DNA of 64,000 bases from a virus. The notes beneath the pieces are model-generated. The model was given only the letters and a program-made list of their open reading frames with translations, made no database searches and had not been told where the DNA came from. This document shows positions 1 to 64,000 of the stretch, one piece after another. The first letter of the stretch is position 1. Each line of letters starts with the position of its first letter. The stretch covers positions 31,418 to 95,417 of the IMG/VR virus record IMGVR_UViG_3300025929_000001, one strand, 5' to 3'. The translations under genes and the position numbers were made by a program.

Positions 1-34
1 AGATGCATAACTCGAAACCGAAAGAGAAAACATA

Positions 35-3000
35 ATGAGCACTCCAGGCGGCAACGGACCAGATACCAACAGCGAATTAGGTCTAAACGTATCCACGAAT
101 GCGCCAGAAGCGGCTGCACAACTGGATGCGTTCGGTACCGTTGTCGTCAAACTTATTGACAGTGTTGACAAGCTAGCAGCTAGCTTGGATAAACAAGCTG
201 AGAAGCAAGAAAAAGCCAAGAAGTCTACAACCCAACTGACCGAAGCTCAGCGCGAGCAGCAACGTCAGCAGGCAGCGTCTTTGGAACTGCAAAAGCAAGC
301 TGACAAAGCGGCTGAACAAGCACTCGCTGCGGGCGAAAAGCTGATTGCTCAACTGCAAGACGAGATTGCCACGTTCGGCATGTCGCGTCTGGAAGTCAAA
401 GCATACCGCGCTGAGATCCTGGGCGTTAGCGAAGCTGCTGACCCATTGATTGCTAAACTGGAAGCACTTACCCGCGCACAGTTCGAGTTGACCACACAAC
501 AGCGCCGCGACATCGAAACCATGCGCGAGCAACAAGGCGCCTACGTCGCTCAGCAGCGGATGGTTGAAGACCGGGATATGTGGTTACACAACCAACGCGC
601 CAAAGATTACGCTGATTATATTAGCTGGTGGGAAAAGACCCTGGCTACGGAAGATGCCAACCAAGCTAAGATGATGGAGATTGGGCAGTCGCGCGACCTC
701 TGGCATCACGAGCAGCGTGCAAAAGACTACGCTGATTATATCTCATGGTGGGAAAAGACGCTTGCTGCTGAAGAAGCGGCATCTGCACGCATGATTGCTA
801 TCGAGCAAGCACGCGACGTCGAGCTCAACAACATGCGCAATGCGCAGATCGCAGCAGATGCAGAAGCGGCCGCTAAGCGTCAGGCAATCGTGGAAAACCG
901 CGATATGCAGATGCACAACATGCGCACCAAGATGGCAGAGGATGAAATGAAGCTGGCCGAACGCCAAGCTATCAATGACATCCGCTACGCCGAGATGTCT
1001 ACGTCTGCTAAGATCCGCGAGCTCGAGAAGCTTACCGCGTATCAAGCAGCGCATGCGGCGGGGTCAATCTCAGCAGAGACAATGGCTAATAACTTTAGCC
1101 CCGCAATGATTAAGGATCTGCCGAACCTTAGCAACTATCGTCGTGAGCTGGATGCAGTTAGAGCATCGCTGGAAGGTGCAACACACTCGACAGAAGGTCT
1201 GCAACTGACGAACAAGAGCTTTGCACGCGAACTGATTGTTATCGGTCACGAATTTGTGACAGGTAACTGGTCGCGTATCCCCGGTTCCATGATGGTGCTG
1301 GGCGAGCGAATGAACGCGGCTGCACTGCTGTTTAGCGGAATGGGCCTTGCTGCACTGAGCGCGGTCGTCGCCCTCGGCGGGTTCGTCTACGCTACTGCAA
1401 AAGCGATCGAAGCGCAGCACGAGATGAACAACGCGATGATCCTGACGAACAACTACGCAGGCATCACGGAAGGTCGCATAACAGGCATGGCTGCTGCAAT
1501 CGCAAACAGCGGTCAAAATATTGCGATTGCTACCGAAGCAATCACCGCACTGACCGCAAGCGGCAAGTTCACCGCAGAGCAGATCGGTACGATTAGCGAA
1601 GCGATTGTCAACCTGGAACGTACTACCGGTTACTCCATCGGTAACAGCGTTAAGAACTTTGAAAGCTTGCAAGTCAAGGTAGGTGACTCTGCAACTGCTA
1701 TCCGGGACAAACTGCTCCAGTCTGTACTTAAACTGGACGAGCAGTTCCACTACCTCGACAGCACGATGATCAACCAGATCCTCACATATACCCGCATGGG
1801 CGATATGCAGAAGGCATCTAGTGTGGCCACAGACCAGCTCACCGAAGCAACGAACCGCATGGCTCGCGAAGGTGAAGCGCAACTCGGTTACTTCGCAAAG
1901 CGCTGGCTCGAACTGAAAGACGCTGTACAGCAAACGATTCACGCGATGGGTGAATGGGGTAAGACCCAGACCTCTGCAATGAAGGTTGGTTCGCTCTCCG
2001 CTGAGCTGGCTGCAATGGACGCTTCCCAAAATGCAGCACTCAGCCGCGCAGCGCTGCCCGGTCAGTCCGGTGGTGCAGCACAGATCGAAGCAATGCGCAA
2101 GAACTTCGCTGAGCAGCGTGCTAAGAAGTCTGCTGAGCTTACCGCAGCCATTGAGCAGAACAATAAAGAAGTCGCAGACGCTGAGCGTCGCGGCCAAGAA
2201 ACCCGTTTGCAATCACAGGTTAACTTCTACAAGATTAGCGACGAGCGCGATCGTGTAGCAATGGAACGTAAGGTCAAAGGCGTAACCGCCACAGAAGAAA
2301 AGATCGAGCAGTACATGACCCGCGTTAAAGCGGCTAAAGAATTGGAGAAGCTCAACGGCGTAGTTGATCCGCAATACTCCGATGAAGCAGTTGCGCACCA
2401 AATCGACCTGATCAAACAAACTTCCGAAAAGAAAGCAAAGGCGGTTAGCGACGGTCGTAAGCAAACGCTGCTGATGAATATGGCGGACGCTGCTGCTGAG
2501 TTCAAGCTGTTGGAAGACCAGACCAAAGCGGAAGAAGCTCTGATTAAGAGCGACATGCGCACGAAGGAAATTACTACCGAAGAAGGGTACGCTAAGATCC
2601 GCGCAGGTCGTGAACAAGAACTGGTTGCGCTGGACAACACCTACGCCAAGCAGAAGAAAATCCTGGACGATTACAACGCCAAGGATGCTAAAGACGCTGC
2701 GGAGAAAGAACGCCGCCAGCATGCGCTGCTCGCTGCATACAACCTGACCAAACAAAAGATCAACGAAGCTATCGACAAAAACGATAGCGACGAGGACTTA
2801 GCTAAGTACAAGGAAAAAGAAGCGCTGCTGAAGTCCATCAACAAGGAAGGCAAAGCCGTCACAGACAGCCTGCAAAAGCAAATCGATAAAGAGCGTTTGC
2901 ACAACGAAGAGATCGGTAAGACCAAAGAGCAAATCGAACTGGCTAAGAAAGCGCAGCAAGATGCAGAGGTCGCTGACTTGGAGAACCAAGCGAGCGCTTA

Positions 3001-6000
3001 CTCGTTTGCTATCCAAAATCTTGCGCTGAACGAAGCTGAAAGGGAACTCTATACCGCCAAGCTGCAACAGATCCAGTCTGAGATTGCACTGCGTAAAGAC
3101 CTTGCTAACGTCCAGGCAGCAGGCGCAGGCATTGCTAGCGACAGCCCTGATGTTGTGGGCAAGCTTGCAGATGAAACCGCTAGGAAGTGGAAGAAGGCTG
3201 GCGAGGACATCAAGAAGTCGCTGCGGGATGCGTTTGGTGATGTTGGCGGTGCTATCGGCGACATGTTCAAAGTGTACGCTGACGGTCAAGCTAACACCAT
3301 CAAGATCAACGACGAGTACAACAAGAAACGTGCTGCCGCACTCGGTACCGAGAACATGCAGCAACGTCTGCTTGCTGCTGAGCAGGAAAAGGCCAACGAG
3401 CTTACCGCTAACCAGATGCATCAATGGGGCGGTATGGCGGATGCTGCGTCCAACTACTTTGACCAGTCCTCGACCGGTTACAAGACGTTGCATGCGGTTG
3501 CCCAAGTGTTCCACGCTGCTGAAATGGCGCTCATCATTGCCAAGCAAGTCCCGCTTGCGATCAACGCTGTGTTGGGTCAAGGCGCAGGCGATCCGTACAC
3601 TGCCTTCGCTCGCATGGCTGCAATGGCGGCGGTTGTGACTGGTCTTGGTGTGGCCATCAGTGCTAGCCAGGCCGGTGCAATGCGTGAGGACGTTGCTAAG
3701 AAAGCGCAAGAAACTCAAGGAACCGGAACTGTACTTGGTGACAGCACCGCTAAGTCCAACTCGATCCAAAAAGCACTCGACCTTATTGGCGACAATTCCG
3801 ACGTCACGCTGCGCTACACTTCGCAAATGGCGCAGTCGCTGAAGAATATCGAAAGCGGCATCGGTGGACTTGCTAACATCATCTTCCGCACTAGCGGCAT
3901 GACGTCGGGTCAAAACTTTGGTGTTCAAACTGGTATCCTGGCCACTAACAAAGGCGACCCGATCGCAAATGCGCTTGGTCTGGGCGGCGTTGCAAGCACG
4001 CTCGCTAACATGACCCCATTCCTGGGCGGCATCATCAACAAGCTGCAAAGCCTTTGGGGTAAGACCGAGCAAAGCATCGTTGACACCGGTCTGGAAGTTA
4101 AGGGTTCGATTAACGACCTGATGAACGGTACGGGTGTGCAGCAGTACGTCAACGTTGAGCAGAAAAAGACTAGCTGGTTCGGTCTGGTTAAGGACTATAG
4201 CTATAACACAGTCGAGCAGAACGCGGGTTCTGAGATTGCGCAGCAGTTTGGCACCATCTTTACCAACCTGAACAAGACCCTGACGGCTGCCGGTGCAGCG
4301 CTCGGTATGGGTGGCCAGCGCCTGCAAGAAGCTTTGGCTACTACGCAAATCAGCGTTGACCCGACTAGCTTTAAAGACCTGAAAGGTCAAGAGCTCGTCG
4401 ATGCGCTGAACGCAGTTGTCAGCAAAGCGTCCGACCAAGTCGCGCAAGCTGTATTGCCCGGCCTGGACAAGTTCATGCAAGTTGGTGAAGGCTACGCACA
4501 GACCGCGATTCGTGTGGCTACCGGTGCCGAGAAGGCGCAAGTATCCCTCCAGAAGCTGGGCATCAGCGCAATCAACTATGGTGACATCGTCAACAAGCAA
4601 GGTGACGTTGCTGCGGAAATTGTGCGTCAGTCTTTGGTTGCACGCGAGACGAGCAGCCAGTTTATCATCTCCTGGAGCGGGATGTTCAACACCATTGCTT
4701 ACACGACCAGCGGCATCGGTGACATCATGAGCACCCTGAACGGTACTGCTGATGAAATGATTGCGACCTACAAGTCGCTCGTTGAAATCCGTCGTATTAT
4801 GATGGCCACAAACAGCAATCCGAACAACAATCGGACGGGTGGCAACCTGACGCAAGCTACTGTCGCTGGTGCGGGTGGCGTTGAAGACCTTGCTAGCGGT
4901 ACAAGGGACTTCCTGGACAAATACTTCTCGGATACCGAAAAGACCCGCATCGAAACGCAACGCTTGACGGAAGAATTTAACCGCCTGGGTCTGCAACTGC
5001 CGCGCTCCAAAGAGGAGTTTCGTTCTCTGCTGGTTGGTATCGACCAAACGACCGAAGCAGGTCAAGCGCTGTACGGTAGCATGATTGTGCTGTCGGGTTC
5101 GTTTGCTGACCTGATGGACAGCGCTAAGAATGCTTCCGCTACGACCAACACCATCATTGACGACCAAATTGCTCGGGTTAACGACCTGAGCGAGAAGGCG
5201 CAGCGTTGGTTAGCGGTTCGTAACAGCGCAAGTGATCTGCAAGACAGCCTTACCGAGAACATGGGCGGCAAGGTTGACACTAGCGCACGTCAGGAAGCTC
5301 TGTGGGCGATGCTTGCACAAGGCGACAAGATCAGCCCTGAGCAGCAAATCTCGCTGGCGACCGAGCTGCAAAATCTGATACTGAAGAAGTACCAGACCGA
5401 GAAAGCTAACGCGACCGACCTGCTGAATGTGGCTAAGTCGCTGCGTAGCTACCTGGACAGCTTGAAGGTTGGCGATCTTGCTCCGGGTACCAGTACCGAG
5501 AAGCTGAACGAAGCTAAGTCGCAGTACCAACTGACGCTGAGCAAAGCACAAGGCGGTGACGCAACGGCTGCGGGTGATCTGCAAAACAAGGCGCAAGCTT
5601 ACCTGTCCCTGGCTCGTGATTACTACGCTTCGTCTGACCCATACAAGGAGATATTTGCTAGCGTCTACTCGTCGCTTGATCAATACGCTACGACCGCAGA
5701 AAGCGCTGAGCAGTTGCAAGCTGAAGGCAATGCAATTGCCCAAGGCCAGATCGACGAGCTGAGCAAGCTGCGCGATATCGTAAGTGTGGTCATGGAGCAC
5801 GCAGATACCAACTACGAACAAACCGTGACCGAGCTGCAAGCATCGCTCAACGCTCTGCAGATGATCAATACGTCACTGAATGTACTGTCGACGGTACCAG
5901 ACCTGCTCCGCGGTATGCCTGCGGAGCTGGCTGCGAACTTGCAGCAATCGCTTGGTGGTATCATCAACGCGGTTGGAAGTGCGAACGACCAAGCTGCAAT

Positions 6001-6571
6001 CCAAGCAGCAGCCGTCGCAGCACAACAGCAACGGGTTCTGGATGCAGCAGCTCAAGCAGCACAGGCGGCAGCGGCCTCCGCAGCATCTGCTCAAGCAGCG
6101 GCAGCAAACGCAACAAACGCCTACGGTGGCGCACAGGTTCCGCAAGGGCCAACGCCGTTCTATCAACTGTATTTCCAACACGCAAACGGTCTGAACTTCG
6201 TGCCTTACGACGGGTATCAAGCTGAGTTGCATCGCGGTGAGCGAGTCTTGACAGCAGCGGAGAACGAAAAGTACACGTTCGACAAAGTCTACAGGGCTCC
6301 TGACGATGAAAAGGTGTTGACCTCTACCGCGAACCGCAGTAGTATAGGTGCGGGACAAAATACTGCATCTAGTGGCGCTCTTGCCCAGGAAATCAAAGCA
6401 CTCCGCGAAGAACTAGCCGCGTTGCGCGAAGATCAAGCTAAGCAACATCAAGAGTCTATTGCAACCAACTACGATGCGAACGACCGGGCAGCTAACAAGG
6501 TCGCATCCGCAACGTGTGATGCAGCAGACAAAGCTAACTGGCAAAAGCGCTCTGCCGCGACACTTAGATAG
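35..6571 (+). CDS. Tail tape measure protein
   Basis: 2178 aa, Ala/Gln/Lys-rich and helical, with internal 40- and 29-aa repeats and a lambda TMP-like segment. The C-terminal HANG..VPYDGY.AELHRGERVLTA motif is typical of TMPs, and tail-tip genes follow. Confidence 0.93.
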   Translation: MSTPGGNGPDTNSELGLNVSTNAPEAAAQLDAFGTVVVKLIDSVDKLAASLDKQAEKQEKAKKSTTQLTEAQREQQRQQAASLELQKQADKAAEQALAAGEKLIAQLQDEIATFGMSRLEVKAYRAEILGVSEAADPLIAKLEALTRAQFELTTQQRRDIETMREQQGAYVAQQRMVEDRDMWLHNQRAKDYADYISWWEKTLATEDANQAKMMEIGQSRDLWHHEQRAKDYADYISWWEKTLAAEEAASARMIAIEQARDVELNNMRNAQIAADAEAAAKRQAIVENRDMQMHNMRTKMAEDEMKLAERQAINDIRYAEMSTSAKIRELEKLTAYQAAHAAGSISAETMANNFSPAMIKDLPNLSNYRRELDAVRASLEGATHSTEGLQLTNKSFARELIVIGHEFVTGNWSRIPGSMMVLGERMNAAALLFSGMGLAALSAVVALGGFVYATAKAIEAQHEMNNAMILTNNYAGITEGRITGMAAAIANSGQNIAIATEAITALTASGKFTAEQIGTISEAIVNLERTTGYSIGNSVKNFESLQVKVGDSATAIRDKLLQSVLKLDEQFHYLDSTMINQILTYTRMGDMQKASSVATDQLTEATNRMAREGEAQLGYFAKRWLELKDAVQQTIHAMGEWGKTQTSAMKVGSLSAELAAMDASQNAALSRAALPGQSGGAAQIEAMRKNFAEQRAKKSAELTAAIEQNNKEVADAERRGQETRLQSQVNFYKISDERDRVAMERKVKGVTATEEKIEQYMTRVKAAKELEKLNGVVDPQYSDEAVAHQIDLIKQTSEKKAKAVSDGRKQTLLMNMADAAAEFKLLEDQTKAEEALIKSDMRTKEITTEEGYAKIRAGREQELVALDNTYAKQKKILDDYNAKDAKDAAEKERRQHALLAAYNLTKQKINEAIDKNDSDEDLAKYKEKEALLKSINKEGKAVTDSLQKQIDKERLHNEEIGKTKEQIELAKKAQQDAEVADLENQASAYSFAIQNLALNEAERELYTAKLQQIQSEIALRKDLANVQAAGAGIASDSPDVVGKLADETARKWKKAGEDIKKSLRDAFGDVGGAIGDMFKVYADGQANTIKINDEYNKKRAAALGTENMQQRLLAAEQEKANELTANQMHQWGGMADAASNYFDQSSTGYKTLHAVAQVFHAAEMALIIAKQVPLAINAVLGQGAGDPYTAFARMAAMAAVVTGLGVAISASQAGAMREDVAKKAQETQGTGTVLGDSTAKSNSIQKALDLIGDNSDVTLRYTSQMAQSLKNIESGIGGLANIIFRTSGMTSGQNFGVQTGILATNKGDPIANALGLGGVASTLANMTPFLGGIINKLQSLWGKTEQSIVDTGLEVKGSINDLMNGTGVQQYVNVEQKKTSWFGLVKDYSYNTVEQNAGSEIAQQFGTIFTNLNKTLTAAGAALGMGGQRLQEALATTQISVDPTSFKDLKGQELVDALNAVVSKASDQVAQAVLPGLDKFMQVGEGYAQTAIRVATGAEKAQVSLQKLGISAINYGDIVNKQGDVAAEIVRQSLVARETSSQFIISWSGMFNTIAYTTSGIGDIMSTLNGTADEMIATYKSLVEIRRIMMATNSNPNNNRTGGNLTQATVAGAGGVEDLASGTRDFLDKYFSDTEKTRIETQRLTEEFNRLGLQLPRSKEEFRSLLVGIDQTTEAGQALYGSMIVLSGSFADLMDSAKNASATTNTIIDDQIARVNDLSEKAQRWLAVRNSASDLQDSLTENMGGKVDTSARQEALWAMLAQGDKISPEQQISLATELQNLILKKYQTEKANATDLLNVAKSLRSYLDSLKVGDLAPGTSTEKLNEAKSQYQLTLSKAQGGDATAAGDLQNKAQAYLSLARDYYASSDPYKEIFASVYSSLDQYATTAESAEQLQAEGNAIAQGQIDELSKLRDIVSVVMEHADTNYEQTVTELQASLNALQMINTSLNVLSTVPDLLRGMPAELAANLQQSLGGIINAVGSANDQAAIQAAAVAAQQQRVLDAAAQAAQAAAASAASAQAAAANATNAYGGAQVPQGPTPFYQLYFQHANGLNFVPYDGYQAELHRGERVLTAAENEKYTFDKVYRAPDDEKVLTSTANRSSIGAGQNTASSGALAQEIKALREELAALREDQAKQHQESIATNYDANDRAANKVASATCDAADKANWQKRSAATLR
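575..815 (+). repeat. 40-aa tandem repeat in the TMP (RDxWxHxQRAKDYADYISWWEKTLA x2)
   Basis: Copies start at about 575 and 695 (120-nt period), followed by degenerate RD..xNMR units. Confidence 0.85.
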
Positions 6572-6579
6572 GAAACCAA

Positions 6580-9500
6580 ATGGCCGACGTAATCCGCACA
6601 GTAACAGACAACGCATCATTCCAGGCAGCATGCAACACCGCGAATGGATTTGATTGCGTCGGCCAAGCGGCTAACTTTCGCATTCAACTCACCAACAGTT
6701 TTGTTCCAAGTGGTATCAGCGTAGGTGCTGGAACCAGTAGCGATGACTATAAAGTCATTGTCGAAGCTGCACCCGGCATGGGTCACGCAGACCTTGCGAA
6801 CACCGGCGCATACAACTACGGCAATCAGGGTATCGAACTGACGCTTAACAACGACAGCGCGATTATCGCTCATTCTGGTGTGTGGTTTCACAACCTCCGT
6901 ATTACCTCCAATGCATATCACGGCTTTCTTGCGCAGAGCGGTGGCAATGGCGTATTACCACGCATCAACGAATGTAAGGTACGCTGTGAAGCATACGGCG
7001 CTATCGGTATCCAAGCATACCAGTCTCTTGAAGTCTACTCCTCATTGTTTGTGCGTAGCTCGACAAGCGGTGGCCCGCTGATCGACGGCTCCTGGAGCTT
7101 GACCGCATTCTTCAGCACGTTCGTACTCCTGCCAGGCGCTACCGCAGAGAAAGCGCACTCGGGCGGATGGGGCGGTCAGTACTCTGTCTTGATCGACAAC
7201 CTGTATGTCGGTTTTGCAAACCCTTACGACGGTTCGTTCTGGTGCGTCAACAATTACTCGAACTACGGTAGCGCGAACAACTGCACAGTCGTATCCAACA
7301 TTGTTGTTGATACGAGCAACGACTTCCGCGCAGGCTCCAGCGTCCGTGGCCTGGGTACTAGCGAGATGATATCCACGCTGGACGGTCGCGGTAACAATCG
7401 CGGCAACTTCCCTGATCCAGGCGCAGTGATGTACAATCCGGCAGAAGCTGCTGCGATCCCAACCATCACCAGTCAAACATTTTCGAACGGTACGCTGACA
7501 CTCAGCGGCACCTATACCAACAACGCCACGGGCGGATTGCTCGTTGTCGATCCTCTGTACCGGACTGCGGGCGTACCGCGTCAACAAACCAGCAGCATCT
7601 CGATCAACTCCGGTAACAAGACGTTCTCAGTTACGCTGTCCGGTATGCCGCGTGAGATTTACCGCGTCCCCGTTATGCGGCTGTCGAACACTGGTGGCCT
7701 TGGCCCTAAAGCGACCGTCGGCGTCAGTGCAATCACGAACTACGTTGCGCTCGGTGCAAACCCAACTCCTCCGCCTACCATCCTGCAACCGAACCGGTGG
7801 CAGCCGGCATGGAGCAGCAGCACAAACCTCGGCGACCGCAAAGTCGAACATCGCCGCAACGGTCAAGTCCTTGCAACCTACGGTGAACTTGGCGATCTGC
7901 TCGGGCCCGACCAACGTTACGGCGGCACGCAGTTCCCACTCTTGCCAGGTGACGAAATTCTGGTCTACCCTGCACGCTATTACAAAGCCGTCTGGTTCGG
8001 CATGCCTAGCGGTGGCGCTGGCGGTAATTCGTCAAGCCCGCTGACCGGTGTTACAGTTCGCGGTCTAACCATTAACGGCGAGCGTCCTGTTATCTGGTGG
8101 AAGTACCTTGACGGGACGGAAGGTCAATACGGTTACGCCAAAGGTAACGGCGCGATCTACGGTACGGGTGTCGTCTATGTAGGCTACACCGGCGACGGTT
8201 GTGTGTGGGATAACATTGACATTATCGACGTCGATGGTTGGACGGGTAAGTCGTTGCTGTACATCAACAACGGCGTTGAAGGCATGGTTACGTTCAAGAA
8301 CATGCGTGTTATGGGTGCTATCATTAGCGGTCATAACGGCATCCTGTCTGCGCATGGTACCCGTTGCGGTCTGACGTTTGAGAACGTGGAAACTGCATAC
8401 CTTGGCGGCGGTGCGACAACCCCTCCGGACATCAACGAAGCACTTGCGCATGGCTACTATATCACGCGTCACGAGCCTAACGCTCAAGGCGTGTACCCGC
8501 AAATTAACTTCAAAGGTTGTTACTTCCATCACGGCTGGTACGGTCACTTGCTGAAGGTTCGTAACCCGCAACTGACGGTTGAAGGCTGCTATTTCATGGG
8601 CGTCAACTCCAAAGCGTTTGGCGACTCGCTGACCCCAGACTTCTGGCGCATGCCTCAGTCGGGTGCAGCACCTTCTGTTAACGACTCCGCAGAAGTTTCA
8701 AACCTGGATATGCCGAACGGCGGTACGCTGACGTTCATCAATAATGTGGTTGTCAAGAACTACACCGGTCGCGACGTTGGTATATTCTGCCTGAATTGGG
8801 GTGCTGAATCAAACATCGGTTGGAGCGGTGGCGAAGCTGGCGTCGACGGTAAAATTACCATCGAGAACAATACGTTTGTGGCCATGTCGAACAAGGTGCG
8901 GGTTGAAGGCAGTAGCGGTAGCGCTGTCCCTCCGGTTCCCTTGGGCTTCTCCAATGGCCAAGACCATCCCACCAGTGATACATGGCCACATGACCGCGTG
9001 CCTGTATCCATCCGGAACAACGTGTACGCGGGCTTCGTCGACGAAAGCTGGAAAGAACCAAGCGCACAAATCCTCACCATCGACCAAATTAACCTGCCGG
9101 GTCGTGATAGCGGTGTGCCGTTCTCGCCGAAGGTCACGCAAGGTTCGATTGGTACTAATGGCGGTCAAGGTCGTCCGATGTACGCTCACCGCACGTCCTG
9201 GGCTACTCGTACCGACACAAACAAGGGCGGTGTTGGCGACTTCCAAAGCACGCTGTCTGCTACGGGTAACGGTACCGGCCAACTGCCGATGATAACCCCA
9301 TTCCGCAACACAGATGCTCAAGCACTGTCAGGCGGTCAGAATGGCGCAGTGGCTTATCCGCTGCAATACGAATGGTCTGTAACCGGTTCGTCTGCGGTGA
9401 CTGTGAACAGCGGCACTGCTGGCGCTCAAGCTGACGAAGTTGTCCCATCTGGTAGCAGTGGCGGTACGGGTGGAACCGGCGGCGGTGGAACCACACCTCC

Positions 9501-12500
9501 TGATACGGGTGGCGGCACCACGGGCGCTCCAACAAACACGACGCAAGCGTCCGGAGCACCGGTCAACTTTACGGCTGCTAAATTGTGGTCATTTGACACC
9601 GATACGCAAGGTTGGGTCATGGAGGGTTACGGCTCTCCGTCCGGCGGCCCTAACGTGTTCGACGTGCAGATGGGTACGCTGCGGGTCTTCCCGAACTACG
9701 CAGATAACGTTATCAAGTCGCCAGGTAGCTTGGGCGTGAATGGTGCCGCCAATCCTAAAGTGCAAGTTAGCGTCAAACGCGTCAACGGTAGCACATGGGA
9801 AGGCGGTTTGCGCTGGATCACTACTACCGACAGCAATTGGGACGACGTCAAGTATAAGCAGGTCAACAATACCATCAATTCGTCGGGTTACACGACGTTG
9901 GATTGGGACATGTCGACCATGACCAACTGGACGGGCGGCACCATTAGCCAGATTCGTCTTGACCTTGGCGTGTCACTGGACGACGAATTCTTTGTTGACT
10001 GGATTGCTATTGGTGCAGCAGCCGCATCCGGTGGCGGAACAAATCCTCCAGGCAGCACTACGGGCACTGTCACCGTCGACCGCACCAATGCGCTAGGCGC
10101 GAAGGTTATTGCCTTCTACCCTCTGAATGGTTCAGACGGTGAGATTGTTTCAGGTCTGCCTCTGACACTGGTTGCTGGTACTTACGTCACGGACGCAACA
10201 TACGGCAAGGTGCTCCAAGGTTCCACAGACCAAGTTGGCGCTACTATCAATCTTGACCTTAGCACTAAGAACCAGATCTCGTTCTCATTCCGTGCTAAAA
10301 ACATAGGTGAGAAAGACATCTTCCAGCATGGCGGAAACTGGCAGCTCAACGAAAACGGTGGCGCAATTATGGTTTCCGGTAACTTCGGAGGCGAATACAT
10401 TGCTGGTGTCAACCATGGACGTAACGGATACGCGGGAACCGGCTTCCCACATCCTGGCGTAGACAGTGCTGCATGGAACTACCACATCATTACCCTCGAT
10501 AACACCAATAAACCTGAACCGTTTGCGACTTGGATGGTCAACGGTACCGAGCTGACCGAATGGAATAGCTTTGGTACTAGCGGCACATCGTTTAAATCCG
10601 GTCTGCTGGAAATCATGAAAACCAGCGGCGGTCAAATACAAAACCTAACGTTCTTTGACGGTATCCTATCATCAGCTGAACGTACATCGCTCAACACAAA
10701 CCCGTCACAGTATTACAAGGTCAATGTTACTAATCCGGGTGGCGGCACCGGTGGCGGAACGGGCGGTAGCGGCACTGTCACAATCAATACGAGCAACGCG
10801 CTCGGTGCGAAGGTGCTTAAGTACTTCCCGTTCAATGGTGTCGACGGTGAGATCATTAGCGGTAACTCGCTTAACGTGAACAGTAACGGTCTGTTTATTA
10901 CGGACTCGACTTACGGTAAAGCGCTCCAGCTCAATGGCGCTGGCCCTGCTGCGACCGTGAACGTCGACCTTAGCGGTCACAATACCATCACGCTCGCCTT
11001 CCGCGCAAAGAACATCACCAATGCTAGCCTTATCCAGCACGTTGGTGATCCGTACAATGCAAACTATACGACGGAGCATGGCTTCTTGGTTCGCGGTCGT
11101 GATACAGAGATTAACAACACGAACTTCTTTGTTACGAATCATGGTAGCGGTTGGTCTGCAACCCATTTCAACTACGACTACCGCAATCTGGACGATACCG
11201 GCTGGCATTACCATATTGTCACTCTTATCAACACCTTGGAAGGCGTGCCTCATGGAACGTGGTACACAGACGGCGTAGCTAATACCGTCAACGGCGGCTA
11301 TGGTTCCGCTGGCTACAAGTTCATCAACGGTTTGATGTCCTTCTTGCTGACTGGTGGTGCAGCAATCCAAAACCTTGCAATCTTTGCAGACACACTCACG
11401 TCCGCAGAGATCACCAGCCTTAGCAACAACCCGGCACAACTGGTCAACGTCGCAACTACGGAAGGCCCGGGCTTCAGCATCTCGAGCGCGGTCATCCCTG
11501 ATAACGCACGTAACACGATCGTCTTGCAACTTGGTGCTAGTCTGGACACGACGCACGCTGCGCCAGCTTTCAGCCAGTGGTCAATCACTAACCACACAGT
11601 GACGTCCTACACCTACCCGAACGGCGCAAACAGCTTCATCGTAACGCTGATTATGAACTCGGAGTTTGCATACGGTGATGTGGTCAAGCTCAGCTACACG
11701 CGACCAACCGCTCCAGCGGGTTTCGCAACGACCGGTAACAGCTATCTGGTTAACACGACGAACTTCTCGGTTACAAACGCTATCGCAGCGCCGGCAGTTG
11801 GTGAAGGTGCAGCAATCAGCGTCGTAAGCGCAACCATCACCAACGCTAACACGAACGCAATTGTGGTCGTGCTCAGCGGTAATATTGATACGTCGCATGC
11901 TGCTCCGCCTTTCGGTCAGTGGATTCTAACAGGTCGCACCGTCACCGGTTACAGCTATCCAAATGGTACTAGCGGTAACACAGTCCAACTGACGGTTAGC
12001 GGCGCTGCATTCGCCTATGGTGATGTAGTCACCTTGGGATATACGCGTCCGAGTGCTCCGGTCGGCTTTGCGGCTGCGGGTAACAGTTATCTGGCGTCGT
12101 TCAGCAACCTTGCAGTGACGAATAGCATTCCGTCCGGTAGCGGTACGTCCGAAGGCACACCAATTACCATTCTCAGCGCAACGGTGAACAACTCGTCGCC
12201 TGGTTCTGTGTCCGTGGTGCTAAGCGACTTCCTGGACCGTTCGCACGCTGACCCTGCTTATGGTCAATGGGCCGTGACTGGCCATAGCGTTACCGCATAC
12301 GAGTTCGACCAGACCAACGCCAACAAGCTCAACTTGGTTCTAAACTCGCCTGTTGTGTACGGTACAACTCTGTCGCTCGGCTACACCAGGCCTACAGCGC
12401 CCGCAGGCTTTGCTGCGTCGGGCAATCGGTACCTGTCGACCTTTTCGGGTTTGAGCATCACCAATAACGTTGCCTACGTCTATGTACCGTCGGATATTCC

Positions 12501-14034
12501 TAAGGGTATCTCCGCTTTTGTCATGGCTACACCAAGCACGAACCCTGTGCCTACAGGTTTTGTGTTCGCGCAAAGCTATCAAGACTGGTTGACGTCAGAC
12601 AACGCTGCACGCTGCTTGCTGGTCGAAGTCTCGGTACTGGATAGCGGTGGCAATCCGCAAACGATCTTCCTGTCCAGCACTGGTTACGTCACGAGCCCAA
12701 CCGACAGCCCTGCTAACGTCCACTATCTGCCAGTGGTGTCCAATGGCGTTAGCTTCTCGGAGAAGTTGGCAGTTGACTCCGCACAACTGTCTTACGGTGA
12801 CATCGAGCTCGACAATAGCTCCGCTGAGCTCGACCCATACCTGTCGTATGTGTGGGCAAACAAAGCAATTAAGATTTACTCCGGTGACGTGCGTTGGTCG
12901 CGTTCGCAGTTCCAGCTGATCTTTACGGGCTTGGTCGAGAATATCGACAGCAGTTCGCGCACTACGCTGAATCTGAAGCTGCGTGACAAAATGCAGCAAC
13001 TGAACACGCCGCTGACCGATGTCAAGGTAGGCGGTACGTCGCAGTTTAAAGACTCACTGATACCATTGGTGTTCGGCGAAGTACACAACATGACGCCGGT
13101 TCTGGTCGACGCAGCATTGCACACCTACCAGTTCCATCAACGTCGTGCAAACTATGTAATCGAAGTTCGCGACAATGGTGCACCAGTGGTTGTGACCTCT
13201 GATCCATTTATCGGCATGTTCCAGTTGTCGGGTTCGCCAGCGGGTGCGATCACTTGCAGCGTGCAAGGCGATATGCCCAATGGTGTGTGGCCAGTGACCG
13301 TTGCTAGCATCATTAAAACAATCGTCACGAGCTTTGGTAAAGCTAGCACGCGCTTGACCCTTGCAGACATCGACACCGCTAACTTCGATGCGTTCGACGC
13401 AGCAAACCCGCAACCTGTCGGCTTCTGCGCCACAAACACCATCAACGTAATCGACGCTTGCCAGCAGCTTGCAGCGACGGTTGGCGCTCAGTTGATGTTC
13501 AACCGCCTTGGACTGCTGCAACTGGTGAAGCTGCAAATTCCGGGTCTGGGTACGCCGCAAGCAATTGGGCCAGCAGACATGTTGACGCATACGCTGCACG
13601 TTGCAGCTAGGCCTGACATCCAAGCTGCGGTGAAGCTTGGTTACTGCAAGAACTGGACTGTTCAAGCTAACCTGCAAACCGGCATTCTGGAAGAACACAA
13701 AGCTCGCTATGCGACCGAGTGGGACACCAAGACGGTTGTGAATTCCACGGTTGCAGCTACATACAATCTGGACGTTGAGCCTACCCAACGCGACACAATG
13801 TTCCTGCGTTCATCTGAAGCTGAGGTCGAAGCCAACCGTCTGTTGTTCATAATGGGCGCTGCAAGAACTGTGTATGAGTTCACCGGTTTGCCGATCTGCC
13901 AAAACCTGTATCTGGGCCAGGCGGTAACACTCACACACGGTCGGTTCGGTTTGGATACCGGAAAAGCGGGAGTTGTGGTAGGATTAGACCCGGACTGGTT
14001 AACCGGCCGCGTTGTAGTCCAAGTCCTCATATAA
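6580..14034 (+). CDS. Giant multidomain tail protein: beta-helix, CBM/LamG-like domains and three SwmB-like repeats fused to a C-terminal ~490-aa tail hub/tip domain
   Basis: 2484 aa directly after the TMP. It has parallel beta-helix-like repeats (ITIENNTFV, SIRNNVY), two duplicated NALGAKV..FYP.NG.DGEI domains, three V.LGYTRP.AP.GFA..GN.YL repeats and Gly/Thr linkers. The C-terminus (YQDWL...RCLLVEV...LVFGEVHN.TP...VVGLDPDW.TGRV) resembles siphovirus tail-tip proteins. Confidence 0.8.
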   Translation: MADVIRTVTDNASFQAACNTANGFDCVGQAANFRIQLTNSFVPSGISVGAGTSSDDYKVIVEAAPGMGHADLANTGAYNYGNQGIELTLNNDSAIIAHSGVWFHNLRITSNAYHGFLAQSGGNGVLPRINECKVRCEAYGAIGIQAYQSLEVYSSLFVRSSTSGGPLIDGSWSLTAFFSTFVLLPGATAEKAHSGGWGGQYSVLIDNLYVGFANPYDGSFWCVNNYSNYGSANNCTVVSNIVVDTSNDFRAGSSVRGLGTSEMISTLDGRGNNRGNFPDPGAVMYNPAEAAAIPTITSQTFSNGTLTLSGTYTNNATGGLLVVDPLYRTAGVPRQQTSSISINSGNKTFSVTLSGMPREIYRVPVMRLSNTGGLGPKATVGVSAITNYVALGANPTPPPTILQPNRWQPAWSSSTNLGDRKVEHRRNGQVLATYGELGDLLGPDQRYGGTQFPLLPGDEILVYPARYYKAVWFGMPSGGAGGNSSSPLTGVTVRGLTINGERPVIWWKYLDGTEGQYGYAKGNGAIYGTGVVYVGYTGDGCVWDNIDIIDVDGWTGKSLLYINNGVEGMVTFKNMRVMGAIISGHNGILSAHGTRCGLTFENVETAYLGGGATTPPDINEALAHGYYITRHEPNAQGVYPQINFKGCYFHHGWYGHLLKVRNPQLTVEGCYFMGVNSKAFGDSLTPDFWRMPQSGAAPSVNDSAEVSNLDMPNGGTLTFINNVVVKNYTGRDVGIFCLNWGAESNIGWSGGEAGVDGKITIENNTFVAMSNKVRVEGSSGSAVPPVPLGFSNGQDHPTSDTWPHDRVPVSIRNNVYAGFVDESWKEPSAQILTIDQINLPGRDSGVPFSPKVTQGSIGTNGGQGRPMYAHRTSWATRTDTNKGGVGDFQSTLSATGNGTGQLPMITPFRNTDAQALSGGQNGAVAYPLQYEWSVTGSSAVTVNSGTAGAQADEVVPSGSSGGTGGTGGGGTTPPDTGGGTTGAPTNTTQASGAPVNFTAAKLWSFDTDTQGWVMEGYGSPSGGPNVFDVQMGTLRVFPNYADNVIKSPGSLGVNGAANPKVQVSVKRVNGSTWEGGLRWITTTDSNWDDVKYKQVNNTINSSGYTTLDWDMSTMTNWTGGTISQIRLDLGVSLDDEFFVDWIAIGAAAASGGGTNPPGSTTGTVTVDRTNALGAKVIAFYPLNGSDGEIVSGLPLTLVAGTYVTDATYGKVLQGSTDQVGATINLDLSTKNQISFSFRAKNIGEKDIFQHGGNWQLNENGGAIMVSGNFGGEYIAGVNHGRNGYAGTGFPHPGVDSAAWNYHIITLDNTNKPEPFATWMVNGTELTEWNSFGTSGTSFKSGLLEIMKTSGGQIQNLTFFDGILSSAERTSLNTNPSQYYKVNVTNPGGGTGGGTGGSGTVTINTSNALGAKVLKYFPFNGVDGEIISGNSLNVNSNGLFITDSTYGKALQLNGAGPAATVNVDLSGHNTITLAFRAKNITNASLIQHVGDPYNANYTTEHGFLVRGRDTEINNTNFFVTNHGSGWSATHFNYDYRNLDDTGWHYHIVTLINTLEGVPHGTWYTDGVANTVNGGYGSAGYKFINGLMSFLLTGGAAIQNLAIFADTLTSAEITSLSNNPAQLVNVATTEGPGFSISSAVIPDNARNTIVLQLGASLDTTHAAPAFSQWSITNHTVTSYTYPNGANSFIVTLIMNSEFAYGDVVKLSYTRPTAPAGFATTGNSYLVNTTNFSVTNAIAAPAVGEGAAISVVSATITNANTNAIVVVLSGNIDTSHAAPPFGQWILTGRTVTGYSYPNGTSGNTVQLTVSGAAFAYGDVVTLGYTRPSAPVGFAAAGNSYLASFSNLAVTNSIPSGSGTSEGTPITILSATVNNSSPGSVSVVLSDFLDRSHADPAYGQWAVTGHSVTAYEFDQTNANKLNLVLNSPVVYGTTLSLGYTRPTAPAGFAASGNRYLSTFSGLSITNNVAYVYVPSDIPKGISAFVMATPSTNPVPTGFVFAQSYQDWLTSDNAARCLLVEVSVLDSGGNPQTIFLSSTGYVTSPTDSPANVHYLPVVSNGVSFSEKLAVDSAQLSYGDIELDNSSAELDPYLSYVWANKAIKIYSGDVRWSRSQFQLIFTGLVENIDSSSRTTLNLKLRDKMQQLNTPLTDVKVGGTSQFKDSLIPLVFGEVHNMTPVLVDAALHTYQFHQRRANYVIEVRDNGAPVVVTSDPFIGMFQLSGSPAGAITCSVQGDMPNGVWPVTVASIIKTIVTSFGKASTRLTLADIDTANFDAFDAANPQPVGFCATNTINVIDACQQLAATVGAQLMFNRLGLLQLVKLQIPGLGTPQAIGPADMLTHTLHVAARPDIQAAVKLGYCKNWTVQANLQTGILEEHKARYATEWDTKTVVNSTVAATYNLDVEPTQRDTMFLRSSEAEVEANRLLFIMGAARTVYEFTGLPICQNLYLGQAVTLTHGRFGLDTGKAGVVVGLDPDWLTGRVVVQVLI

Positions 14035-14055
14035 CCACACTTAATCGGGCGATCA

Positions 14056-16389
14056 ATGAGCGCAATTATTAATGACCGCGACGTCTGGCTTGAGTCCTTC
14101 TTAAGCCGGTTCGGTGTTTCCACTGTTCAGCCCGCTTCCGGGATTGGTTCGCTGCAAGCGTCTACAACCGGCGTCAACATTGCTGCGGCTAAGAAACTGG
14201 ACTTGGTCGCAACTACGCAAACATTCACGACGGCAAACGGCTCAACCGAACCGCCAGTGATTATTGTGTCGCCAACGCTGCGCAATCTGACAGGCACGCC
14301 GTCGTATAGTGTGGTCAGCGGGTCTGCTACGCTCAACGCGTCGGGCACTGGCGTACAGGTGTTCTTCAATTCAATGGGGAACAAGGTAACTATCAAGGGT
14401 CAGATTACAGACTCCGGTGTTACCTATATGGATCAGGTAACACTGGTGAAGCTTAGCAGCGGAACCGGTGTTACCACTCTCCTGACGAACGAGTACCATG
14501 CCTATCTTGCCGACACCTTTGGCAACATCTTCAATTACATGGGCGGCAGCGGCACGTTCCGGGTGTGGGACGGCACGTTCGAAGTCACCAATGCTTGCAC
14601 ATTCTCTGTCTTAACGAATACAAACAATCTGCTAGTAAGCATATCCAATATCGGTCAGTACGCTGTCACTGGTATGCCTAGCAACGTGGACAATGCGACG
14701 ATCACATTCCGCGCAGTCTATAAGACCGTCAACTACGACCTAACGCTCACGCTAGCAAAGCTCAAAGCGGCAGCAGGAAGTCCCGCTGATCCTACACAGT
14801 ACACGGCTGGCGGATTGCGCATACCTGTCAAGGTTAGTGCGCCTATTGGTGCGAGCTCCTGGAGCAATGCGACCGCAACTTCGTTGTTCTCGTCGGTTGG
14901 TGGCCCGGTGCTAAACGACGTCGTAACCGAGTACAATAATTCCACGAACCCACCATTCCAGGAAACTCGGTTCTACGCTAACAATACGTGGAACCTGCTG
15001 ACTGCGTCCATTGACGGCAACTTGCTTGTGAACGGTACGGTCGGTGCGGATAAGATTGCTGCGGGTTCCATTACTGCTGACAAGCTAGCTATTGGCGCAA
15101 TCAGTGTTAGCAATGCTCCGGGTTCGATTACCGGAACCATGATTGCGGACGGTACCATCACGACCGCTAAAATCGCAGCGAACCAGATTACTGCTGCGCT
15201 GATCGCAGCGAATACCATCACCGCGGATAAGCTCGCGATTGGTGTGGTCAACAGCACGCTTGGCCAACCCGGTACCATTACCGGGACGATGATCGCTGAC
15301 GGCACAATCACTACTGCTAAGATTGCAGCTAACTCCATTACCGCCGATCGTATCGCGGTTGGTGTTATTCCGTCCAGTACTGTAGGTCAACCGGGTTCGA
15401 TTACTGGTACCATGATCGCCAATGGTACGATCCTCACTGCTAACATCGGCGCGAACCAAATTACGTCAGCGCTGATCGCAGCGGGTACGATCACAGCAGA
15501 TCGCATTGCAGTAGGTGTGATCCCAAGCAGCAACGTCGGACAGCCTGGTTCCATCACCGGTACCATGATTGCCGATGGGACGATTACCACTGCCAAGATT
15601 GCAGCGAACCAAATAACCGCAGATAAAATCTCGGTTGGTAGCCTTGGTGCGATCTCTGCCAACATTGGCACTGTGACCTCTGGTTTCATCAAGGGTAATG
15701 TAATTGTCGGCGGTCCTGGATACACCACTACAAACTATCAATGGCCTGGAGATCAAGGAAATGGTGGATCTGCTGGCGGCTTCCATCTGAGCCCTGCCGG
15801 CCTTTTGATGGGCAATCCTAGCAGCGGCAGATATGTACAGATAACCGAGGGCGGTAATATCTACTGCCCGAACTTTAGCATTGTGAACGGCTCAGTCGGC
15901 ATCAACGGTAACGGTTCTTTCTCCGGCAACGTGTACGCTTACGACGGTTATTTTGCTGGCGACATCTCCGCTTCACGCGGTAATATTTCGGGTACTGCGT
16001 ATATTGCTGACGCTAGTATTCTAAACGCAAAGATCGGCAACCTGCAAGTCGATACAATTAAGATTGCAAATTCATCTGTTTCCAATATCTTAGGCTTTGG
16101 TGCAATCAACGTAGATGAATTTTGGGCGTACTACTTTGATGTCCCGGGAGATACGTTTGCAGCAATTCTAGTTTCATTTTATTCGAATACAACGGACTAC
16201 TTTGGGAATACGCTGGTTCAGTACGTCAGTGACGGTGGCGATAACCATGTCTTGAATAACTCAGGTAGCGGCTCGTTTACGCAACTGGCTTTCGTGCCGC
16301 CTGGACGGTATTATATTCGTATGCGGTCACAAGGTTACGCCACGTACCATCAGGAAAGCCTGACGCAAGTGATTATCTTAAAGAAATAG
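14056..16389 (+). CDS. Tail fibre / host-specificity protein with DGTITTAKIAA repeats
   Basis: 777 aa with four PG(S/T)ITGTMIA(D/N)GTI.TA.I repeats. The SIDGNLLVNGTV and YIADASILNAKIGNL motifs are typical of siphovirus fibre/J-like C-termini. Confidence 0.8.
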   Translation: MSAIINDRDVWLESFLSRFGVSTVQPASGIGSLQASTTGVNIAAAKKLDLVATTQTFTTANGSTEPPVIIVSPTLRNLTGTPSYSVVSGSATLNASGTGVQVFFNSMGNKVTIKGQITDSGVTYMDQVTLVKLSSGTGVTTLLTNEYHAYLADTFGNIFNYMGGSGTFRVWDGTFEVTNACTFSVLTNTNNLLVSISNIGQYAVTGMPSNVDNATITFRAVYKTVNYDLTLTLAKLKAAAGSPADPTQYTAGGLRIPVKVSAPIGASSWSNATATSLFSSVGGPVLNDVVTEYNNSTNPPFQETRFYANNTWNLLTASIDGNLLVNGTVGADKIAAGSITADKLAIGAISVSNAPGSITGTMIADGTITTAKIAANQITAALIAANTITADKLAIGVVNSTLGQPGTITGTMIADGTITTAKIAANSITADRIAVGVIPSSTVGQPGSITGTMIANGTILTANIGANQITSALIAAGTITADRIAVGVIPSSNVGQPGSITGTMIADGTITTAKIAANQITADKISVGSLGAISANIGTVTSGFIKGNVIVGGPGYTTTNYQWPGDQGNGGSAGGFHLSPAGLLMGNPSSGRYVQITEGGNIYCPNFSIVNGSVGINGNGSFSGNVYAYDGYFAGDISASRGNISGTAYIADASILNAKIGNLQVDTIKIANSSVSNILGFGAINVDEFWAYYFDVPGDTFAAILVSFYSNTTDYFGNTLVQYVSDGGDNHVLNNSGSGSFTQLAFVPPGRYYIRMRSQGYATYHQESLTQVIILKK
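15118..15630 (+). repeat. Internal tandem repeats of the tail fibre (4 units, ~41-50 aa)
   Basis: The repeated peptide GSITGTMIADGTITTAKIAANQIT is encoded with synonymous codon divergence. Confidence 0.85.
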
Positions 16390-16396
16390 GTGCAGC

Positions 16397-16960
16397 ATGG
16401 ACGAAACACCGGAAGTTCCATTCCCAGAAATGCCCGTCGTAAACCCCAACAATCGTCCAGATGATTGGGTGGCACCGCAACGACCGGTCGACATACCACT
16501 TGATCCGTCTGTAGTCATGCGGCCGTCTAAATATAACTGCTTGATTTATCATTACTATACGGGCGAAATACGCGGCAATTTTGACGTACCTTCGCCTGCA
16601 TTGGATGATTGGTTGGAATATCATTCGACAAACCATTTAATGTTCGCAGGTGATCCGCTGACGCAATATGTCGACATTGTAAACAAAGTCTTGATTGACC
16701 GTCCCGAGAATCCCGCAGCACTGGACGGTGGCTTTATTCGCAACGTACCATCTCCAACGATCCCCGCAGCTATTGCTGACGGTCCAATTGAAGGGGTACA
16801 ACTAAAGACAACCGTACTCGTTAGCGTCAACGGCAGCAACAAGTGGCAGTTCTTTGAAACAGAGGACGATGAAATCGAGTTGGACTTTGCACCGGGTAGT
16901 TATAAAGTCGAAATCCGCGCATTCCCATACAAGAACAAAATCATAGAGGTCACAATATGA
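16397..16960 (+). CDS. Putative tail fibre assembly/accessory protein
   Basis: Follows the fibre gene; the YTGEI, QYVD..LIDRP and YKVEIRAFPYK segments resemble tail accessory proteins. Confidence 0.55.
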   Translation: MDETPEVPFPEMPVVNPNNRPDDWVAPQRPVDIPLDPSVVMRPSKYNCLIYHYYTGEIRGNFDVPSPALDDWLEYHSTNHLMFAGDPLTQYVDIVNKVLIDRPENPAALDGGFIRNVPSPTIPAAIADGPIEGVQLKTTVLVSVNGSNKWQFFETEDDEIELDFAPGSYKVEIRAFPYKNKIIEVTI

Positions 16961-17325
16961 AGCTTACCATCCTGGACAATTCCTATAAAGAGCAAACATG
17001 GGAACGGCTGAAAGCTGTCCGGGACGCTGCGGAGTACGGCGGGTTCACATATAACGGCGCAGTGTTTGATTCAGATGAAACTAGCGTGCGTCGGATTACC
17101 GGCGCGGTGACGCTTGCAATGATTGCGCAAAGCACCGGCGAACCCTACAGCGAGACTTGGATTCTTGCCGACAATAGCACCATGCAGCTTGACGCCCAAG
17201 GTGTTATCGGGCTCGGTGTGGCCATGGGAGCACACGTCAAAGCATTGTTTGCACGATCGGTTGCAGCACGAATAGAAGTAGAAGCAGCAACGACCAAAGC
17301 TCAACTAGACGCAATTGTCTGGTAA
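16957..17325 (+). CDS. DUF4376-like tail fibre chaperone
   Basis: LKAVRD...GFTYNG.VFDSD..S..RI.G...W.LADN...LDAIVW pattern; ATGA overlap with the previous gene. Confidence 0.75.
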   Translation: MKLTILDNSYKEQTWERLKAVRDAAEYGGFTYNGAVFDSDETSVRRITGAVTLAMIAQSTGEPYSETWILADNSTMQLDAQGVIGLGVAMGAHVKALFARSVAARIEVEAATTKAQLDAIVW

Positions 17326-17345
17326 TAACCACACTAGGACACATC

Positions 17346-18152
17346 ATGCCGAACTTACGCATAGTCTCAAACAACCTTGCTGACACAGGCACGCTGTCTG
17401 GTACCACGGGCGCGGGTACGCTCGTGCTGGCTAACTTGAGAAAGGACGCTAAGAGCTTAGTGTGGCGAGTATCAGCAACGACCGCGACCATAACGCTTAT
17501 TCTGCCCACTTCGCAGCTGATCCGGTTTGTAGGACTTGCGTTCACTAATCTTACTGCAAACGCAACCATGTCTGTGTCTGGTGCGGGTAGCACTGTATCC
17601 GCACAAGCTTGTGTCCCTGCTGTCTATCCAAAGCCTTTTGATTGGGGTACTGCTGCAAACGGCGCAAATACATTCACGTATGGTGGCGGCAACTTTGCAC
17701 GTCTGTACTTCGCTGGTGGCTCAACTACTTCCATCACAATAACTATCAACGATCCGTCGAACCCAGACGGTTATATCGAAGCATCCCGACTTATCGTTGG
17801 CGACTATTGGGAACCAACATACAACGTCGACATCGGTGCTTCTGCTAATGTGGTCGACCAAAGCACCAACAATCGCAGCGATGCGGGCGACCTTATAACC
17901 GACCGCGGATCTCGCCACCGCACAATGACGGTTGCGCTCAGCACCCTTACCGCAGCAGATCGTTCTACGTTATACAAGATATTAAACGGTAACGGTATGA
18001 GCCGGGCGATGTTTGCTAGCGTCTATCCGCAGTCCGCAGATGGTGATTTGGAACGCGACCATCAAATGTATTGTAAGCTGAGTGAACTATCACAAATCTC
18101 TTACCAGTTTATTAATATGTTTAGCGGAAACCTTACATTCGAAGAAGTTTAA
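17346..18152 (+). CDS. Tail component (distal tail-like protein)
   Basis: 268 aa, MPNLRIVSNN...GYIEASRLIVGDYWEP...LTFEEV; a minor tail protein type with an AGGAC RBS. Confidence 0.65.
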   Translation: MPNLRIVSNNLADTGTLSGTTGAGTLVLANLRKDAKSLVWRVSATTATITLILPTSQLIRFVGLAFTNLTANATMSVSGAGSTVSAQACVPAVYPKPFDWGTAANGANTFTYGGGNFARLYFAGGSTTSITITINDPSNPDGYIEASRLIVGDYWEPTYNVDIGASANVVDQSTNNRSDAGDLITDRGSRHRTMTVALSTLTAADRSTLYKILNGNGMSRAMFASVYPQSADGDLERDHQMYCKLSELSQISYQFINMFSGNLTFEEV

Positions 18153-18165
18153 TTAAAACAAGTAC

Positions 18166-18194
18166 TTGCACTCTGCAAAAAGACGCTTTAAACT
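18166..18194 (+). promoter_or_regulatory. Sigma70-like promoter upstream of the lysis cassette
   Basis: TTGCAC-17 bp-TAAACT in intergenic DNA. Confidence 0.55.
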
Positions 18195-18298
18195 TCCGCT
18201 TAGTGACCATACATACATCTGTCATGTCATCAGTCTCTCGTAGCTTTATGACCTGACCTGCATCCTGCGGGTTGAAACTAACCCGTATAGGACGCAGC

Positions 18299-18628
18299 AT
18301 GACTCTCGACCAATCCTTCCTACTACCCGGACTTTTTGGCATTATCCTTTCATGCCTTTCTTGGTGGATCAATACCACCTGGGCCAAGGTCCAATCTCTC
18401 AGCTCAGAACTCGGTGCAGCAAAAGCTGACCTAGCTAACTTCAAGACTGAGGTTGCCCGGGACTGTGTGGCCAAAGCTGACCTCGAGAAGATCACAGACC
18501 GCATCTTCGACAAGCTCGATGAAGTTGGTAAAGAACTCAACCACATAAGTCGCAATCAAGCCCAAGTCAAAACACTTGCAGACGCTCTGCGGGATGTACG
18601 GCGCGATCGCGACGGACATAACGGCTAG
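18299..18628 (+). CDS. Putative holin-like membrane protein (N-terminal TM + coiled coil)
   Basis: One hydrophobic helix followed by a coiled coil, located upstream of the endolysin; start placed at MTLDQ after AGGA. Confidence 0.5.
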   Translation: MTLDQSFLLPGLFGIILSCLSWWINTTWAKVQSLSSELGAAKADLANFKTEVARDCVAKADLEKITDRIFDKLDEVGKELNHISRNQAQVKTLADALRDVRRDRDGHNG

Positions 18629-18636
18629 GAGCGATT

Positions 18637-19080
18637 ATGCCATACCGTCGAATTGTATCAGCTTGCGCCATAGCTGTAGGGGCTATCTCAACAGTCGCGG
18701 TTGTGACTGCGGGTTACAGCATCGCGGTTGACAAACCCTATTTGCAATATAAGAATCTGCCTTTCCCGACCAAGCAGCTAGCGGTGAAGGCTGGTCAGGT
18801 GATGCCGTTGCAAGTCGAAAGATGCAATACAGATTCTGTTCCGCACAATTACAGCACATCCCATGCGATGCAGAATCTCGTTACGCGTGAAAGCTATATT
18901 CTGCCGGAAGCAATTGTTAACATCATGCCAGGCTGTACGTCTTCCGAAAGTCGTGTAAACAGACTACCAGATAACGTCACACCCGGTAAATATCGTCTGT
19001 TTGGCATCGCAGAGATACAGGGTCGGTTTACTACCCATTTTGTCGAATGGCACTCACAACCTTTTGAGGTAGTCCAGTGA
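18637..19080 (+). CDS. Membrane-anchored lysis-cassette protein
   Basis: N-terminal TM segment and a beta-rich periplasmic domain with two Cys; AGGAG RBS. Confidence 0.5.
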   Translation: MPYRRIVSACAIAVGAISTVAVVTAGYSIAVDKPYLQYKNLPFPTKQLAVKAGQVMPLQVERCNTDSVPHNYSTSHAMQNLVTRESYILPEAIVNIMPGCTSSESRVNRLPDNVTPGKYRLFGIAEIQGRFTTHFVEWHSQPFEVVQ

Positions 19081-19559
19081 CTCCAAACATGTATGCTTTT
19101 CTTACGATGATTGCTTGCTCTGAAGGCACGCACGATCATCCGCTGACACACTGGCAAGGTTACGACGTAATTGTAACTGGTGTGGACAGGAAGCCGGAAA
19201 TCTTTACTGACTTTACAACGCATCCATTTGCCAAGCGTAAAGCTAAGCTGATTAACGCGCACGACGGTTTGTATTCAACCGCGTCAGGCCGTTACCAGTT
19301 CTTGTACAAGTATTGGGAGCATTACCGCGACCTGCTGAAGCTCAACGACTTCGGCCCGGTGTCACAAGACCGTTGGGCAATACAGCTAATCCGCGAATGC
19401 AATGCCATCTCACTAATTGAACGGGGTTTGTTCAAGCAAGCTGTGATTGCGTGCAATAGCCGTTGGGCGTCTTTGCCTGGTGCTGGATACAACCAGCACG
19501 AAAACTCGGTCGACAAGCTTGCAGTCATTTATGAAATTTGCGGAGGTAAGATAGCATGA
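19077..19559 (+). CDS. Endolysin, lambda R-type lysozyme/transglycosylase (GH104)
   Basis: AFL.MIA.SEGT, STASGRYQFL, DF.P.SQD and WASLPGAGY.Q motifs; GTG start. Confidence 0.93.
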   Translation: MTPNMYAFLTMIACSEGTHDHPLTHWQGYDVIVTGVDRKPEIFTDFTTHPFAKRKAKLINAHDGLYSTASGRYQFLYKYWEHYRDLLKLNDFGPVSQDRWAIQLIRECNAISLIERGLFKQAVIACNSRWASLPGAGYNQHENSVDKLAVIYEICGGKIA

Positions 19560-19816
19560 GCACAGTTTGCCTGAGATGCAAGAACCTTAGCTTGGTTTGC
19601 TCCTGCTCCAAAGAGCCATTGGCAGACCCGCAGATACCAGTTCGCGCCAAAGCTGCGGACGAAATGAAACCGCGCAAGTATGTGACCCAGGACCGGCTCG
19701 AGCTACTCGAGGAATTGAGCCGCATTGTTGAAGAGATTATCGAAGTTGAGGAGCGCGGCGAGATACTACTCTGCAAGCAAGAAGACATCCTCGAACTTTT
19801 AAGGAACACGCCATGA
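19556..19816 (+). CDS. Hypothetical protein (N-terminal CxxC...CxC)
   Basis: Coupled by ATGA overlaps; GGAGG RBS. Confidence 0.55.
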   Translation: MSTVCLRCKNLSLVCSCSKEPLADPQIPVRAKAADEMKPRKYVTQDRLELLEELSRIVEEIIEVEERGEILLCKQEDILELLRNTP

Positions 19817-20286
19817 AGAAGCTATTTGTTTTTGTCGCCCTATCCTTGTTGTGTGGTCATCTGTTTGCGGGTGAGCTGCCCGACGCTATTGTCACGCCTG
19901 GGTACACTAACCCGGACGTCACGCAAGAGAATATTGACGAAACGATTTGCGTTTCGGGTTACACCAAGACCATTCGGCCGACGACCAGCTACACCAATGC
20001 ACTCAAGCTCAAGCAGCTAACGGAACTGCCGTACATGTCCACCGAGCCCATGAGCGCATTCGAGGAAGACCATCTGATTAGCTTGCAGCTAGGCGGCAAC
20101 CCGGTCGACGAGCGCAACCTATGGCCACAGCCTTACGGCGGCGAGTGGGGCGCTCGTAAGAAAGATGTGTTGGAAACCAAGCTCAAGCGATTGGTGTGTA
20201 ACGGGGATGTCACGCTTGAAGAAGCCCAGCTTGCAGTCGCGCAAGACTGGATTGCAGCCTATAAAAAGTATGTGGGGAAGAAATGA
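19813..20286 (+). CDS. Secreted HNH-fold (His-Me finger) protein
   Basis: Signal-peptide-like N-terminus; EEDHLISLQLGG.P...NLWPQ...K motif. Confidence 0.65.
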   Translation: MKKLFVFVALSLLCGHLFAGELPDAIVTPGYTNPDVTQENIDETICVSGYTKTIRPTTSYTNALKLKQLTELPYMSTEPMSAFEEDHLISLQLGGNPVDERNLWPQPYGGEWGARKKDVLETKLKRLVCNGDVTLEEAQLAVAQDWIAAYKKYVGKK

Positions 20287-20753
20287 ATAAGATAATTGCA
20301 ATCATCGACCTGTTTCGGAAGGGGAGTCAAGTTGCTAACCCTGAAGTCTGGAAAGACAACACCAACCTCGGCCTTCTGCTTGGCGCACTCATTATGTCTG
20401 TGCTGTCCGCGCTTAAGATTTTCTTTGATATCGATCTTGGCATGGATCTCAATACTGCTAACAGCATCGGTGCAGGCTTCGGATGCCTTATCGCCTTTGT
20501 CGTCAATAACATTAGCTCCAAGCGAGCCGGTGTTTTGCCGTCCAAGAATCCCGAACACCCTATTGCAGTGCCTGACACTCCCGTACCTCACGGAGCCAAT
20601 GAACTTTATTTCGAGCATCCCGAGGAACACCCGAAAGCGATCCCTGAAATTCCAGAGGGATCGGCGGCAGCTCGCGGCGTACCAACTGCCGGGATGCCGC
20701 AAGTCGATGACGCCGCTCTTAAAGCAGCACTTAGAGCTCTCCGAGCTAAGTAA
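20283..20753 (+). CDS. Two-TM membrane protein (holin candidate)
   Basis: Two hydrophobic helices and a Pro-rich tail; lies in the lysis region. Confidence 0.5.
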   Translation: MNKIIAIIDLFRKGSQVANPEVWKDNTNLGLLLGALIMSVLSALKIFFDIDLGMDLNTANSIGAGFGCLIAFVVNNISSKRAGVLPSKNPEHPIAVPDTPVPHGANELYFEHPEEHPKAIPEIPEGSAAARGVPTAGMPQVDDAALKAALRALRAK

Positions 20754-20821
20754 TGAACTTAGCCTGGACGTTATAGACGGTATCAGTTTTTCTGTGAAGT
20801 GCCTTTACTAGGAGTCATAAA

Positions 20822-21037
20822 ATGCAATACGTTCTCATTATCCAATCTCTGCTGTCCCTGATCAAAGCAATCGAAGCTTTCATGCCCAATAGCTCGGGCA
20901 AGGAAAAACTCGACGCGGTGTTAGCTGCCTTGGAAGGCCTGTACGGTCAAGTCCCGAACGTGATCCCTGTGATCAACACGTTTGTGGCCACACTGCACGC
21001 CACCGGCATCTTCTCCAAGAAACCTTCAGGTGCCTGA
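20822..21037 (+). CDS. Small hypothetical protein
   Basis: AGGAG RBS; 71 aa, amphipathic. Confidence 0.6.
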   Translation: MQYVLIIQSLLSLIKAIEAFMPNSSGKEKLDAVLAALEGLYGQVPNVIPVINTFVATLHATGIFSKKPSGA

Positions 21038-21456
21038 TGTTTGGTTATGACCTCGACGAGCTAGAAAAGCTATCCAACTGTCTGTTCTTTGCGGTTGCGC
21101 TTTTCTGCCGTCGACTCGTCAAGGGGGAGCGCGGTTATTTCACGATGCGCAAATCGGACTACGGTCGCTTCCCTCACTTCCTCTATGTGCGCGTAGACCC
21201 GCTTGGCAAAGAACGCTTTGTGTCTTTCGTGCCCAACGAACCTATTCCACGAGACTTCCCGCCACCCTTCTTTAAGGGTCATGTACAGTGGGGAGATCCT
21301 AAGCCGACTAAAGGGTGTCAAAGAAATGAGCTACATGACTGTTTGGCTGATTGTATGGAACATGTGGTGGATTCAAATGCACCCTGCAAGCACTACCAGC
21401 AAACACCCTGCCGCAAACGGCAAGCACCCGGCAAGCGCATAAAAATAACCCGCTAG
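21037..21456 (+). CDS. Hypothetical protein
   Basis: TGATG coupling; last + strand gene before the terminator. Confidence 0.55.
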   Translation: MFGYDLDELEKLSNCLFFAVALFCRRLVKGERGYFTMRKSDYGRFPHFLYVRVDPLGKERFVSFVPNEPIPRDFPPPFFKGHVQWGDPKPTKGCQRNELHDCLADCMEHVVDSNAPCKHYQQTPCRKRQAPGKRIKITR

Positions 21457-21480
21457 TACCTACCTAGCGGGTTTTATTTT
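21441..21480. terminator. Bidirectional intrinsic terminator between the convergent late and replication modules
   Basis: AAAAAT-AACCCGCTAG-tacctac-CTAGCGGGTT-TTATTTT. Confidence 0.85.
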
Positions 21481-21501
21481 AAACAGCTTAAAACGCTTGT
21501 A

Positions 21502-22107
21502 TTAGCTTTGCGTCATCATGTAAGACGTCCAAGGGTGCATTTCATCTGTGCGGTATTCGAAGTCCTCCAAGACCAGCAGCATTTCCCGGAACAGTACCAG
21601 CGCGCCTTCGAACTGGACTAATAGCCCGTTCTCTTGTTGAATCAAGTTATCCAGGATTGCGGTCATTGGGTTGTCGTCTGTTTTAGACGACATGCGGTTG
21701 CGCACATTGGTGATGCGCTCGATCTTAGCGGTGCTAGTAGACTCGCGCGCTTCGAACTGTTTAACCTGCTGTTCCGTCATCTGACGCATGTGCGACAGAA
21801 TGCTAGTGTGGTTAAAGTCAATACGCGGGTCGTTCATAAGCGCATTCAACATCGCTGCAAACTCCTGCATTACCCGGTCACGCAGTGGAGGTTGGTTCTT
21901 TCCAACTTGCCCGGTGCGGTCGTATTCTTCACGCCGCAGCACGTCACCTAAGATGTCGTAAGCTTCTTGCACGCGCTTGAATATAGTACCATCGTCATTA
22001 CCTTTATCCGGATGCCACATCTGCGCAAGGCTGCGGTAAGCCCTTTTAATTTCATCTGCGGTAGAGTCTTTCGCAACTCCGAGGACTTCATACAGGTTCT
22101 TGTTCAT
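21502..22107 (-). CDS. J-domain (DnaJ-like) protein
   Basis: NLYEVLGV...EIKRAYRSLA..WHPDK...F..VQEAYDIL.D..RR..YD; start re-placed at MNKNLY (22107) after AGGAG. Confidence 0.88.
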   Translation of the reverse strand: MNKNLYEVLGVAKDSTADEIKRAYRSLAQMWHPDKGNDDGTIFKRVQEAYDILGDVLRREEYDRTGQVGKNQPPLRDRVMQEFAAMLNALMNDPRIDFNHTSILSHMRQMTEQQVKQFEARESTSTAKIERITNVRNRMSSKTDDNPMTAILDNLIQQENGLLVQFEGALVLFREMLLVLEDFEYRTDEMHPWTSYMMTQS

Positions 22108-24295
22108 CTTGTGACTCCTTAGGTGTATGGCCAATATTAGCCAAGATGTTATACGTTTCCGTGATGTACCATTGATAATCAATATCCGTCGGGAACTCAT
22201 CGGGCAAGTCCATCAACGGTTGTGCCCCTTCACTACGAGGCACTTTATTTCCAGTCTTTGCTGCAATAATCTCACCTTCCGCATTCGTGCCGTAATACCA
22301 ACGAATGATAGTTCCAAGGTACTGACCCTTACCGGCGCTCTGACACGCAACCGCATAAGCATCGCGCAAGCTGCGAGCTTCCCATTCTGCTTCACCGGGG
22401 AAGCGCCACAACAGTTCGTCTTGCGGGAAAGCGCCTTTAGCTTTAACCGCTTCGATCATTTGCGACTCGGTAGCGTTAGGGTTGAAACTGTCTTTCGCAA
22501 GCTTGACCGCGCCACCGTTTACCCGACGCATTGTGGTGAACTGCGTTATGTCGCGCACTTGCGGAATAAAGTCTTCCGGCTTGGTACCATGCTCGATGTA
22601 AGCCTTCAGCGCTTCAATGCAAACTTCGTTCACCGCATTTTTCTTAGGCGCTGTCTCTGCGTACAGACCCTTCGTTTTAAACAATTTGCCCTTTTGCGGA
22701 GTCTCATAGACGGCGATATAATTGTTAATATCTTTGGAGTAAGTAGCGCGGTACCGTGTTTCTTCAGTACCAAGGCCAGTTTCCTGCTCCCATTGGGTGA
22801 CGATCTGATGGAAAATATGCTCCAAACTCCGTTTGCACTTAACCACGATACCGTCGGTGTTGACCGATGTAACTTCGATGCCTGCAAGTTCAAACCTTTC
22901 TGCCAGCATTAAAATAGACAGCTGGCCTGTCAGTGTAACCTGGATCAGCAGGTTAGGTGCATACAGGATAGACCATTTACTTCCAAGCTTACCGAACGAT
23001 CCGTTAACCACAATCTTAAGCACTTCGGCCATAATCTTGTCGTCATTCTTCTTAGCTGCAACACGCTCTTGCAGGATGTTGTAATACACTTGCAAAAATG
23101 CCGAACCTAAGTTCTCCGGTACCAGGCCAGCGTTCACAATCAGGTACGGGTAGTAGGACGTAACGTCAGTATCGACAACCACATACTCGTCGTCTGAAAC
23201 GTGTGCAATGCTCTTTTCTTTACTGTGCAATCCACCGATACCCATTTGGTAAGTGCTCTTGTTCATGGTAATAGCCATGTTCGCGAGCTCGGGTGGAATA
23301 ATAACTGCGCCGTCCATGTCGTCAACAAAGAACGTTGCATTGCGTACCGTGTCCAGCACCCAATTCATTAGCGGTGTGGAGTACTTAATGTACGCTGGAA
23401 CCTGATACTTAAAGTTGGTACCGTTCGGAAGCTCTAAACGTTTGAGATGCTTCCTGCCGCTAATGCGCCGGACTTCGCTTGCAATGATCGCTTCCGCCAT
23501 TTGCGCATCGGAGTGGCTGCGCAAGTCCAAACCGTACTTATCACCCTGCGATGCGCGAATGTCAATAAGCTTTTTGACGTTGCGGTATAGCAGTCCGGTA
23601 TTGTCCAAGTCGTTAATACAATAACGACGCGTAATTGCAATCTGATTCTCAGTAAGGAACGAACCGGGTTTGAATGGTAAGTCCTGCATGCGCTTTGCGT
23701 GCAGACGTCCAGCAACCACTTTCAAGCCGGGCCCGAGCGCGGTAAGCTCAATAAGGTCGACTTGGTTGATCTGTAACGGCTTGGTCTTATATTTCTTGTA
23801 GACTTCTTGCGCTTGCAGTTGAAATTCAATGATCATCTGCGTAGCGTCCCACAAATCTTCTGTACCGTAACCAGCCAGAGCTAGTGTGGTAACTGGAAAG
23901 TCATACTTGCGGCCGTTAAAGTTAATGATGCAGAAGTGGTGCAGAATCCAATTCAGCTTTGCAATCTCTTCATCCCAAAGGCGGTCATGGAAATCGTTGT
24001 CGAATTCAAGGTAAACGACCTTACCCGTATCTACACCCTTAAAAGCAAACAAGCAGTAGTTCGGGTAGCACTCTATATCGAATAACAACGGTTCAAAATT
24101 GTGCGCAGCTTGAACCAATTCCTCATCTGTATAAAGGTCAGGCTTAAAATTTATAGCCTCCTCCAAACCAGGCAAATAATCAGGCTCTAGCCAAAACGGT
24201 TCAGGTGGCAGCCGCTTGACCTTTTCCTTCTTTTCTTTTTTAATCTTGGACAGATCTTCCCAGAACAATCCAATGCTGTCGACACGCTTACCCAT
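22088..24295 (-). CDS. Family B DNA polymerase with 3'-5' exonuclease
   Basis: ExoI FDIECYPN, ExoII NFNGRKYD and ExoIII YCINDL; pol motifs A DTDVTSYYP, B KIVVNGSFGK and C NTDGI. Confidence 0.92.
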   Translation of the reverse strand: MGKRVDSIGLFWEDLSKIKKEKKEKVKRLPPEPFWLEPDYLPGLEEAINFKPDLYTDEELVQAAHNFEPLLFDIECYPNYCLFAFKGVDTGKVVYLEFDNDFHDRLWDEEIAKLNWILHHFCIINFNGRKYDFPVTTLALAGYGTEDLWDATQMIIEFQLQAQEVYKKYKTKPLQINQVDLIELTALGPGLKVVAGRLHAKRMQDLPFKPGSFLTENQIAITRRYCINDLDNTGLLYRNVKKLIDIRASQGDKYGLDLRSHSDAQMAEAIIASEVRRISGRKHLKRLELPNGTNFKYQVPAYIKYSTPLMNWVLDTVRNATFFVDDMDGAVIIPPELANMAITMNKSTYQMGIGGLHSKEKSIAHVSDDEYVVVDTDVTSYYPYLIVNAGLVPENLGSAFLQVYYNILQERVAAKKNDDKIMAEVLKIVVNGSFGKLGSKWSILYAPNLLIQVTLTGQLSILMLAERFELAGIEVTSVNTDGIVVKCKRSLEHIFHQIVTQWEQETGLGTEETRYRATYSKDINNYIAVYETPQKGKLFKTKGLYAETAPKKNAVNEVCIEALKAYIEHGTKPEDFIPQVRDITQFTTMRRVNGGAVKLAKDSFNPNATESQMIEAVKAKGAFPQDELLWRFPGEAEWEARSLRDAYAVACQSAGKGQYLGTIIRWYYGTNAEGEIIAAKTGNKVPRSEGAQPLMDLPDEFPTDIDYQWYITETYNILANIGHTPKESQDEQEPV

Positions 24296-24311
24296 GGATT
24301 AGTTCCTGATA

Positions 24312-24608
24312 TTATTCTGCGGTTACTTCACGCGAGAATGGCGCAAGTACCAAATTAGTCGCTTTTACAAGCTCGGTCATTGTCTCGTAACTGTCTACGG
24401 TCATAGCGGCATAGAATGTGCCGTCAGCTCTGTAGTGATAACCATACGCAGTCCAACGATAACAATCAATTAATCGGTTGGTACGGTATGCACCCGTAGC
24501 CGGATAGATGTGTTCGGGCAACCAAGTTAATTTTACTCCCGCAGCGTTAAGCGGAAAGCTCTTTTGCAGAAGCTTAGCGAGCCTTTGTCTGGTGCGCCCG
24601 ATTGTCAT
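24312..24608 (-). CDS. Hypothetical protein
   Basis: Coupled ORF in the - strand operon. Confidence 0.55.
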   Translation of the reverse strand: MTIGRTRQRLAKLLQKSFPLNAAGVKLTWLPEHIYPATGAYRTNRLIDCYRWTAYGYHYRADGTFYAAMTVDSYETMTELVKATNLVLAPFSREVTAE

Positions 24609-24988
24609 TTCTTCAACTCCGGTAGGTGCAAGTATTTGACCGGGTACACGTCAATGCCGCGTGCTCGCGCTTGGTCGCACATGTTTCTAGTCCCGCTACC
24701 GCCTGGGAATGCAATAATCAGGTCGGGTAAACCCCAATCAAGCATCCACATATTGCGAACAGGTCCAGCGTTGTTGCCGTAGTACTGCCAGTTAGCTGGC
24801 ATCTTGATGATGGGCACACCACGTTCCGCAGCCCAAGCTATGGCCATGCGGTCTGCACCTTTTGCATCACCGCTAATAACGCAGAACTGGTTGGAGAAGT
24901 AGGGCTCGCACTGAGACATTGTGTGGTTAAACAATTCCAGATGTGCGAAGTCCCTACCGCCGCAGACAAGTATTCGTTTTTTATTCAT
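24605..24988 (-). CDS. YspA-like SLOG family protein (DUF2493-like)
   Basis: ILVCGGRDF, ISGDAKGAD, AGPVRN..M and AFPGGSGT.NM motifs. Confidence 0.88.
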   Translation of the reverse strand: MNKKRILVCGGRDFAHLELFNHTMSQCEPYFSNQFCVISGDAKGADRMAIAWAAERGVPIIKMPANWQYYGNNAGPVRNMWMLDWGLPDLIIAFPGGSGTRNMCDQARARGIDVYPVKYLHLPELKK

Positions 24989-25167
24989 CAGTCTTGGTAG
25001 CACGTTTGAGGCGCACGCGCCAGATCGAAGGCGGCTCGCGTGTAGCCGACGATGTCGAACTCAATATGCTTATTTTCTGCATCCTTGTCAGCAGGTACAA
25101 ACTTGACAAATTGCATTTTAAGCGTCGTGATTTCATCCAGGGTTAGGTCGCGTACCATCTTCATCAT
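24988..25167 (-). CDS. Hypothetical protein
   Basis: GGGAG RBS; TGATG-coupled to the SLOG gene. Confidence 0.5.
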   Translation of the reverse strand: MMKMVRDLTLDEITTLKMQFVKFVPADKDAENKHIEFDIVGYTRAAFDLARAPQTCYQD

Positions 25168-25322
25168 AAGACTCCCAATTGAGTGGACCAAAGCCGTTAG
25201 TCCCTACATAGCGGCCACGTTGCCCATTATAACTGAACTCTAGGGTTGATGCGCTAGCTAAATATAGGGTCTGATCGTGCATCGGACCCCCATTACAGGT
25301 GAAAGATCGTTTAGCTTGTGTC

Positions 25323-25523
25323 TTAGACCTTGCCATGGAATATAGTCTCCGCATTAGACCGCTTACCAGCATTGAAGCCTTTCTCGTAAGCACAAGTGTA
25401 GACTGCCGACATGAGCGCAATGATTAGCACAATGATGACTGCTAAAGGAAAGAATGGGAAGATTGGAGCGTCTATGTCGCCTGTGACGTCCTGGGCGTAA
25501 GGTCTGTCAATATACTTAGTCAT
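25323..25523 (-). CDS. Small single-TM protein
   Basis: Hydrophobic helix; ATGA overlap with the clamp gene. Confidence 0.5.
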   Translation of the reverse strand: MTKYIDRPYAQDVTGDIDAPIFPFFPLAVIIVLIIALMSAVYTCAYEKGFNAGKRSNAETIFHGKV

Positions 25524-26479
25524 CGTTTCATTCCGATAATGGCACCGCGTAACCTTGCGCTTTGAAACTGGCAAGGGCCTGGGTACTTAGACCAGTCGAT
25601 AGTTTGCACTGTGTCCTTGAGCAGCTCGAGCATCTTGACGTTGTAGCAGCCGGTGTACGGCATATCAAGGTCGAAGCTAGCGCCTTCGTTTTCTTCCTTA
25701 TGTGTGGCCATACGACCGTCAATAAAGAACACCGACCCCATTTGGTCGACAAAAGGTTTGATAACTTCGATACCCGCAAATATAGCAGGGTTGATAGGCT
25801 TTTGCTCGGACGGTTGGTCAAGGATGCGGCTAATGTCCGGCCAGCTTGACGCGTCAAACAGTTGTGTGCGCAGCCAGCGATCTTCGCTGTAGTGAAAGGT
25901 AACGCTATGCTCAGTCACTTGCGCAAAGATAGGCGGTTCATTGATGCGCAACATTTCCTTTACAGCTTCACGCGGGATGTTGACCACACATGGGAAGCTG
26001 AAGCCAACCCAATACTGGACGAGCGTGACGTTGTTAGTCGCGAGCAAGCAGTCCTTTTCGAACAGTACACCGTTGGCCCAACGTCGCGATGCGTCGTCAC
26101 CAATGAACGGCGCGACTTCCTTTAACCCTGTGAGCAGTGCTGCGCCGTCAAAGTGCACAATCTCGCCTTCCGGGGTAGCGTGCGGGGTTTCTTCTTGTAC
26201 GCAATCGACGAAGGCTTTGAATGCACCCGACTTAACGCTGAGTCTCCCTGCCGGGGTAAGTGCAAGCTGGACGGTATCGTCGCAGTTGCTAATCGCTTTG
26301 ATAAGTGTGTCAGCGCGGGGTTTGCAGCTGATGTTAAAAGGGATCGGACTGGACAGTGCGAGCGTGCCGTTGAAGCCGCGCACATGTCCATTCTCGATAA
26401 CAAAGTGCTTGAGGCTCGGTACAAAGTCTTTCTTTGCAATGGAACCCTGGCAAAACTTCAATGCGTTAATTATGGACAT
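25520..26479 (-). CDS. DNA polymerase sliding clamp (beta-clamp-like)
   Basis: 319 aa with a three-domain clamp pattern (FIGDDASRRWANGVLF..LLATN, WPDI.RIL, GAIIGM); lies next to polB. Confidence 0.8.
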   Translation of the reverse strand: MSIINALKFCQGSIAKKDFVPSLKHFVIENGHVRGFNGTLALSSPIPFNISCKPRADTLIKAISNCDDTVQLALTPAGRLSVKSGAFKAFVDCVQEETPHATPEGEIVHFDGAALLTGLKEVAPFIGDDASRRWANGVLFEKDCLLATNNVTLVQYWVGFSFPCVVNIPREAVKEMLRINEPPIFAQVTEHSVTFHYSEDRWLRTQLFDASSWPDISRILDQPSEQKPINPAIFAGIEVIKPFVDQMGSVFFIDGRMATHKEENEGASFDLDMPYTGCYNVKMLELLKDTVQTIDWSKYPGPCQFQSARLRGAIIGMKR

Positions 26480-26756
26480 GTATGCTCCCGTAATCCATCA
26501 TATTGATTAATTTGTCGTCAACTTCGCCACGGCTTTTGAGTTGCAAGGTTTCGGAGTCGCCATGGCAACCTTCTTCTATAGCGGTCGATGAAATAAAGCC
26601 CGCGCTAACCGGACGCACTAATGCGCCTCGGTATTGCTGACGCAGTGCACGATCAAAGCCAAACGCCATGGTTGAATGTACGCACACTTCAGGGAACACG
26701 AAGGGGAGTTCTATATTTAACTCGCCTAGTCTAACTGACATAACAACGTATTTCAT
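26466..26756 (-). CDS. Hypothetical protein
   Basis: GAGGAG RBS; MKYVVM...PFVFP...VSAGF...GDSETL. Confidence 0.65.
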   Translation of the reverse strand: MKYVVMSVRLGELNIELPFVFPEVCVHSTMAFGFDRALRQQYRGALVRPVSAGFISSTAIEEGCHGDSETLQLKSRGEVDDKLINMMDYGSIHVHN

Positions 26757-26773
26757 CTTGACTCCTCGCGGTA

Positions 26774-26989
26774 TTATTTTATCGTTAGGATGACAGGTGG
26801 TTGGACTGAGTTCCATACCGGGTAAAACACTTCTTCGCCTTCTTTAAGATCAGGCTCTGCGCGATTGTGTCGGTAGGCTTCTCGTGAGCTTATGCGAGCT
26901 ATTTCAATGTAATAGAACGCCATCTGATATTTGCGTTGCTCGAGATTACCGTCCACCAGAACATCCATTGTGCCATCAGCGTGTATCAT
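26774..26989 (-). CDS. Hypothetical protein
   Basis: TAATG-coupled ORF. Confidence 0.5.
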   Translation of the reverse strand: MIHADGTMDVLVDGNLEQRKYQMAFYYIEIARISSREAYRHNRAEPDLKEGEEVFYPVWNSVQPPVILTIK

Positions 26990-27219
26990 TAATCCCTCAT
27001 CAGTTTAAAAGGTACACCAAAGATTGTTTCTTCACCTCTAGCGTTTATGCTAAAGGCAATGCGTGCGTCTTTCTCGCACTTGATATTGTAATAGTCCTGC
27101 GGGCTAGCAACGAACGCATCTATCACATTACCTTCAGCGACAGATTTGTAGTACGCAAGACGCATACCCATGAGGGAAGTCGCTTGCACAAGGTTCTGTT
27201 GAACGGTCGCGTTTGTCAT
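26989..27219 (-). CDS. Hypothetical protein
   Basis: ORF with an AGGGA RBS. Confidence 0.55.
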   Translation of the reverse strand: MTNATVQQNLVQATSLMGMRLAYYKSVAEGNVIDAFVASPQDYYNIKCEKDARIAFSINARGEETIFGVPFKLMRD

Positions 27220-27313
27220 TTTTAGTATTCCCTGTAAAAGTTGAATTAGCTGCTGTAAAGCAAAACATTATACAGGGAAACATTTTAATCGCTCGCGAAT
27301 TTTGAGTGTCTTT

Positions 27314-28243
27314 TTAAAAAAGTTGTTGGGACATTGCACACGGATACTGATAGTTATTGCGTCTAGCATCCTCGTTTACAAGGTCGTTGAGCTCCATGTA
27401 ACCTAGCATGTTGTAGATTGCGCGGCTCTCGTAAATCGAGCTAAGCCGATCATAATTAAAACCCTTACGATCCAACATGTTAGCGAGCTGTTGCTGCTCT
27501 AACTCTGTAAGTGTGGTAAAATGACGCCCGTTCTCATGCTTGCTTGGACTGTCCTTGGAAACCGCGATTGGGCCGTGTTCACTGGTAAAGATGCTTCCAA
27601 ACGCAGCAGCCTGAATCCAGGAGGACGAGTCACAAGAATGCCAAGGGTAGCGCATCATCAGGTTGGGCGACGTCATACCAAACCCATGCACTTTGAGCTT
27701 CGCACGACCCGACCCGTCCATCATGCGTTCCCACACGCGGTCTAACCACACTTCTTGGTCTTTAGCCGACTTACCGACCAGACCTCCAATCGTGATGTAC
27801 GAGTAGCGCTCCACATACCAGTCAAGATAACGTATGTCCTCACCGTAGTGGAAGCAGGGTAGCGGTTTAGCATCCTGCCGTTCCATCTCGAGTTGGTTTT
27901 GCCAGGTCTTTAGCGGATCACCAATGCCGTCAAGTACGGAAGCCATGACAGCACCATCTTCAACGCGTAGGATGTCCCGGTTGCGACGGATGTAATCACA
28001 ATAATCATCAATGCTAATATGCACGCCAAGGCTGTGAGCCGAGAAAGCACCTGAGTCCAGGAACACCTTGTGGCCTTGTTGTCTGATGACATCGACGAAG
28101 CGCTGTCCAGATATGTAATGATAGGATTCCAAAATGTGGGGTACACAACCGACGATTTCTTTTTCGATGTCTGTGAGTTTTTCATAACGTGCCTGTGTCT
28201 CTCGATAGTTATTTGTGAAAACTGCCGCAAGGAACAAATTCAT
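27314..28243 (-). CDS. dpdA: DNA 7-deazaguanine transglycosylase (DpdA, TGT-fold)
   Basis: ILESYHY, FLDSGAFSA, LDGIGD, PCFHYGE, IGGLV, KVHGFG and SCDSSSW motifs; close to folE/queD/queC/queE. Confidence 0.88.
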   Translation of the reverse strand: MNLFLAAVFTNNYRETQARYEKLTDIEKEIVGCVPHILESYHYISGQRFVDVIRQQGHKVFLDSGAFSAHSLGVHISIDDYCDYIRRNRDILRVEDGAVMASVLDGIGDPLKTWQNQLEMERQDAKPLPCFHYGEDIRYLDWYVERYSYITIGGLVGKSAKDQEVWLDRVWERMMDGSGRAKLKVHGFGMTSPNLMMRYPWHSCDSSSWIQAAAFGSIFTSEHGPIAVSKDSPSKHENGRHFTTLTELEQQQLANMLDRKGFNYDRLSSIYESRAIYNMLGYMELNDLVNEDARRNNYQYPCAMSQQLF

Positions 28244-28743
28244 TTGTTTAAATCCTCCAAACTAATACGGTTGCGCTTAGCCTTATTCTCTGATTCGGTA
28301 AGATATTGCAAATTGCCAAGTACATGTAAACCCGACACTAATTCACCTTGCAGCGGAATAATGTGGTCAACGTGCAGACCTTCAGGACAATTAGCATAAA
28401 ACGCTTCTATTAAATCAAGCTCTGCCCAAAATGGTACGCGCATTAAACGTCTGGCCCTTATCAAGCTTTGACTAGCCCGAATCTTTACCGCATTTCGTGC
28501 ATAGTAATTGCGTTGCAGCTCTCGTGATCGTTCACGATTTGCCTGACGCCATTCTACGGTTTCTTGGTTCTTTTTCTTTGCATGCTTAGCATAGGACTTC
28601 TGCGTATGCTCTCGCTGACAGGTTGCGCAACCTCCCGTCACATAGCGAATATCGATGTGCCCAAACTTGCAGGGTTTGCCCGTGAAGTAATGTTTTAATC
28701 CGCGGGCTTTTGCTTCCTTGCAACTTATGATTTCCACAATCAA
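28240..28743 (-). CDS. Free-standing HNH homing endonuclease
   Basis: N-terminal YFTGKPCK.GH...C..C; C-terminal HVDHIIPL.G..VSGLHV..NLQ.L...EN..K.N. Confidence 0.88.
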   Translation of the reverse strand: MIVEIISCKEAKARGLKHYFTGKPCKFGHIDIRYVTGGCATCQREHTQKSYAKHAKKKNQETVEWRQANRERSRELQRNYYARNAVKIRASQSLIRARRLMRVPFWAELDLIEAFYANCPEGLHVDHIIPLQGELVSGLHVLGNLQYLTESENKAKRNRISLEDLNK

Positions 28744-28970
28744 TCCACCTTAATACCGAACGCTTCCAGTTTTTCTTCCAGCGCATCGAGTTCTTGTAAG
28801 AGTTCGCGCAACACATGCGGACGAATTTTATCGACAAAGTCGTCGTTTTGATACCGACCGCCAAAAGTGACGCCCAACGCGACACCACTTTGGATTTCTC
28901 GGTAGACTTTCCGCTTGTCCACGTACAGTTGTGATATAGCGTTTGCTTCTTGCATATCGCTAAGTTTCAT
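28740..28970 (-). CDS. Hypothetical protein
   Basis: AGGAG RBS. Confidence 0.6.
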   Translation of the reverse strand: MKLSDMQEANAISQLYVDKRKVYREIQSGVALGVTFGGRYQNDDFVDKIRPHVLRELLQELDALEEKLEAFGIKVD

Positions 28971-29083
28971 TGTGGTAAAGCTCCTATAATAGCGCTGCCG
29001 TACGTTTAAACAGCGGGCAACGCGTTAAAAAAGCGGGTACACCCCAAAGCATACCCGCTTGATTTAAAACGCTTAAAACGCGT

Positions 29084-29482
29084 TTAAACCTTTGGGTCTT
29101 CCGCTGGAAATTCGGACGACACTGCCTGGTCTGCGACCTTGGCGTCAACAAACTTGCCCGTACTGTTCACGGTCTTTGGCGACAACTTGCCAGCGGCAAT
29201 CTCAGCGGCCGAAACTGCACCAGACAGGTCGTACTTGGAAGCTTGCTCTTTCTGGTAAGGCATCCAGCAAGCATACGCGCCGTTCGGCGGAGTTTCGTCG
29301 CCTTGCACCAGATACAGATCACGCAGTGCGAACGGGGTGCCGGTGTAGTCGAAACCACCGACGTTGATCTTGTTGTCAGCATGCACATAGCAGACCAGCG
29401 CGGGTTCCGGCTCGGTACCGGGTTCGTTGCGAAAGACCAGTACGACGCGGCCGACGGTAGGTTTGATGATAGGTGTGGTCAT
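29084..29482 (-). CDS. Conserved phage hypothetical protein (KPTVGRVV...WMPYQ)
   Basis: GAGG RBS; ATGA overlap. Confidence 0.65.
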   Translation of the reverse strand: MTTPIIKPTVGRVVLVFRNEPGTEPEPALVCYVHADNKINVGGFDYTGTPFALRDLYLVQGDETPPNGAYACWMPYQKEQASKYDLSGAVSAAEIAAGKLSPKTVNSTGKFVDAKVADQAVSSEFPAEDPKV

Positions 29483-29883
29483 TGTGTTACCTCTGTGAAG
29501 TTAAAGTTAGGAAGGCGCTCTTTCACCTTGGACATCATTTCGGCAAAGAGCGCAGCGTCCATTGTCTCAGCACGAATGGCTTCTGTCAAGGCTGCGGATG
29601 ACAAGTAGCCAAGTTGGACAGCGCGGAGCAATGCAACCATAGATGGAAGATCACGCCGGCAAATATCATTGTAAAGCAGATAGATGTTGCTGTCATAAAT
29701 ACTAAGCGTATCCAAGAACAGCACACAACCCAGGCCGCCCATAATGTCATCGGGGTCAATAGCAGCGGCTTCTTTCTGAAGGCGTACTACTGCTTCCATG
29801 GCGCCTGGATTGCCACCCGACATCTTTATCACGACGTCAAGAATGGTGTCTGTCAATTGAATACGCGAGTCTTTCTTCAACAT
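29479..29883 (-). CDS. Hypothetical protein (MSGGNPGA motif)
   Basis: AGGAG RBS. Confidence 0.65.
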   Translation of the reverse strand: MLKKDSRIQLTDTILDVVIKMSGGNPGAMEAVVRLQKEAAAIDPDDIMGGLGCVLFLDTLSIYDSNIYLLYNDICRRDLPSMVALLRAVQLGYLSSAALTEAIRAETMDAALFAEMMSKVKERLPNFNFTEVTQ

Positions 29884-29898
29884 GGTACTGCTCCTAAG

Positions 29899-30522
29899 TT
29901 ACATTGCGATTTTGAGGAACTCTGCACGAGTCTCGGCCTGGTCTTTCATCACACCGCGCAGAGCGGAAGTAACAGTGTGATGTCCCTGCTGGCAAATGCC
30001 GCGTGACTCCATGCACATGTGCCTAGCTTTTATGACAACACCGACGCCCTTTGGCTGCAAGTGCAATTGCAGCGCGTCTGCGATCTGGCAAGTAAGACGT
30101 TCTTGCACTTGGAGGCGACGTGCAAAAGCGTCAGCAAGGCGAGACAGTTTGCTAAGACCAACAATATTACCATCAGGGATATAAGCAATAGTAGCGGTGC
30201 CAAAAATATCAGCAAGATGATGCTCACACTTCGAGTAAATCGGGATGTCTTTAACGACGACCATTTCATCATAACCCTCCGAGCCGTCTTTGAACACCTT
30301 GAGGAGTTTAGCGATGTCGACGGAATACCCGCTAGTCCAGTGCTTCCAAGCTTTGACCACACGCGCTGGCGTTTCTGCCAAACCTTCGCGGTCTGCATTC
30401 TCACCTTGCACGACGCCGCCAAGCAGGTCGTAAATAATCCCTTCCTTGCTCTTTTGGGCAAGGTAGTCCATCTCGCGTTCTTCCTCGATCGCGGTCAGTT
30501 GTGCGTTGATATTGTTATCCAT
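29899..30522 (-). CDS. folE: GTP cyclohydrolase I
   Basis: REGL.ETP.RV, S.CEHH, GLSKL.R, RRLQVQERLT and H.CM..RG motifs. Confidence 0.96.
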   Translation of the reverse strand: MDNNINAQLTAIEEEREMDYLAQKSKEGIIYDLLGGVVQGENADREGLAETPARVVKAWKHWTSGYSVDIAKLLKVFKDGSEGYDEMVVVKDIPIYSKCEHHLADIFGTATIAYIPDGNIVGLSKLSRLADAFARRLQVQERLTCQIADALQLHLQPKGVGVVIKARHMCMESRGICQQGHHTVTSALRGVMKDQAETRAEFLKIAM

Positions 30523-30525
30523 GTC

Positions 30526-30975
30526 TCACCCTGTATAAACTGCTGAGTTAGCGCCGTGTTCTTTTACTTCGCATGACACAAGCTTAACGCGACCGATTTG
30601 TCTAACATCGAACAACCATTGCACGACCATGTCGAATACCATCTTTGCGAACATCTCGCAACCGACTGCCGGAACGGTAATGACTTCTGCTATGCCTAAG
30701 CCAGCAAGCGCACAGATTTCGTCATGTTGCGGGTCATCTTCTGCGACCAGCAATTTATGGTCGAAGGTATCTTGCAGCATCTTTTTAATGCTAGCAAGAC
30801 CGCCAAAGTCAATGACCCACATGCGCTCGTCGAGCAGTTCCGACTCGAACACCAGCTTGACCGCTATTGCATAGCCATGCAGATATTGGCAGTGTGAATG
30901 CGTTGCACGCCATTGACGGAATGCGCAGCTAAGGCCAATATCATGCCCCCATTGTTTTGTGCTTTGGAATGGCAT
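30526..30975 (-). CDS. queD: 6-carboxy-5,6,7,8-tetrahydropterin synthase
   Basis: HC.YLHGY, V.DFGGL, FDHK, E..A and EHGANSA motifs. Confidence 0.93.
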   Translation of the reverse strand: MPFQSTKQWGHDIGLSCAFRQWRATHSHCQYLHGYAIAVKLVFESELLDERMWVIDFGGLASIKKMLQDTFDHKLLVAEDDPQHDEICALAGLGIAEVITVPAVGCEMFAKMVFDMVVQWLFDVRQIGRVKLVSCEVKEHGANSAVYTG

Positions 30976-31757
30976 TATACCTCCGCAGACGTGCCGCGTT
31001 CGATGTCGTAGTTGCTGCTGAGCGGCAGCTCCATCAGACCAGCTTTAACCGCACGCATCACCAGCGGGTCAGGGACACCGGCTTCTTCGAAGCCTTTTGC
31101 ACGCAGCAGCGTCGCATGGTCGTGACCGGTCGGCGGATACTTGCCGTCGTAAGATGTGTGGCTATACGCCAGCGCTGCCATGCAATCGTGTAAGCTCATT
31201 GCAAGCTTGACCGATTCCGCCTTGGTAAGCGACATCAGCGGGGTCAAAATGCGCAGTGGTGGGATTGTGCCAGCTTCGCCGGTGAAGGTACCATAGTTGC
31301 AAGCTTCTTGCAGGGTGTTGATAAATACTGCGCGGCAGTCAGGATACCCGCCGTTATCTTCCTGGCAAACACCGGTCACAAGGATGTTGCAGCCCAGGAC
31401 GTATGCGCGGTTCGCTGCAACGGTGATGAACAACTGGTTGCGCATGGGTACGAAGGTCTTTTCCAGACCGCCGGGCAGCGACTGATGGTCAGCGTACTGT
31501 TCGAGCTCGACCGACTTGTTAGTCAGTGGGGACGTACCAGCGAGGATGCCGTCGCCAAGACGGATGAACTCGTGCTTCTCGCGGGGAATACCAGCCATCA
31601 TGGCAACGTGCTGTGCGGCGTCGAGTTCGATGCGGTGTTTTTGACCGTAGTCGAAAGTCACGCAGTGCACGTCGTAACCTTCGTTGATTGCCCAGAACAG
31701 GCAGGTCGTGCTATCTTGACCGCCGGACAGAATTACAAGTGCCTTTTGCTTAGCCAT
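30975..31757 (-). CDS. queC: 7-cyano-7-deazaguanine (preQ0) synthase
   Basis: LSGGQDSTT, FDYGQKH..E, TFVPMRN, GYPDCR and TPLM..TK motifs; the C-terminal Zn-binding cysteines are substituted. Confidence 0.93.
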   Translation of the reverse strand: MAKQKALVILSGGQDSTTCLFWAINEGYDVHCVTFDYGQKHRIELDAAQHVAMMAGIPREKHEFIRLGDGILAGTSPLTNKSVELEQYADHQSLPGGLEKTFVPMRNQLFITVAANRAYVLGCNILVTGVCQEDNGGYPDCRAVFINTLQEACNYGTFTGEAGTIPPLRILTPLMSLTKAESVKLAMSLHDCMAALAYSHTSYDGKYPPTGHDHATLLRAKGFEEAGVPDPLVMRAVKAGLMELPLSSNYDIERGTSAEV

Positions 31758-31767
31758 TTTTAGACTC

Positions 31768-32469
31768 CTATTCAACATCAATTATCTTGTGGGTCTGCAA
31801 TTGCAGGATGTAACCATGCTTCATGCAGCTAGCTTTGACCGCATCGACGTTGACCTTGTAAATGACTTCGTCTTTGGGGTCCATGGGCTGCACATAGATA
31901 GGCCTGGTATTGTCTTTGGGCGGCCGAGCAAGTTGCGGCGATGCTGTGTGGCCAAGCGCTTGGACTGGCAAACCGTCCGCGTCGTTAAGGCTGTCAGCGC
32001 TTAAGACGTATTTGAAGGCGTTGATATGGCTGAGCAGCTTGGGGCTGACCTTACCCGTCTTGGGGCTGCAAATGACCACAACCTTAGAGGGGAAGTCCTC
32101 CGGCGGTGCGAGCGTGCCGTTAGTCTCGACCTGAACGGTGAAACCTGCCGACAACAGCTTTTTGCATAGCGGGGTGATGTTTTGGCGGAATGGTTCGCCG
32201 CCGGTTATGACAACCAGGCAAGGCTTGTCAAGTGGGTTAAAGAAGAACACCTGATCGACTACGTCATGCATCGACATTTCCTTGCGACCAACCGTGTAGT
32301 CGGTATCGCAACCTGGGCACTGTAGATTACAGCCAGCCAGACGGACGAATACAGCGGGGTGTCCGCTGAAAGGGCCTTCGCCTTGGATTGTGTAGAAGAT
32401 GCTATGAACCGAGAGGATGATGCCGTTTGAGTCCCGATATTTTTCAATCGGTTGTTGGTTCTGGTTCAA
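31768..32469 (-). CDS. queE: 7-carboxy-7-deazaguanine synthase (radical SAM)
   Basis: FYTIQGEG, FVRLAGCNLQCPGCDT, ITGGEP, VETNG and QTHK motifs; probable TTG start at 32469 after GAGG. Confidence 0.95.
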   Translation of the reverse strand: MNQNQQPIEKYRDSNGIILSVHSIFYTIQGEGPFSGHPAVFVRLAGCNLQCPGCDTDYTVGRKEMSMHDVVDQVFFFNPLDKPCLVVITGGEPFRQNITPLCKKLLSAGFTVQVETNGTLAPPEDFPSKVVVICSPKTGKVSPKLLSHINAFKYVLSADSLNDADGLPVQALGHTASPQLARPPKDNTRPIYVQPMDPKDEVIYKVNVDAVKASCMKHGYILQLQTHKIIDVE

Positions 32470-32629
32470 TGTAACCTCACGAGGAACAGACAAGCCCTAG
32501 GCCTGTTGTGTACGGGTTTTGATGCGGGAGGGAGTGAACGGTTTTTACCGGGAAGCGCACGTTCCTTCTAGGTGGTGCACTTGCCGACAGGATAACCGAA
32601 AACCTCCGGGATGCCAGGCCGGAGTAGGC

Positions 32630-33214
32630 TTAGGCGGCGGCAGCTTCTGCGACCGGAGCGGCAGCAGGAGCTTCTGCAACGACAGGCTTGGCGACTTGGC
32701 CGAACACGCCGTTGAAGGTTTTCCAGCGAGCGTACTGCGTGCGGGTCGTTGCGTCGTTCAGGCCTTCGGCGGCGGTACGCTTGCTCAGCAGTGCGATGGT
32801 GACAGGCTGGCCCAGTTCAGCCGACATTGCGTCAGCGATTGCCCAGACCTTGCCGCAGGCGCCGTCTGGCTTCGGACGGGTGATGCCGTTCGATTGGGGC
32901 ATGACGACCTTCGGTGCTTTCTCGACAGCAGCGGCAGCAGCCTTCTGCTCAGCGGCCAGCTTGGCAGCGGCTTCCTTGGCTTCCTTGGCGGCCTGCTTTT
33001 CGGCTTCCTTCTTGGCCTTCACTTCGGCGCGTGCCTTGTCGGCCAGTTCCTTGGCTTCCTTCTTGGCAGCATCTGCCTTGGCCTTTGCTTCAGCTTTTGC
33101 AGCGTCAGCAATTTTCTTTGCTTCTGCTTTTGCAGCAGCAGCATCTGCCTTCGCTTTTGCAGCGGCATCGGCGGCTGCGGCGACTTGTTCTGGGGTTTGG
33201 ACGACGTCGTTCAT
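32630..33214 (-). CDS. Ala/Lys-rich histone-H1-like protein with a C-terminal helical domain (paralog family)
   Basis: AK-rich N-terminal half; C-terminal ITRP..G..G.VW.IAD...T.RTQYARW; AGGAG RBS. Confidence 0.75.
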   Translation of the reverse strand: MNDVVQTPEQVAAAADAAAKAKADAAAAKAEAKKIADAAKAEAKAKADAAKKEAKELADKARAEVKAKKEAEKQAAKEAKEAAAKLAAEQKAAAAAVEKAPKVVMPQSNGITRPKPDGACGKVWAIADAMSAELGQPVTIALLSKRTAAEGLNDATTRTQYARWKTFNGVFGQVAKPVVAEAPAAAPVAEAAAA

Positions 33215-33276
33215 GTTGACTCCTACTTGTGGTTTAGCCAAGGTGGCGGGAAAAAGTGTTACTGCGATCGAGTGAC

Positions 33277-33307
33277 AATATTAATGCAAGTGTTTAACAG
33301 GGGCAAG
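33277..33307 (-). promoter_or_regulatory. Sigma70-like promoter
   Basis: TTGCCC-17-TAATAT on the - strand, upstream of 33214. Confidence 0.45.
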
Positions 33308-33384
33308 CGTTTTTTGCTAGATTTTTAAAAATATTTCGGGTCTGAACATAGCACAACACTTCGATGCTCTAGACCCGAAAACAT

Positions 33385-34134
33385 TCACTTAGTCGACTTC
33401 CATTTTCCGAACTGCACGCTAGCAGTGCTACCGTTAATTCCTTCCGCTTCGCACGCTGCAATGATCTGTTTGCGGACGTCTTTTAACTCGCTCGGGCTAC
33501 CGGCAGCTAACCACACTTGTTCTGCGATCTCCCATACCCGACCGGTTTTCGATCCGGCTGCCGGTGCGCCAGCTGCAACCGGGGCCGCATTTGGGTCACG
33601 CGGTGCACGCGGCGTAGGCGCCTGTTTTGCTTGGGTAGCAAGCGCGTTAACAATGGGGTTTGCAACGCGGGCAACGGGGGTAGGCGCTGCGTTTGCTGCG
33701 GGTAAGGGGGGTATTACCGGTACATACGGCGCAGCGCTTACAAGGGGTTTTGCTGCGTATGCGTCATTTACTTCCAGGGGTTTGGTTTGACCTGGCGCGT
33801 AGCGGTAGTAATTGAGGTCGGTCGCGCTGACGAACGCGGCTTGTGTGGCTATCTCCGCAGCGTTAAGCGTAGACTCCGGCAGGTCGGTGAGCAGCGTGCT
33901 AATGTTCGGCTCGAGTCCATGACGCGTAAAGCCCGGAAAGTTGGTACCGGTCAGGTTCTTGTAGAGCAGTCTAAGCTCGAGGTCGCTAAACTTCTGCCAT
34001 GGCATCGTCACCTCGCAAGACAGCACTGCGGCTGCGCACTGCGGAAATTCGATGTGCATCAGGTCTGCAAGCACCTTCGCATCCGCGTGCTTGTAACGAA
34101 CCTGCATTGCATCTTTATCTATTAAGACGTACAT
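33385..34134 (-). CDS. Hypothetical protein with the same C-terminal helical domain (paralog family)
   Basis: C-terminal GSKTGRVWEIAE...GIN.STASVQF.KW; AAGGAG RBS. Confidence 0.75.
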   Translation of the reverse strand: MYVLIDKDAMQVRYKHADAKVLADLMHIEFPQCAAAVLSCEVTMPWQKFSDLELRLLYKNLTGTNFPGFTRHGLEPNISTLLTDLPESTLNAAEIATQAAFVSATDLNYYRYAPGQTKPLEVNDAYAAKPLVSAAPYVPVIPPLPAANAAPTPVARVANPIVNALATQAKQAPTPRAPRDPNAAPVAAGAPAAGSKTGRVWEIAEQVWLAAGSPSELKDVRKQIIAACEAEGINGSTASVQFGKWKSTK

Positions 34135-34190
34135 TCTAAATCTCCTTGTGCTGTTTAAACAGCTTTTATTGTAGCACAAATTTTTAAAAG

Positions 34191-35903
34191 CTAAAACGGA
34201 ATTTCATTACCGTTGATAGCTGTTTGGAACCCGCCGGTGAACGACACTTGCAGGATTTCAGGATGCGGCTTGTTGAGCCAGACCTTTATGTGCGTCGGTG
34301 CGAGCAATTGGTCAAAGAGCTTTGCAGCAGCGTCCGTAGACTCAGGGAATGGTAAGCTTGTCCGTTCTTCCCACCATTCACGAGCTTTGCGGCGGCCGAA
34401 CCCTTCGTGCTCGAACAACACCCATTGATTGTATCGGTGGACGCCGCAAAAGTACGTTACCCAAAGGCTAGGCGGTTTGCCAGGCTTATTGTGTATCTTA
34501 AAGGTAATGGTGTCAACCTTCAGCACCTCCACGACGGGCATGTCATTCTTGATGAGCTCCTCACTGCTAGCATTCATCTTGAGCAGCACCTTAAAGGTGA
34601 ACTCCATGCCGCAGCCCGCGGGTGACTTAAAAGGTTCGCCGCCGCAATAGCGTGCTGAGATGTGGTTATACATCCCGCAGCCGTCGCAAATTTTGATAGG
34701 TACGTCGCCTTTAGCGCCACCCTTCTTGCGCGGCAGCACCGGGTCGTTGATAGGTCCTAAGCGCTTGGAGTTCTGCGCAAAGTCCATCACCAAGCAATTT
34801 TGCTTTTCGGAATGCTCAATTGCATCCAAACGGCCCTGAGTAGTTGTCAGGTCAAAACCGTCTGCGTATAACGGACGCGTACCACGACCAAGCATTTGCA
34901 CCCAAAGAACTGTCGACTGTGTTGGACGCAGCATAACGATAAGGTCAATAGCCTTGAAGTTAACACCGGTCGTCAATATACCGTTGTTCACCATTGCTTT
35001 GAACTTACCCGCTTTCCAGTCCGCGATATTGTCATCGCGTTCCTTGTCGGTCATCTTACTGTGAACACACCGGGCACTGATGCCCAGATAGTTCAGCATT
35101 TGTGTTATCTTAAGTACGTGCTGAATCCCGCTACCAAAAACAAGCCAATGTTCTCGACCATAACCGTGTAGAACGGCCTCTTTGAGCGCAGCAAAAGTAA
35201 TTTCATCTTTATCAACTGCAAGTTGCAGTTCCTTTTGGTTGAATTCGCCACCCTGTAAGTGCACGCCAGTGACGTCCAGGATTGTCTCTGTACTCTTTGG
35301 CACCAACGGCACCAAATAGCCTTCTTTGATGAAACGATTAAATGCCGCCATGCTAGTTACGTCAAACGGAATATCCGTAAAGATACCGTCGTCAGTAATC
35401 TTGCCTTGACCAGCTCGCCACGGCGTAGCGGTAAGACCGATAACGCGCAGATACGGGTTTACTTCTTTGAGCTTAGCGATAACCTTTTGATACATCGACT
35501 CATCGTTTTGCGAGAGCAGGTGGCACTCGTCGATTATCATAAGGTCAACCCGACCGAAGTCAGCAATTGCCTTGTTAATCGACGCGATACCGCAAAAGGT
35601 AATATTGGAATGGAGGTCTTTGCGCTTGAGTCCAGCGCTGTAAATGCCTGCGGGTGCAGTGGGCCAGATGCCCATGAACTCGAGATAGTTTTGCTCGATA
35701 AGTTCTTTTACATGTGTGGCTACAAGTATCTTCTGCCTAGCATACATGCGCAATGCACGTTCCAGGAATGCAGCAATGACCACACTCTTGCCGGTTCCGG
35801 TCGGCATGGCCACCACGGGATGCCTGTCTAAATCAGGCGTCTTTGCAAAATAATCAAATAGGCAGTTAACCGCTTCGTCTTGGTAATCGCGAGGGACTAG
35901 CAT
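34191..35903 (-). CDS. SF2 DNA helicase (RadD/YejH-like) with Zn finger
   Basis: PRDYQ, PTGTGKS, DECH, LTATP, LTTG, QMLGRGTR, and CxxC...C motifs. Confidence 0.93.
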   Translation of the reverse strand: MLVPRDYQDEAVNCLFDYFAKTPDLDRHPVVAMPTGTGKSVVIAAFLERALRMYARQKILVATHVKELIEQNYLEFMGIWPTAPAGIYSAGLKRKDLHSNITFCGIASINKAIADFGRVDLMIIDECHLLSQNDESMYQKVIAKLKEVNPYLRVIGLTATPWRAGQGKITDDGIFTDIPFDVTSMAAFNRFIKEGYLVPLVPKSTETILDVTGVHLQGGEFNQKELQLAVDKDEITFAALKEAVLHGYGREHWLVFGSGIQHVLKITQMLNYLGISARCVHSKMTDKERDDNIADWKAGKFKAMVNNGILTTGVNFKAIDLIVMLRPTQSTVLWVQMLGRGTRPLYADGFDLTTTQGRLDAIEHSEKQNCLVMDFAQNSKRLGPINDPVLPRKKGGAKGDVPIKICDGCGMYNHISARYCGGEPFKSPAGCGMEFTFKVLLKMNASSEELIKNDMPVVEVLKVDTITFKIHNKPGKPPSLWVTYFCGVHRYNQWVLFEHEGFGRRKAREWWEERTSLPFPESTDAAAKLFDQLLAPTHIKVWLNKPHPEILQVSFTGGFQTAINGNEIPF

Positions 35904-35904
35904 T

Positions 35905-36831
35905 TTAGAATGGTGTGTATTCCTGGCACGCGGCCAATTGCATCTCTTTAGTTAAGATGTCGTTAGTTGGGTCTGGTTGAGTAAATGCACGCCGAGCGCT
36001 CTTGCAACGCCAAGTTCCGTCCTCTGCTGCATACGCATGAAAGCAAGTCCTACAGTTGACCGCTTTTGGAGCATCGTTGTGACAAATGTCTTTCATGTCG
36101 CAGTAGCGGCACGCATACAAACCGGGTGACGCACCGCGTATCTTTGCAGGCGCTTCTCTCAGGTAAATGATTTGCTTTGCGCGGTCAAGGTATTGGTCTG
36201 CAAGCAAGGTGTCCAGGATTACAATCTCCATGTGATACTCGTCAGTGTTCTTGTTGACGGCACCATACAGCGCGTACATCAAACCCATCTTGCGCATGTA
36301 AGTATTCATCTGCGCATAGTGTTCTGGCTTCGCTACCTGTACACCGGACTTCTGTAACTTTAGAAAGGAATTCTCTCCATGAGTCTTGAACTCAAGGAGG
36401 CAAGGCGTACCAACAGGAACATCAGGGACCCCAATGCCCACCCCGTCACCACTGCCGCCAAAATGCCCGCCACAATCTGAAATGCGAAACTGGTTTCCGC
36501 TAGCGTCTTGTTGATAGACCTGCACGCCAATCGAAAGTAGCGCCGCAATAAAACGCGCCTCCTCCAAATGGCCACGATTAAACAGACGTAACATTCGACC
36601 AGTAAACTTCGGCTTCTTAGACCAATGAAATCCATACCAAATTTCCCTCGCACATTCTCGTCCGATCATAGATGCTCCAAGGTGCGACCTGAACCCTTCG
36701 TCTGCACCGCGGAACGCGTCGCCCATGTGGGGCATTACTTGACCCTGCGCAACTCTAAAAGCAGCACCCTGATCCGCCTCCATGGACGATTCGATCAAGG
36801 ACAATGTTTTTAGGGCTAGCTGGTATGCCAT
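35905..36831 (-). CDS. Cas4-like / PD-(D/E)XK exonuclease
   Basis: HLGAS.IG.EC.R, RGH.EE, GSGDG, LEFKT and HYAQ...YM motifs; C-terminal CxxC...C cluster. Confidence 0.85.
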   Translation of the reverse strand: MAYQLALKTLSLIESSMEADQGAAFRVAQGQVMPHMGDAFRGADEGFRSHLGASMIGRECAREIWYGFHWSKKPKFTGRMLRLFNRGHLEEARFIAALLSIGVQVYQQDASGNQFRISDCGGHFGGSGDGVGIGVPDVPVGTPCLLEFKTHGENSFLKLQKSGVQVAKPEHYAQMNTYMRKMGLMYALYGAVNKNTDEYHMEIVILDTLLADQYLDRAKQIIYLREAPAKIRGASPGLYACRYCDMKDICHNDAPKAVNCRTCFHAYAAEDGTWRCKSARRAFTQPDPTNDILTKEMQLAACQEYTPF

Positions 36832-36851
36832 GTGATTCTCTTATTGTGGTC

Positions 36852-36884
36852 AAAAAGACCAGACCCGTTTTACGGGGTCTGGTT
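36852..36884 (-). terminator. Intrinsic terminator after the SSB gene
   Basis: ACCAGACCC-cgtaaaac-GGGTCTGGT-CTTTT on the - strand. Confidence 0.7.
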
Positions 36885-36938
36885 GAACTCTAGCCTTGGT
36901 AGGCTGAGAGGAGACAGGGTACTACCGAAAAGAAAAGA

Positions 36939-37784
36939 TTACTGCGCAGGCTGAGCCATCCAGGGCGGAACAGCAGCGCCGGCGGCCGGGTTAGCAGCCA
37001 TCGGGGCCGGGGCACCGGTCGATGCCTGTGAGGGGGCAGTAGTCATCGCCGGGGCCGGGGCAGTCTGGGTAGGGACACCCGCCCAAGCAGGCTGAACCTG
37101 TTGGGCTTGCTGGACGTTTGGGTCTTGCACCGGTGGCTGATAGGCTTGTTGCTGGACTGGCGCAGCTTGTTGGACTGGAGCAGCTTGCGCTGGAGCCTGG
37201 AACGGGACTGCGCCAGCTGGCGGGTTCCATTGGGCTTGTGCTGCGTTCGGTGCAGCGGCGGGAGGTTGATACGCGGCAGGTGGAGCGCCGACCGGGGCAG
37301 CGGCTGGCGGTGGCATCATTGGGGCTGCGCGGACTGGAGCAGGTGCGACCAGATTGACGCCGGTGCTCTTGCTGACTGCGGTTGGGTCGTCTGCACGACG
37401 GAACGCGGTAACGTCGTTGGACTCGTCGTAGTTGCCAGAAGCGGGACGAACCTTGACTTTGGCGCGGAATGGGATGTTGTGGAGTTGCGCGGTGTCTTGC
37501 AGCATCAGCATGTTGCAAGCATGGCAGAGTGCCGACAGTTGCTTCTGGCCGATTTCTTGCGCTTGTGCGGACTGGTTCTGGATGTTGAAGTTCATGAAGA
37601 CCTTACGACCAGCGTATTGACCTTCCAGCACTTTTGCGACAGCAGCCATGATTGTGCCTGTACCAGTACTGGTCGGCTTGACCTCGGTTGACTCGATCGC
37701 GAACAGGTACCAATCCGGTGGAATTGCACCAGCGCGGCCTTCGTCTGGTTGAACATTGTTCGCATTGAAATTAATTTGTGCCAT
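36939..37784 (-). CDS. Single-stranded DNA-binding protein (DUF669-like)
   Basis: INFNA..V.P...IP.DWY...EG.YAGRKVF..FNI.N...A.EIG..QLS.LCHA; long Pro/Ala/Gln tail ending PPWM. Confidence 0.8.
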   Translation of the reverse strand: MAQINFNANNVQPDEGRAGAIPPDWYLFAIESTEVKPTSTGTGTIMAAVAKVLEGQYAGRKVFMNFNIQNQSAQAQEIGQKQLSALCHACNMLMLQDTAQLHNIPFRAKVKVRPASGNYDESNDVTAFRRADDPTAVSKSTGVNLVAPAPVRAAPMMPPPAAAPVGAPPAAYQPPAAAPNAAQAQWNPPAGAVPFQAPAQAAPVQQAAPVQQQAYQPPVQDPNVQQAQQVQPAWAGVPTQTAPAPAMTTAPSQASTGAPAPMAANPAAGAAVPPWMAQPAQ

Positions 37785-37958
37785 TTGATACTTTCGTTTG
37801 TTTAGGTCGGATATCCATTAAAATCCGCTGGATATCGGTGCGGTTACTAAAAGGGTGGGCAGCTACGCTATCTATTCAGATGACCACCTGATAGCTAGGC
37901 GGTTCACTACGTTTGGTAACGACCATCCTGTTTTACTGCTGCCCGTTGATCTGTGTGG

Positions 37959-38078
37959 TTACTTGCCCCATCCGTAGGGTAGACCATTGCGGAACATCAT
38001 GTGGATCAGTATGGTCATTTGCTTCGGTATCAAGTTCGGTACGTGAACTGGAGCTTTCGGGAGTTTATTTTTAGCCAT
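37959..38078 (-). CDS. Possible 39-aa ORF (MAKNKLPKAP...GWGK)
   Basis: Open frame between the AAA gene and the SSB leader; no clear RBS. Confidence 0.3.
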   Translation of the reverse strand: MAKNKLPKAPVHVPNLIPKQMTILIHMMFRNGLPYGWGK

Positions 38079-38101
38079 GATGATATTTTGGGTAAAATTT
38101 T

Positions 38102-38935
38102 TTAAACGTCACGATTGTAGACGTCAACGCCGCTGCACTGGTAAATCTCGGCAGCAAGATGATTCCAACCGTGTTCTTTTGGGAGTGCGATACTGTTGAC
38201 CACACCAAAGCGATTACCTGCGACCCATCCGGGTGTACGGGTCAAAGCCAGGACGCGTCCTTGGTTTGCGCTGACACCCTTGTTCATAGTCTTGCCTTCA
38301 GACACGTACAATGGTTCGTGCAGGAAGCCGACAACGTCTGCCCATTGGGTCAGCATTTCGCGCTTGCCGTAAGTCTTTTGATTTTTGGGGGAGTGTAACA
38401 GGATGTCCCACGTATCATATTCGCCAAATGCAGGGTCGACGACCTTAGCTGCAAATACGTGACACGTAAGAACGATATTGATGCCGTAATGGACGGCCAG
38501 TTGATCGCACTTGGTAAGGAAGTTTCCAAACAGTTCGTTGGCGTAGTTGTACGCCTTTCCATATCCGCCCAGGGCGCTTTCCATAGTCACGGCCTTTTTG
38601 TTGCCGTTAGCGGATGCGGGGTCGGAGGAGATAACCGATTGGTGGATCAGACGCTCGAGAGCAGTAGCGCTGTCGAAGATGATGCTTTGGTATGGGAATT
38701 GACCGGCTGCACAATTGGCAAGGACTTCGTCCAGCAGCATCATGACATGGTCGTAGTGTTCCAGCATTGGGGTCTTGTGCACCACGACACCAGCAAAGCC
38801 GACTTCGAGTGGAACTAACAGTGCGCGGGGAGCGCTGCACGCTAGAGTAGTTTTACCCATCTTCTCGACACCGGAAACGACGACGCGAATACCGGTACGG
38901 GCTGAACTGTGCGATACTGCTGCAAGTATTGACAT
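38102..38935 (-). CDS. AAA_24 / Sak4-like ATPase
   Basis: Walker A G.EKMGKTT, IIFDSATALE, GGYGKAY, WADVVGF and AGNRFG motifs. Confidence 0.85.
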   Translation of the reverse strand: MSILAAVSHSSARTGIRVVVSGVEKMGKTTLACSAPRALLVPLEVGFAGVVVHKTPMLEHYDHVMMLLDEVLANCAAGQFPYQSIIFDSATALERLIHQSVISSDPASANGNKKAVTMESALGGYGKAYNYANELFGNFLTKCDQLAVHYGINIVLTCHVFAAKVVDPAFGEYDTWDILLHSPKNQKTYGKREMLTQWADVVGFLHEPLYVSEGKTMNKGVSANQGRVLALTRTPGWVAGNRFGVVNSIALPKEHGWNHLAAEIYQCSGVDVYNRDV

Positions 38936-39024
38936 GTTTTTGTAAACTCCAAAGATAGGAATACCGCCTAAGGCTCTGGCCTAGCGGGGTTTTTAACTCC
39001 CCGGCGTTAACCGGGGGTAACTAA

Positions 39025-39053
39025 ACTATATGCGTTCAGTTTAGCGAATGCAA
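39025..39053 (-). promoter_or_regulatory. Sigma70-like promoter
   Basis: TTGCAT-17-TATAGT on the - strand. Confidence 0.65.
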
Positions 39054-39079
39054 GCACTATTTTTCAGGCTGATACCAAA

Positions 39080-39442
39080 TTATTTAATCGGATCTGGCGG
39101 TGGTGTATCTGCGTTGAAAGGATGACCTAATCCATACTTAAGCTTCTGCATGTGCGTATGTGCTTCCGTGACTCTTATGCGCAACGCTATGATATATGCA
39201 TCGTCATCGTCGTAACAGTCTCTAGGCGAAGCATAAGCTTCAAATATTAAGCGGAACGCATGGTCGAAGTGCGCTTGCCTTGCCGGATCAGTAAATGTAG
39301 CCGGGTGGACGAATTGATAGCACTGAGGACACTTCTTAACATCCGCAATGTCATGGTCTGACATGATTTTGATCTGCGCACAGCACGAACTACATTCATA
39401 GACCTTCGAATACTGAAAAGTCTCAACTAGCTTCCATTGCAT
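39080..39442 (-). CDS. Zn-ribbon protein
   Basis: CxxC...CxxC motifs. Confidence 0.55.
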   Translation of the reverse strand: MQWKLVETFQYSKVYECSSCCAQIKIMSDHDIADVKKCPQCYQFVHPATFTDPARQAHFDHAFRLIFEAYASPRDCYDDDDAYIIALRIRVTEAHTHMQKLKYGLGHPFNADTPPPDPIK

Positions 39443-39744
39443 TTTGAGTCCCTCATTTGTTTGAGTGCAACTGCATATTGATTCCAGTAGTCGACCGCTT
39501 GCTTCATCCGACTAAAATGGAACTCAGCTGACGGTAAGTATAACAGACAGCCGCAAAACAGATCGCTTGTTTGTGGCCCAAAGCGATCCCCTTGTGTGCA
39601 ACAGACAAGGGTTTCCGTCTTTTCGTGCGGGCCTTCGCTGTAACGGAAAAGCTCTGCTGGAGAGCCACATATCGGACATGCTTCCAATGTCACGCCTTCC
39701 GGTGTAGGGATAGGCTTATAGCAGTCATGCATAGGTGTAGTCAT
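39427..39744 (-). CDS. Lar-like Zn-finger protein
   Basis: LEACPICGSPA...C...C...AV.YWN resembles the restriction-alleviation Lar family pattern. Confidence 0.5.
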   Translation of the reverse strand: MTTPMHDCYKPIPTPEGVTLEACPICGSPAELFRYSEGPHEKTETLVCCTQGDRFGPQTSDLFCGCLLYLPSAEFHFSRMKQAVDYWNQYAVALKQMRDSKCNGS

Positions 39745-40235
39745 TTTGCAGCCTCCTCAGCAATTTCAATTAGACGACGTAACCGTTCCATTGCTTGCGT
39801 CTGGTTGGTGGCACCAAGCAAGTTCCAGAGCGCATGCATAGCGGTAGACGTACTCTGCGCAGCGATGCTGTCGCTCGTGAAGCCCTGCGCCCACTGCGGT
39901 CGCATACTGCGTTCCGTTTCAAGCTGCTGCTCTAGCCTTTTAATTCGACTACGCATAAGCGATATGGTCGCAGGTCGCGTATTTGCATCGGCCAATATGA
40001 CGAAGTTGTCAGCAATTGCATCTAACAACTCATTGCGCGTTGCATCGCGGTTTTCCATCGGGCCTGCACGCATAAGCACGCGCTCGATAACTTCTTTTAA
40101 GTCACTCATGTTTTCTCCTGAACTGGTTGGTGCGAACAAACCTTTGTCTGATTCGCATAAGCTGCAAACAGGCTGCGCACGAATGGTCTGGTCGCCACAT
40201 TCGGTGCACCTAATCCAATCGTACGCATCACTCAC
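39741..40235 (-). CDS. Hypothetical protein (N-terminal CxxC pairs)
   Basis: Coupled ORF. Confidence 0.55.
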   Translation of the reverse strand: MSDAYDWIRCTECGDQTIRAQPVCSLCESDKGLFAPTSSGENMSDLKEVIERVLMRAGPMENRDATRNELLDAIADNFVILADANTRPATISLMRSRIKRLEQQLETERSMRPQWAQGFTSDSIAAQSTSTAMHALWNLLGATNQTQAMERLRRLIEIAEEAAK

Positions 40236-41140
40236 ATGTCCTCCGCGGAACGTATGCTTTTGAAGGTTGGGAAGCGCGGTTTATCTTTCACACCTTTCGG
40301 GAACCGCTTGTAGGTGATGAACTGCTTAAGAATCTTTTCCGGGTGCAGGAAGAGATCCCGTCGCATGTCGTGTGGCATTGCGCCAGCACTGACCACAATA
40401 GGCTCACCTGTCTCTACGTCAGTACAATCCAACGCACCGACCATCCCGTTCGGCACCTTGTTTGCCTTATGCGACGTGCGGAACGTGCGACCTAGCTCAT
40501 TGGTCTGTGCTTCATTGAGATTCTCTTCACCTTCAATGATGCCGTTAACCAATGCTTCCGCATCTTCAAAGTCCTTGATGCGCAAGTAGCTGCCTTGCTT
40601 GACGGTACTTTTACCGTTTTTGTGAGCGCCGTTTAGGTCACGCAGGATTGTCCCCTCGTAACCCATCTCAACCCAGGCAGCATGTTGACGGCGCAACTGC
40701 TCGACGTTCTCAACCACAATAAGCGGGACGACCCGCAGTGTGCCACACTTGCCGGCATTCTGCATGGTATAGACGTGATTGGTAAGCAACGCATGCCGCT
40801 GGCGATATGGTAGCTCGATAATGTCGCTGCGGATAAAGTCGAACGCATGCCACAAGGTGAACGGCGTCCCCTCGATGGTATTTACAGCAGACGACGTCAA
40901 CCGGCATAAGTCCGGGTGCGTTTCGTCTTGAGCTGCAAGCTCGCCGTCGATACCTTCGAACTCTGGCTTGCTGTAAAATTCCGTCGTGTAACGGTTTTTT
41001 AAACGTTTGAGCGTGCGTGCGTACATTTGACCAGCAGGGTTAATTCCTCGCACGCCGTCTATCTTTGGCATCGCACCGATCGGGAAGCGTAGTTTATCTT
41101 CTTCGTAGTTCTCCGCCTTGTGTGGTTTAACGAATGTCAT
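40232..41140 (-). CDS. ATP-dependent DNA ligase
   Basis: KIDGVR, IDGEL, AFD, EG.ILR and PRFP motifs. Confidence 0.93.
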   Translation of the reverse strand: MTFVKPHKAENYEEDKLRFPIGAMPKIDGVRGINPAGQMYARTLKRLKNRYTTEFYSKPEFEGIDGELAAQDETHPDLCRLTSSAVNTIEGTPFTLWHAFDFIRSDIIELPYRQRHALLTNHVYTMQNAGKCGTLRVVPLIVVENVEQLRRQHAAWVEMGYEGTILRDLNGAHKNGKSTVKQGSYLRIKDFEDAEALVNGIIEGEENLNEAQTNELGRTFRTSHKANKVPNGMVGALDCTDVETGEPIVVSAGAMPHDMRRDLFLHPEKILKQFITYKRFPKGVKDKPRFPTFKSIRSAEDM

Positions 41141-41622
41141 GGCTTATCTCCATTTTGGAATGGTTTATTGTCAATCTTACCAGACGCCAAGCTAATATGC
41201 ACGCCGTCGTCGTGTAAGTTTGGACGCGGGTCGTCATCCTCCCGGCGTGCTAGGTTCGGACCCACACCAATGTCACCGCGTACCAATACAGGTGGCGCAG
41301 CATCCTGCTCAGCTTGCAGGCGCCGCGCTTCCTTCAGCTTGCGTTCTTTTAGGACTAGCGGCCCGTAGTGTGCGATCTTCTCGCCGTCGTAAATGCCGTC
41401 AGGTTTGTCACCGGGTTTGCCCAGACCATGAGTGCGCATGTTGGCGCTACGCCAGAGAGCTTTGAACACGTTGAATTCGTAACCGGTAAGACCGAGTGCA
41501 CTTGCGATGTCATCACACTCAGCGCGGTAAGGGTGTTGGTCTGGACGGTTAGGGTGCGTGACGTCGACCAGATAGTAATTCACTTGGCCGCCGTGGGCCA
41601 CTTTGTCTTTCTCGATTGTCAT
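41137..41622 (-). CDS. DUF3310-like hypothetical protein
   Basis: GG.VNYY.V...Y.AEC.DI...L...EFNVFKALWR...YD.EK..HY. Confidence 0.6.
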   Translation of the reverse strand: MTIEKDKVAHGGQVNYYLVDVTHPNRPDQHPYRAECDDIASALGLTGYEFNVFKALWRSANMRTHGLGKPGDKPDGIYDGEKIAHYGPLVLKERKLKEARRLQAEQDAAPPVLVRGDIGVGPNLARREDDDPRPNLHDDGVHISLASGKIDNKPFQNGDKP

Positions 41623-41640
41623 GTCTTTATTCCTGATAAT

Positions 41641-41662
41641 AAAAAAGCCCCTCGCGGGGCTT
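41641..41662 (-). terminator. Intrinsic terminator
   Basis: AAGCCCC-GCGA-GGGGCTT-TTTT on the - strand. Confidence 0.8.
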
Positions 41663-41677
41663 GGTGGGTTCGGTTGA

Positions 41678-42118
41678 TTAAGCAACCGGCGTTGGCGCTG
41701 CTCGCTTTGGGAGAACGATTTCGAGTCCCGGGGTGCCTTCGGAAATTTTCAGCACCGCATCGAATTCCTTGCGTTGCTTTTCGTCGAGCTTGCGGTACTC
41801 CGCAGTAACCACTTCAGGCTTATACCGGATCAGCGCGTCGACCGGTATTTTCTTCTTGCGGAAGTCTGCCAGATGATTGGCGAGCAACGGCGCATCGACA
41901 GTGCGGTTGATGCGGTACTCGCCTTTAAGCACCCATCCAGCGCTCAGCGGGACGCTGTTGACGCCTTCCGTAGGCTGCGTGAAGTTGTAGTTGAAAATCT
42001 TCTTGCGCAACTCCAGCTCACGGGCCTTGAGAGCTTCCAGTTGCTTCGTGGTAGTGAACCACTCGTCCATATCTGCTTGGGTGACGATTGCAACCGGGGT
42101 CTTGATTACTGCGTTCAT
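41678..42118 (-). CDS. Conserved phage replication-module protein
   Basis: AGGAG RBS; coiled coil followed by LIRYKPE...GTP.LEI. Confidence 0.7.
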   Translation of the reverse strand: MNAVIKTPVAIVTQADMDEWFTTTKQLEALKARELELRKKIFNYNFTQPTEGVNSVPLSAGWVLKGEYRINRTVDAPLLANHLADFRKKKIPVDALIRYKPEVVTAEYRKLDEKQRKEFDAVLKISEGTPGLEIVLPKRAAPTPVA

Positions 42119-42145
42119 GGTATTGCTCCTAAATGTGAAGTGTGG

Positions 42146-42688
42146 TTAGTTCCTGCCGCTTGGTAGCGGGTCAAACGCGCCGATTGTTTCAGTTCGCGTT
42201 GCCTGGCGCGTAAGCCCCGCGAGCGCTTCGATCTGCATGCTACCGAGCATAACAGAAATCTTGGGTTCCGGTTTCCAGTAGTTCGGGCCCTTGAGGAACT
42301 TGCCCTCGTCGTCCTTAAGAACTTCGCCGTTGGCGCCGAGCTTGCTGAAGTTGCTTTGCATAATCAGCTGAAGTACCGCATTGTTCGGCAGACCAAACTT
42401 CAGCATCTCGCTGGCGCAGAACACTTGCATGTCGCCGAGCAGGTCAGCTAGCGCGGTCAGCACTTCCAGTTCCGTCGGTGCATTCTCGCCGGTACCCATG
42501 TGACCCGCAAGCTGGATAACGTCGTCGATCTCGTCCAACTCTTTGAGCACGATGCTCTTGAAGTTGCGCAAACGCTGGATTAGCGGCATGCCAATCTTGA
42601 CCGTAGGTGCTTCATTGACCGGTAGCTCGTACATCGTGTTCATGCGGCGGATGTCGGCGCTAAAATCGTAGTTCTTTATATCGTTCAT
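42146..42688 (-). CDS. MazG-like nucleotide pyrophosphohydrolase
   Basis: KE.DE, LADLLGD.QV and SNFSKLG..G.V.KD.EGKFLKGPNYWKP motifs. Confidence 0.8.
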   Translation of the reverse strand: MNDIKNYDFSADIRRMNTMYELPVNEAPTVKIGMPLIQRLRNFKSIVLKELDEIDDVIQLAGHMGTGENAPTELEVLTALADLLGDMQVFCASEMLKFGLPNNAVLQLIMQSNFSKLGANGEVLKDDEGKFLKGPNYWKPEPKISVMLGSMQIEALAGLTRQATRTETIGAFDPLPSGRN

Positions 42689-42728
42689 AGATTGGACTCC
42701 AAGGGGTTAAGGGACGTGCTACCCTGTA

Positions 42729-42756
42729 ATTATAGCATACGCACGTAAATACACAA
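42729..42756 (-). promoter_or_regulatory. Extended -10 sigma70 promoter
   Basis: TTGTGT-16-TATAAT with a TGn extension. Confidence 0.6.
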
Positions 42757-42759
42757 CTG

Positions 42760-45237
42760 CTAATTTTTACGGGCTGACTTAAGTTCCTTCTCTTCGGACG
42801 TAGACAGTGGAAGGTGCACTATGCGGAAGCTTCTACCGTGGAAGTTATAGTTCGTAACGCACTTGTCTTTTGCGTACTCCAACAAGTAACCGGAGTCGAT
42901 AAGCGACTTAATGGTCAGATCCAGCGCACTGTTCGCACCTTGTCTGTGGCCACTAAACGATGTAGTCCGTTGCAAGCTGATTTGCAAGTACTTGCGCGGA
43001 ACGATACCATCACGCCGCATCTGGTCGGTAACTTGATAGCTCTCCGGAATAGGCGACTTCAGGTACTTGGTCAAGACTGAGAGCATTTTCTTTTCACGTG
43101 CGGAGTCACCTGTACCCACGTCACCGGAACTAATGCGACGGCGCATAATTGCAATGTCTGCACGTATGAGGTCCAAAGCCCATTGAACATGGTAAGGTTG
43201 TATGACAGGAGCGACGTAGTTATCGCCCACGGCCAATAGGGCTGCAATGCGGAGCGCTTTGAGATGAGCACGATTCCACATCTGGCGCCAGCCTTCATCG
43301 TCGGTCTTATTAATTTGCTCATCACACTCCCGATCAAAGGCTGCTAGCATTGCATGCGCCGCAGACGAGCGCTCTACTTCCTGATTCGCGAACCTACCGT
43401 TAAGCTGGATAGCTTGCGCTGTTAGACCACACAACGCTTCCAGCAGATATTTATCCGGATGCTTTTGCGGGTTAGGATTAGCGGACGGTCTGTCACCTGC
43501 ATACTCGATTACCGTAAAGCGTGACAGGAAACCATCCTCCATCATGTTCTCGGTAAGCGCTTCGTAGAAGCCGCCTGGTGTAGACTCACCAATCATGCTG
43601 TAGGCTGCACCAGACACGCTAGCTACATTGTTTTCCTTGTTGCTGTACCCGATACCACCAACAATCGAGGCAGGACCAGACTTCTGATACAGGTTCGTCA
43701 TTACTGTGCGCAATGATTGCATCGGACCGTCGCGACCATCCTCGACCGCCAGGCGCTTAAGCTTGCGTCCCCACTCACCGGACACGTTAACGAACGACGG
43801 GTTTGCTGCAACTGCCTTAGACAGTGCAGGGCCCGACGCATAGTCGCTAAAGTCGATGAACTCAATTGCCTTGGGTATGCTGGAATTGACATGCGTCATC
43901 ACGTTAGCGATACCGCTATGCATTGCTTCCTTACCTACCGCTGACCGCGCGACGAGTACGATGTAGAGGTTAAGGCCTGACTGCGGTATAGAAAATGCTT
44001 TGCCACAAATTCCCGCCATGAGTCCGAGGGCACTGACAATCGCCACTTCTCGCACCGGTCGCGGTGCAGTCGAATATATGTACTCAGCGAGCGCGCCAAC
44101 CATACCCGGCGGCCATTCAAGGCTGGACGGTCTTGGGGTATTCTCCTCGTCGTCCGTACCCATACTATCATCTCCGCCTTCGTCAGCATAGGGCGCCGGC
44201 GTAGTAAGCTCCTCGGGGAACGGGATGGGTGTGCGCGGAACGGCGTAGAGGGGTACATTAGATGCTCCTGGAGGTGCGTTATACGCGGGTTGAACTTGCT
44301 GCGCTGGCATAGGTGCGTTTAACTTTGCTACGAGCGCGGCGCTAGTTGCAGCAGCATAGACGTCGACTTCTTCTTCAGACGCTTGGCGTCCCCGGATAAC
44401 AGACAGTATCCGGTTAAGTGCTACGTCGTTCTTTGTAGCCTTAGCACGTTCACCAAGCTTGGTCAGACGGAACATGCGACGGCATTGTTCGTTCGACTTG
44501 CTGTAGAATGCAAATATGGACATCAAGGCCAAGTCTGCTTCTGACTGCGACGGGTAGTCTGTTGTCCAGTTACCGCTACACAGTTGCACGAACTTGTCGC
44601 TGTTGTCAGCTTCCTTAGCACGCTCCCAAATTACTTCGTCGGGCTCTGTTGCTTCAACCTCGACCAGCGCGAACTTCTTTTGGTCGTCCGGCATTCCCTG
44701 CCTAATTTCAGCAACAAGGATATCAAGCAGTTCTTGTCGGGGTTGGATATCGCGCTGGAGATACACATCGCCCGTACAGACGATAAATCGTTCTTGAGAG
44801 TAAACCTCAACACCATCCCGCTTGAGCCCTTCACCGATCTTACCGCGTACCCAGATATGAAATCCTTGTCCGCTAGCAGAGCGTTCAGTATAGCTGTCAA
44901 ATGCGTGGATGATTCGATAAAAACGCTGAATGTGTTCTTCGGGAGTGTGCTTTGTGTGGTCAGGTTCGTTGAACTCATTTTTAATATCCAGATCAATACA
45001 AGTGTACGCGTCTTGTTTGCTTAGGATATAACCAATGCCGGCACCTTCGACGGTAGCAGCAGCTTCAATCGTTGTCTCAATGTCCTTCCAATGGAAACTT
45101 TGTGTAGGGCTGATGTGCATTAGTCCGCGTGGGCTTAAAACGTGCGGAGCTTTCATCTTGCCATACTGATCCGGGCCTGCAACAGCCCAATTCCTACCCC
45201 ACCGGAGTTCTTCCGGTATTTTGTCGTAGTCGACCAT
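42760..45237 (-). CDS. Primase-polymerase (NrS-1-like AEP) fused to a DUF3987-type helicase
   Basis: IDLD, ERS.SG.G.HIW, EVYS..RF and SQSEADLAL motifs; C-terminal ARSAVGKE P-loop and DGFLSRF. Confidence 0.85.
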   Translation of the reverse strand: MVDYDKIPEELRWGRNWAVAGPDQYGKMKAPHVLSPRGLMHISPTQSFHWKDIETTIEAAATVEGAGIGYILSKQDAYTCIDLDIKNEFNEPDHTKHTPEEHIQRFYRIIHAFDSYTERSASGQGFHIWVRGKIGEGLKRDGVEVYSQERFIVCTGDVYLQRDIQPRQELLDILVAEIRQGMPDDQKKFALVEVEATEPDEVIWERAKEADNSDKFVQLCSGNWTTDYPSQSEADLALMSIFAFYSKSNEQCRRMFRLTKLGERAKATKNDVALNRILSVIRGRQASEEEVDVYAAATSAALVAKLNAPMPAQQVQPAYNAPPGASNVPLYAVPRTPIPFPEELTTPAPYADEGGDDSMGTDDEENTPRPSSLEWPPGMVGALAEYIYSTAPRPVREVAIVSALGLMAGICGKAFSIPQSGLNLYIVLVARSAVGKEAMHSGIANVMTHVNSSIPKAIEFIDFSDYASGPALSKAVAANPSFVNVSGEWGRKLKRLAVEDGRDGPMQSLRTVMTNLYQKSGPASIVGGIGYSNKENNVASVSGAAYSMIGESTPGGFYEALTENMMEDGFLSRFTVIEYAGDRPSANPNPQKHPDKYLLEALCGLTAQAIQLNGRFANQEVERSSAAHAMLAAFDRECDEQINKTDDEGWRQMWNRAHLKALRIAALLAVGDNYVAPVIQPYHVQWALDLIRADIAIMRRRISSGDVGTGDSAREKKMLSVLTKYLKSPIPESYQVTDQMRRDGIVPRKYLQISLQRTTSFSGHRQGANSALDLTIKSLIDSGYLLEYAKDKCVTNYNFHGRSFRIVHLPLSTSEEKELKSARKN

Positions 45238-45240
45238 GTG

Positions 45241-45522
45241 TTAGTAACCCCGGCGGAACTTGAGTGCCTGCTTCCAGTTATCGATATACGGCTGGACGGT
45301 CTGTCGTTCCCAAATGAATAGGCGGCCATCATTAACTTCGATAGCTGGCGGTAACTTTCCGGTACGTCTTGCGTTCATCAAGCTGGCGCGGGTAAGACCA
45401 AGGTTCTCCATGATCTCGCTACCAGTGATGTATGTGGCGTCGAATAAAGCCTGTGCTGCGGGAATTTCTACTGAGTTGGAGTTTGCATCTATACTGCCAG
45501 ACGCTTGTGGTGTTTTATCCAT
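45241..45522 (-). CDS. AlpA/Xis-like HTH DNA-binding protein
   Basis: YIT.SEI...LGLTR..L...R.GKLP.AI......IW.R. Confidence 0.7.
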   Translation of the reverse strand: MDKTPQASGSIDANSNSVEIPAAQALFDATYITGSEIMENLGLTRASLMNARRTGKLPPAIEVNDGRLFIWERQTVQPYIDNWKQALKFRRGY

Positions 45523-45562
45523 TGAGTGTCTCAGGGTGCTGTGAACGCTGCGAAAGGTGCTT

Positions 45563-45591
45563 AGTATAATACATGCGTTTACCAATCGCAA
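45563..45591 (-). promoter_or_regulatory. Sigma70-like promoter for the HTH-primase genes
   Basis: TTGCGA-17-TATACT. Confidence 0.65.
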
Positions 45592-45606
45592 CGTTCGTTT
45601 ACATAT

Positions 45607-45831
45607 TTATTTTCCCACCGCAACGTCAGGTTCCTGACTTTGCATCTCTTTGGTATCATCGTACATCATATTTGCGAGCTTTTTAAGATCATCAGAAGCC
45701 GTCTGGCACTCTTTTATCGCGCGTAAGACATCTTCGATGGTCACAAGGTTAGCTTCACGAGTAAGGACTCGTTTAGCTGTTTGGATGCTCTCCAGCGCTA
45801 TCTCGCGCATGCGATTCTCTTTGTTGTTCAT
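45607..45831 (-). CDS. Hypothetical protein
   Basis: ORF in the early operon. Confidence 0.5.
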   Translation of the reverse strand: MNNKENRMREIALESIQTAKRVLTREANLVTIEDVLRAIKECQTASDDLKKLANMMYDDTKEMQSQEPDVAVGK

Positions 45832-46039
45832 TTTTCTTTATGCTTTCTCTTAAGTACTGATACTCGGGCCCAAGTTCAATTACCTCAGTTAAAACCGGAA
45901 TATCATGCTCCATTATCATTTTCGCTTGGGCGTGTAAATATGCCACAATAGCGACACGAATGGCTCGACTTAATACAGGCACACGCTCCACATCCAGGAG
46001 CAGTAGGCACAGTTGTTTCAAGCGGGGCTCAAGCTCCAT
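45773..46039 (-). CDS. Hypothetical protein
   Basis: Start at MELEPR after AGGGA. Confidence 0.45.
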   Translation of the reverse strand: MELEPRLKQLCLLLLDVERVPVLSRAIRVAIVAYLHAQAKMIMEHDIPVLTEVIELGPEYQYLRESIKKNEQQRESHARDSAGEHPNS

Positions 46040-46502
46040 TTTCTTGTCCCTTGCAAGCTGGCCAGAATTCACTATGCGGATTCCAGATGTTACCACACTT
46101 GCAGACCATTTGTTCGCCGACCTGTTCAGCCCGGCATGGAGGTTCTACTTTGACTTTATACGATAGGTTTCCTTCAGAGTTTAAACCGCTGACTTTCCCT
46201 TGACGTATTGTTTGCGCAGCAGCCGCGCCACCTTGGAATGTGGCCAGCTCAGTCTCTAACGACTTAATGCGCTGTGTTTGAATCTGCCCGACGCGACGTT
46301 GCAATGTGACAGCACGCTTGTACTTGCCAACTTCCTGTATGCTGACTACTGCTCCGTCCTGAACGCCTTTCTCGTAGTTCATACGGCATAAGAACTGCAA
46401 GGCGCTTTCGTGACGACTGGCATCATCGTTCCACCCCAATTCACGGGCTGCTTCTACGACTTGGTTGCCTAGCTGCTGGCTAACTGAGTCCACTATTGTC
46501 AT
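46029..46502 (-). CDS. Hypothetical protein
   Basis: GGAG RBS. Confidence 0.55.
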   Translation of the reverse strand: MTIVDSVSQQLGNQVVEAARELGWNDDASRHESALQFLCRMNYEKGVQDGAVVSIQEVGKYKRAVTLQRRVGQIQTQRIKSLETELATFQGGAAAAQTIRQGKVSGLNSEGNLSYKVKVEPPCRAEQVGEQMVCKCGNIWNPHSEFWPACKGQENGA

Positions 46503-46549
46503 TTTTATCTCCGCAAAAAAGGGCGGCTGTTAAGGCCACCCGATGATTA

Positions 46550-46777
46550 TTACTCCGGTTTGGGCGTGTGAGCGTCCCGGATGTGGTCACGTAACCCTGT
46601 CCGTTTGACCTTCTTCTTGCAAGTCGGGCAAATAACCTTATTCGGGACCGCCTGCTTGCTGTGATTGGGTCTGCACTGAGCACAATAGCACGGATACCCT
46701 GGCGGGTTGAGGTTTATCAGCTCACCGCAGCCTTCGCAGAGTGTACCGTCCAGCATCATTTCTGCGACTTCACCCAT
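46550..46777 (-). CDS. Small Zn-finger protein
   Basis: MGE.AEMMLDG.LCEGCG...C.QC...CPTC...H...H. Confidence 0.7.
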   Translation of the reverse strand: MGEVAEMMLDGTLCEGCGELINLNPPGYPCYCAQCRPNHSKQAVPNKVICPTCKKKVKRTGLRDHIRDAHTPKPE

Positions 46778-46952
46778 TTTGCTGACTCCTAGGATTGTAA
46801 GGTTCTACGGGAATAAACTTGAACCCGAGCTGTTCCATCCTTCGCGTACTGACGACGTGTGCACTACCAATACTAAAGACAGAATTTTCATGTACCTCCA
46901 CGATGGAGTCAGAATCCCCAGGCTTGAGCAACCAATAGTAGCCGTCATCCAT
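46770..46952 (-). CDS. Hypothetical protein
   Basis: GGAG RBS; overlapping chain of ORFs. Confidence 0.5.
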   Translation of the reverse strand: MDDGYYWLLKPGDSDSIVEVHENSVFSIGSAHVVSTRRMEQLGFKFIPVEPYNPRSQQNG

Positions 46953-47121
46953 TTTGCTGCTCCCGGGCCCGTGTGAGTTTTTGCACCTTGGCTTCCAACT
47001 TCTCGATTGCGCGTTGGGCTTCTTCGTAATCCACGTAATCGCCTTTAGGCGCGGGTACCATCACTGCATCGGTGCGCATGAACTTATGGCCGATCGTGGG
47101 GTTGTAACGTCTGAGTTTCAT
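46945..47121 (-). CDS. Hypothetical protein
   Basis: AGGAG RBS before MKLRRY; GDYV.YE motif. Confidence 0.6.
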   Translation of the reverse strand: MKLRRYNPTIGHKFMRTDAVMVPAPKGDYVDYEEAQRAIEKLEAKVQKLTRAREQQNG

Positions 47122-47389
47122 CGACTTGCTCCTGTAAAGGTTGGATTGCAAATTCTCCGGTCTTAGAAAGACGCCGCCATTGAAGCTGCGTAACTTCGTC
47201 CGGTACTGATGGATATGGCATGTACGCGTCATAAAACTTATGACTTTCGGACGTCCATATTACTTCTACTATCTTGCGCCCATGGTTGAGCGCAAATACC
47301 CTGCTACCCGGACTTGGCGGCTCGTTGCCAGCAAGCGGGATTAAAGAACATGATTGTGCAACAATGCGCTTTATGATCAGGTCGTTCAT
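47084..47389 (-). CDS. Hypothetical protein
   Basis: ATGA-coupled to radC. Confidence 0.55.
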   Translation of the reverse strand: MNDLIIKRIVAQSCSLIPLAGNEPPSPGSRVFALNHGRKIVEVIWTSESHKFYDAYMPYPSVPDEVTQLQWRRLSKTGEFAIQPLQEQVDETQTLQPHDRP

Positions 47390-47862
47390 ATTTCTCCGTG
47401 ATCTGAAAAAGAATACGTGTGCGTCCCTGCGACAATGACGTGGTCGACAATTGCACAGTTGACTATGCTTAGCGCTTCCTGTAGCTTGCGCGTAAGTTCG
47501 TGATCTGCCAAGCTTGGAGTGGATTCGCCGCTTGGGTGATTGTGGTAGATAACCACATTGTTCGCGTTGTACTTGAGTGCTTCTTTCACAACCTCGCGCG
47601 GATACACGTTTACGTGACCGAGCGTGCCGCGAAATAACAGTACGTCGACTATCAGCTTATTGCGCATGTCCAGGAACAATGCGCCGAAAGCTTCGTAAGG
47701 TAGTTCTGCCAGACGTAACGTCAAATACTTCTTAACGTTATCCGCAGCACCGAGAGCAATCCCGGGCGTGCGTAGCCGGTGTTCCAGTATGCGCAATGCT
47801 TCGTTGATGTAATACTCCTCAAGCAACGGTTGCGATACTGGTTCGGTAGTGGTAGGGTTCAT
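47386..47862 (-). CDS. radC: RadC-like JAB/MPN domain protein
   Basis: E.F..LFLD.RN.L, GTL..V.VYPREV.K.AL, HNHPSG...PS.AD and DHVIV motifs. Confidence 0.9.
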   Translation of the reverse strand: MNPTTTEPVSQPLLEEYYINEALRILEHRLRTPGIALGAADNVKKYLTLRLAELPYEAFGALFLDMRNKLIVDVLLFRGTLGHVNVYPREVVKEALKYNANNVVIYHNHPSGESTPSLADHELTRKLQEALSIVNCAIVDHVIVAGTHTYSFSDHGEI

Positions 47863-48134
47863 ATTTTGCCAATAGGTTTCTTCTCTTTACGCTCGAAAAT
47901 CGATATTGGCATTTTCGGGAACTTTGCTTGCATGGACTTGACAGTTTCAACAAACGCTGCCAAGTTTTGAGATTGCATCCGTTGCATCTTACCGCCAATG
48001 TTCATAACTGCGACATAGGTTATAATCTCGGAGTGGTTGCCCACAATACGACCGAGTGCGCGATCTTCTTTCTCAATCGCTGCGGCAATTGCACGCTGTA
48101 GACCTTGTTGCTCGACTATGGTGGCACCGGACAT
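47859..48134 (-). CDS. Hypothetical protein
   Basis: AGGAGAAATATC-ATG. Confidence 0.6.
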   Translation of the reverse strand: MSGATIVEQQGLQRAIAAAIEKEDRALGRIVGNHSEIITYVAVMNIGGKMQRMQSQNLAAFVETVKSMQAKFPKMPISIFERKEKKPIGKI

Positions 48135-48294
48135 GATATTTCTCCTAAATGAACCTTCTGAACTCCATCTGCTAAACGTGCGTTTATAGCGTTTATTTTA
48201 GCACATAGGGGGTAGGGTGCAAGCGCTTAAATTTGCGTGCGGTAGGGTGTTTAAAACGGGTTAAAAGCGATAGTTTTACGGGGTTAAACCCCAA

Positions 48295-48361
48295 CCAGAC
48301 AGGGTCCGTAAAGACCCTGTTTCGTCTAATTAATAGATGTAATTAATAGACTCATCAGTGG
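48295..48361 (-). ncRNA. Type I hammerhead ribozyme HH-A (cleavage GUC| between 48298 and 48297)
   Basis: CCA-CUGAUGA-[GUCUAUUAAU uacaucu AUUAA u UAGAC]-GAAA-[CAGGGUC uuuacg GACCCUG]-UC|UGG. The core is intact but stem I is short. Confidence 0.85.
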
Positions 48362-49461
48362 GACTGTTGCTGCGAATCGATTTCGGACAGCGTGCTAAGC
48401 AAGACACCGATGTTGCCTCGGACTTTCTCGAACTTAAGGTTCGCAGCCTTCAATGCTTCTTCGTGCTTGTGCGGAATCATGTTGACCATTAACAAAACCC
48501 GATCCGCACTAGCTGCCATGCTTTTGAGCTTGTGGACCGATTCGTCAGTGTGGTAAAAGGTCAGCTTAAACTTATCGCCGAACTTATCCTTTACTTCTTC
48601 AATGTGTATGGACTTAAGTAGTCCTGCGACGACTATCTTTTGTTTGCTAACAGTCGGTTCCATGGCTACCCCGATCGGGTTGTGTCTGATTGGACTTCGA
48701 TTGTGCGTCTGTGGGCGTAACATGTCTTGTACCTCCGATGATTTGAGAATGTCTAGTACGTTAACCTTAAATCGGTCAGCGAGTTTGTCCAGCAATGCGT
48801 CCAGCAATTGACCTGCGGTAAAGTCTGCCGGTGTAGCAGCTAGCGCGAGCGCTACAGGTTCCGTTATAGCTGGTGCGGGCTCCGGTACGCTGGCAGCAAC
48901 AAGGTCCACCATGTCTGCAAGCCAGTGCGCGTTGACCTTAATGTTCCCGATTGGAATGCGCCGCCTGTCTTCTGCCAAACATGATGCCTGGGCTTGGTCG
49001 AGCGCCTGGCTTAAGCTTACGAACGGTTGCTTCCTGCGGATAACCGCAACCTCATGCGCAAGCGTGATGCGCTCGTCGTGTGACCACACAATCTTAGGCT
49101 TCCGTCCCTTGATACCTTCAGGAACTTCTCGAACGACCGGTGTAGTCAGTTCGACGCTAGGTGTAGGTTGAAGCGGCCCTACGAACTCGGGCACGTCCGG
49201 TTGCTTTAACCGATACTTGTAAGCCCGCTGACCACCTGACTTATCGACTTCTAATGTGTGGTTATTAACCAGCATCTGAATTCGATTAGCCACCATCTTC
49301 TTATCATACGTAGAGCAGACATCCATTATATCAGCAGACTTTGCCCAGAGGTTAGCGGTGTTATTGAACATGTCAATGATCAGTTTACCTACCTGCGAAC
49401 GGGCTTCCGTCTGCGACTCGCTTACTACCATGCGAGCGTGTTGTATCTCTATGTTGTTCAT
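48355..49461 (-). CDS. Multidomain hypothetical protein (N-terminal winged-helix-like, C-terminal DUF2325-like alpha/beta)
   Basis: 368 aa; AGGAG RBS; the stop codon is the UGA of the hammerhead core. Confidence 0.7.
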   Translation of the reverse strand: MNNIEIQHARMVVSESQTEARSQVGKLIIDMFNNTANLWAKSADIMDVCSTYDKKMVANRIQMLVNNHTLEVDKSGGQRAYKYRLKQPDVPEFVGPLQPTPSVELTTPVVREVPEGIKGRKPKIVWSHDERITLAHEVAVIRRKQPFVSLSQALDQAQASCLAEDRRRIPIGNIKVNAHWLADMVDLVAASVPEPAPAITEPVALALAATPADFTAGQLLDALLDKLADRFKVNVLDILKSSEVQDMLRPQTHNRSPIRHNPIGVAMEPTVSKQKIVVAGLLKSIHIEEVKDKFGDKFKLTFYHTDESVHKLKSMAASADRVLLMVNMIPHKHEEALKAANLKFEKVRGNIGVLLSTLSEIDSQQQSH

Positions 49462-49470
49462 TGCTGTCTC

Positions 49471-49746
49471 CTAGTTCAAACGGGTTATCTTGGCAAACTT
49501 ACCTTGTTCCATGCTCCAGAAGTTGCCGTTTATCATGGAGCCGGCGTCGTTCTTAGCGAACGCTGCGGGTGCTAACGCTTGCTGATCTTCCAGCCCTTCC
49601 AGAACCAACTGCACTTCGCTGACGAAGGTGTCAGTACGTTCGCATATCAGCTTGGGGACGTTGCGGTGTATCTGGTATATGCGAGCCGTTTTATATAACG
49701 AGTCACCCTTCTTGGTTTCGTAGTAGGTATAGACGAAGTGTTTCAT
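49471..49746 (-). CDS. Hypothetical protein
   Basis: AGGAG RBS. Confidence 0.65.
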   Translation of the reverse strand: MKHFVYTYYETKKGDSLYKTARIYQIHRNVPKLICERTDTFVSEVQLVLEGLEDQQALAPAAFAKNDAGSMINGNFWSMEQGKFAKITRLN

Positions 49747-49767
49747 TGATCATTGCTCCTAAAAAGT

Positions 49768-49796
49768 AAAAACCCCGGCAAACATCACCGGGGCTT
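49768..49796 (-). terminator. Intrinsic terminator
   Basis: GCCCCGGUGA-ugu-UUGCCGGGGU-UUUU on the - strand. Confidence 0.75.
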
Positions 49797-49814
49797 ATGG
49801 GACGCTGTTAAGCG

Positions 49815-50330
49815 TTAAGATTGCTGGCCTTGCTTGGCAAGCTCGTCGAACTTTTCCGCAATCACACCTTGCAGACCATCGTAGCAGCCGTCGACATACT
49901 CGGCGGTTTGGATGCCTTGGTCAGCTTGGCCGCCAGCGACGTCGATTTCGCGGAACAGGATTGCAGCCAGTGCAAGCTGGGCGATGCCGGCTTCCATTAT
50001 CTGGTTTGCAAAGAACATGCGTGCATCCTGTCCTTGCGCCGGTTGGGCCGCTTGTTGTGTCGCTTGGGTTTGCGCTGGCGCGGTTTGAGCTTGTTGCGCA
50101 ACGGCTGCGCCACCCTGCTCCCCGCCAAGGGTTTCAGCGAGGTCGCCGTTGCTTTGCTCATTCCCGTTCTGACCGCCGGTGTTCGTAACGTTACCGATGC
50201 GACCGTCGGTGGCCGGGTCAGTAACTCGACCACGACCATCGCTACCCTGATTGGTTTGCTTGGCCTGAGTGGGCTGTGCTGCGCCCTGGCGGGTTTGATT
50301 TGAACGACCGCGAGTGCCTGTTGTTGCCAT
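49815..50330 (-). CDS. Gln/Gly-rich low-complexity protein with a helical C-terminus
   Basis: AGGAGCAATATC-ATG at 50330; lies 37 nt downstream of the HH-B cleavage site. Confidence 0.7.
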   Translation of the reverse strand: MATTGTRGRSNQTRQGAAQPTQAKQTNQGSDGRGRVTDPATDGRIGNVTNTGGQNGNEQSNGDLAETLGGEQGGAAVAQQAQTAPAQTQATQQAAQPAQGQDARMFFANQIMEAGIAQLALAAILFREIDVAGGQADQGIQTAEYVDGCYDGLQGVIAEKFDELAKQGQQS

Positions 50331-50362
50331 GATATTGCTCCTATAAAGATGCGATGAAGTTA

Positions 50363-50438
50363 CCGCATACACAATAAGCCCGCGTGTAAGGCGAGCTATT
50401 GTGTTTCGTCCGAGAACCACTCGGACTCATCAGTGCGG
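50363..50438 (-). ncRNA. Type I hammerhead ribozyme HH-B (cleavage GUA| between 50368 and 50367)
   Basis: CCGCA-CUGAUGA-[GUCCGAG ugguu CUCGGAC]-GAAA-[CACAAUAGCUCGC cuuacac GCGGGCU u AUUGUG]-UA|UGCGG. Confidence 0.93.
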
Positions 50439-50439
50439 A

Positions 50440-51252
50440 TTACGCTGCGGGTGCAGGCTGTTCTGCTGCCGATTGTTCGGTAGCGGCTGCTGGCGCTTCT
50501 TGCCCTTCCGGGAGTTCGAAGTTACCAGCGGGGCCGAACCCGACCGTCCACACCGGCGCAGGCTGTTGAGCTTGCACTGGCGTTGGCAGAGCGACGCGAC
50601 CGCGAACACCGTGATATGCACGCCACCGAGCGTACTGCGTTTTGATGGTGTGGTCATTCATACCGCGGATACGGCTGTCTGCTTTGATCTCCGCAATGGT
50701 TGCCGGCGTCGTTCCCGGATGCGACTTGCTGATCTCGTCCGCAACATCCCAGACCGTACCGGTCAGCGTACCAGACGCGGGGCGGGTGATGTTGTTGCGG
50801 GTCAGCTTAGCTGGCCGCGGAGGTTGTGGGGCCTGGCCTTGCAGCAGTTGGGTGACTGCGTTCGGGTCGGAGATGCCCAGTTCCTTAGCGACGTTGGCGG
50901 CTGCTTCTTCCATTTTTTGCTTGAACTCGGCAGCGACCTGTTCCGGAGTGCGATGCAGCGGGTCGGCACCATCGGGTACCACTGGAGCGGCGAGATGCTG
51001 CGCGACGAAGGCGTGCGCTTGGTCCGGCTGGATTGCGCGGCGTTCTTCGCGTTCGCGCCGTTCCTGGGCGATAACTTCTGGCGGCAGGTCGGATGCGGCC
51101 TGGTCGTTGGTGTTCGTGGTGTCTTGGGCACCTTGCAGCTTGAGCTCGTCTGCGTGCTGCTTGTCTTCAGCAGACATAACCTTGGATGCGATGGGCTTAG
51201 CAGCGACGGATTTACGACCTTTTGGTGCGACGTGGGATTGAACGTTTGCCAT
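50440..51252 (-). CDS. Protein with the paralogous helical domain, flanked by two hammerheads
   Basis: NNITRP.SG..TG.VW.VAD...T.KTQYARW; AGGAGCAATATC-ATG. Confidence 0.8.
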   Translation of the reverse strand: MANVQSHVAPKGRKSVAAKPIASKVMSAEDKQHADELKLQGAQDTTNTNDQAASDLPPEVIAQERREREERRAIQPDQAHAFVAQHLAAPVVPDGADPLHRTPEQVAAEFKQKMEEAAANVAKELGISDPNAVTQLLQGQAPQPPRPAKLTRNNITRPASGTLTGTVWDVADEISKSHPGTTPATIAEIKADSRIRGMNDHTIKTQYARWRAYHGVRGRVALPTPVQAQQPAPVWTVGFGPAGNFELPEGQEAPAAATEQSAAEQPAPAA

Positions 51253-51378
51253 GATATTGCTCCTATGATGAACTGCGGTTGGTGCTGGAAGGTTCCAGCT
51301 GGCTTAACTATATAACAATTTTGCGGTAGCGGTTGGCGTTTAAACAAACTTTCGCTAGCTTGCTGATAGGCCACCTTT

Positions 51379-51443
51379 ACTGCTGACGTAGACCTTAAGT
51401 GTCTGGGTCTACGTTTCGGATCATTAATCCTCATCAGAGCAGT
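51379..51443 (-). ncRNA. Type I hammerhead ribozyme HH-C (cleavage GUC| between 51385 and 51384)
   Basis: ACUGCU-CUGAUGA-[GGAU uaaug AUCC]-GAAA-[CGUAGACC cagacacuuaa GGUCUACG]-UC|AGCAGU. Confidence 0.94.
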
Positions 51444-51444
51444 T

Positions 51445-51726
51445 CTATGAATGAAACTCGTACTCGGCTTTCGGGGCACGCTGAATGCATCCCATAGTCA
51501 GGCGGAAGTCTGTGTGATAGCGGATGTTAATGATCCACTCCAGCCACCCTGGATGCTTGTAAGCAGGCGCATCTGCGGGGACGCGCTCTTGCGGGTAGAT
51601 GTCTATAAGCTTCGCGCATTTGACGTGCTGCGCTACGCGAGCTAAGACAGCTTCCAGCATCTGCTGATCCAGTTCCCAACCGAGAACGTTGTGAATGTTA
51701 ATCTGGCAGGTTTTATCTTGACTCAT
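51445..51726 (-). CDS. Hypothetical protein
   Basis: AGGAG RBS; the TAG stop lies 1 nt before HH-C stem I. Confidence 0.65.
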   Translation of the reverse strand: MSQDKTCQINIHNVLGWELDQQMLEAVLARVAQHVKCAKLIDIYPQERVPADAPAYKHPGWLEWIINIRYHTDFRLTMGCIQRAPKAEYEFHS

Positions 51727-51803
51727 GGCATTGCTCCTAAGTTGGGTTGAACTAGCTGCTAAACGCACGCTTATATTAGCAGCGTTTAACAGCTTTGGGC
51801 GTT

Positions 51804-52076
51804 TTACTTTGGGACGTACAAAAGTTCGACAGTGTACGCAGTTAGAGGCCGGTTCGGCAGACCGTCGAGCCTGGTCGGATGCGTATTGCTCACGGCGCGG
51901 TATGCGTCCATCGCTACGACCATATTGTCGTACTTCAGGGCTTCATCCGGGTTCTCGGTAAAGGTGATGGTACCCATACCGTCGTTCCCGTCTGGATCGT
52001 AGCTGGCCACATACATCCCGCGTTCGGGACACGGTGAGCCAATTGCCGCACCTACAATCTTAATTACAGTTGACAT
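51804..52076 (-). CDS. Hypothetical protein (PTR.DG.PNRPLTA motif)
   Basis: AGGAG RBS. Confidence 0.65.
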   Translation of the reverse strand: MSTVIKIVGAAIGSPCPERGMYVASYDPDGNDGMGTITFTENPDEALKYDNMVVAMDAYRAVSNTHPTRLDGLPNRPLTAYTVELLYVPK

Positions 52077-52086
52077 GTTGTTGCTC

Positions 52087-52272
52087 CTAAGGTTGCTTGG
52101 CGTTGTGCCATTCCACCCCGCGAAGGAAACCTTCATACAGGGTATTGATGCGAGTCGCTGGTACATTGTGTGAGCCCGCATAAGCGTGAACGTACATCCT
52201 ACCGTTCCAGACATAACGGGTCATGTCGATGTGGCACATGCGCTCAAATGCTTCACGCAATTTCTCGTTCAC
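52087..52272 (-). CDS. Hypothetical protein
   Basis: AAGGAG RBS; GTGA overlap. Confidence 0.55.
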   Translation of the reverse strand: MNEKLREAFERMCHIDMTRYVWNGRMYVHAYAGSHNVPATRINTLYEGFLRGVEWHNAKQP

Positions 52273-52484
52273 ATGTTCTCCTTTCTTAATTCATCGTAAG
52301 CGAGGTCGAGAATGCTTTGTGCCTTATCAATAGACCGCGCCATACGCCTAACAATTTCCTTATTGCGATCAGCCATTTCCTTGTCTGCTTGCAACAAGGC
52401 TATACCCGACGTAATAACGTTCATCTGCGTGCGGATGTCGTGGTTCATTTTATTAAACTTCTCGAATGCTTCTGGTGACATCAT
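52269..52484 (-). CDS. Small helical protein (weak HisKA-like H-box)
   Basis: NHDIRTQMNVI..GI.LL; GGAGG RBS. Confidence 0.55.
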   Translation of the reverse strand: MMSPEAFEKFNKMNHDIRTQMNVITSGIALLQADKEMADRNKEIVRRMARSIDKAQSILDLAYDELRKENM

Positions 52485-52499
52485 TTATCCTCCAGGGTT

Positions 52500-52562
52500 A
52501 CTCCAAAGCGGAGTCCATAGCCTGCTGACCTGTATGTGGTCACCAAGCTATGAAATTGCTTT
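52500..52562 (-). promoter_or_regulatory. RNase III-like processing stem with a switchable 5' hairpin
   Basis: AAAGC..[CAUAGCUUG-UGACC/GGUCA-CAGGCUAUG]..GCUUU; alternative hairpin ACUCC-GCUUU-GGAGU. Confidence 0.65.
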
Positions 52563-52809
52563 AGCTATTGTCTGCGGGTTTCCGTGCACGCAAGATTGTC
52601 AATTGCGATTCGCAATAGGCAATATAATCAGCATGCGGCGCTTTGGGTTTAAGGTTGAACTCTTTAGCCAAACGCGGCCGCAATGCACCACCGCTTGACT
52701 TAAGACCGACTTGTTCGAGCTTGAGTTGTTGCTTAATTGACGCGAACCGGAAATAGGAAACAGCATCCGGCGTATCCGCGATAAATGCTTTCTCTTGTTG
52801 GCTGCTCAT
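52561..52809 (-). CDS. Hypothetical protein
   Basis: AAGGAG RBS. Confidence 0.6.
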   Translation of the reverse strand: MSSQQEKAFIADTPDAVSYFRFASIKQQLKLEQVGLKSSGGALRPRLAKEFNLKPKAPHADYIAYCESQLTILRARKPADNS

Positions 52810-53081
52810 TGCGGGTTCTCCTTTTTGACAAGAACATCGGTAAGTACTTCGGACAACATCTTGTGAAGCGCTTGCGCCTTAAGCGCTTCGAACAGTGTGT
52901 GGCAGACAAACATGACCTCCGCTTTGTTGAGATCATATTTGTCGACCAACATGTTGTTCACTTCGCGAACGATGTTGCCAAGTTCGTCGTCAGACTTCTC
53001 GAACAGTTTAGCCAGCTTACCGTTTTCATCCCGCGTGCGGTTAGGGTCGCGTGGCTCTTTTGCTTTTAATGTATCGGACAC
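52806..53081 (-). CDS. Hypothetical protein
   Basis: AGGAG RBS; GTG start. Confidence 0.6.
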   Translation of the reverse strand: MSDTLKAKEPRDPNRTRDENGKLAKLFEKSDDELGNIVREVNNMLVDKYDLNKAEVMFVCHTLFEALKAQALHKMLSEVLTDVLVKKENPQ

Positions 53082-53113
53082 GTTCTTGCTCCTAAGTTAG
53101 TGGTTGTATTGAA

Positions 53114-53452
53114 TTAATGCAGAGTTGGCCGGTCAGCTAGCACTTCCGTCAGTGCGTCGTGCCGCGCTTCTTGTTGGGTCATTTCTGCATTGTACTCCTC
53201 GTGCGTATCGGCTAAGAACCCTTCGCTGGTGTAGTTGACACCGAGTTCATCCGTTGGGATGTTCTGGAAACAACCGAACAGCGGGGAGTTCGTAAAAAGC
53301 TGACCGTTAGGCCCTGGCTTTGCTGCCCAATACGGTTCCCAGAAATTGTCCGGGTTGTCGTCGAACTTGTCCTCGTTAAACAAGATCAACAAACCGCGAT
53401 CCAGAGCAGCTTTTGCCCAGGCCATTTGGTCTGTGTAGCGATGGATTGCCAT
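53114..53452 (-). CDS. Hypothetical protein (paralog of 60353..60700)
   Basis: AGGAG RBS; shared residue pattern. Confidence 0.65.
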   Translation of the reverse strand: MAIHRYTDQMAWAKAALDRGLLILFNEDKFDDNPDNFWEPYWAAKPGPNGQLFTNSPLFGCFQNIPTDELGVNYTSEGFLADTHEEYNAEMTQQEARHDALTEVLADRPTLH

Positions 53453-53467
53453 TTTGTTGTGCTCCTA

Positions 53468-53496
53468 AAAATGGGCTGACCATACAGCGCCAGCCC
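53468..53496 (-). terminator. Possible weak terminator hairpin
   Basis: GGGCUGGC-gcuguaug-GUCAGCCC-AUUUUU. Confidence 0.45.
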
Positions 53497-53507
53497 GTGG
53501 TTGATAC

Positions 53508-53837
53508 TTAGCAATTCACATAGTGTACCGGGCTGCGCACTACCAGATCCTCTGGCAGCTTAATGCCAACCAGCGGCAGATAGGCACGCGGCTTACGACC
53601 GAAGAAGTCAACCCTGCGGTGCGGTTCGAACTCCGCGGTTGCGATTTCATCCACTCGGCGCACCTCGACGATGGTACCGTCGCTGTCCCGTCCGATAATG
53701 TAATCGGGCAGTCCTTTCTTGACGCGCTTGTCCCGGCTGAACGGGTTAGCGACCCATGATTGCTGAACGCGCCCTGTTTGGTACACGTTAACAATGATGC
53801 AGCGCTGGCTAAGTAAATCACTTAATAGCTTAGGCAT
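53508..53837 (-). CDS. Hypothetical protein
   Basis: GGAG RBS. Confidence 0.6.
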   Translation of the reverse strand: MPKLLSDLLSQRCIIVNVYQTGRVQQSWVANPFSRDKRVKKGLPDYIIGRDSDGTIVEVRRVDEIATAEFEPHRRVDFFGRKPRAYLPLVGIKLPEDLVVRSPVHYVNC

Positions 53838-53854
53838 AATAAATACTCCGGTTA

Positions 53855-53919
53855 CGGGCAAAGCGCCCGCGATAACCACACTGGTGAGTTGTGGATTGTG
53901 TGGTTATCACTGGTGCTTT
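53855..53919 (-). promoter_or_regulatory. RNase III-like processing stem with a switchable 5' hairpin
   Basis: AAAGC-acca-[GUGAUAACCACAC/GUGUGGUUAUCGC]-gggc-GCUUU; alternative hairpin CGGGC-GCUUU-GCCCG. Confidence 0.7.
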
Positions 53920-53922
53920 AGG

Positions 53923-54522
53923 TCAGATTTGACCTTTGTATTCTACTTCCCAAATTTCTGCCATGCGAGTTGCTACTTGGTAACAGAAATCTTGCTCGCT
54001 GAAACCGTAGATAGTGTCGTGCGGATTATTGCGCAAACTAGACAGGTATCCTGCGTAGAAGTCGACGTCGCTGAAGCTATTCTTAGCAGCGTCCTGTTCT
54101 TGGGTAATGCGCTTGACAATAAAGAACTTCAGATATTGCTGCGCGTTGTGTTCGACTTCAACCAGATGGCTTAATTGGCGCTGCACTTGCTCGGAGACAG
54201 CGCTGGCAAACTGCATACCATCGCCGCTCATAAGCTCATTGTGCACCCATGTTTCGTGATACTGGCTGGTTGGTCCGATGTGTTCTGGGTTGCCTTTGCA
54301 TTCCGCCCATTGTTTGGCAGACAACCATTCCGCGGTTGCTTCGACCATGCGCTCGTAAGCAGCTTCGACCGGGTCCATGTCTTCAGTTCGTTTGGAATCG
54401 TCCACTTGGCAGTACCCTGGAATGAATTGGGCTGCTGTTTCTACCATAGCAGCCATGACAGCTTTGTCTTCCTTAGTTGGGATTGGAGATACTTTGAAAG
54501 GACGCTTTTTGTTGTCAGACAT
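53923..54522 (-). CDS. Hypothetical protein
   Basis: AGGAGCAATATC-ATG. Confidence 0.65.
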   Translation of the reverse strand: MSDNKKRPFKVSPIPTKEDKAVMAAMVETAAQFIPGYCQVDDSKRTEDMDPVEAAYERMVEATAEWLSAKQWAECKGNPEHIGPTSQYHETWVHNELMSGDGMQFASAVSEQVQRQLSHLVEVEHNAQQYLKFFIVKRITQEQDAAKNSFSDVDFYAGYLSSLRNNPHDTIYGFSEQDFCYQVATRMAEIWEVEYKGQI

Positions 54523-54708
54523 GATATTGCTCCTGAGGTGAAATGCATCTGTTGGATGCGGTTGGGTAAATGCGTATTGTACTGCTAAACGTGCGTTTAT
54601 GGTGCACATTTAAACGCGTTTTAAGCGCTTAAATGCATTTTTGCGGGGAGGGTATAGGGTACCCGCTAAAAACGCAGGCAACATGCGTTGCCCACGGTTT
54701 AAACGGTA

Positions 54709-55200
54709 TTAATAGCGCGTGCCCCGGTACCAATCCGGGTAACACACAAATTCCCCTGCATCATTGCGCCCTGTCTCGCGGATGCGGTCAGCTTCGTTCT
54801 CCGCACGCAGACGTTCTGCTGCACGCTTGTCGTTGCTACGAATCTTCCCTGACCCTTCGCAGGTGTAGCAGGTCTTATCGTACCCGCCGTTGAAATACAT
54901 TTCGCGGGACTCCTCGTCGTCAAAGGCTTCGTAGAATTCAGACTGCGTGTAGCTGCCCAGATGCCTGCAGTGGTGCCCGTCCCCTGAACAGGTTGGGCAG
55001 ATAACCCAACCGCCGCGCACTTCAGACTCTGCGGGTGAGAACTCACCACAATCGCACCCTGCCTCGGTTTCGTGGCAGTTAATGCAGATCGTTGAGGCAG
55101 ATTTGGGTGCGGAGAAGCTTTCGCACTCGCAGTAGACTTCAGGTTCGCGGCAGACTGTGCATTTTGGCAGGGAATCTGGATCAATTTGATTGTAGCGCAT
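54709..55200 (-). CDS. Cys-rich Zn-finger protein (two CxxC..CxC units plus a DnaJ-type CxxCxGxG pair)
   Basis: CTVC..CEC, CINC..CDC, CPTCSGDG and CYTCEGSG motifs. Confidence 0.7.
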   Translation of the reverse strand: MRYNQIDPDSLPKCTVCREPEVYCECESFSAPKSASTICINCHETEAGCDCGEFSPAESEVRGGWVICPTCSGDGHHCRHLGSYTQSEFYEAFDDEESREMYFNGGYDKTCYTCEGSGKIRSNDKRAAERLRAENEADRIRETGRNDAGEFVCYPDWYRGTRY

Positions 55201-55222
55201 GGTAAGGCTCCTAAAGTGAAAT

Positions 55223-55276
55223 GATGCAGAACGCATCCAAATGCCCGCTGTTGCCAGTGAGCATTTAGGGTGTTCT
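55223..55276 (-). promoter_or_regulatory. RNase III-like processing stem with a switchable 5' hairpin
   Basis: AGAAC..[AAAUGCUC/GGGCAUUU]..GUUCU; alternative hairpin GAUGC-GUUCU-GCAUC. Confidence 0.65.
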
Positions 55277-55682
55277 AGTTCATGTTTTTGAGATACAGCA
55301 CAAAGTCGACCTGAAACTTAAACAAGCCGATCATTTCCGCAGGGCTGTACCCTTCAGAATCTTCCATGTCCATGTATTCCAACAAGGCTTGCTTAACCTT
55401 ATCTGCTGGCATTGCTTCTATCTCAGATAAGAATTCCTTATCGGTCATGGGTACGAATTCAGGAACGAACTTGTGTTCCTCGACCATTTCGTCACTGCGA
55501 TCTTCTAGCCAGTGTGCAAACTCACAGGCCCAACCTTCTAATTCTTCTTCGGGCACCATAATTTGCAGCGAATTACCAAATTGCTCGAACTGCCCATCAT
55601 CCATGCGGTTGTCGAGAAACAGTTCAGCTTGCTTAGAGCCTTGAACAAACAGGAAATCGCTGAGGTTGCGTAGTGTGGTCAT
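55275..55682 (-). CDS. Acidic hypothetical protein
   Basis: AGGAG RBS; very Asp/Glu-rich. Confidence 0.65.
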   Translation of the reverse strand: MTTLRNLSDFLFVQGSKQAELFLDNRMDDGQFEQFGNSLQIMVPEEELEGWACEFAHWLEDRSDEMVEEHKFVPEFVPMTDKEFLSEIEAMPADKVKQALLEYMDMEDSEGYSPAEMIGLFKFQVDFVLYLKNMN

Positions 55683-55705
55683 TTATTGCTCCTAAAATGG
55701 GTGAT

Positions 55706-55758
55706 GGTGCAAAGTGCACCCACTAGCCTACTCAGGGAGAAGGCTAGGAGGTTACTTT
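55706..55758 (-). promoter_or_regulatory. RNase III-like processing stem with a switchable 5' hairpin
   Basis: AAAGU..[CUAGCCU/AGGCUAG]..ACUUU; alternative hairpin GGUGC-ACUUU-GCACC. Confidence 0.65.
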
Positions 55759-55764
55759 ACGTTG

Positions 55765-56223
55765 TTAAATGATGCCGTAAGTGATGCTGTGGGCGTGACC
55801 GTCCTCGAAAGCTTCCAGGGTGCGATCGCGGGAACGGTATTGGATATCGTTTGCTACGGATGGGCGTTCCAGACTGAAGTAGCATGGCCCGTCTGCCCAG
55901 TTGAGTGTGTGGTCGATGTGGGCTTGCACAGCTTCCTTAGTTGCATCGACGATGCGAACCTTCCCTGCGTACTGCACACCATCGCAATCCATACCGGATT
56001 CGAGAACGGCGATTTTGCCATCCTCAGCGAGTGCGGTAAGGTCGCGCAGAAATTGGATCCGCTGCTGGCGTGCTTCCCGGGCTGACCACAATGCGTGATC
56101 GTGGACTTGGCGGTGCGCCTTGAGGATATAAGAATCCAGAAAGCGGTAGTCCTCCGGAACCACTGCGTTGCGAATCATTGGGGAGGTGGCTTTCCAGTAC
56201 AGCGAAGGTGTGATGGATTTCAT
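55765..56223 (-). CDS. Hypothetical protein (SGMDCDG / SRDR.LEAFEDGH motifs)
   Basis: AGGAGCCTTACC-ATG. Confidence 0.7.
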   Translation of the reverse strand: MKSITPSLYWKATSPMIRNAVVPEDYRFLDSYILKAHRQVHDHALWSAREARQQRIQFLRDLTALAEDGKIAVLESGMDCDGVQYAGKVRIVDATKEAVQAHIDHTLNWADGPCYFSLERPSVANDIQYRSRDRTLEAFEDGHAHSITYGII

Positions 56224-56246
56224 GGTAAGGCTCCTAAAAGGGTTAC

Positions 56247-56319
56247 GCTGCGGATTGTAGATTGCAGCCACTAACCTGCTCGTAATGAAAGGGGGTGAAC
56301 AGGTTAGTAGATGTATCTA
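56247..56319 (-). promoter_or_regulatory. RNase III-like processing stem
   Basis: UAGAU..[ACUAACCUGUUC/GAGCAGGUUAGU]..AUCUA; alternative hairpin GCUGC-N12-GCAGC. Confidence 0.6.
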
Positions 56320-56325
56320 AGTTAG

Positions 56326-56580
56326 TTACTCGTCTTTTGGAGTTAAATGCTCCAGGTAAATGGGCACCATGTATTCCTGAAGCATTAGGCGCAGCTTTTG
56401 CTCTGCGACTTGGAGGGCTTCAGACAGGGTGTCGAAGGAAAGTACCTGATGCAGTTCACCGACTAGGGTGCTGACTTTGTATGTTGTAGTGTCGTCTGTG
56501 AGATTAAACTCGGTCAGGCTTACCAAGAGGTTAGATGCTGCATTGTTGTACTGGAAGTACAGATGGTTGGTTGTTTTCAA
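56326..56580 (-). CDS. Hypothetical protein
   Basis: AGGAG RBS; TTG start. Confidence 0.55.
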   Translation of the reverse strand: MKTTNHLYFQYNNAASNLLVSLTEFNLTDDTTTYKVSTLVGELHQVLSFDTLSEALQVAEQKLRLMLQEYMVPIYLEHLTPKDE

Positions 56581-56678
56581 GTCAAGCTCCTAAGAAGGTG
56601 ATGCGGTGGTGGTGCAACTGGTATTGTACTGCATAATGTGCGTGCAGTATATGCTTGCAGTTGGGTAAGTGATATGCC

Positions 56679-56930
56679 TTACTCCAATACAACCGTGATA
56701 CCTGCTTGTTCGAGAACGTTGCGCAGGAGGTTGGTGACTGCTGGAGCATAAAATTGCCGGTTGGCTTCCACGACAGATATGTGGTTAGTTTCCCATTCCT
56801 CTGCTGCAACAGGATACGCAGACAAGCTAATTGCATCCTCGTCAGTGAAAAGGTAGACGGTAGGCTTAGCCGGGGTCTGGTCTGTACGACGACCGGTTGG
56901 GAAAGGCCAGGAAGTAGGTTTGTCGGACAT
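56679..56930 (-). CDS. Hypothetical protein
   Basis: AAGGA RBS. Confidence 0.6.
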   Translation of the reverse strand: MSDKPTSWPFPTGRRTDQTPAKPTVYLFTDEDAISLSAYPVAAEEWETNHISVVEANRQFYAPAVTNLLRNVLEQAGITVVLE

Positions 56931-56939
56931 TTGGGTTCC

Positions 56940-57176
56940 TTATGCTTGTGGTAAGTTGAAAAGCTCGATGTCGGTGTAGTTACCATCGGCATCTTTGAGT
57001 GCAAGAGTAAGCTTTGCCTGGTCTTGTTGAATTGCGTATTCGTACAAGCGAAGCGCATTGCGGATCACCTCTGTGTACGAAGTAGCTTCGCTCGCTTGCT
57101 TAATCCATTCCAAGCGCCGATAGCTATTTTCTGGTATCTTGAGCTTGAACTCGCGTGTTGGTTCTTTTTTAAGCAT
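56940..57176 (-). CDS. Ribbon-helix-helix-like DNA-binding protein
   Basis: F.LKIP..SY.RLE.IK....S.TEVIRNALRLYE. Confidence 0.65.
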   Translation of the reverse strand: MLKKEPTREFKLKIPENSYRRLEWIKQASEATSYTEVIRNALRLYEYAIQQDQAKLTLALKDADGNYTDIELFNLPQA

Positions 57177-57196
57177 GATATTGCTCCTATGGTGTA

Positions 57197-57251
57197 GATG
57201 CAAAGCGCATCGTATAGCCTATGTTTTGGGATAGGCTATGGGCTGAGCTTT
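57197..57251 (-). promoter_or_regulatory. RNase III-like processing stem with a switchable 5' hairpin
   Basis: AAAGCUCA-gccc-[AUAGCCUAU/AUAGGCUAU]-acga-UGCGCUUU; alternative hairpin GAUGC-GCUUU-GCAUC. Confidence 0.72.
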
Positions 57252-57257
57252 GGAGGG

Positions 57258-57776
57258 TTAAGATTCGTGCGGGTCGGCGGGGATTGGATAATCAGCGACC
57301 AGTTGTATTTGCCGTTTAATTCGTGCTAGGGCTAATTCCTTATCGCTGATGCTGGAACCGTATGTGGCGAATAGGTTGTTGTCCAATGTGCCGTTACCAC
57401 GCATATCGAACAGACGCGCCCAAGCACGCGGGCCGAAGAAGCGATTTAACCACACGTAGTGGCCGGGAGCGTCTAGTTCGTATTGCGTGAGGTTGGCGGG
57501 TTCGACCGGGTACCATTGCCCTTCACCTTTCCATTCCTTAAGTGCGAAACCCAAGTCTTGGAAATGCGGGACTAGGGTAAGTTCGCCAAAGGCGCAGTAG
57601 TGAGCGCCGCATGGGTTGCGTTCGGTTGGCTGAACTGAGCCAGGTTGCATGTAATGGCGCAGATTGAGTTCTTCCTCGGGAACCAGTGCGATGGCTTTGT
57701 AAGCCTTGTGCAGGTTGTCCAGGATGAAAGGTGTGTGGTAATAGTTGTCGTCGGTGATTGTTGGCATTGTAGGCAT
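57258..57776 (-). CDS. Hypothetical protein
   Basis: AGGAG RBS; CG..YCAFG motif. Confidence 0.65.
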   Translation of the reverse strand: MPTMPTITDDNYYHTPFILDNLHKAYKAIALVPEEELNLRHYMQPGSVQPTERNPCGAHYCAFGELTLVPHFQDLGFALKEWKGEGQWYPVEPANLTQYELDAPGHYVWLNRFFGPRAWARLFDMRGNGTLDNNLFATYGSSISDKELALARIKRQIQLVADYPIPADPHES

Positions 57777-57800
57777 GGTTAAGGCTCCTGAGTTGGTGAG

Positions 57801-57853
57801 GATGCAAAGCGCATCTGGTTACTCCCTTAGTAGGAAGTAACGGGCTGAGCTTT
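57801..57853 (-). promoter_or_regulatory. RNase III-like processing stem with a switchable 5' hairpin
   Basis: AAAGCUCA-gccc-[GUUACUUCC/GGGAGUAAC]-caga-UGCGCUUU; same flanks as 57197 but a different upper stem. Confidence 0.72.
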
Positions 57854-57913
57854 ATACGAAATAATGCACTGCGGGGAATAGGCAATGCATTATGGGCGGG
57901 GCTTTATGGATGG

Positions 57914-58153
57914 TTATTGGAAACTGCCGAGCAATTGTTGAGCTAAGGCCATGTTTAAGATTTCTATACAATCGGCAATGTCGTAGAGTTGCGATTCAAC
58001 GCCGGTTTCGAGATTGAGGACACGGAACAGCGGGTTCGCAAAGCAAGGTGCCATATAGGAGGCTATGGTGTCGACGATGCAATAATGCTGCTTGCGGTAC
58101 ATAACGCGGCGACCGCCGATGATTGTATCTTCGTTGGGTGTTTGGGCTGGCAT
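57914..58153 (-). CDS. Hypothetical protein
   Basis: GGAGGAG RBS. Confidence 0.6.
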   Translation of the reverse strand: MPAQTPNEDTIIGGRRVMYRKQHYCIVDTIASYMAPCFANPLFRVLNLETGVESQLYDIADCIEILNMALAQQLLGSFQ

Positions 58154-58154
58154 G

Positions 58155-58430
58155 TTAAGGCTCCTCCATTGTTGGTACGGAAGCAGACGCAGCAACTGCA
58201 TCTGCACGCTTAATAAACTTTTTCATATCCAGCCAAGAGTAGGTATAAACTGGCGGATATATTTGCTGCTTGTGATAACGGTTGGCATATCGCATCGCTC
58301 CAGCTTGCGTCAGGAATGCATAAAGCTTTCCCTTAACTTCCACACAGTAGAGCGGACGTCCCTTTTGAGCACAGGTCCGAGGCACAATTTGCTTCATATT
58401 GCTCGGCCAGATAAATGGAGGCTTTGCCAT
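58155..58430 (-). CDS. Hypothetical protein
   Basis: In-chain ORF. Confidence 0.5.
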   Translation of the reverse strand: MAKPPFIWPSNMKQIVPRTCAQKGRPLYCVEVKGKLYAFLTQAGAMRYANRYHKQQIYPPVYTYSWLDMKKFIKRADAVAASASVPTMEEP

Positions 58431-58432
58431 GG

Positions 58433-59317
58433 TTATTGGTTTTGGAGCTGAGCAAGGTAGTTCATCCGCCAATTGCATGTTTGGGCGACGTAGTCTTGCA
58501 ACTGGACGAGATCATGCTGTTCCTTAAGCACCCAAGAATCCCATGTGAGGCCGAAAGGCTTAATGGACTCGAGAAACATCGGGTGCGGTACGGAATGCAT
58601 AAACTTCAGCGCTTGTTGCTTAGCAGCTTCGACCTGCTCGTCCCGATGACGGTTGGTGTAGGCAATTTCATCCCGAATCTTGTCGAAATGGGTGGCCACA
58701 CCGTCTTGGGTTATGAGTTCTTGGAAATCGGTGTATTGATTTTGATCCAAGCGCTGTATGAGATCGAGAGTTCCTTGCGCGAACGTTTTGGGCATCTCAG
58801 GCGGTAGGCCTTTAACCGGTGGCTCACCAATTTTGCGATTGGCGTTAGCGACCTGGGCTTTTGTGACTGTGCGCCGTGAATGCTGATACGTTTTGTCGTA
58901 ATCGATAAGCGCAGGGATGTCAAGGATACTACGCTGCCAAGGTAAATCTTGGATAGGTAGCGGTTGCTCGAGATATGTGCAGTATTCGATGAGCCGTTCG
59001 CGTTGGAAGTCGTCCAGGACGTAGTTGGTTACGATGTCCATAATGTTCTGGTCGCTTAAATGTGCGAAGGACAGCAGTTGAGAAACTACGATACCATCGT
59101 CGCCCTTGAACATAAAGGCGAGATCCACATAATTGGAAGGCTTCGCAATATTCCAACTGTTGTCTACCGGGTTGAAGCATCGATACACATAACGTTGTCC
59201 ATACGCAGACTTACTTTCGATCCAACTAAGCATAGTTGTGAACCGACCAAACACGTAAGGGAAGCGTTCATTACTGTACGCGTTACTTTCAGAATCGTAA
59301 TTTAATAGTTGTAGCAT
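58433..59317 (-). CDS. Hypothetical protein (294 aa)
   Basis: GGAG RBS; long ORF. Confidence 0.7.
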   Translation of the reverse strand: MLQLLNYDSESNAYSNERFPYVFGRFTTMLSWIESKSAYGQRYVYRCFNPVDNSWNIAKPSNYVDLAFMFKGDDGIVVSQLLSFAHLSDQNIMDIVTNYVLDDFQRERLIEYCTYLEQPLPIQDLPWQRSILDIPALIDYDKTYQHSRRTVTKAQVANANRKIGEPPVKGLPPEMPKTFAQGTLDLIQRLDQNQYTDFQELITQDGVATHFDKIRDEIAYTNRHRDEQVEAAKQQALKFMHSVPHPMFLESIKPFGLTWDSWVLKEQHDLVQLQDYVAQTCNWRMNYLAQLQNQ

Positions 59318-59319
59318 GG

Positions 59320-59880
59320 ATGTGACTCCGGTTGGTTGTGCTGCGTTGAAAACTTAATTGTACAGGTAGATTAGTTGGATATGCTAGTGGGTTATATGTA
59401 GGCCGGGTACTTAATTTGTGGTCGGGAGGGTAATATAATAGTGAAGCGCTGCGTTAGCAAACTAAGCCGCACATACAATATAAAAAATACTTTTTTACCC
59501 TACGGCCCCACCTCCCTACCCTAAAATTGAACAAACCCATTACTAATCATACTAAACCTGTATATTCACTACTATTTTACCTATATAAACACCCTTTTTA
59601 TCATCATTAGCATGCTAGTACAGTTTTAAACAGCATCTGCACTCCTGATAGAGATTTTTATATACCAAGGGTGGGTACCCAAAATCCTGAGCAGGTAAAA
59701 TTAGTACTATCGCGGCATAGTTTCTGCCGAGAATTAGTGACCAACCCTACCTACCCTAAAAATGCAGTCAACTAAGGGGTCTGTCACACCCCTTAAGTAA
59801 TGCATTCAACTCTTTTTATAGCCTCCCTGCCCAAATAATAGTGATAAAACACACTATGGCGAGCAAGAGAGCGATATGCA
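59320..59880. other. ~560-bp AT-rich non-coding region (origin/control region candidate)
   Basis: No ORF of 60 aa or more; strand-skewed CTACCCTAAA repeats; motifs shared with 63.7 kb; two hairpins at 59760-59875. Confidence 0.5.
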
Positions 59881-59883
59881 TGA

Positions 59884-60141
59884 TTATCCAACCTTCCTTA
59901 TGTCGTCCAGCCAGGATTCCATAGCATTACGGAACACAAGCAAGTCAAATAATATGGCTTCGTGACCCTGAACCAGCGTCCCTGCTCCAGAAAAATTGAC
60001 AGCAGTCACGTCCACATGGTGACGAAACGCGGGATTGTCCAGAATACGGTACAAATGCTCCGCATATTGTTCAGCGCGGTCCAGATCGGCTTCGAAACTA
60101 GCACTGTCGTAAACAGCCGACTCGTTGGATTGTGTGGTCAT
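59884..60141 (-). CDS. Hypothetical protein
   Basis: AAGGAG RBS. Confidence 0.6.
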   Translation of the reverse strand: MTTQSNESAVYDSASFEADLDRAEQYAEHLYRILDNPAFRHHVDVTAVNFSGAGTLVQGHEAILFDLLVFRNAMESWLDDIRKVG

Positions 60142-60352
60142 CTTAATCTCCTTAACGGTTTAAACGGGTTTTAAGCGCTTTAAATGCAAAGCTAGGGTTA
60201 GGTACCAGCTACCCGTTAAAAACAGCGTAGCGGTACCGCAAAACGCGTGCTATGGGGTTGATTTAATGCGCTTTAAAACCCTTAATACCGGGCGAAAGTA
60301 CCCGACACTAACCGCACCATTCGAGATAGTGTGGTTAGTAGCTGATCCTTTC

Positions 60353-60700
60353 TTAACCGCCCATGCGATTATTACGGGCGTCTTCTTCGTACTCGGCAGC
60401 TTGCCATGAGTCGTACGCTTCCTTAGTCTGGAACAGGTAGCCAACCCAATCGTGATCGTCGTCACTTTGTGGGTCAGGGCGCCATTCGCAACGCCACACC
60501 CCTACCACATCGCATTCTGAACGGCGCCAGTTGGTCTTGGGGTCGATTGCGAAGCATGGGTCCCACATATCGTCGCTAGATGGACCATTCTCGACATCTG
60601 CATACATGAAGGTTTCAAACCCTGCCGCAATCACGGCGGCTTTCCAAGTCTTGAAATCGTGATAGGTGCTTGTAACAATCATTGAGCTGAGGGGCATCAT
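60353..60700 (-). CDS. Hypothetical protein (paralog of 53114..53452)
   Basis: AAGGAG RBS. Confidence 0.65.
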   Translation of the reverse strand: MMPLSSMIVTSTYHDFKTWKAAVIAAGFETFMYADVENGPSSDDMWDPCFAIDPKTNWRRSECDVVGVWRCEWRPDPQSDDDHDWVGYLFQTKEAYDSWQAAEYEEDARNNRMGG

Positions 60701-60702
60701 AA

Positions 60703-61011
60703 TTACTCCTTAATGTAAGAACCGACGATTGCGCAGCCCGGATGTGCATTGCGAGCAGCTTCTTCAGCATCCGCTTGCAGACCGAAGTAACCATACTCGA
60801 ATTGCCCATCGCCAGCGCGTTCGACGAGGACTGCCCATTCGCGATGCGGCTCCTCATACGGGCGAACGTTAACCGATTCGGTCACGTTATTCAGGTAGGA
60901 CAGATAGTGCAAATCGCCTTCCTTAATGCCGCGCTGGATCGCATGCCCAAACAGCTCTTCGCTGACATGGTTGCCAACCGTTATTTCAACTACGAAAGTC
61001 TTACTTGCCAT
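60703..61011 (-). CDS. Hypothetical protein
   Basis: AAGGAG RBS. Confidence 0.65.
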   Translation of the reverse strand: MASKTFVVEITVGNHVSEELFGHAIQRGIKEGDLHYLSYLNNVTESVNVRPYEEPHREWAVLVERAGDGQFEYGYFGLQADAEEAARNAHPGCAIVGSYIKE

Positions 61012-61032
61012 GATGTATTTCTCCTTAGTTGT

Positions 61033-61088
61033 GCTTCGAGAGTGAAGCCAATAGCCAACTCGTTGGAGAAGGCTATTAAATTACTCTC
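61033..61088 (-). promoter_or_regulatory. RNase III-like processing stem with a switchable 5' hairpin
   Basis: GAGAGU..[AAUAGCC/GGCUAUU]..ACUCUC; alternative hairpin GCUUC-ACUCUC-GAAGC. Confidence 0.65.
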
Positions 61089-61352
61089 TTATTTACACTT
61101 GTGCTGGAACAGACGCCCTGCGGACATTTCCCTAGAGCATCCAGGGCAGATTGCACGGACACGGTGGAATTCCTTACGCTCGCGTGCATCTTCGAGACTG
61201 CGAACGTAAATGAATACGCCTTGCACCATGCGCATCGGTAGACCGCCAGCAGGCCATTTAGCCTTAGGATCCAGACCCATAAGAATTTTCATTCCTGAGT
61301 CGTGAACGTTGCGCTTATGTTCTGGCCAGCGAGGGTCAATGATTTTATACAT
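61089..61352 (-). CDS. Small Zn-binding hypothetical protein
   Basis: HRV...CP.C....SAGRL.QH.CK; AAGGAG RBS. Confidence 0.65.
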   Translation of the reverse strand: MYKIIDPRWPEHKRNVHDSGMKILMGLDPKAKWPAGGLPMRMVQGVFIYVRSLEDARERKEFHRVRAICPGCSREMSAGRLFQHKCK

Positions 61353-61379
61353 GTGCGGACTCCTTATTTGTGAGTGTGG

Positions 61380-61694
61380 TTAATGAAGGTGCTTATCGCT
61401 AGGCACGTCAGGAATAAAGCCCATCATCTTCTGGAGCTTGGTGTTAAATTCCAGCGCCAGCTGACGATATTGCTCGGGCGTGACTTCCATCTTAGCGCAG
61501 ATTTCAGAATTGTCGCACTCGTCACAGAGTGCAATATGTTCCGTTTCGTTACCAATAGCGTCCATCACCATCGCGAACACAACCGCAGGATTTTCAGCCT
61601 GGAGAATCATGTTCGCGATGCCGGTAAACGCCTCGGCAATAAACTGCGCCACCCTTAGTTCTTCCTGCGACAGAGGTTGCTTTTCGTCGTTCAT
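61380..61694 (-). CDS. Hypothetical protein
   Basis: AAGGAG RBS. Confidence 0.6.
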   Translation of the reverse strand: MNDEKQPLSQEELRVAQFIAEAFTGIANMILQAENPAVVFAMVMDAIGNETEHIALCDECDNSEICAKMEVTPEQYRQLALEFNTKLQKMMGFIPDVPSDKHLH

Positions 61695-61873
61695 GCTTGT
61701 GGCTCCTTATCCTGAGCAACTGCTTGAGTCATGAAGTTACGAATTGCTTCCGTGGTCGTGACACCCCGACGAATACAGAGCGCGTTAAATTCGTCACGAA
61801 GCTTAAGCGGGACCCGAATCGTTACCGGGCCCATATCCTCCTTGGGAGGCTTAGGTGCGAATACGTCAAACAT
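61691..61873 (-). CDS. Ribbon-helix-helix (CopG/Arc-like) protein
   Basis: VTIRVP..LRDEF..LC..RGVT.TEAIRNFM. Confidence 0.7.
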   Translation of the reverse strand: MFDVFAPKPPKEDMGPVTIRVPLKLRDEFNALCIRRGVTTTEAIRNFMTQAVAQDKEPQA

Positions 61874-61942
61874 GATAGTTACCTTTTGGAAAACCGGACA
61901 AGGCGTCCGCATAAGGGCCACGAAGACCCTTAAACTGAAACC

Positions 61943-62161
61943 TTATTCTTCTGGATCATCTCCAGAATCTTCATCTTCCCCTTGCAGCTCGCGAATCCAG
62001 CAAGCCTTAGCTTCAATCCCATAACTTTCGAGAACGAAGGCCGGATCCATATTTAAGGTCTGGACCATGTGCTGCATATCGTGAACTTCAGACTCCGCAT
62101 CGTCAATATTCGTGAAATCGGTAATTTGAGTCATTTCTTGCGCGAGGGAGATATTGGACAT
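61943..62161 (-). CDS. Small acidic protein
   Basis: AAGGAG RBS; D/E-rich. Confidence 0.6.
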   Translation of the reverse strand: MSNISLAQEMTQITDFTNIDDAESEVHDMQHMVQTLNMDPAFVLESYGIEAKACWIRELQGEDEDSGDDPEE

Positions 62162-62189
62162 TTCGAGACTCCTTAATTAGTGTGGTTAA

Positions 62190-62242
62190 CGGGCAAGCCG
62201 CCCGACTAAGGACTCCCGAGGGAATCCTTAAGCTGAAGGCTT
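62190..62242 (-). promoter_or_regulatory. RNase III-like processing stem with a switchable 5' hairpin
   Basis: AAGCC..[UAAGGAUUCC cucg GGAGUCCUUA]..GGCUU; alternative hairpin CGGGC-GGCUU-GCCCG. Confidence 0.68.
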
Positions 62243-62244
62243 AA

Positions 62245-62376
62245 TTACGGTCGTCGTGAGCACATGTGAAATCCAGACCCTGCCAGGGTGTCCCAGATGC
62301 GCTGTGCGTCGTACAGATTGTGTAGAACCGCGTGCTCGTAGCGATGATCGCTATTCCTGAACCAAATTGTGAACAT
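62245..62376 (-). CDS. 43-aa hypothetical protein not in the ORF track
   Basis: AGGAGCTTACC-ATG; MFTIWFRNSDHRYEHAVLHNLYDAQRIWDTLAGSGFHMCSRRP. Confidence 0.65.
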   Translation of the reverse strand: MFTIWFRNSDHRYEHAVLHNLYDAQRIWDTLAGSGFHMCSRRP

Positions 62377-62416
62377 GGTAAGCTCCTAAAATCGAGAATT
62401 GATTAGTTAGTCAGGA

Positions 62417-62623
62417 TTATGCTTCGACCTCGGCGGTAAGTTCACCGAAGTAAAGCGCTCCATGGACAATCGCCGCAAGAATGTGGTAGGCAATCACAGC
62501 CCACACAATGCCGCGATAAATCAACCCATAGTTGCCCAGTTCCATTATTGCCACTTGGTCAAAGGCCGCGAGCAGGAATGCGGTCAGGGTCGCGAACGTA
62601 AACTTGGTGAGGGACTTGATCAT
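62417..62623 (-). CDS. Small two-TM membrane protein
   Basis: AGGAGAAATACC-ATG; two hydrophobic helices. Confidence 0.65.
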   Translation of the reverse strand: MIKSLTKFTFATLTAFLLAAFDQVAIMELGNYGLIYRGIVWAVIAYHILAAIVHGALYFGELTAEVEA

Positions 62624-62652
62624 GGTATTTCTCCTAGTGAATGGATTGTTTG

Positions 62653-62714
62653 GTACTGCGGGTACTTCTTGGAGGCCACTAACCGTTATAGTGAGTGACC
62701 TCTAAGAAATACCC
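62653..62714 (-). promoter_or_regulatory. Long RNase III-like stem
   Basis: GGGUAUUUCUU-a-GAGGUCACU...AGUGGCCUC-c-AAGAAGUACCC (~20 bp), preceded by a CCAGGCC-GCAA-GGCCUGG hairpin. Confidence 0.65.
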
Positions 62715-62744
62715 AGGCCTTGCGGCCTGGATACTTGCTGCTAG

Positions 62745-63308
62745 TTAAGCCTTGCCTTGCTTAGCCAGCTGGAACTGCGTGGAAACAGTGGCCGGGTTGA
62801 TATAGTTGCTACCCGAGAAATGTTCCTTTACTTCCTTGCGGGTCATGGTCGGGTTTGCGTGCACGAACTCACGAACCCGCTTGCATGCGCCAGCGTTATT
62901 GCTTGGGGCGTTCTTTTGCTCCCCTGCCACTGCACGAACCGACATGGTATTGGGCACTGGCAATCCGTGCTGCGCAGCCAGGGCTTGCACTGCGGCCATG
63001 TATGCTGCTTGCTTGGCGTGCAATGTTGCCCCTTGGGACTGTTGCTTCAGCTCAGCGTTGCGACGTGCACGCAGCGTATTCCCAATCGCAGCGACGCGAT
63101 TTGCGCGGCGAACATAGTGCTCAGCGGAAAATTTCGCTGGTGCCACGACCTCTTCAACTACCGGGGTCGTCAGTTCTTGCTGCATTGGAACAGTGTGCTG
63201 CTCAGCCACAACAGTGTGCTGCTCTGCAACATCGTGCTGTTGGGCCACTTGCTGGGCGACAACTGCATTGTTGTTGCGGGAAGCTTTGGATTGTGCGGAT
63301 GCTTTCAT
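62745..63308 (-). CDS. First early gene, with a divergent C-terminal copy of the paralogous helical domain
   Basis: AGGAGAAATACC-ATG; GACKRV.E...RKEV...INPATVSTQF. Confidence 0.7.
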   Translation of the reverse strand: MKASAQSKASRNNNAVVAQQVAQQHDVAEQHTVVAEQHTVPMQQELTTPVVEEVVAPAKFSAEHYVRRANRVAAIGNTLRARRNAELKQQSQGATLHAKQAAYMAAVQALAAQHGLPVPNTMSVRAVAGEQKNAPSNNAGACKRVREFVHANPTMTRKEVKEHFSGSNYINPATVSTQFQLAKQGKA

Positions 63309-63696
63309 GGTATTTCTCCTAAGTAAGTGTTGGTCATTGGCAACATGCTGCACTATTGCAACATGCTCCCAAATGCCGCCTGTCACGCGGACACTTGCTG
63401 GCCTACCTGCTACTAACGCCCGTGCTATAGGGCAACAGTTTACGGTCAGTAAGGTTTCCATGCGCCAAGAGAGTTATCTTGTCCTACCCTTTGTTCCCAC
63501 TAGGCCAATAAAGGCTATAGCTTCCCGGGGGCAAGTCGTAACGCATGTTGCACTGTAGTAACAGCGCGAGCTAGATTTTTAAAGAACATCCCCCTCGCCC
63601 GGGTGCGATGTGCACCTGGACCGTACCACAGGACCGCGCGCGGGCAGCGCGACCCCCTACCACCTACCCCCTTGCTTGTTGTTTACCAATGACTAA

Positions 63697-63724
63697 AGTA
63701 TAGCACGTACTGCGCACCTTGCCA
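63697..63724 (-). promoter_or_regulatory. Early sigma70 promoter with extended -10 and an A-rich UP-like element
   Basis: TGGCAA-16-TATACT with TGn; A-tracts upstream. Confidence 0.6.
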
Positions 63725-63792
63725 GCCCCTTTTGCATGTTTTTATATTGTATGTTCCTATCAGCCTGATAGAGATTATATCTTGCATCTAGT

Positions 63793-63877
63793 CAACGTTG
63801 CCTGGTGGCATTGTTGCCTGGTCGCCACTGTTGCCTGGGTGCACTGTTTCTGTTCTGCAACGTTGCCTGGTCGCAAC
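63793..63877 (+). repeat. Five ~16-bp tandem repeats (CAxxGTTGCCTGGTxG)
   Basis: caacgttgcctggtgg / cattgttgcctggtcgc / cactgttgcctgggtg / cactgtttctgttctg / caacgttgcctggtcg. Confidence 0.8.
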
Positions 63878-64000
63878 CATTTCCGTAAGTAAACTTCCCG
63901 CAGTGCAACACAATGGGGTCCGGGCCATCTATACTAGGTAAGGATACCGACCTCCCCATCTGGCTTCTCCAACGCCAATACCGCAACACTAAACCCCCAC

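Follow-up and report, generated by a model that had tools for sequence, protein, structure and literature searches.

Intergenic RNA elements with two competing helices in a phage operon: candidate sites for transcript cleavage and refolding

Genomic setting and element layout

In the 45-63.3 kb region of this 95-kb phage, every gene is carried on the minus strand. Eleven intergenic elements of a single layout lie on this coding strand between 52.5 and 62.3 kb of the window, by which we mean the whole 64-kb stretch of DNA analysed here (Table 1). In each of them a lower-stem strand of 5-7 nt, at or just past the stop codon, is followed by a variable upper hairpin and then by a small hairpin whose loop is also the second lower-stem strand; a spacer, the SD and the AUG come next. 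The two lower-stem strands are referred to as L5 and L3, and the arms of the small hairpin as H5 and H3.

Table 1. Intergenic elements and one atypical site, with their pairing segments as RNA
Feature	Position	Strand	Lower stem (L5/L3)	Small hairpin	Upper hairpin and remarks
Canonical element	52500..52562	-	L5 AAAGC, overlaps stop codon	ACUCC-GCUUU-GGAGU	~16 bp; covariance-model E 8.6e-7, outside seed
Canonical element	53855..53919	-	L5 AAAGC, 3 nt past stop	CGGGC-GCUUU-GCCCG	12-13 bp, 16-nt loop
Canonical element	55223..55276	-	AGAAC/GUUCU, overlaps UAG stop	GAUGC-GUUCU-GCAUC	
Canonical element	55706..55758	-	AAAGU/ACUUU	GGUGC-ACUUU-GCACC	
Variant element	56247..56320	-	UAGAU/AUCUA	GCUGC...GCAGC, 12-nt loop containing the lower-stem 3' strand	13 bp; covariance-model E 3e-4; long fold -26.2 vs split fold -27.0 kcal/mol
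Canonical element	57197..57251	-	AAAGC + UCAGCCC	GAUGC-GCUUU-GCAUC	9 bp
Canonical element	57801..57853	-			10 bp, unlike that of 57197; flanks nearly identical to 57197; sole window copy distant (58 nt) from upstream stop codon
Canonical element	60289..60352	-	GAAAG/CUUUC, abuts stop	CGGG-loop-CCCG	Weak E 0.21
Canonical element	61033..61088	-	GAGAGU/ACUCUC, abuts stop	GCUUC-ACUCUC-GAAGC	
Canonical element	61895..61944	-	AAGGU/GCCUU, overlaps stop	CGGAC-GCCUU-GUCCG	Weak E 0.19
Canonical element	62190..62242	-	AAGCC/GGCUU	CGGGC-GGCUU-GCCCG	Weak E 0.37
Atypical first intergenic site	62653..62730	-			GC-rich hairpin, then near-perfect ~25-bp hairpin

All but one of the eleven copies start on the upstream stop codon or no more than 6 nt past it, and most copies in other phages likewise adjoin a stop codon. 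Ten also end a short spacer ahead of an SD-AUG, the exception being 60289, where the next start is 148 nt away. The small hairpin lies 15-29 nt from the AUG, the spacers after H3 are C/A-rich and unstructured, and the SD-AUG blocks are standardised among the elements. An earlier, sequence-only reading of this DNA had placed about ten elements between a stop codon and the next RBS, which agrees with this arrangement. Its number was right, but its membership is revised here: nine of its ten sites (52500, 53855, 55223, 55706, 56247, 57197, 57801, 61033 and 62190) share one layout, 62653 is atypical and not a member, and the copies at 60289-60352 and 61895-61944 had been overlooked. The RNA words it quoted for the hairpins are the reverse complement of the window, and all are present where it located them. 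It had also described 57197 and 57801 as having nearly identical flanks around different 9-bp stems; the flanks and the difference between the upper stems are as described, but the stems measure 9 bp and 10 bp.

Covariation and distribution

We scanned for 5-bp hairpins whose loop finds an exact complement 20-95 nt upstream. This strict scan gave 8 matches on the minus strand of this 10 kb, against 18 in the remaining ~180 kb on both strands. A covariance model, the check suggested in the sequence-only reading, was built from eight copies (two from the window) and recovered five more window copies at E values of 8e-7 to 2e-4. With model R2 and filters off, the eight best matches of the 64-kb window all fell in this region on the minus strand, and a covariance-model search of the whole phage genome found the motif nowhere else. 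Fold z-scores against dinucleotide shuffles ranged from -3.0 to -6.4.

Covariation was computed on 16 copies from five phages, among which copies within one genome are paralogues, so that the following counts overstate independent events: both L5/L3 and H5/H3 were 100% paired with four of five pairs changed on both sides, and the upper stem was 89.8% paired with ten of ten pairs changed. The L5/L3 helix had been left out of the model that produced the alignment. The observed covariation values were reached in 0 of 500 shuffles, and slid controls were 31-45% paired. Both of the mutually exclusive helices proposed earlier are thus preserved through compensatory changes. The upper stems, described at that time as unrelated in sequence but pairing, do pair, but four copies share an AUAGCC-type arm and two share a UAACCACAC-type arm. 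Going beyond any single predicted fold, this comparative evidence shows that in at least five phage lineages selection acts on a second helix, which is incompatible with the putative substrate helix.

Sixteen of 20 copies fold better as the sense strand than as the antisense strand (mean -3.2 kcal/mol, p 0.0015), with 41 G-U pairs in the sense-strand folds; taken together, strand preference and G-U pairing point to a function at the RNA level. A C-G pair closes the small hairpin in 18 of the 20 copies. No other nucleotide is invariant, and everything else varies with pairing kept.

Beyond this genome, the motif was detected in uncultured phages, one of them related to this phage and several unrelated. 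Searches of bacterial genomes, T7 and Nipunavirus phages did not find it, and it is absent from the cultured relatives NP1 and DoCa3. The genes that flank the elements are orphans and differ even in the close relative G003, where the element is retained.

Predicted folds and geometry

The RNA of each element has two alternatives, namely one long irregular hairpin, or a shorter hairpin together with the small hairpin just before the next gene. In 18 of 20 copies the long fold is preferred, by 3.0 ± 2.1 kcal/mol. As the long fold is the ground state, the small hairpin needs an event that removes its competitor. Accessibility of the RBS is the same in both folds (0.63 vs 0.63), which argues that the switch is not a mask for the SD.

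Across the 20 predicted folds the long fold contains 16-23 bp (mean 18.9); three copies total just 16-17 bp, and the lower half is short and irregular. An interruption of 1x1 to 4x4 lies directly beneath the upper stem in all 20, and L5 together with the 5' internal-loop strand spans 7-15 nt. H5 begins 12.3 ± 1.7 nt past the apical loop and 0-3 nt past the upper stem; the T7 sites are cut 12-13 nt past the apical loop. Substrates of E. coli RNase III typically comprise two helical turns and need ~11 bp from the cut to the distal box, and at internal loops the enzyme cuts one strand, leaving a protective 3' hairpin (PMC3867540, PMC1540722). The predicted folds agree with a length of about two turns (roughly 20-22 bp), of which 11 bp or more lie to one side of the target (PMC3867540, PMC1540722), and place an interruption at the predicted target site that would limit cutting to one strand. 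They have no sequence homology to sites of the T7 group, as neither model R1 nor model R2 matched in T7. No RNase III gene was found in the phage genome, so a host enzyme must be assumed.

Hammerhead ribozymes in the same operon

Three hammerhead ribozymes lie later in the same operon, and two are present in the relative G003. They abut stop codons and share the slot of the elements, with the stop codon followed by the element, a spacer and SD-AUG. In four of these five hammerheads the 3' product hairpin begins at +1 or +2; it is built from the 3' strand of stem I and excludes the active ribozyme fold. Clustered hammerheads that flank individual genes have been described in phage and prophage genomes (Perreault et al. 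2011, PMC3088659). For the hammerheads and the elements here, single-gene mRNAs are the proposed outcome and the hairpin of the 3' product excludes the fold that precedes cleavage. They differ in that the catalytic core of hammerheads is invariant and their cut site known from chemistry, whereas the elements lack such a core and would need a protein enzyme. Compared with Rfam at E <= 10, the segment 47500-52600 gave weak matches (E 1.4-5.4) for two of the three real hammerheads.

A possible processing mechanism

Since T7, phages have been known to carry RNase III sites between their early genes. The best reading of our data, which we hold tentatively, is that the elements are intercistronic modules of long early/middle transcripts that would be cut by an RNase III-type enzyme and then refold. 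In the intact RNA an element forms one interrupted helix of ~19 bp, as both prediction and covariation show, with L5 and the 5' internal-loop strand paired to H5 and L3 in the lower half and the variable hairpin as the upper half. A host endonuclease specific for double strands, with RNase III as the likeliest candidate, would make a single 3'-side cut where a mismatch or internal loop interrupts the helix beneath the upper stem, at, or a few nt from, the start of H5. The upper hairpin would then stay on the upstream mRNA and shield its 3' end from exonucleases. In the downstream mRNA, H3 would be free to pair with H5, displacing the upstream fragment, and the new 5' end would fold into a 5-bp hairpin that has L3 as its loop and lies 15-29 nt ahead of the AUG. 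This hairpin may conceal the end from 5'-end-dependent decay. The hammerheads downstream in the operon appear to serve the same role through RNA catalysis. An enzyme that reads shape would be consistent with both the absent conserved core and the absent Rfam match. The earlier proposal of an RNase III cut followed by a 5' hairpin is partly supported: its structural premises hold, and it is from these that we infer cleavage, enzyme, cut position and stabilisation.

The T7 sites (R0.3, R0.5, R1, R1.1, R1.3 and late) resemble the elements in being repeated and intercistronic on a polycistronic early transcript, and in combining an upper hairpin with a lower stem across an interruption, over roughly two helical turns. 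As in T7, the predicted 3'-side cut would fall ~12-13 nt past the apical loop and the upstream mRNA would keep a 3' hairpin. The elements differ in having no sequence similarity to the T7 sites, which have a consensus of their own (CCUUUAU|GAU), and in their shorter lower stem, and cleavage is here a prediction. What defines the elements beyond this is a covarying small hairpin in competition with the lower stem, a feature generally missing from T7 sites; a refolding hairpin is unsystematic there, occurring in R1.1 only and perhaps R0.5. The upper stem-loop product of R1.1 is 28 nt (PMC1540722).

The arrangement after cleavage would also resemble that of the 5'-terminal stem-loops of the ompA type, in which a small hairpin sits at the 5' end or close to it and a single-stranded spacer leads from there to the RBS. 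Such stem-loops stabilise bacterial mRNA. Unlike these, the hairpin here would form only after processing, as its loop and 5' arm are trapped in the long fold. The cut-and-refold model as a whole has no proven precedent.

We know of no general answer to what becomes of the 5'-monophosphate end created by a cut, an end that normally attracts RNase E. The ribozyme-based cut sites of the same operon bear an analogous hairpin. If confirmed, the elements would represent a compact, portable design for splitting one transcript into separately stable messages, of use in synthetic operons and as a rule for locating processing sites in uncultured phage genomes. The work also supplies a defined RNA motif that is absent from Rfam.

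Alternative explanations

A somewhat unlikely alternative is that the elements are uncut punctuation. The upper hairpin would be a barrier to 3' exonucleases or a cistron insulator and the small hairpin an ordinary 5'-UTR element, with RNase E responsible for any cutting, within the single-stranded spacer, and the overlap of the folds either incidental or tuning kinetics. Stable hairpins directly past stop codons (upper stems of -10 to -23 kcal/mol) and C/A-rich unstructured spacers after H3 are as this would predict, and the standardised SD-AUG blocks suggest copied regulatory cassettes. However, this leaves unexplained both the constant distance from apical loop to H5 and the compensatory L5/L3 pairing in every copy, which excludes an equally conserved hairpin.

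Cleavage need not be the trigger if, as seems rather unlikely, the terminating ribosome unzips the lower half of the helix and so lets the H5-L3 segment close as the small hairpin, a switch that would report or exploit upstream translation, for example by gating nuclease access. In 10 of the 11 copies of the window, L5 is overlapped by the stop codon or separated from it by no more than 6 nt, and the majority of those in other phages are similar. The 7-15 nt of L5 plus the 5' internal-loop strand approximate the stretch that a ribosome covers downstream of the A site, and the folds are only ~3 kcal/mol apart. Set against this, the switch has no obvious output given the equal RBS accessibility, copy 57801 is 58 nt away from its stop codon, and 148 nt separate 60289 from the start codon that follows. 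Hammerheads abut stops too, so proximity may reflect compact intergenic spacers. A combination of ideas, which we consider quite unlikely, would make the elements two-state ribosome-operated devices, with cutting and downstream capping dependent on upstream translation, and with RNase III-type modules and hammerheads as interchangeable "cut" parts joined to a common "cap" hairpin.

It is improbable that the elements act as DNA, that is, as recombination sites, attC-like or akin to the promoter-stem-loop repeats by which T4-type phages shuffle genes, marking the boundaries of mobile single-gene cassettes within the variable early region. The variable orphan flanking genes around a retained element, even in G003, and the flanks shared between 57197 and 57801 would fit, but the complete genome has no match to a tyrosine recombinase (PF00589), the sense-strand folds, with their G-U pairs, are better than the antisense ones for 16 of the 20 copies, the competing second hairpin would serve no attC role, and R-box words after H3 are inconsistent. 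T4-type promoter-early stem-loops include a promoter and work in part by DNA recombination. Like the elements, they are short repeated intergenic modules with standardised flanks among small orphan early genes; unlike them, the elements showed no promoter consensus. Recombination between repeats could be a by-product.

The suggestion of a new class of self-cleaving ribozyme, made in passing in the sequence-only reading and hinted at by the hammerheads in equivalent operon positions, has very little likelihood in our view. Three hammerheads share the transcription unit and two lie in G003, and through such a neighbourhood Weinberg and colleagues reportedly found new ribozyme classes in 2015. 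The elements, however, lack a conserved core, with no invariant nucleotides except the closing C-G pair in 18 of 20 copies, and their geometry suggests that the two helices cannot form together as a pseudoknot, since L3 and H3 are joined without linker nucleotides. Within 50000-64000 there was no Rfam match at E <= 1, including to the hammerhead, twister, twister-sister, pistol, hatchet and HDV-like classes.

That the elements are intrinsic terminators or attenuators grading transcription along the operon, or act only as terminators, is highly improbable: stem-loops do follow stop codons and 55237-55223 was flagged weakly in a consensus scan, but the other copies have no U-tract after the upper stem or the small hairpin, and terminator-like sites in the region number 22 against a shuffle expectation of 17.9 ± 4.1.

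The site at 62653 has an alternative pairing of only 4 bp (GUAC/GUAC) and no covariance-model match in the search of the 64-kb window. It would be plausible as a dsRNA substrate, yet outside the element family.

The stem-loops and their setting

The virus record is 95,417 bp long with direct terminal repeats, the window being its final 64 kb, and belongs to a phage of the siphovirus type that encodes a tape-measure protein, a DNA polymerase and a primase ~52% identical to those of Pseudomonas phage NP1 and Xanthomonas phage DoCa3 (Queuovirinae). Between ~63.3 and 45 kb every gene is encoded by the minus strand, so our findings concern the minus-strand transcript, and the RNA words of the sequence-only reading are reverse complements of the window. 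Most of these genes are small orphans with strong Shine-Dalgarno (SD) sequences. PHROG scans of 20 flanking early proteins returned no informative function, and the same held for the genes flanking copies in other phages.

All minus-strand intergenic gaps were folded and the copies then dissected, giving eleven copies of one layout. Its 5' end is L5, one strand of the lower stem (5-7 nt, usually AAAGC), followed by a few nucleotides that pair in part or not at all, an upper hairpin that varies between copies (9-17 bp) and 0-3 nt. Next come H5 (5 nt), L3, which complements L5 and is usually GCUUU, and H3, which complements H5; a C/A-rich spacer then leads to the SD and AUG. L3 has two partners, as it either pairs with L5 (the long fold, A) or forms the loop of the H5/H3 hairpin (the split fold, B). 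Ten of the eleven copies begin on the upstream stop codon or no more than 6 nt after it, the exception being element 57801, at 58 nt. All eight hairpin words quoted in the sequence-only reading are present, and the shared layout it described at ten sites stands, but one site (62653) is a different object and two canonical copies had been overlooked (see table).

Features of the early region (window coordinates)
Feature	Position	Strand	Description
Canonical copies overlooked	60289-60352, 61895-61944	minus	
Variant copy	56247	minus	12-nt loop
Hairpin, not the same kind of element	62653	minus	near-perfect, ~25 bp
Apical part of that hairpin	62675-62700	minus	holds CACTCACTATAACGG, 12/15 bases of the T7 promoter core
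Extra hairpin	57857-57905	minus	12 bp, then UUUCGU; between stop codon and element 57801
AT-rich non-coding stretches	59318-59883, 63400-64000		head the two element clusters
Repeated non-coding motif	54609-54633, 60159-60183		TTTAAACG.GTTTTAAGCGCTT.AAA, and ACGCACGTTTAGCAG on the minus strand; in longer intergenic gaps
Words related to the repeated motif	48180-48300, 51727-51803, 51253-51370		
Translation start regions	several sites in 52072-63323		two standard forms, UAGGAGCAAUAUCAUG and UAGGAGCCUUACCAUG
Intrinsic terminator	49770-49796	minus	12-bp GC-rich stem and U-run; between second and third hammerheads
Hammerhead ribozyme	~51444-51379	minus	same operon, downstream of elements, same slot
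Hammerhead ribozyme	50439-50363	minus	same operon, downstream of elements, same slot
Hammerhead ribozyme	48383-48293	minus	same operon, downstream of elements, same slot

Several other features of the region were recorded. The AT-rich stretches are likely to be early promoter regions; a scan for the sigma-70 consensus gave no enrichment within them. The repeated motif may represent a set of promoters or operators, specific to the phage, that splits the region into transcription units, while the standardised start regions make it seem that entire intergenic cassettes, beyond the hairpins alone, have been copied. The extra hairpin before element 57801 looks like a weak terminator; the region's one clear intrinsic terminator lies further downstream. 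The T7-promoter likeness within hairpin 62653 is probably coincidence, and no RNA polymerase was found among the large window proteins scanned.

The copies exceed what chance would give. A strict descriptor scan found eight matches on the minus strand of this 10-kb region and 18 across the other ~180 kb with both strands counted. As MAFFT alignments misplaced the stems, a covariance model was seeded from eight equal-length copies and the copies were realigned with Infernal; although only two seed copies came from the window, it recovered five other window copies (E 8e-7 to 2e-4). A second model, run over the entire window with filters off, placed its eight best matches in the element region on the minus strand, scored the three most divergent copies weakly (E 0.2-0.4) and gave no other match, and the whole genome presented the same picture. 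Every copy folds 3.0-6.4 sd better than its dinucleotide shuffles. Of 20 copies, 16 fold better as the sense strand than as the antisense (p 0.0015), through 41 G-U pairs, which argues that the structure belongs to the mRNA and not to the DNA or an antisense RNA.

Two competing folds

When 16 copies from five phages are aligned with Infernal, L5/L3 and H5/H3 are each paired in 100% of cells, with both sides changed at 4/5 pairs, and the upper stem is paired in 89.8%, with both sides changed at 10/10, although paralogous copies are not independent of one another and the fitting covered two of the three helices. The alignment was made with a model that did not include L5/L3, whose count is therefore not fitted. 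None of 500 shuffles matched the observed values, and slid controls were 31-45% paired. Four copies outside the alignment add the lower-stem types AAGCC/GGCUU, AAGGU/GCCUU, GAAAG/CUUUC and UGGAUC/GAUCUA. The covariation expected by the sequence-only reading is thus seen in both mutually exclusive helices, and, judged by these substitutions, selection is acting on both folds.

With 0 nt between L3 and H3, a pseudoknot should be sterically excluded, which makes the two helices mutually exclusive. By constrained ensemble energies the long fold is the more stable one in 18/20 copies, by 3.0 ± 2.1 kcal/mol, and in it H5 pairs in part or in full with the 5' strand of the internal loop. That the small hairpin is conserved although the intact RNA disfavours it implies some event by which the 5' half is removed or occupied, the candidates being a cut and a ribosome at the neighbouring stop codon. 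It is unlikely that the elements are simply structural punctuation that stays uncut. A switch between the folds operated by the ribosome gains from the stop codon adjoining the L5 side in 10/11 copies, so that a ribosome could occupy the 5' half; we rate it somewhat less likely still. Masking of the SD by one fold was rejected, as the SD-AUG is equally exposed in both (0.63 vs 0.63), and so were a terminator (no U-tract 3' of either hairpin), tRNA-like or RNase P mimicry (no ARAGORN match, no tRNA-like feature) and an attC-type site (no integrase found).

Proposed cleavage and refolding

The mechanism put forward in the sequence-only reading, a cut followed by refolding, is the best-supported one on the basis of geometry, covariation and analogy, and we favour it tentatively. 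A cut just before H5 would free H3 to invade and displace the upstream fragment. H5 starts 12.3 ± 1.7 nt past the apical loop. For the classical T7 sites, located on the T7 record at positions that reproduce the known UUUAU|GAU junctions, the cut falls 12-13 nt past the loop.

The predicted long fold comprises 16-23 bp (mean 18.9) and is interrupted (1x1 to 4x4) directly below the upper stem. Escherichia coli RNase III substrates typically span two helical turns, with ~11 bp needed between the cut and the distal box, and where loops or mismatches interrupt the helix the enzyme cuts one strand and leaves a protective 3' hairpin (PMC3867540; PMC1540722); the upper stem-loop product of R1.1 is 28 nt (PMC1540722). 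The elements have no conserved nucleotides outside the helices, a pattern to be expected if the enzyme recognises shape. By this modelling and analogy RNase III is the best candidate, and as no phage-encoded RNase III was found, the host enzyme must be assumed. The elements would then class as T7-type intercistronic RNase III signals, differing from those of T7 in an added, selected refolding hairpin. We found no literature account of phage RNase III sites at which processing triggers a 5' hairpin; given the thin coverage of older journals, this is weak evidence of absence.

Hammerheads in the same operon

The three hammerheads each start at the upstream stop codon and share the operon and intergenic slot of the elements. 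They have a catalytic core whereas the elements have none, and the suggestion that the elements might be a new ribozyme class was not borne out. The relative G003, an uncultured phage contig, carries two more hammerheads. The cut site is set by the ribozyme core, and in 4/5 hammerheads the 3' product opens with a hairpin at +1 or +2 (+1 in two of the three window copies), built from the 3' strand of stem I (-4.1 to -8.4 kcal/mol) and incompatible with the active ribozyme fold. Phage hammerhead arrays are thought to split long transcripts into single-gene mRNAs (PMC3088659). By analogy, the elements look like a protein-dependent counterpart of this cut-then-cap module.

Distribution in other phages

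The original observation is confirmed and now takes in eleven copies in this phage and a family that spans several phages and is absent from Rfam. The elements gave no Rfam match at E <= 1; as a control, when 47500-52600 was scanned separately at E <= 10, two of the three hammerheads were detected, weakly (E 1.4-5.4) owing to their long stems. In IMG/VR, four contigs with the full layout were retrieved by an exact pattern of AAAGC and, after a gap, the GAUGC-GCUUU-GCAUC hairpin, and additional scans and the model added four more with the element. Contigs were retrieved by sequence word, so their common AAAGC/GCGCUUUGC core is partly ascertainment. A broad pattern scan gave mainly noise: of 77 new loci among the matches listed, two held true copies.

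The region had no Megablast match in the phage collection. Searches for relatives through one early protein returned none and through the primase four distant contigs; the motif is absent from these four and from T7, NP1 and DoCa3. Among 185,579 bacterial and archaeal genomes there were 74 matches, all <=28 bits, against ~53-61 bits for true copies with GAUGC-GCUUU-GCAUC under one covariance model (R1). The 74 were rejected as chance sequence matches with no upper stem, and allow no host inference.

The element-bearing contigs other than G003 have one to three copies each, among small unknown or replication genes, and share no detectable proteins with the phage except a 27%-identical polymerase in one (G002). 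G003 is a true relative, with structural proteins 45-86% identical; its early genes are nearly all different, and three copies are kept. Its early region also holds long structured intergenic RNAs on the minus strand (6090-6174, 6652-6844 and 4511-4666 of that contig) that are neither elements nor hammerheads.
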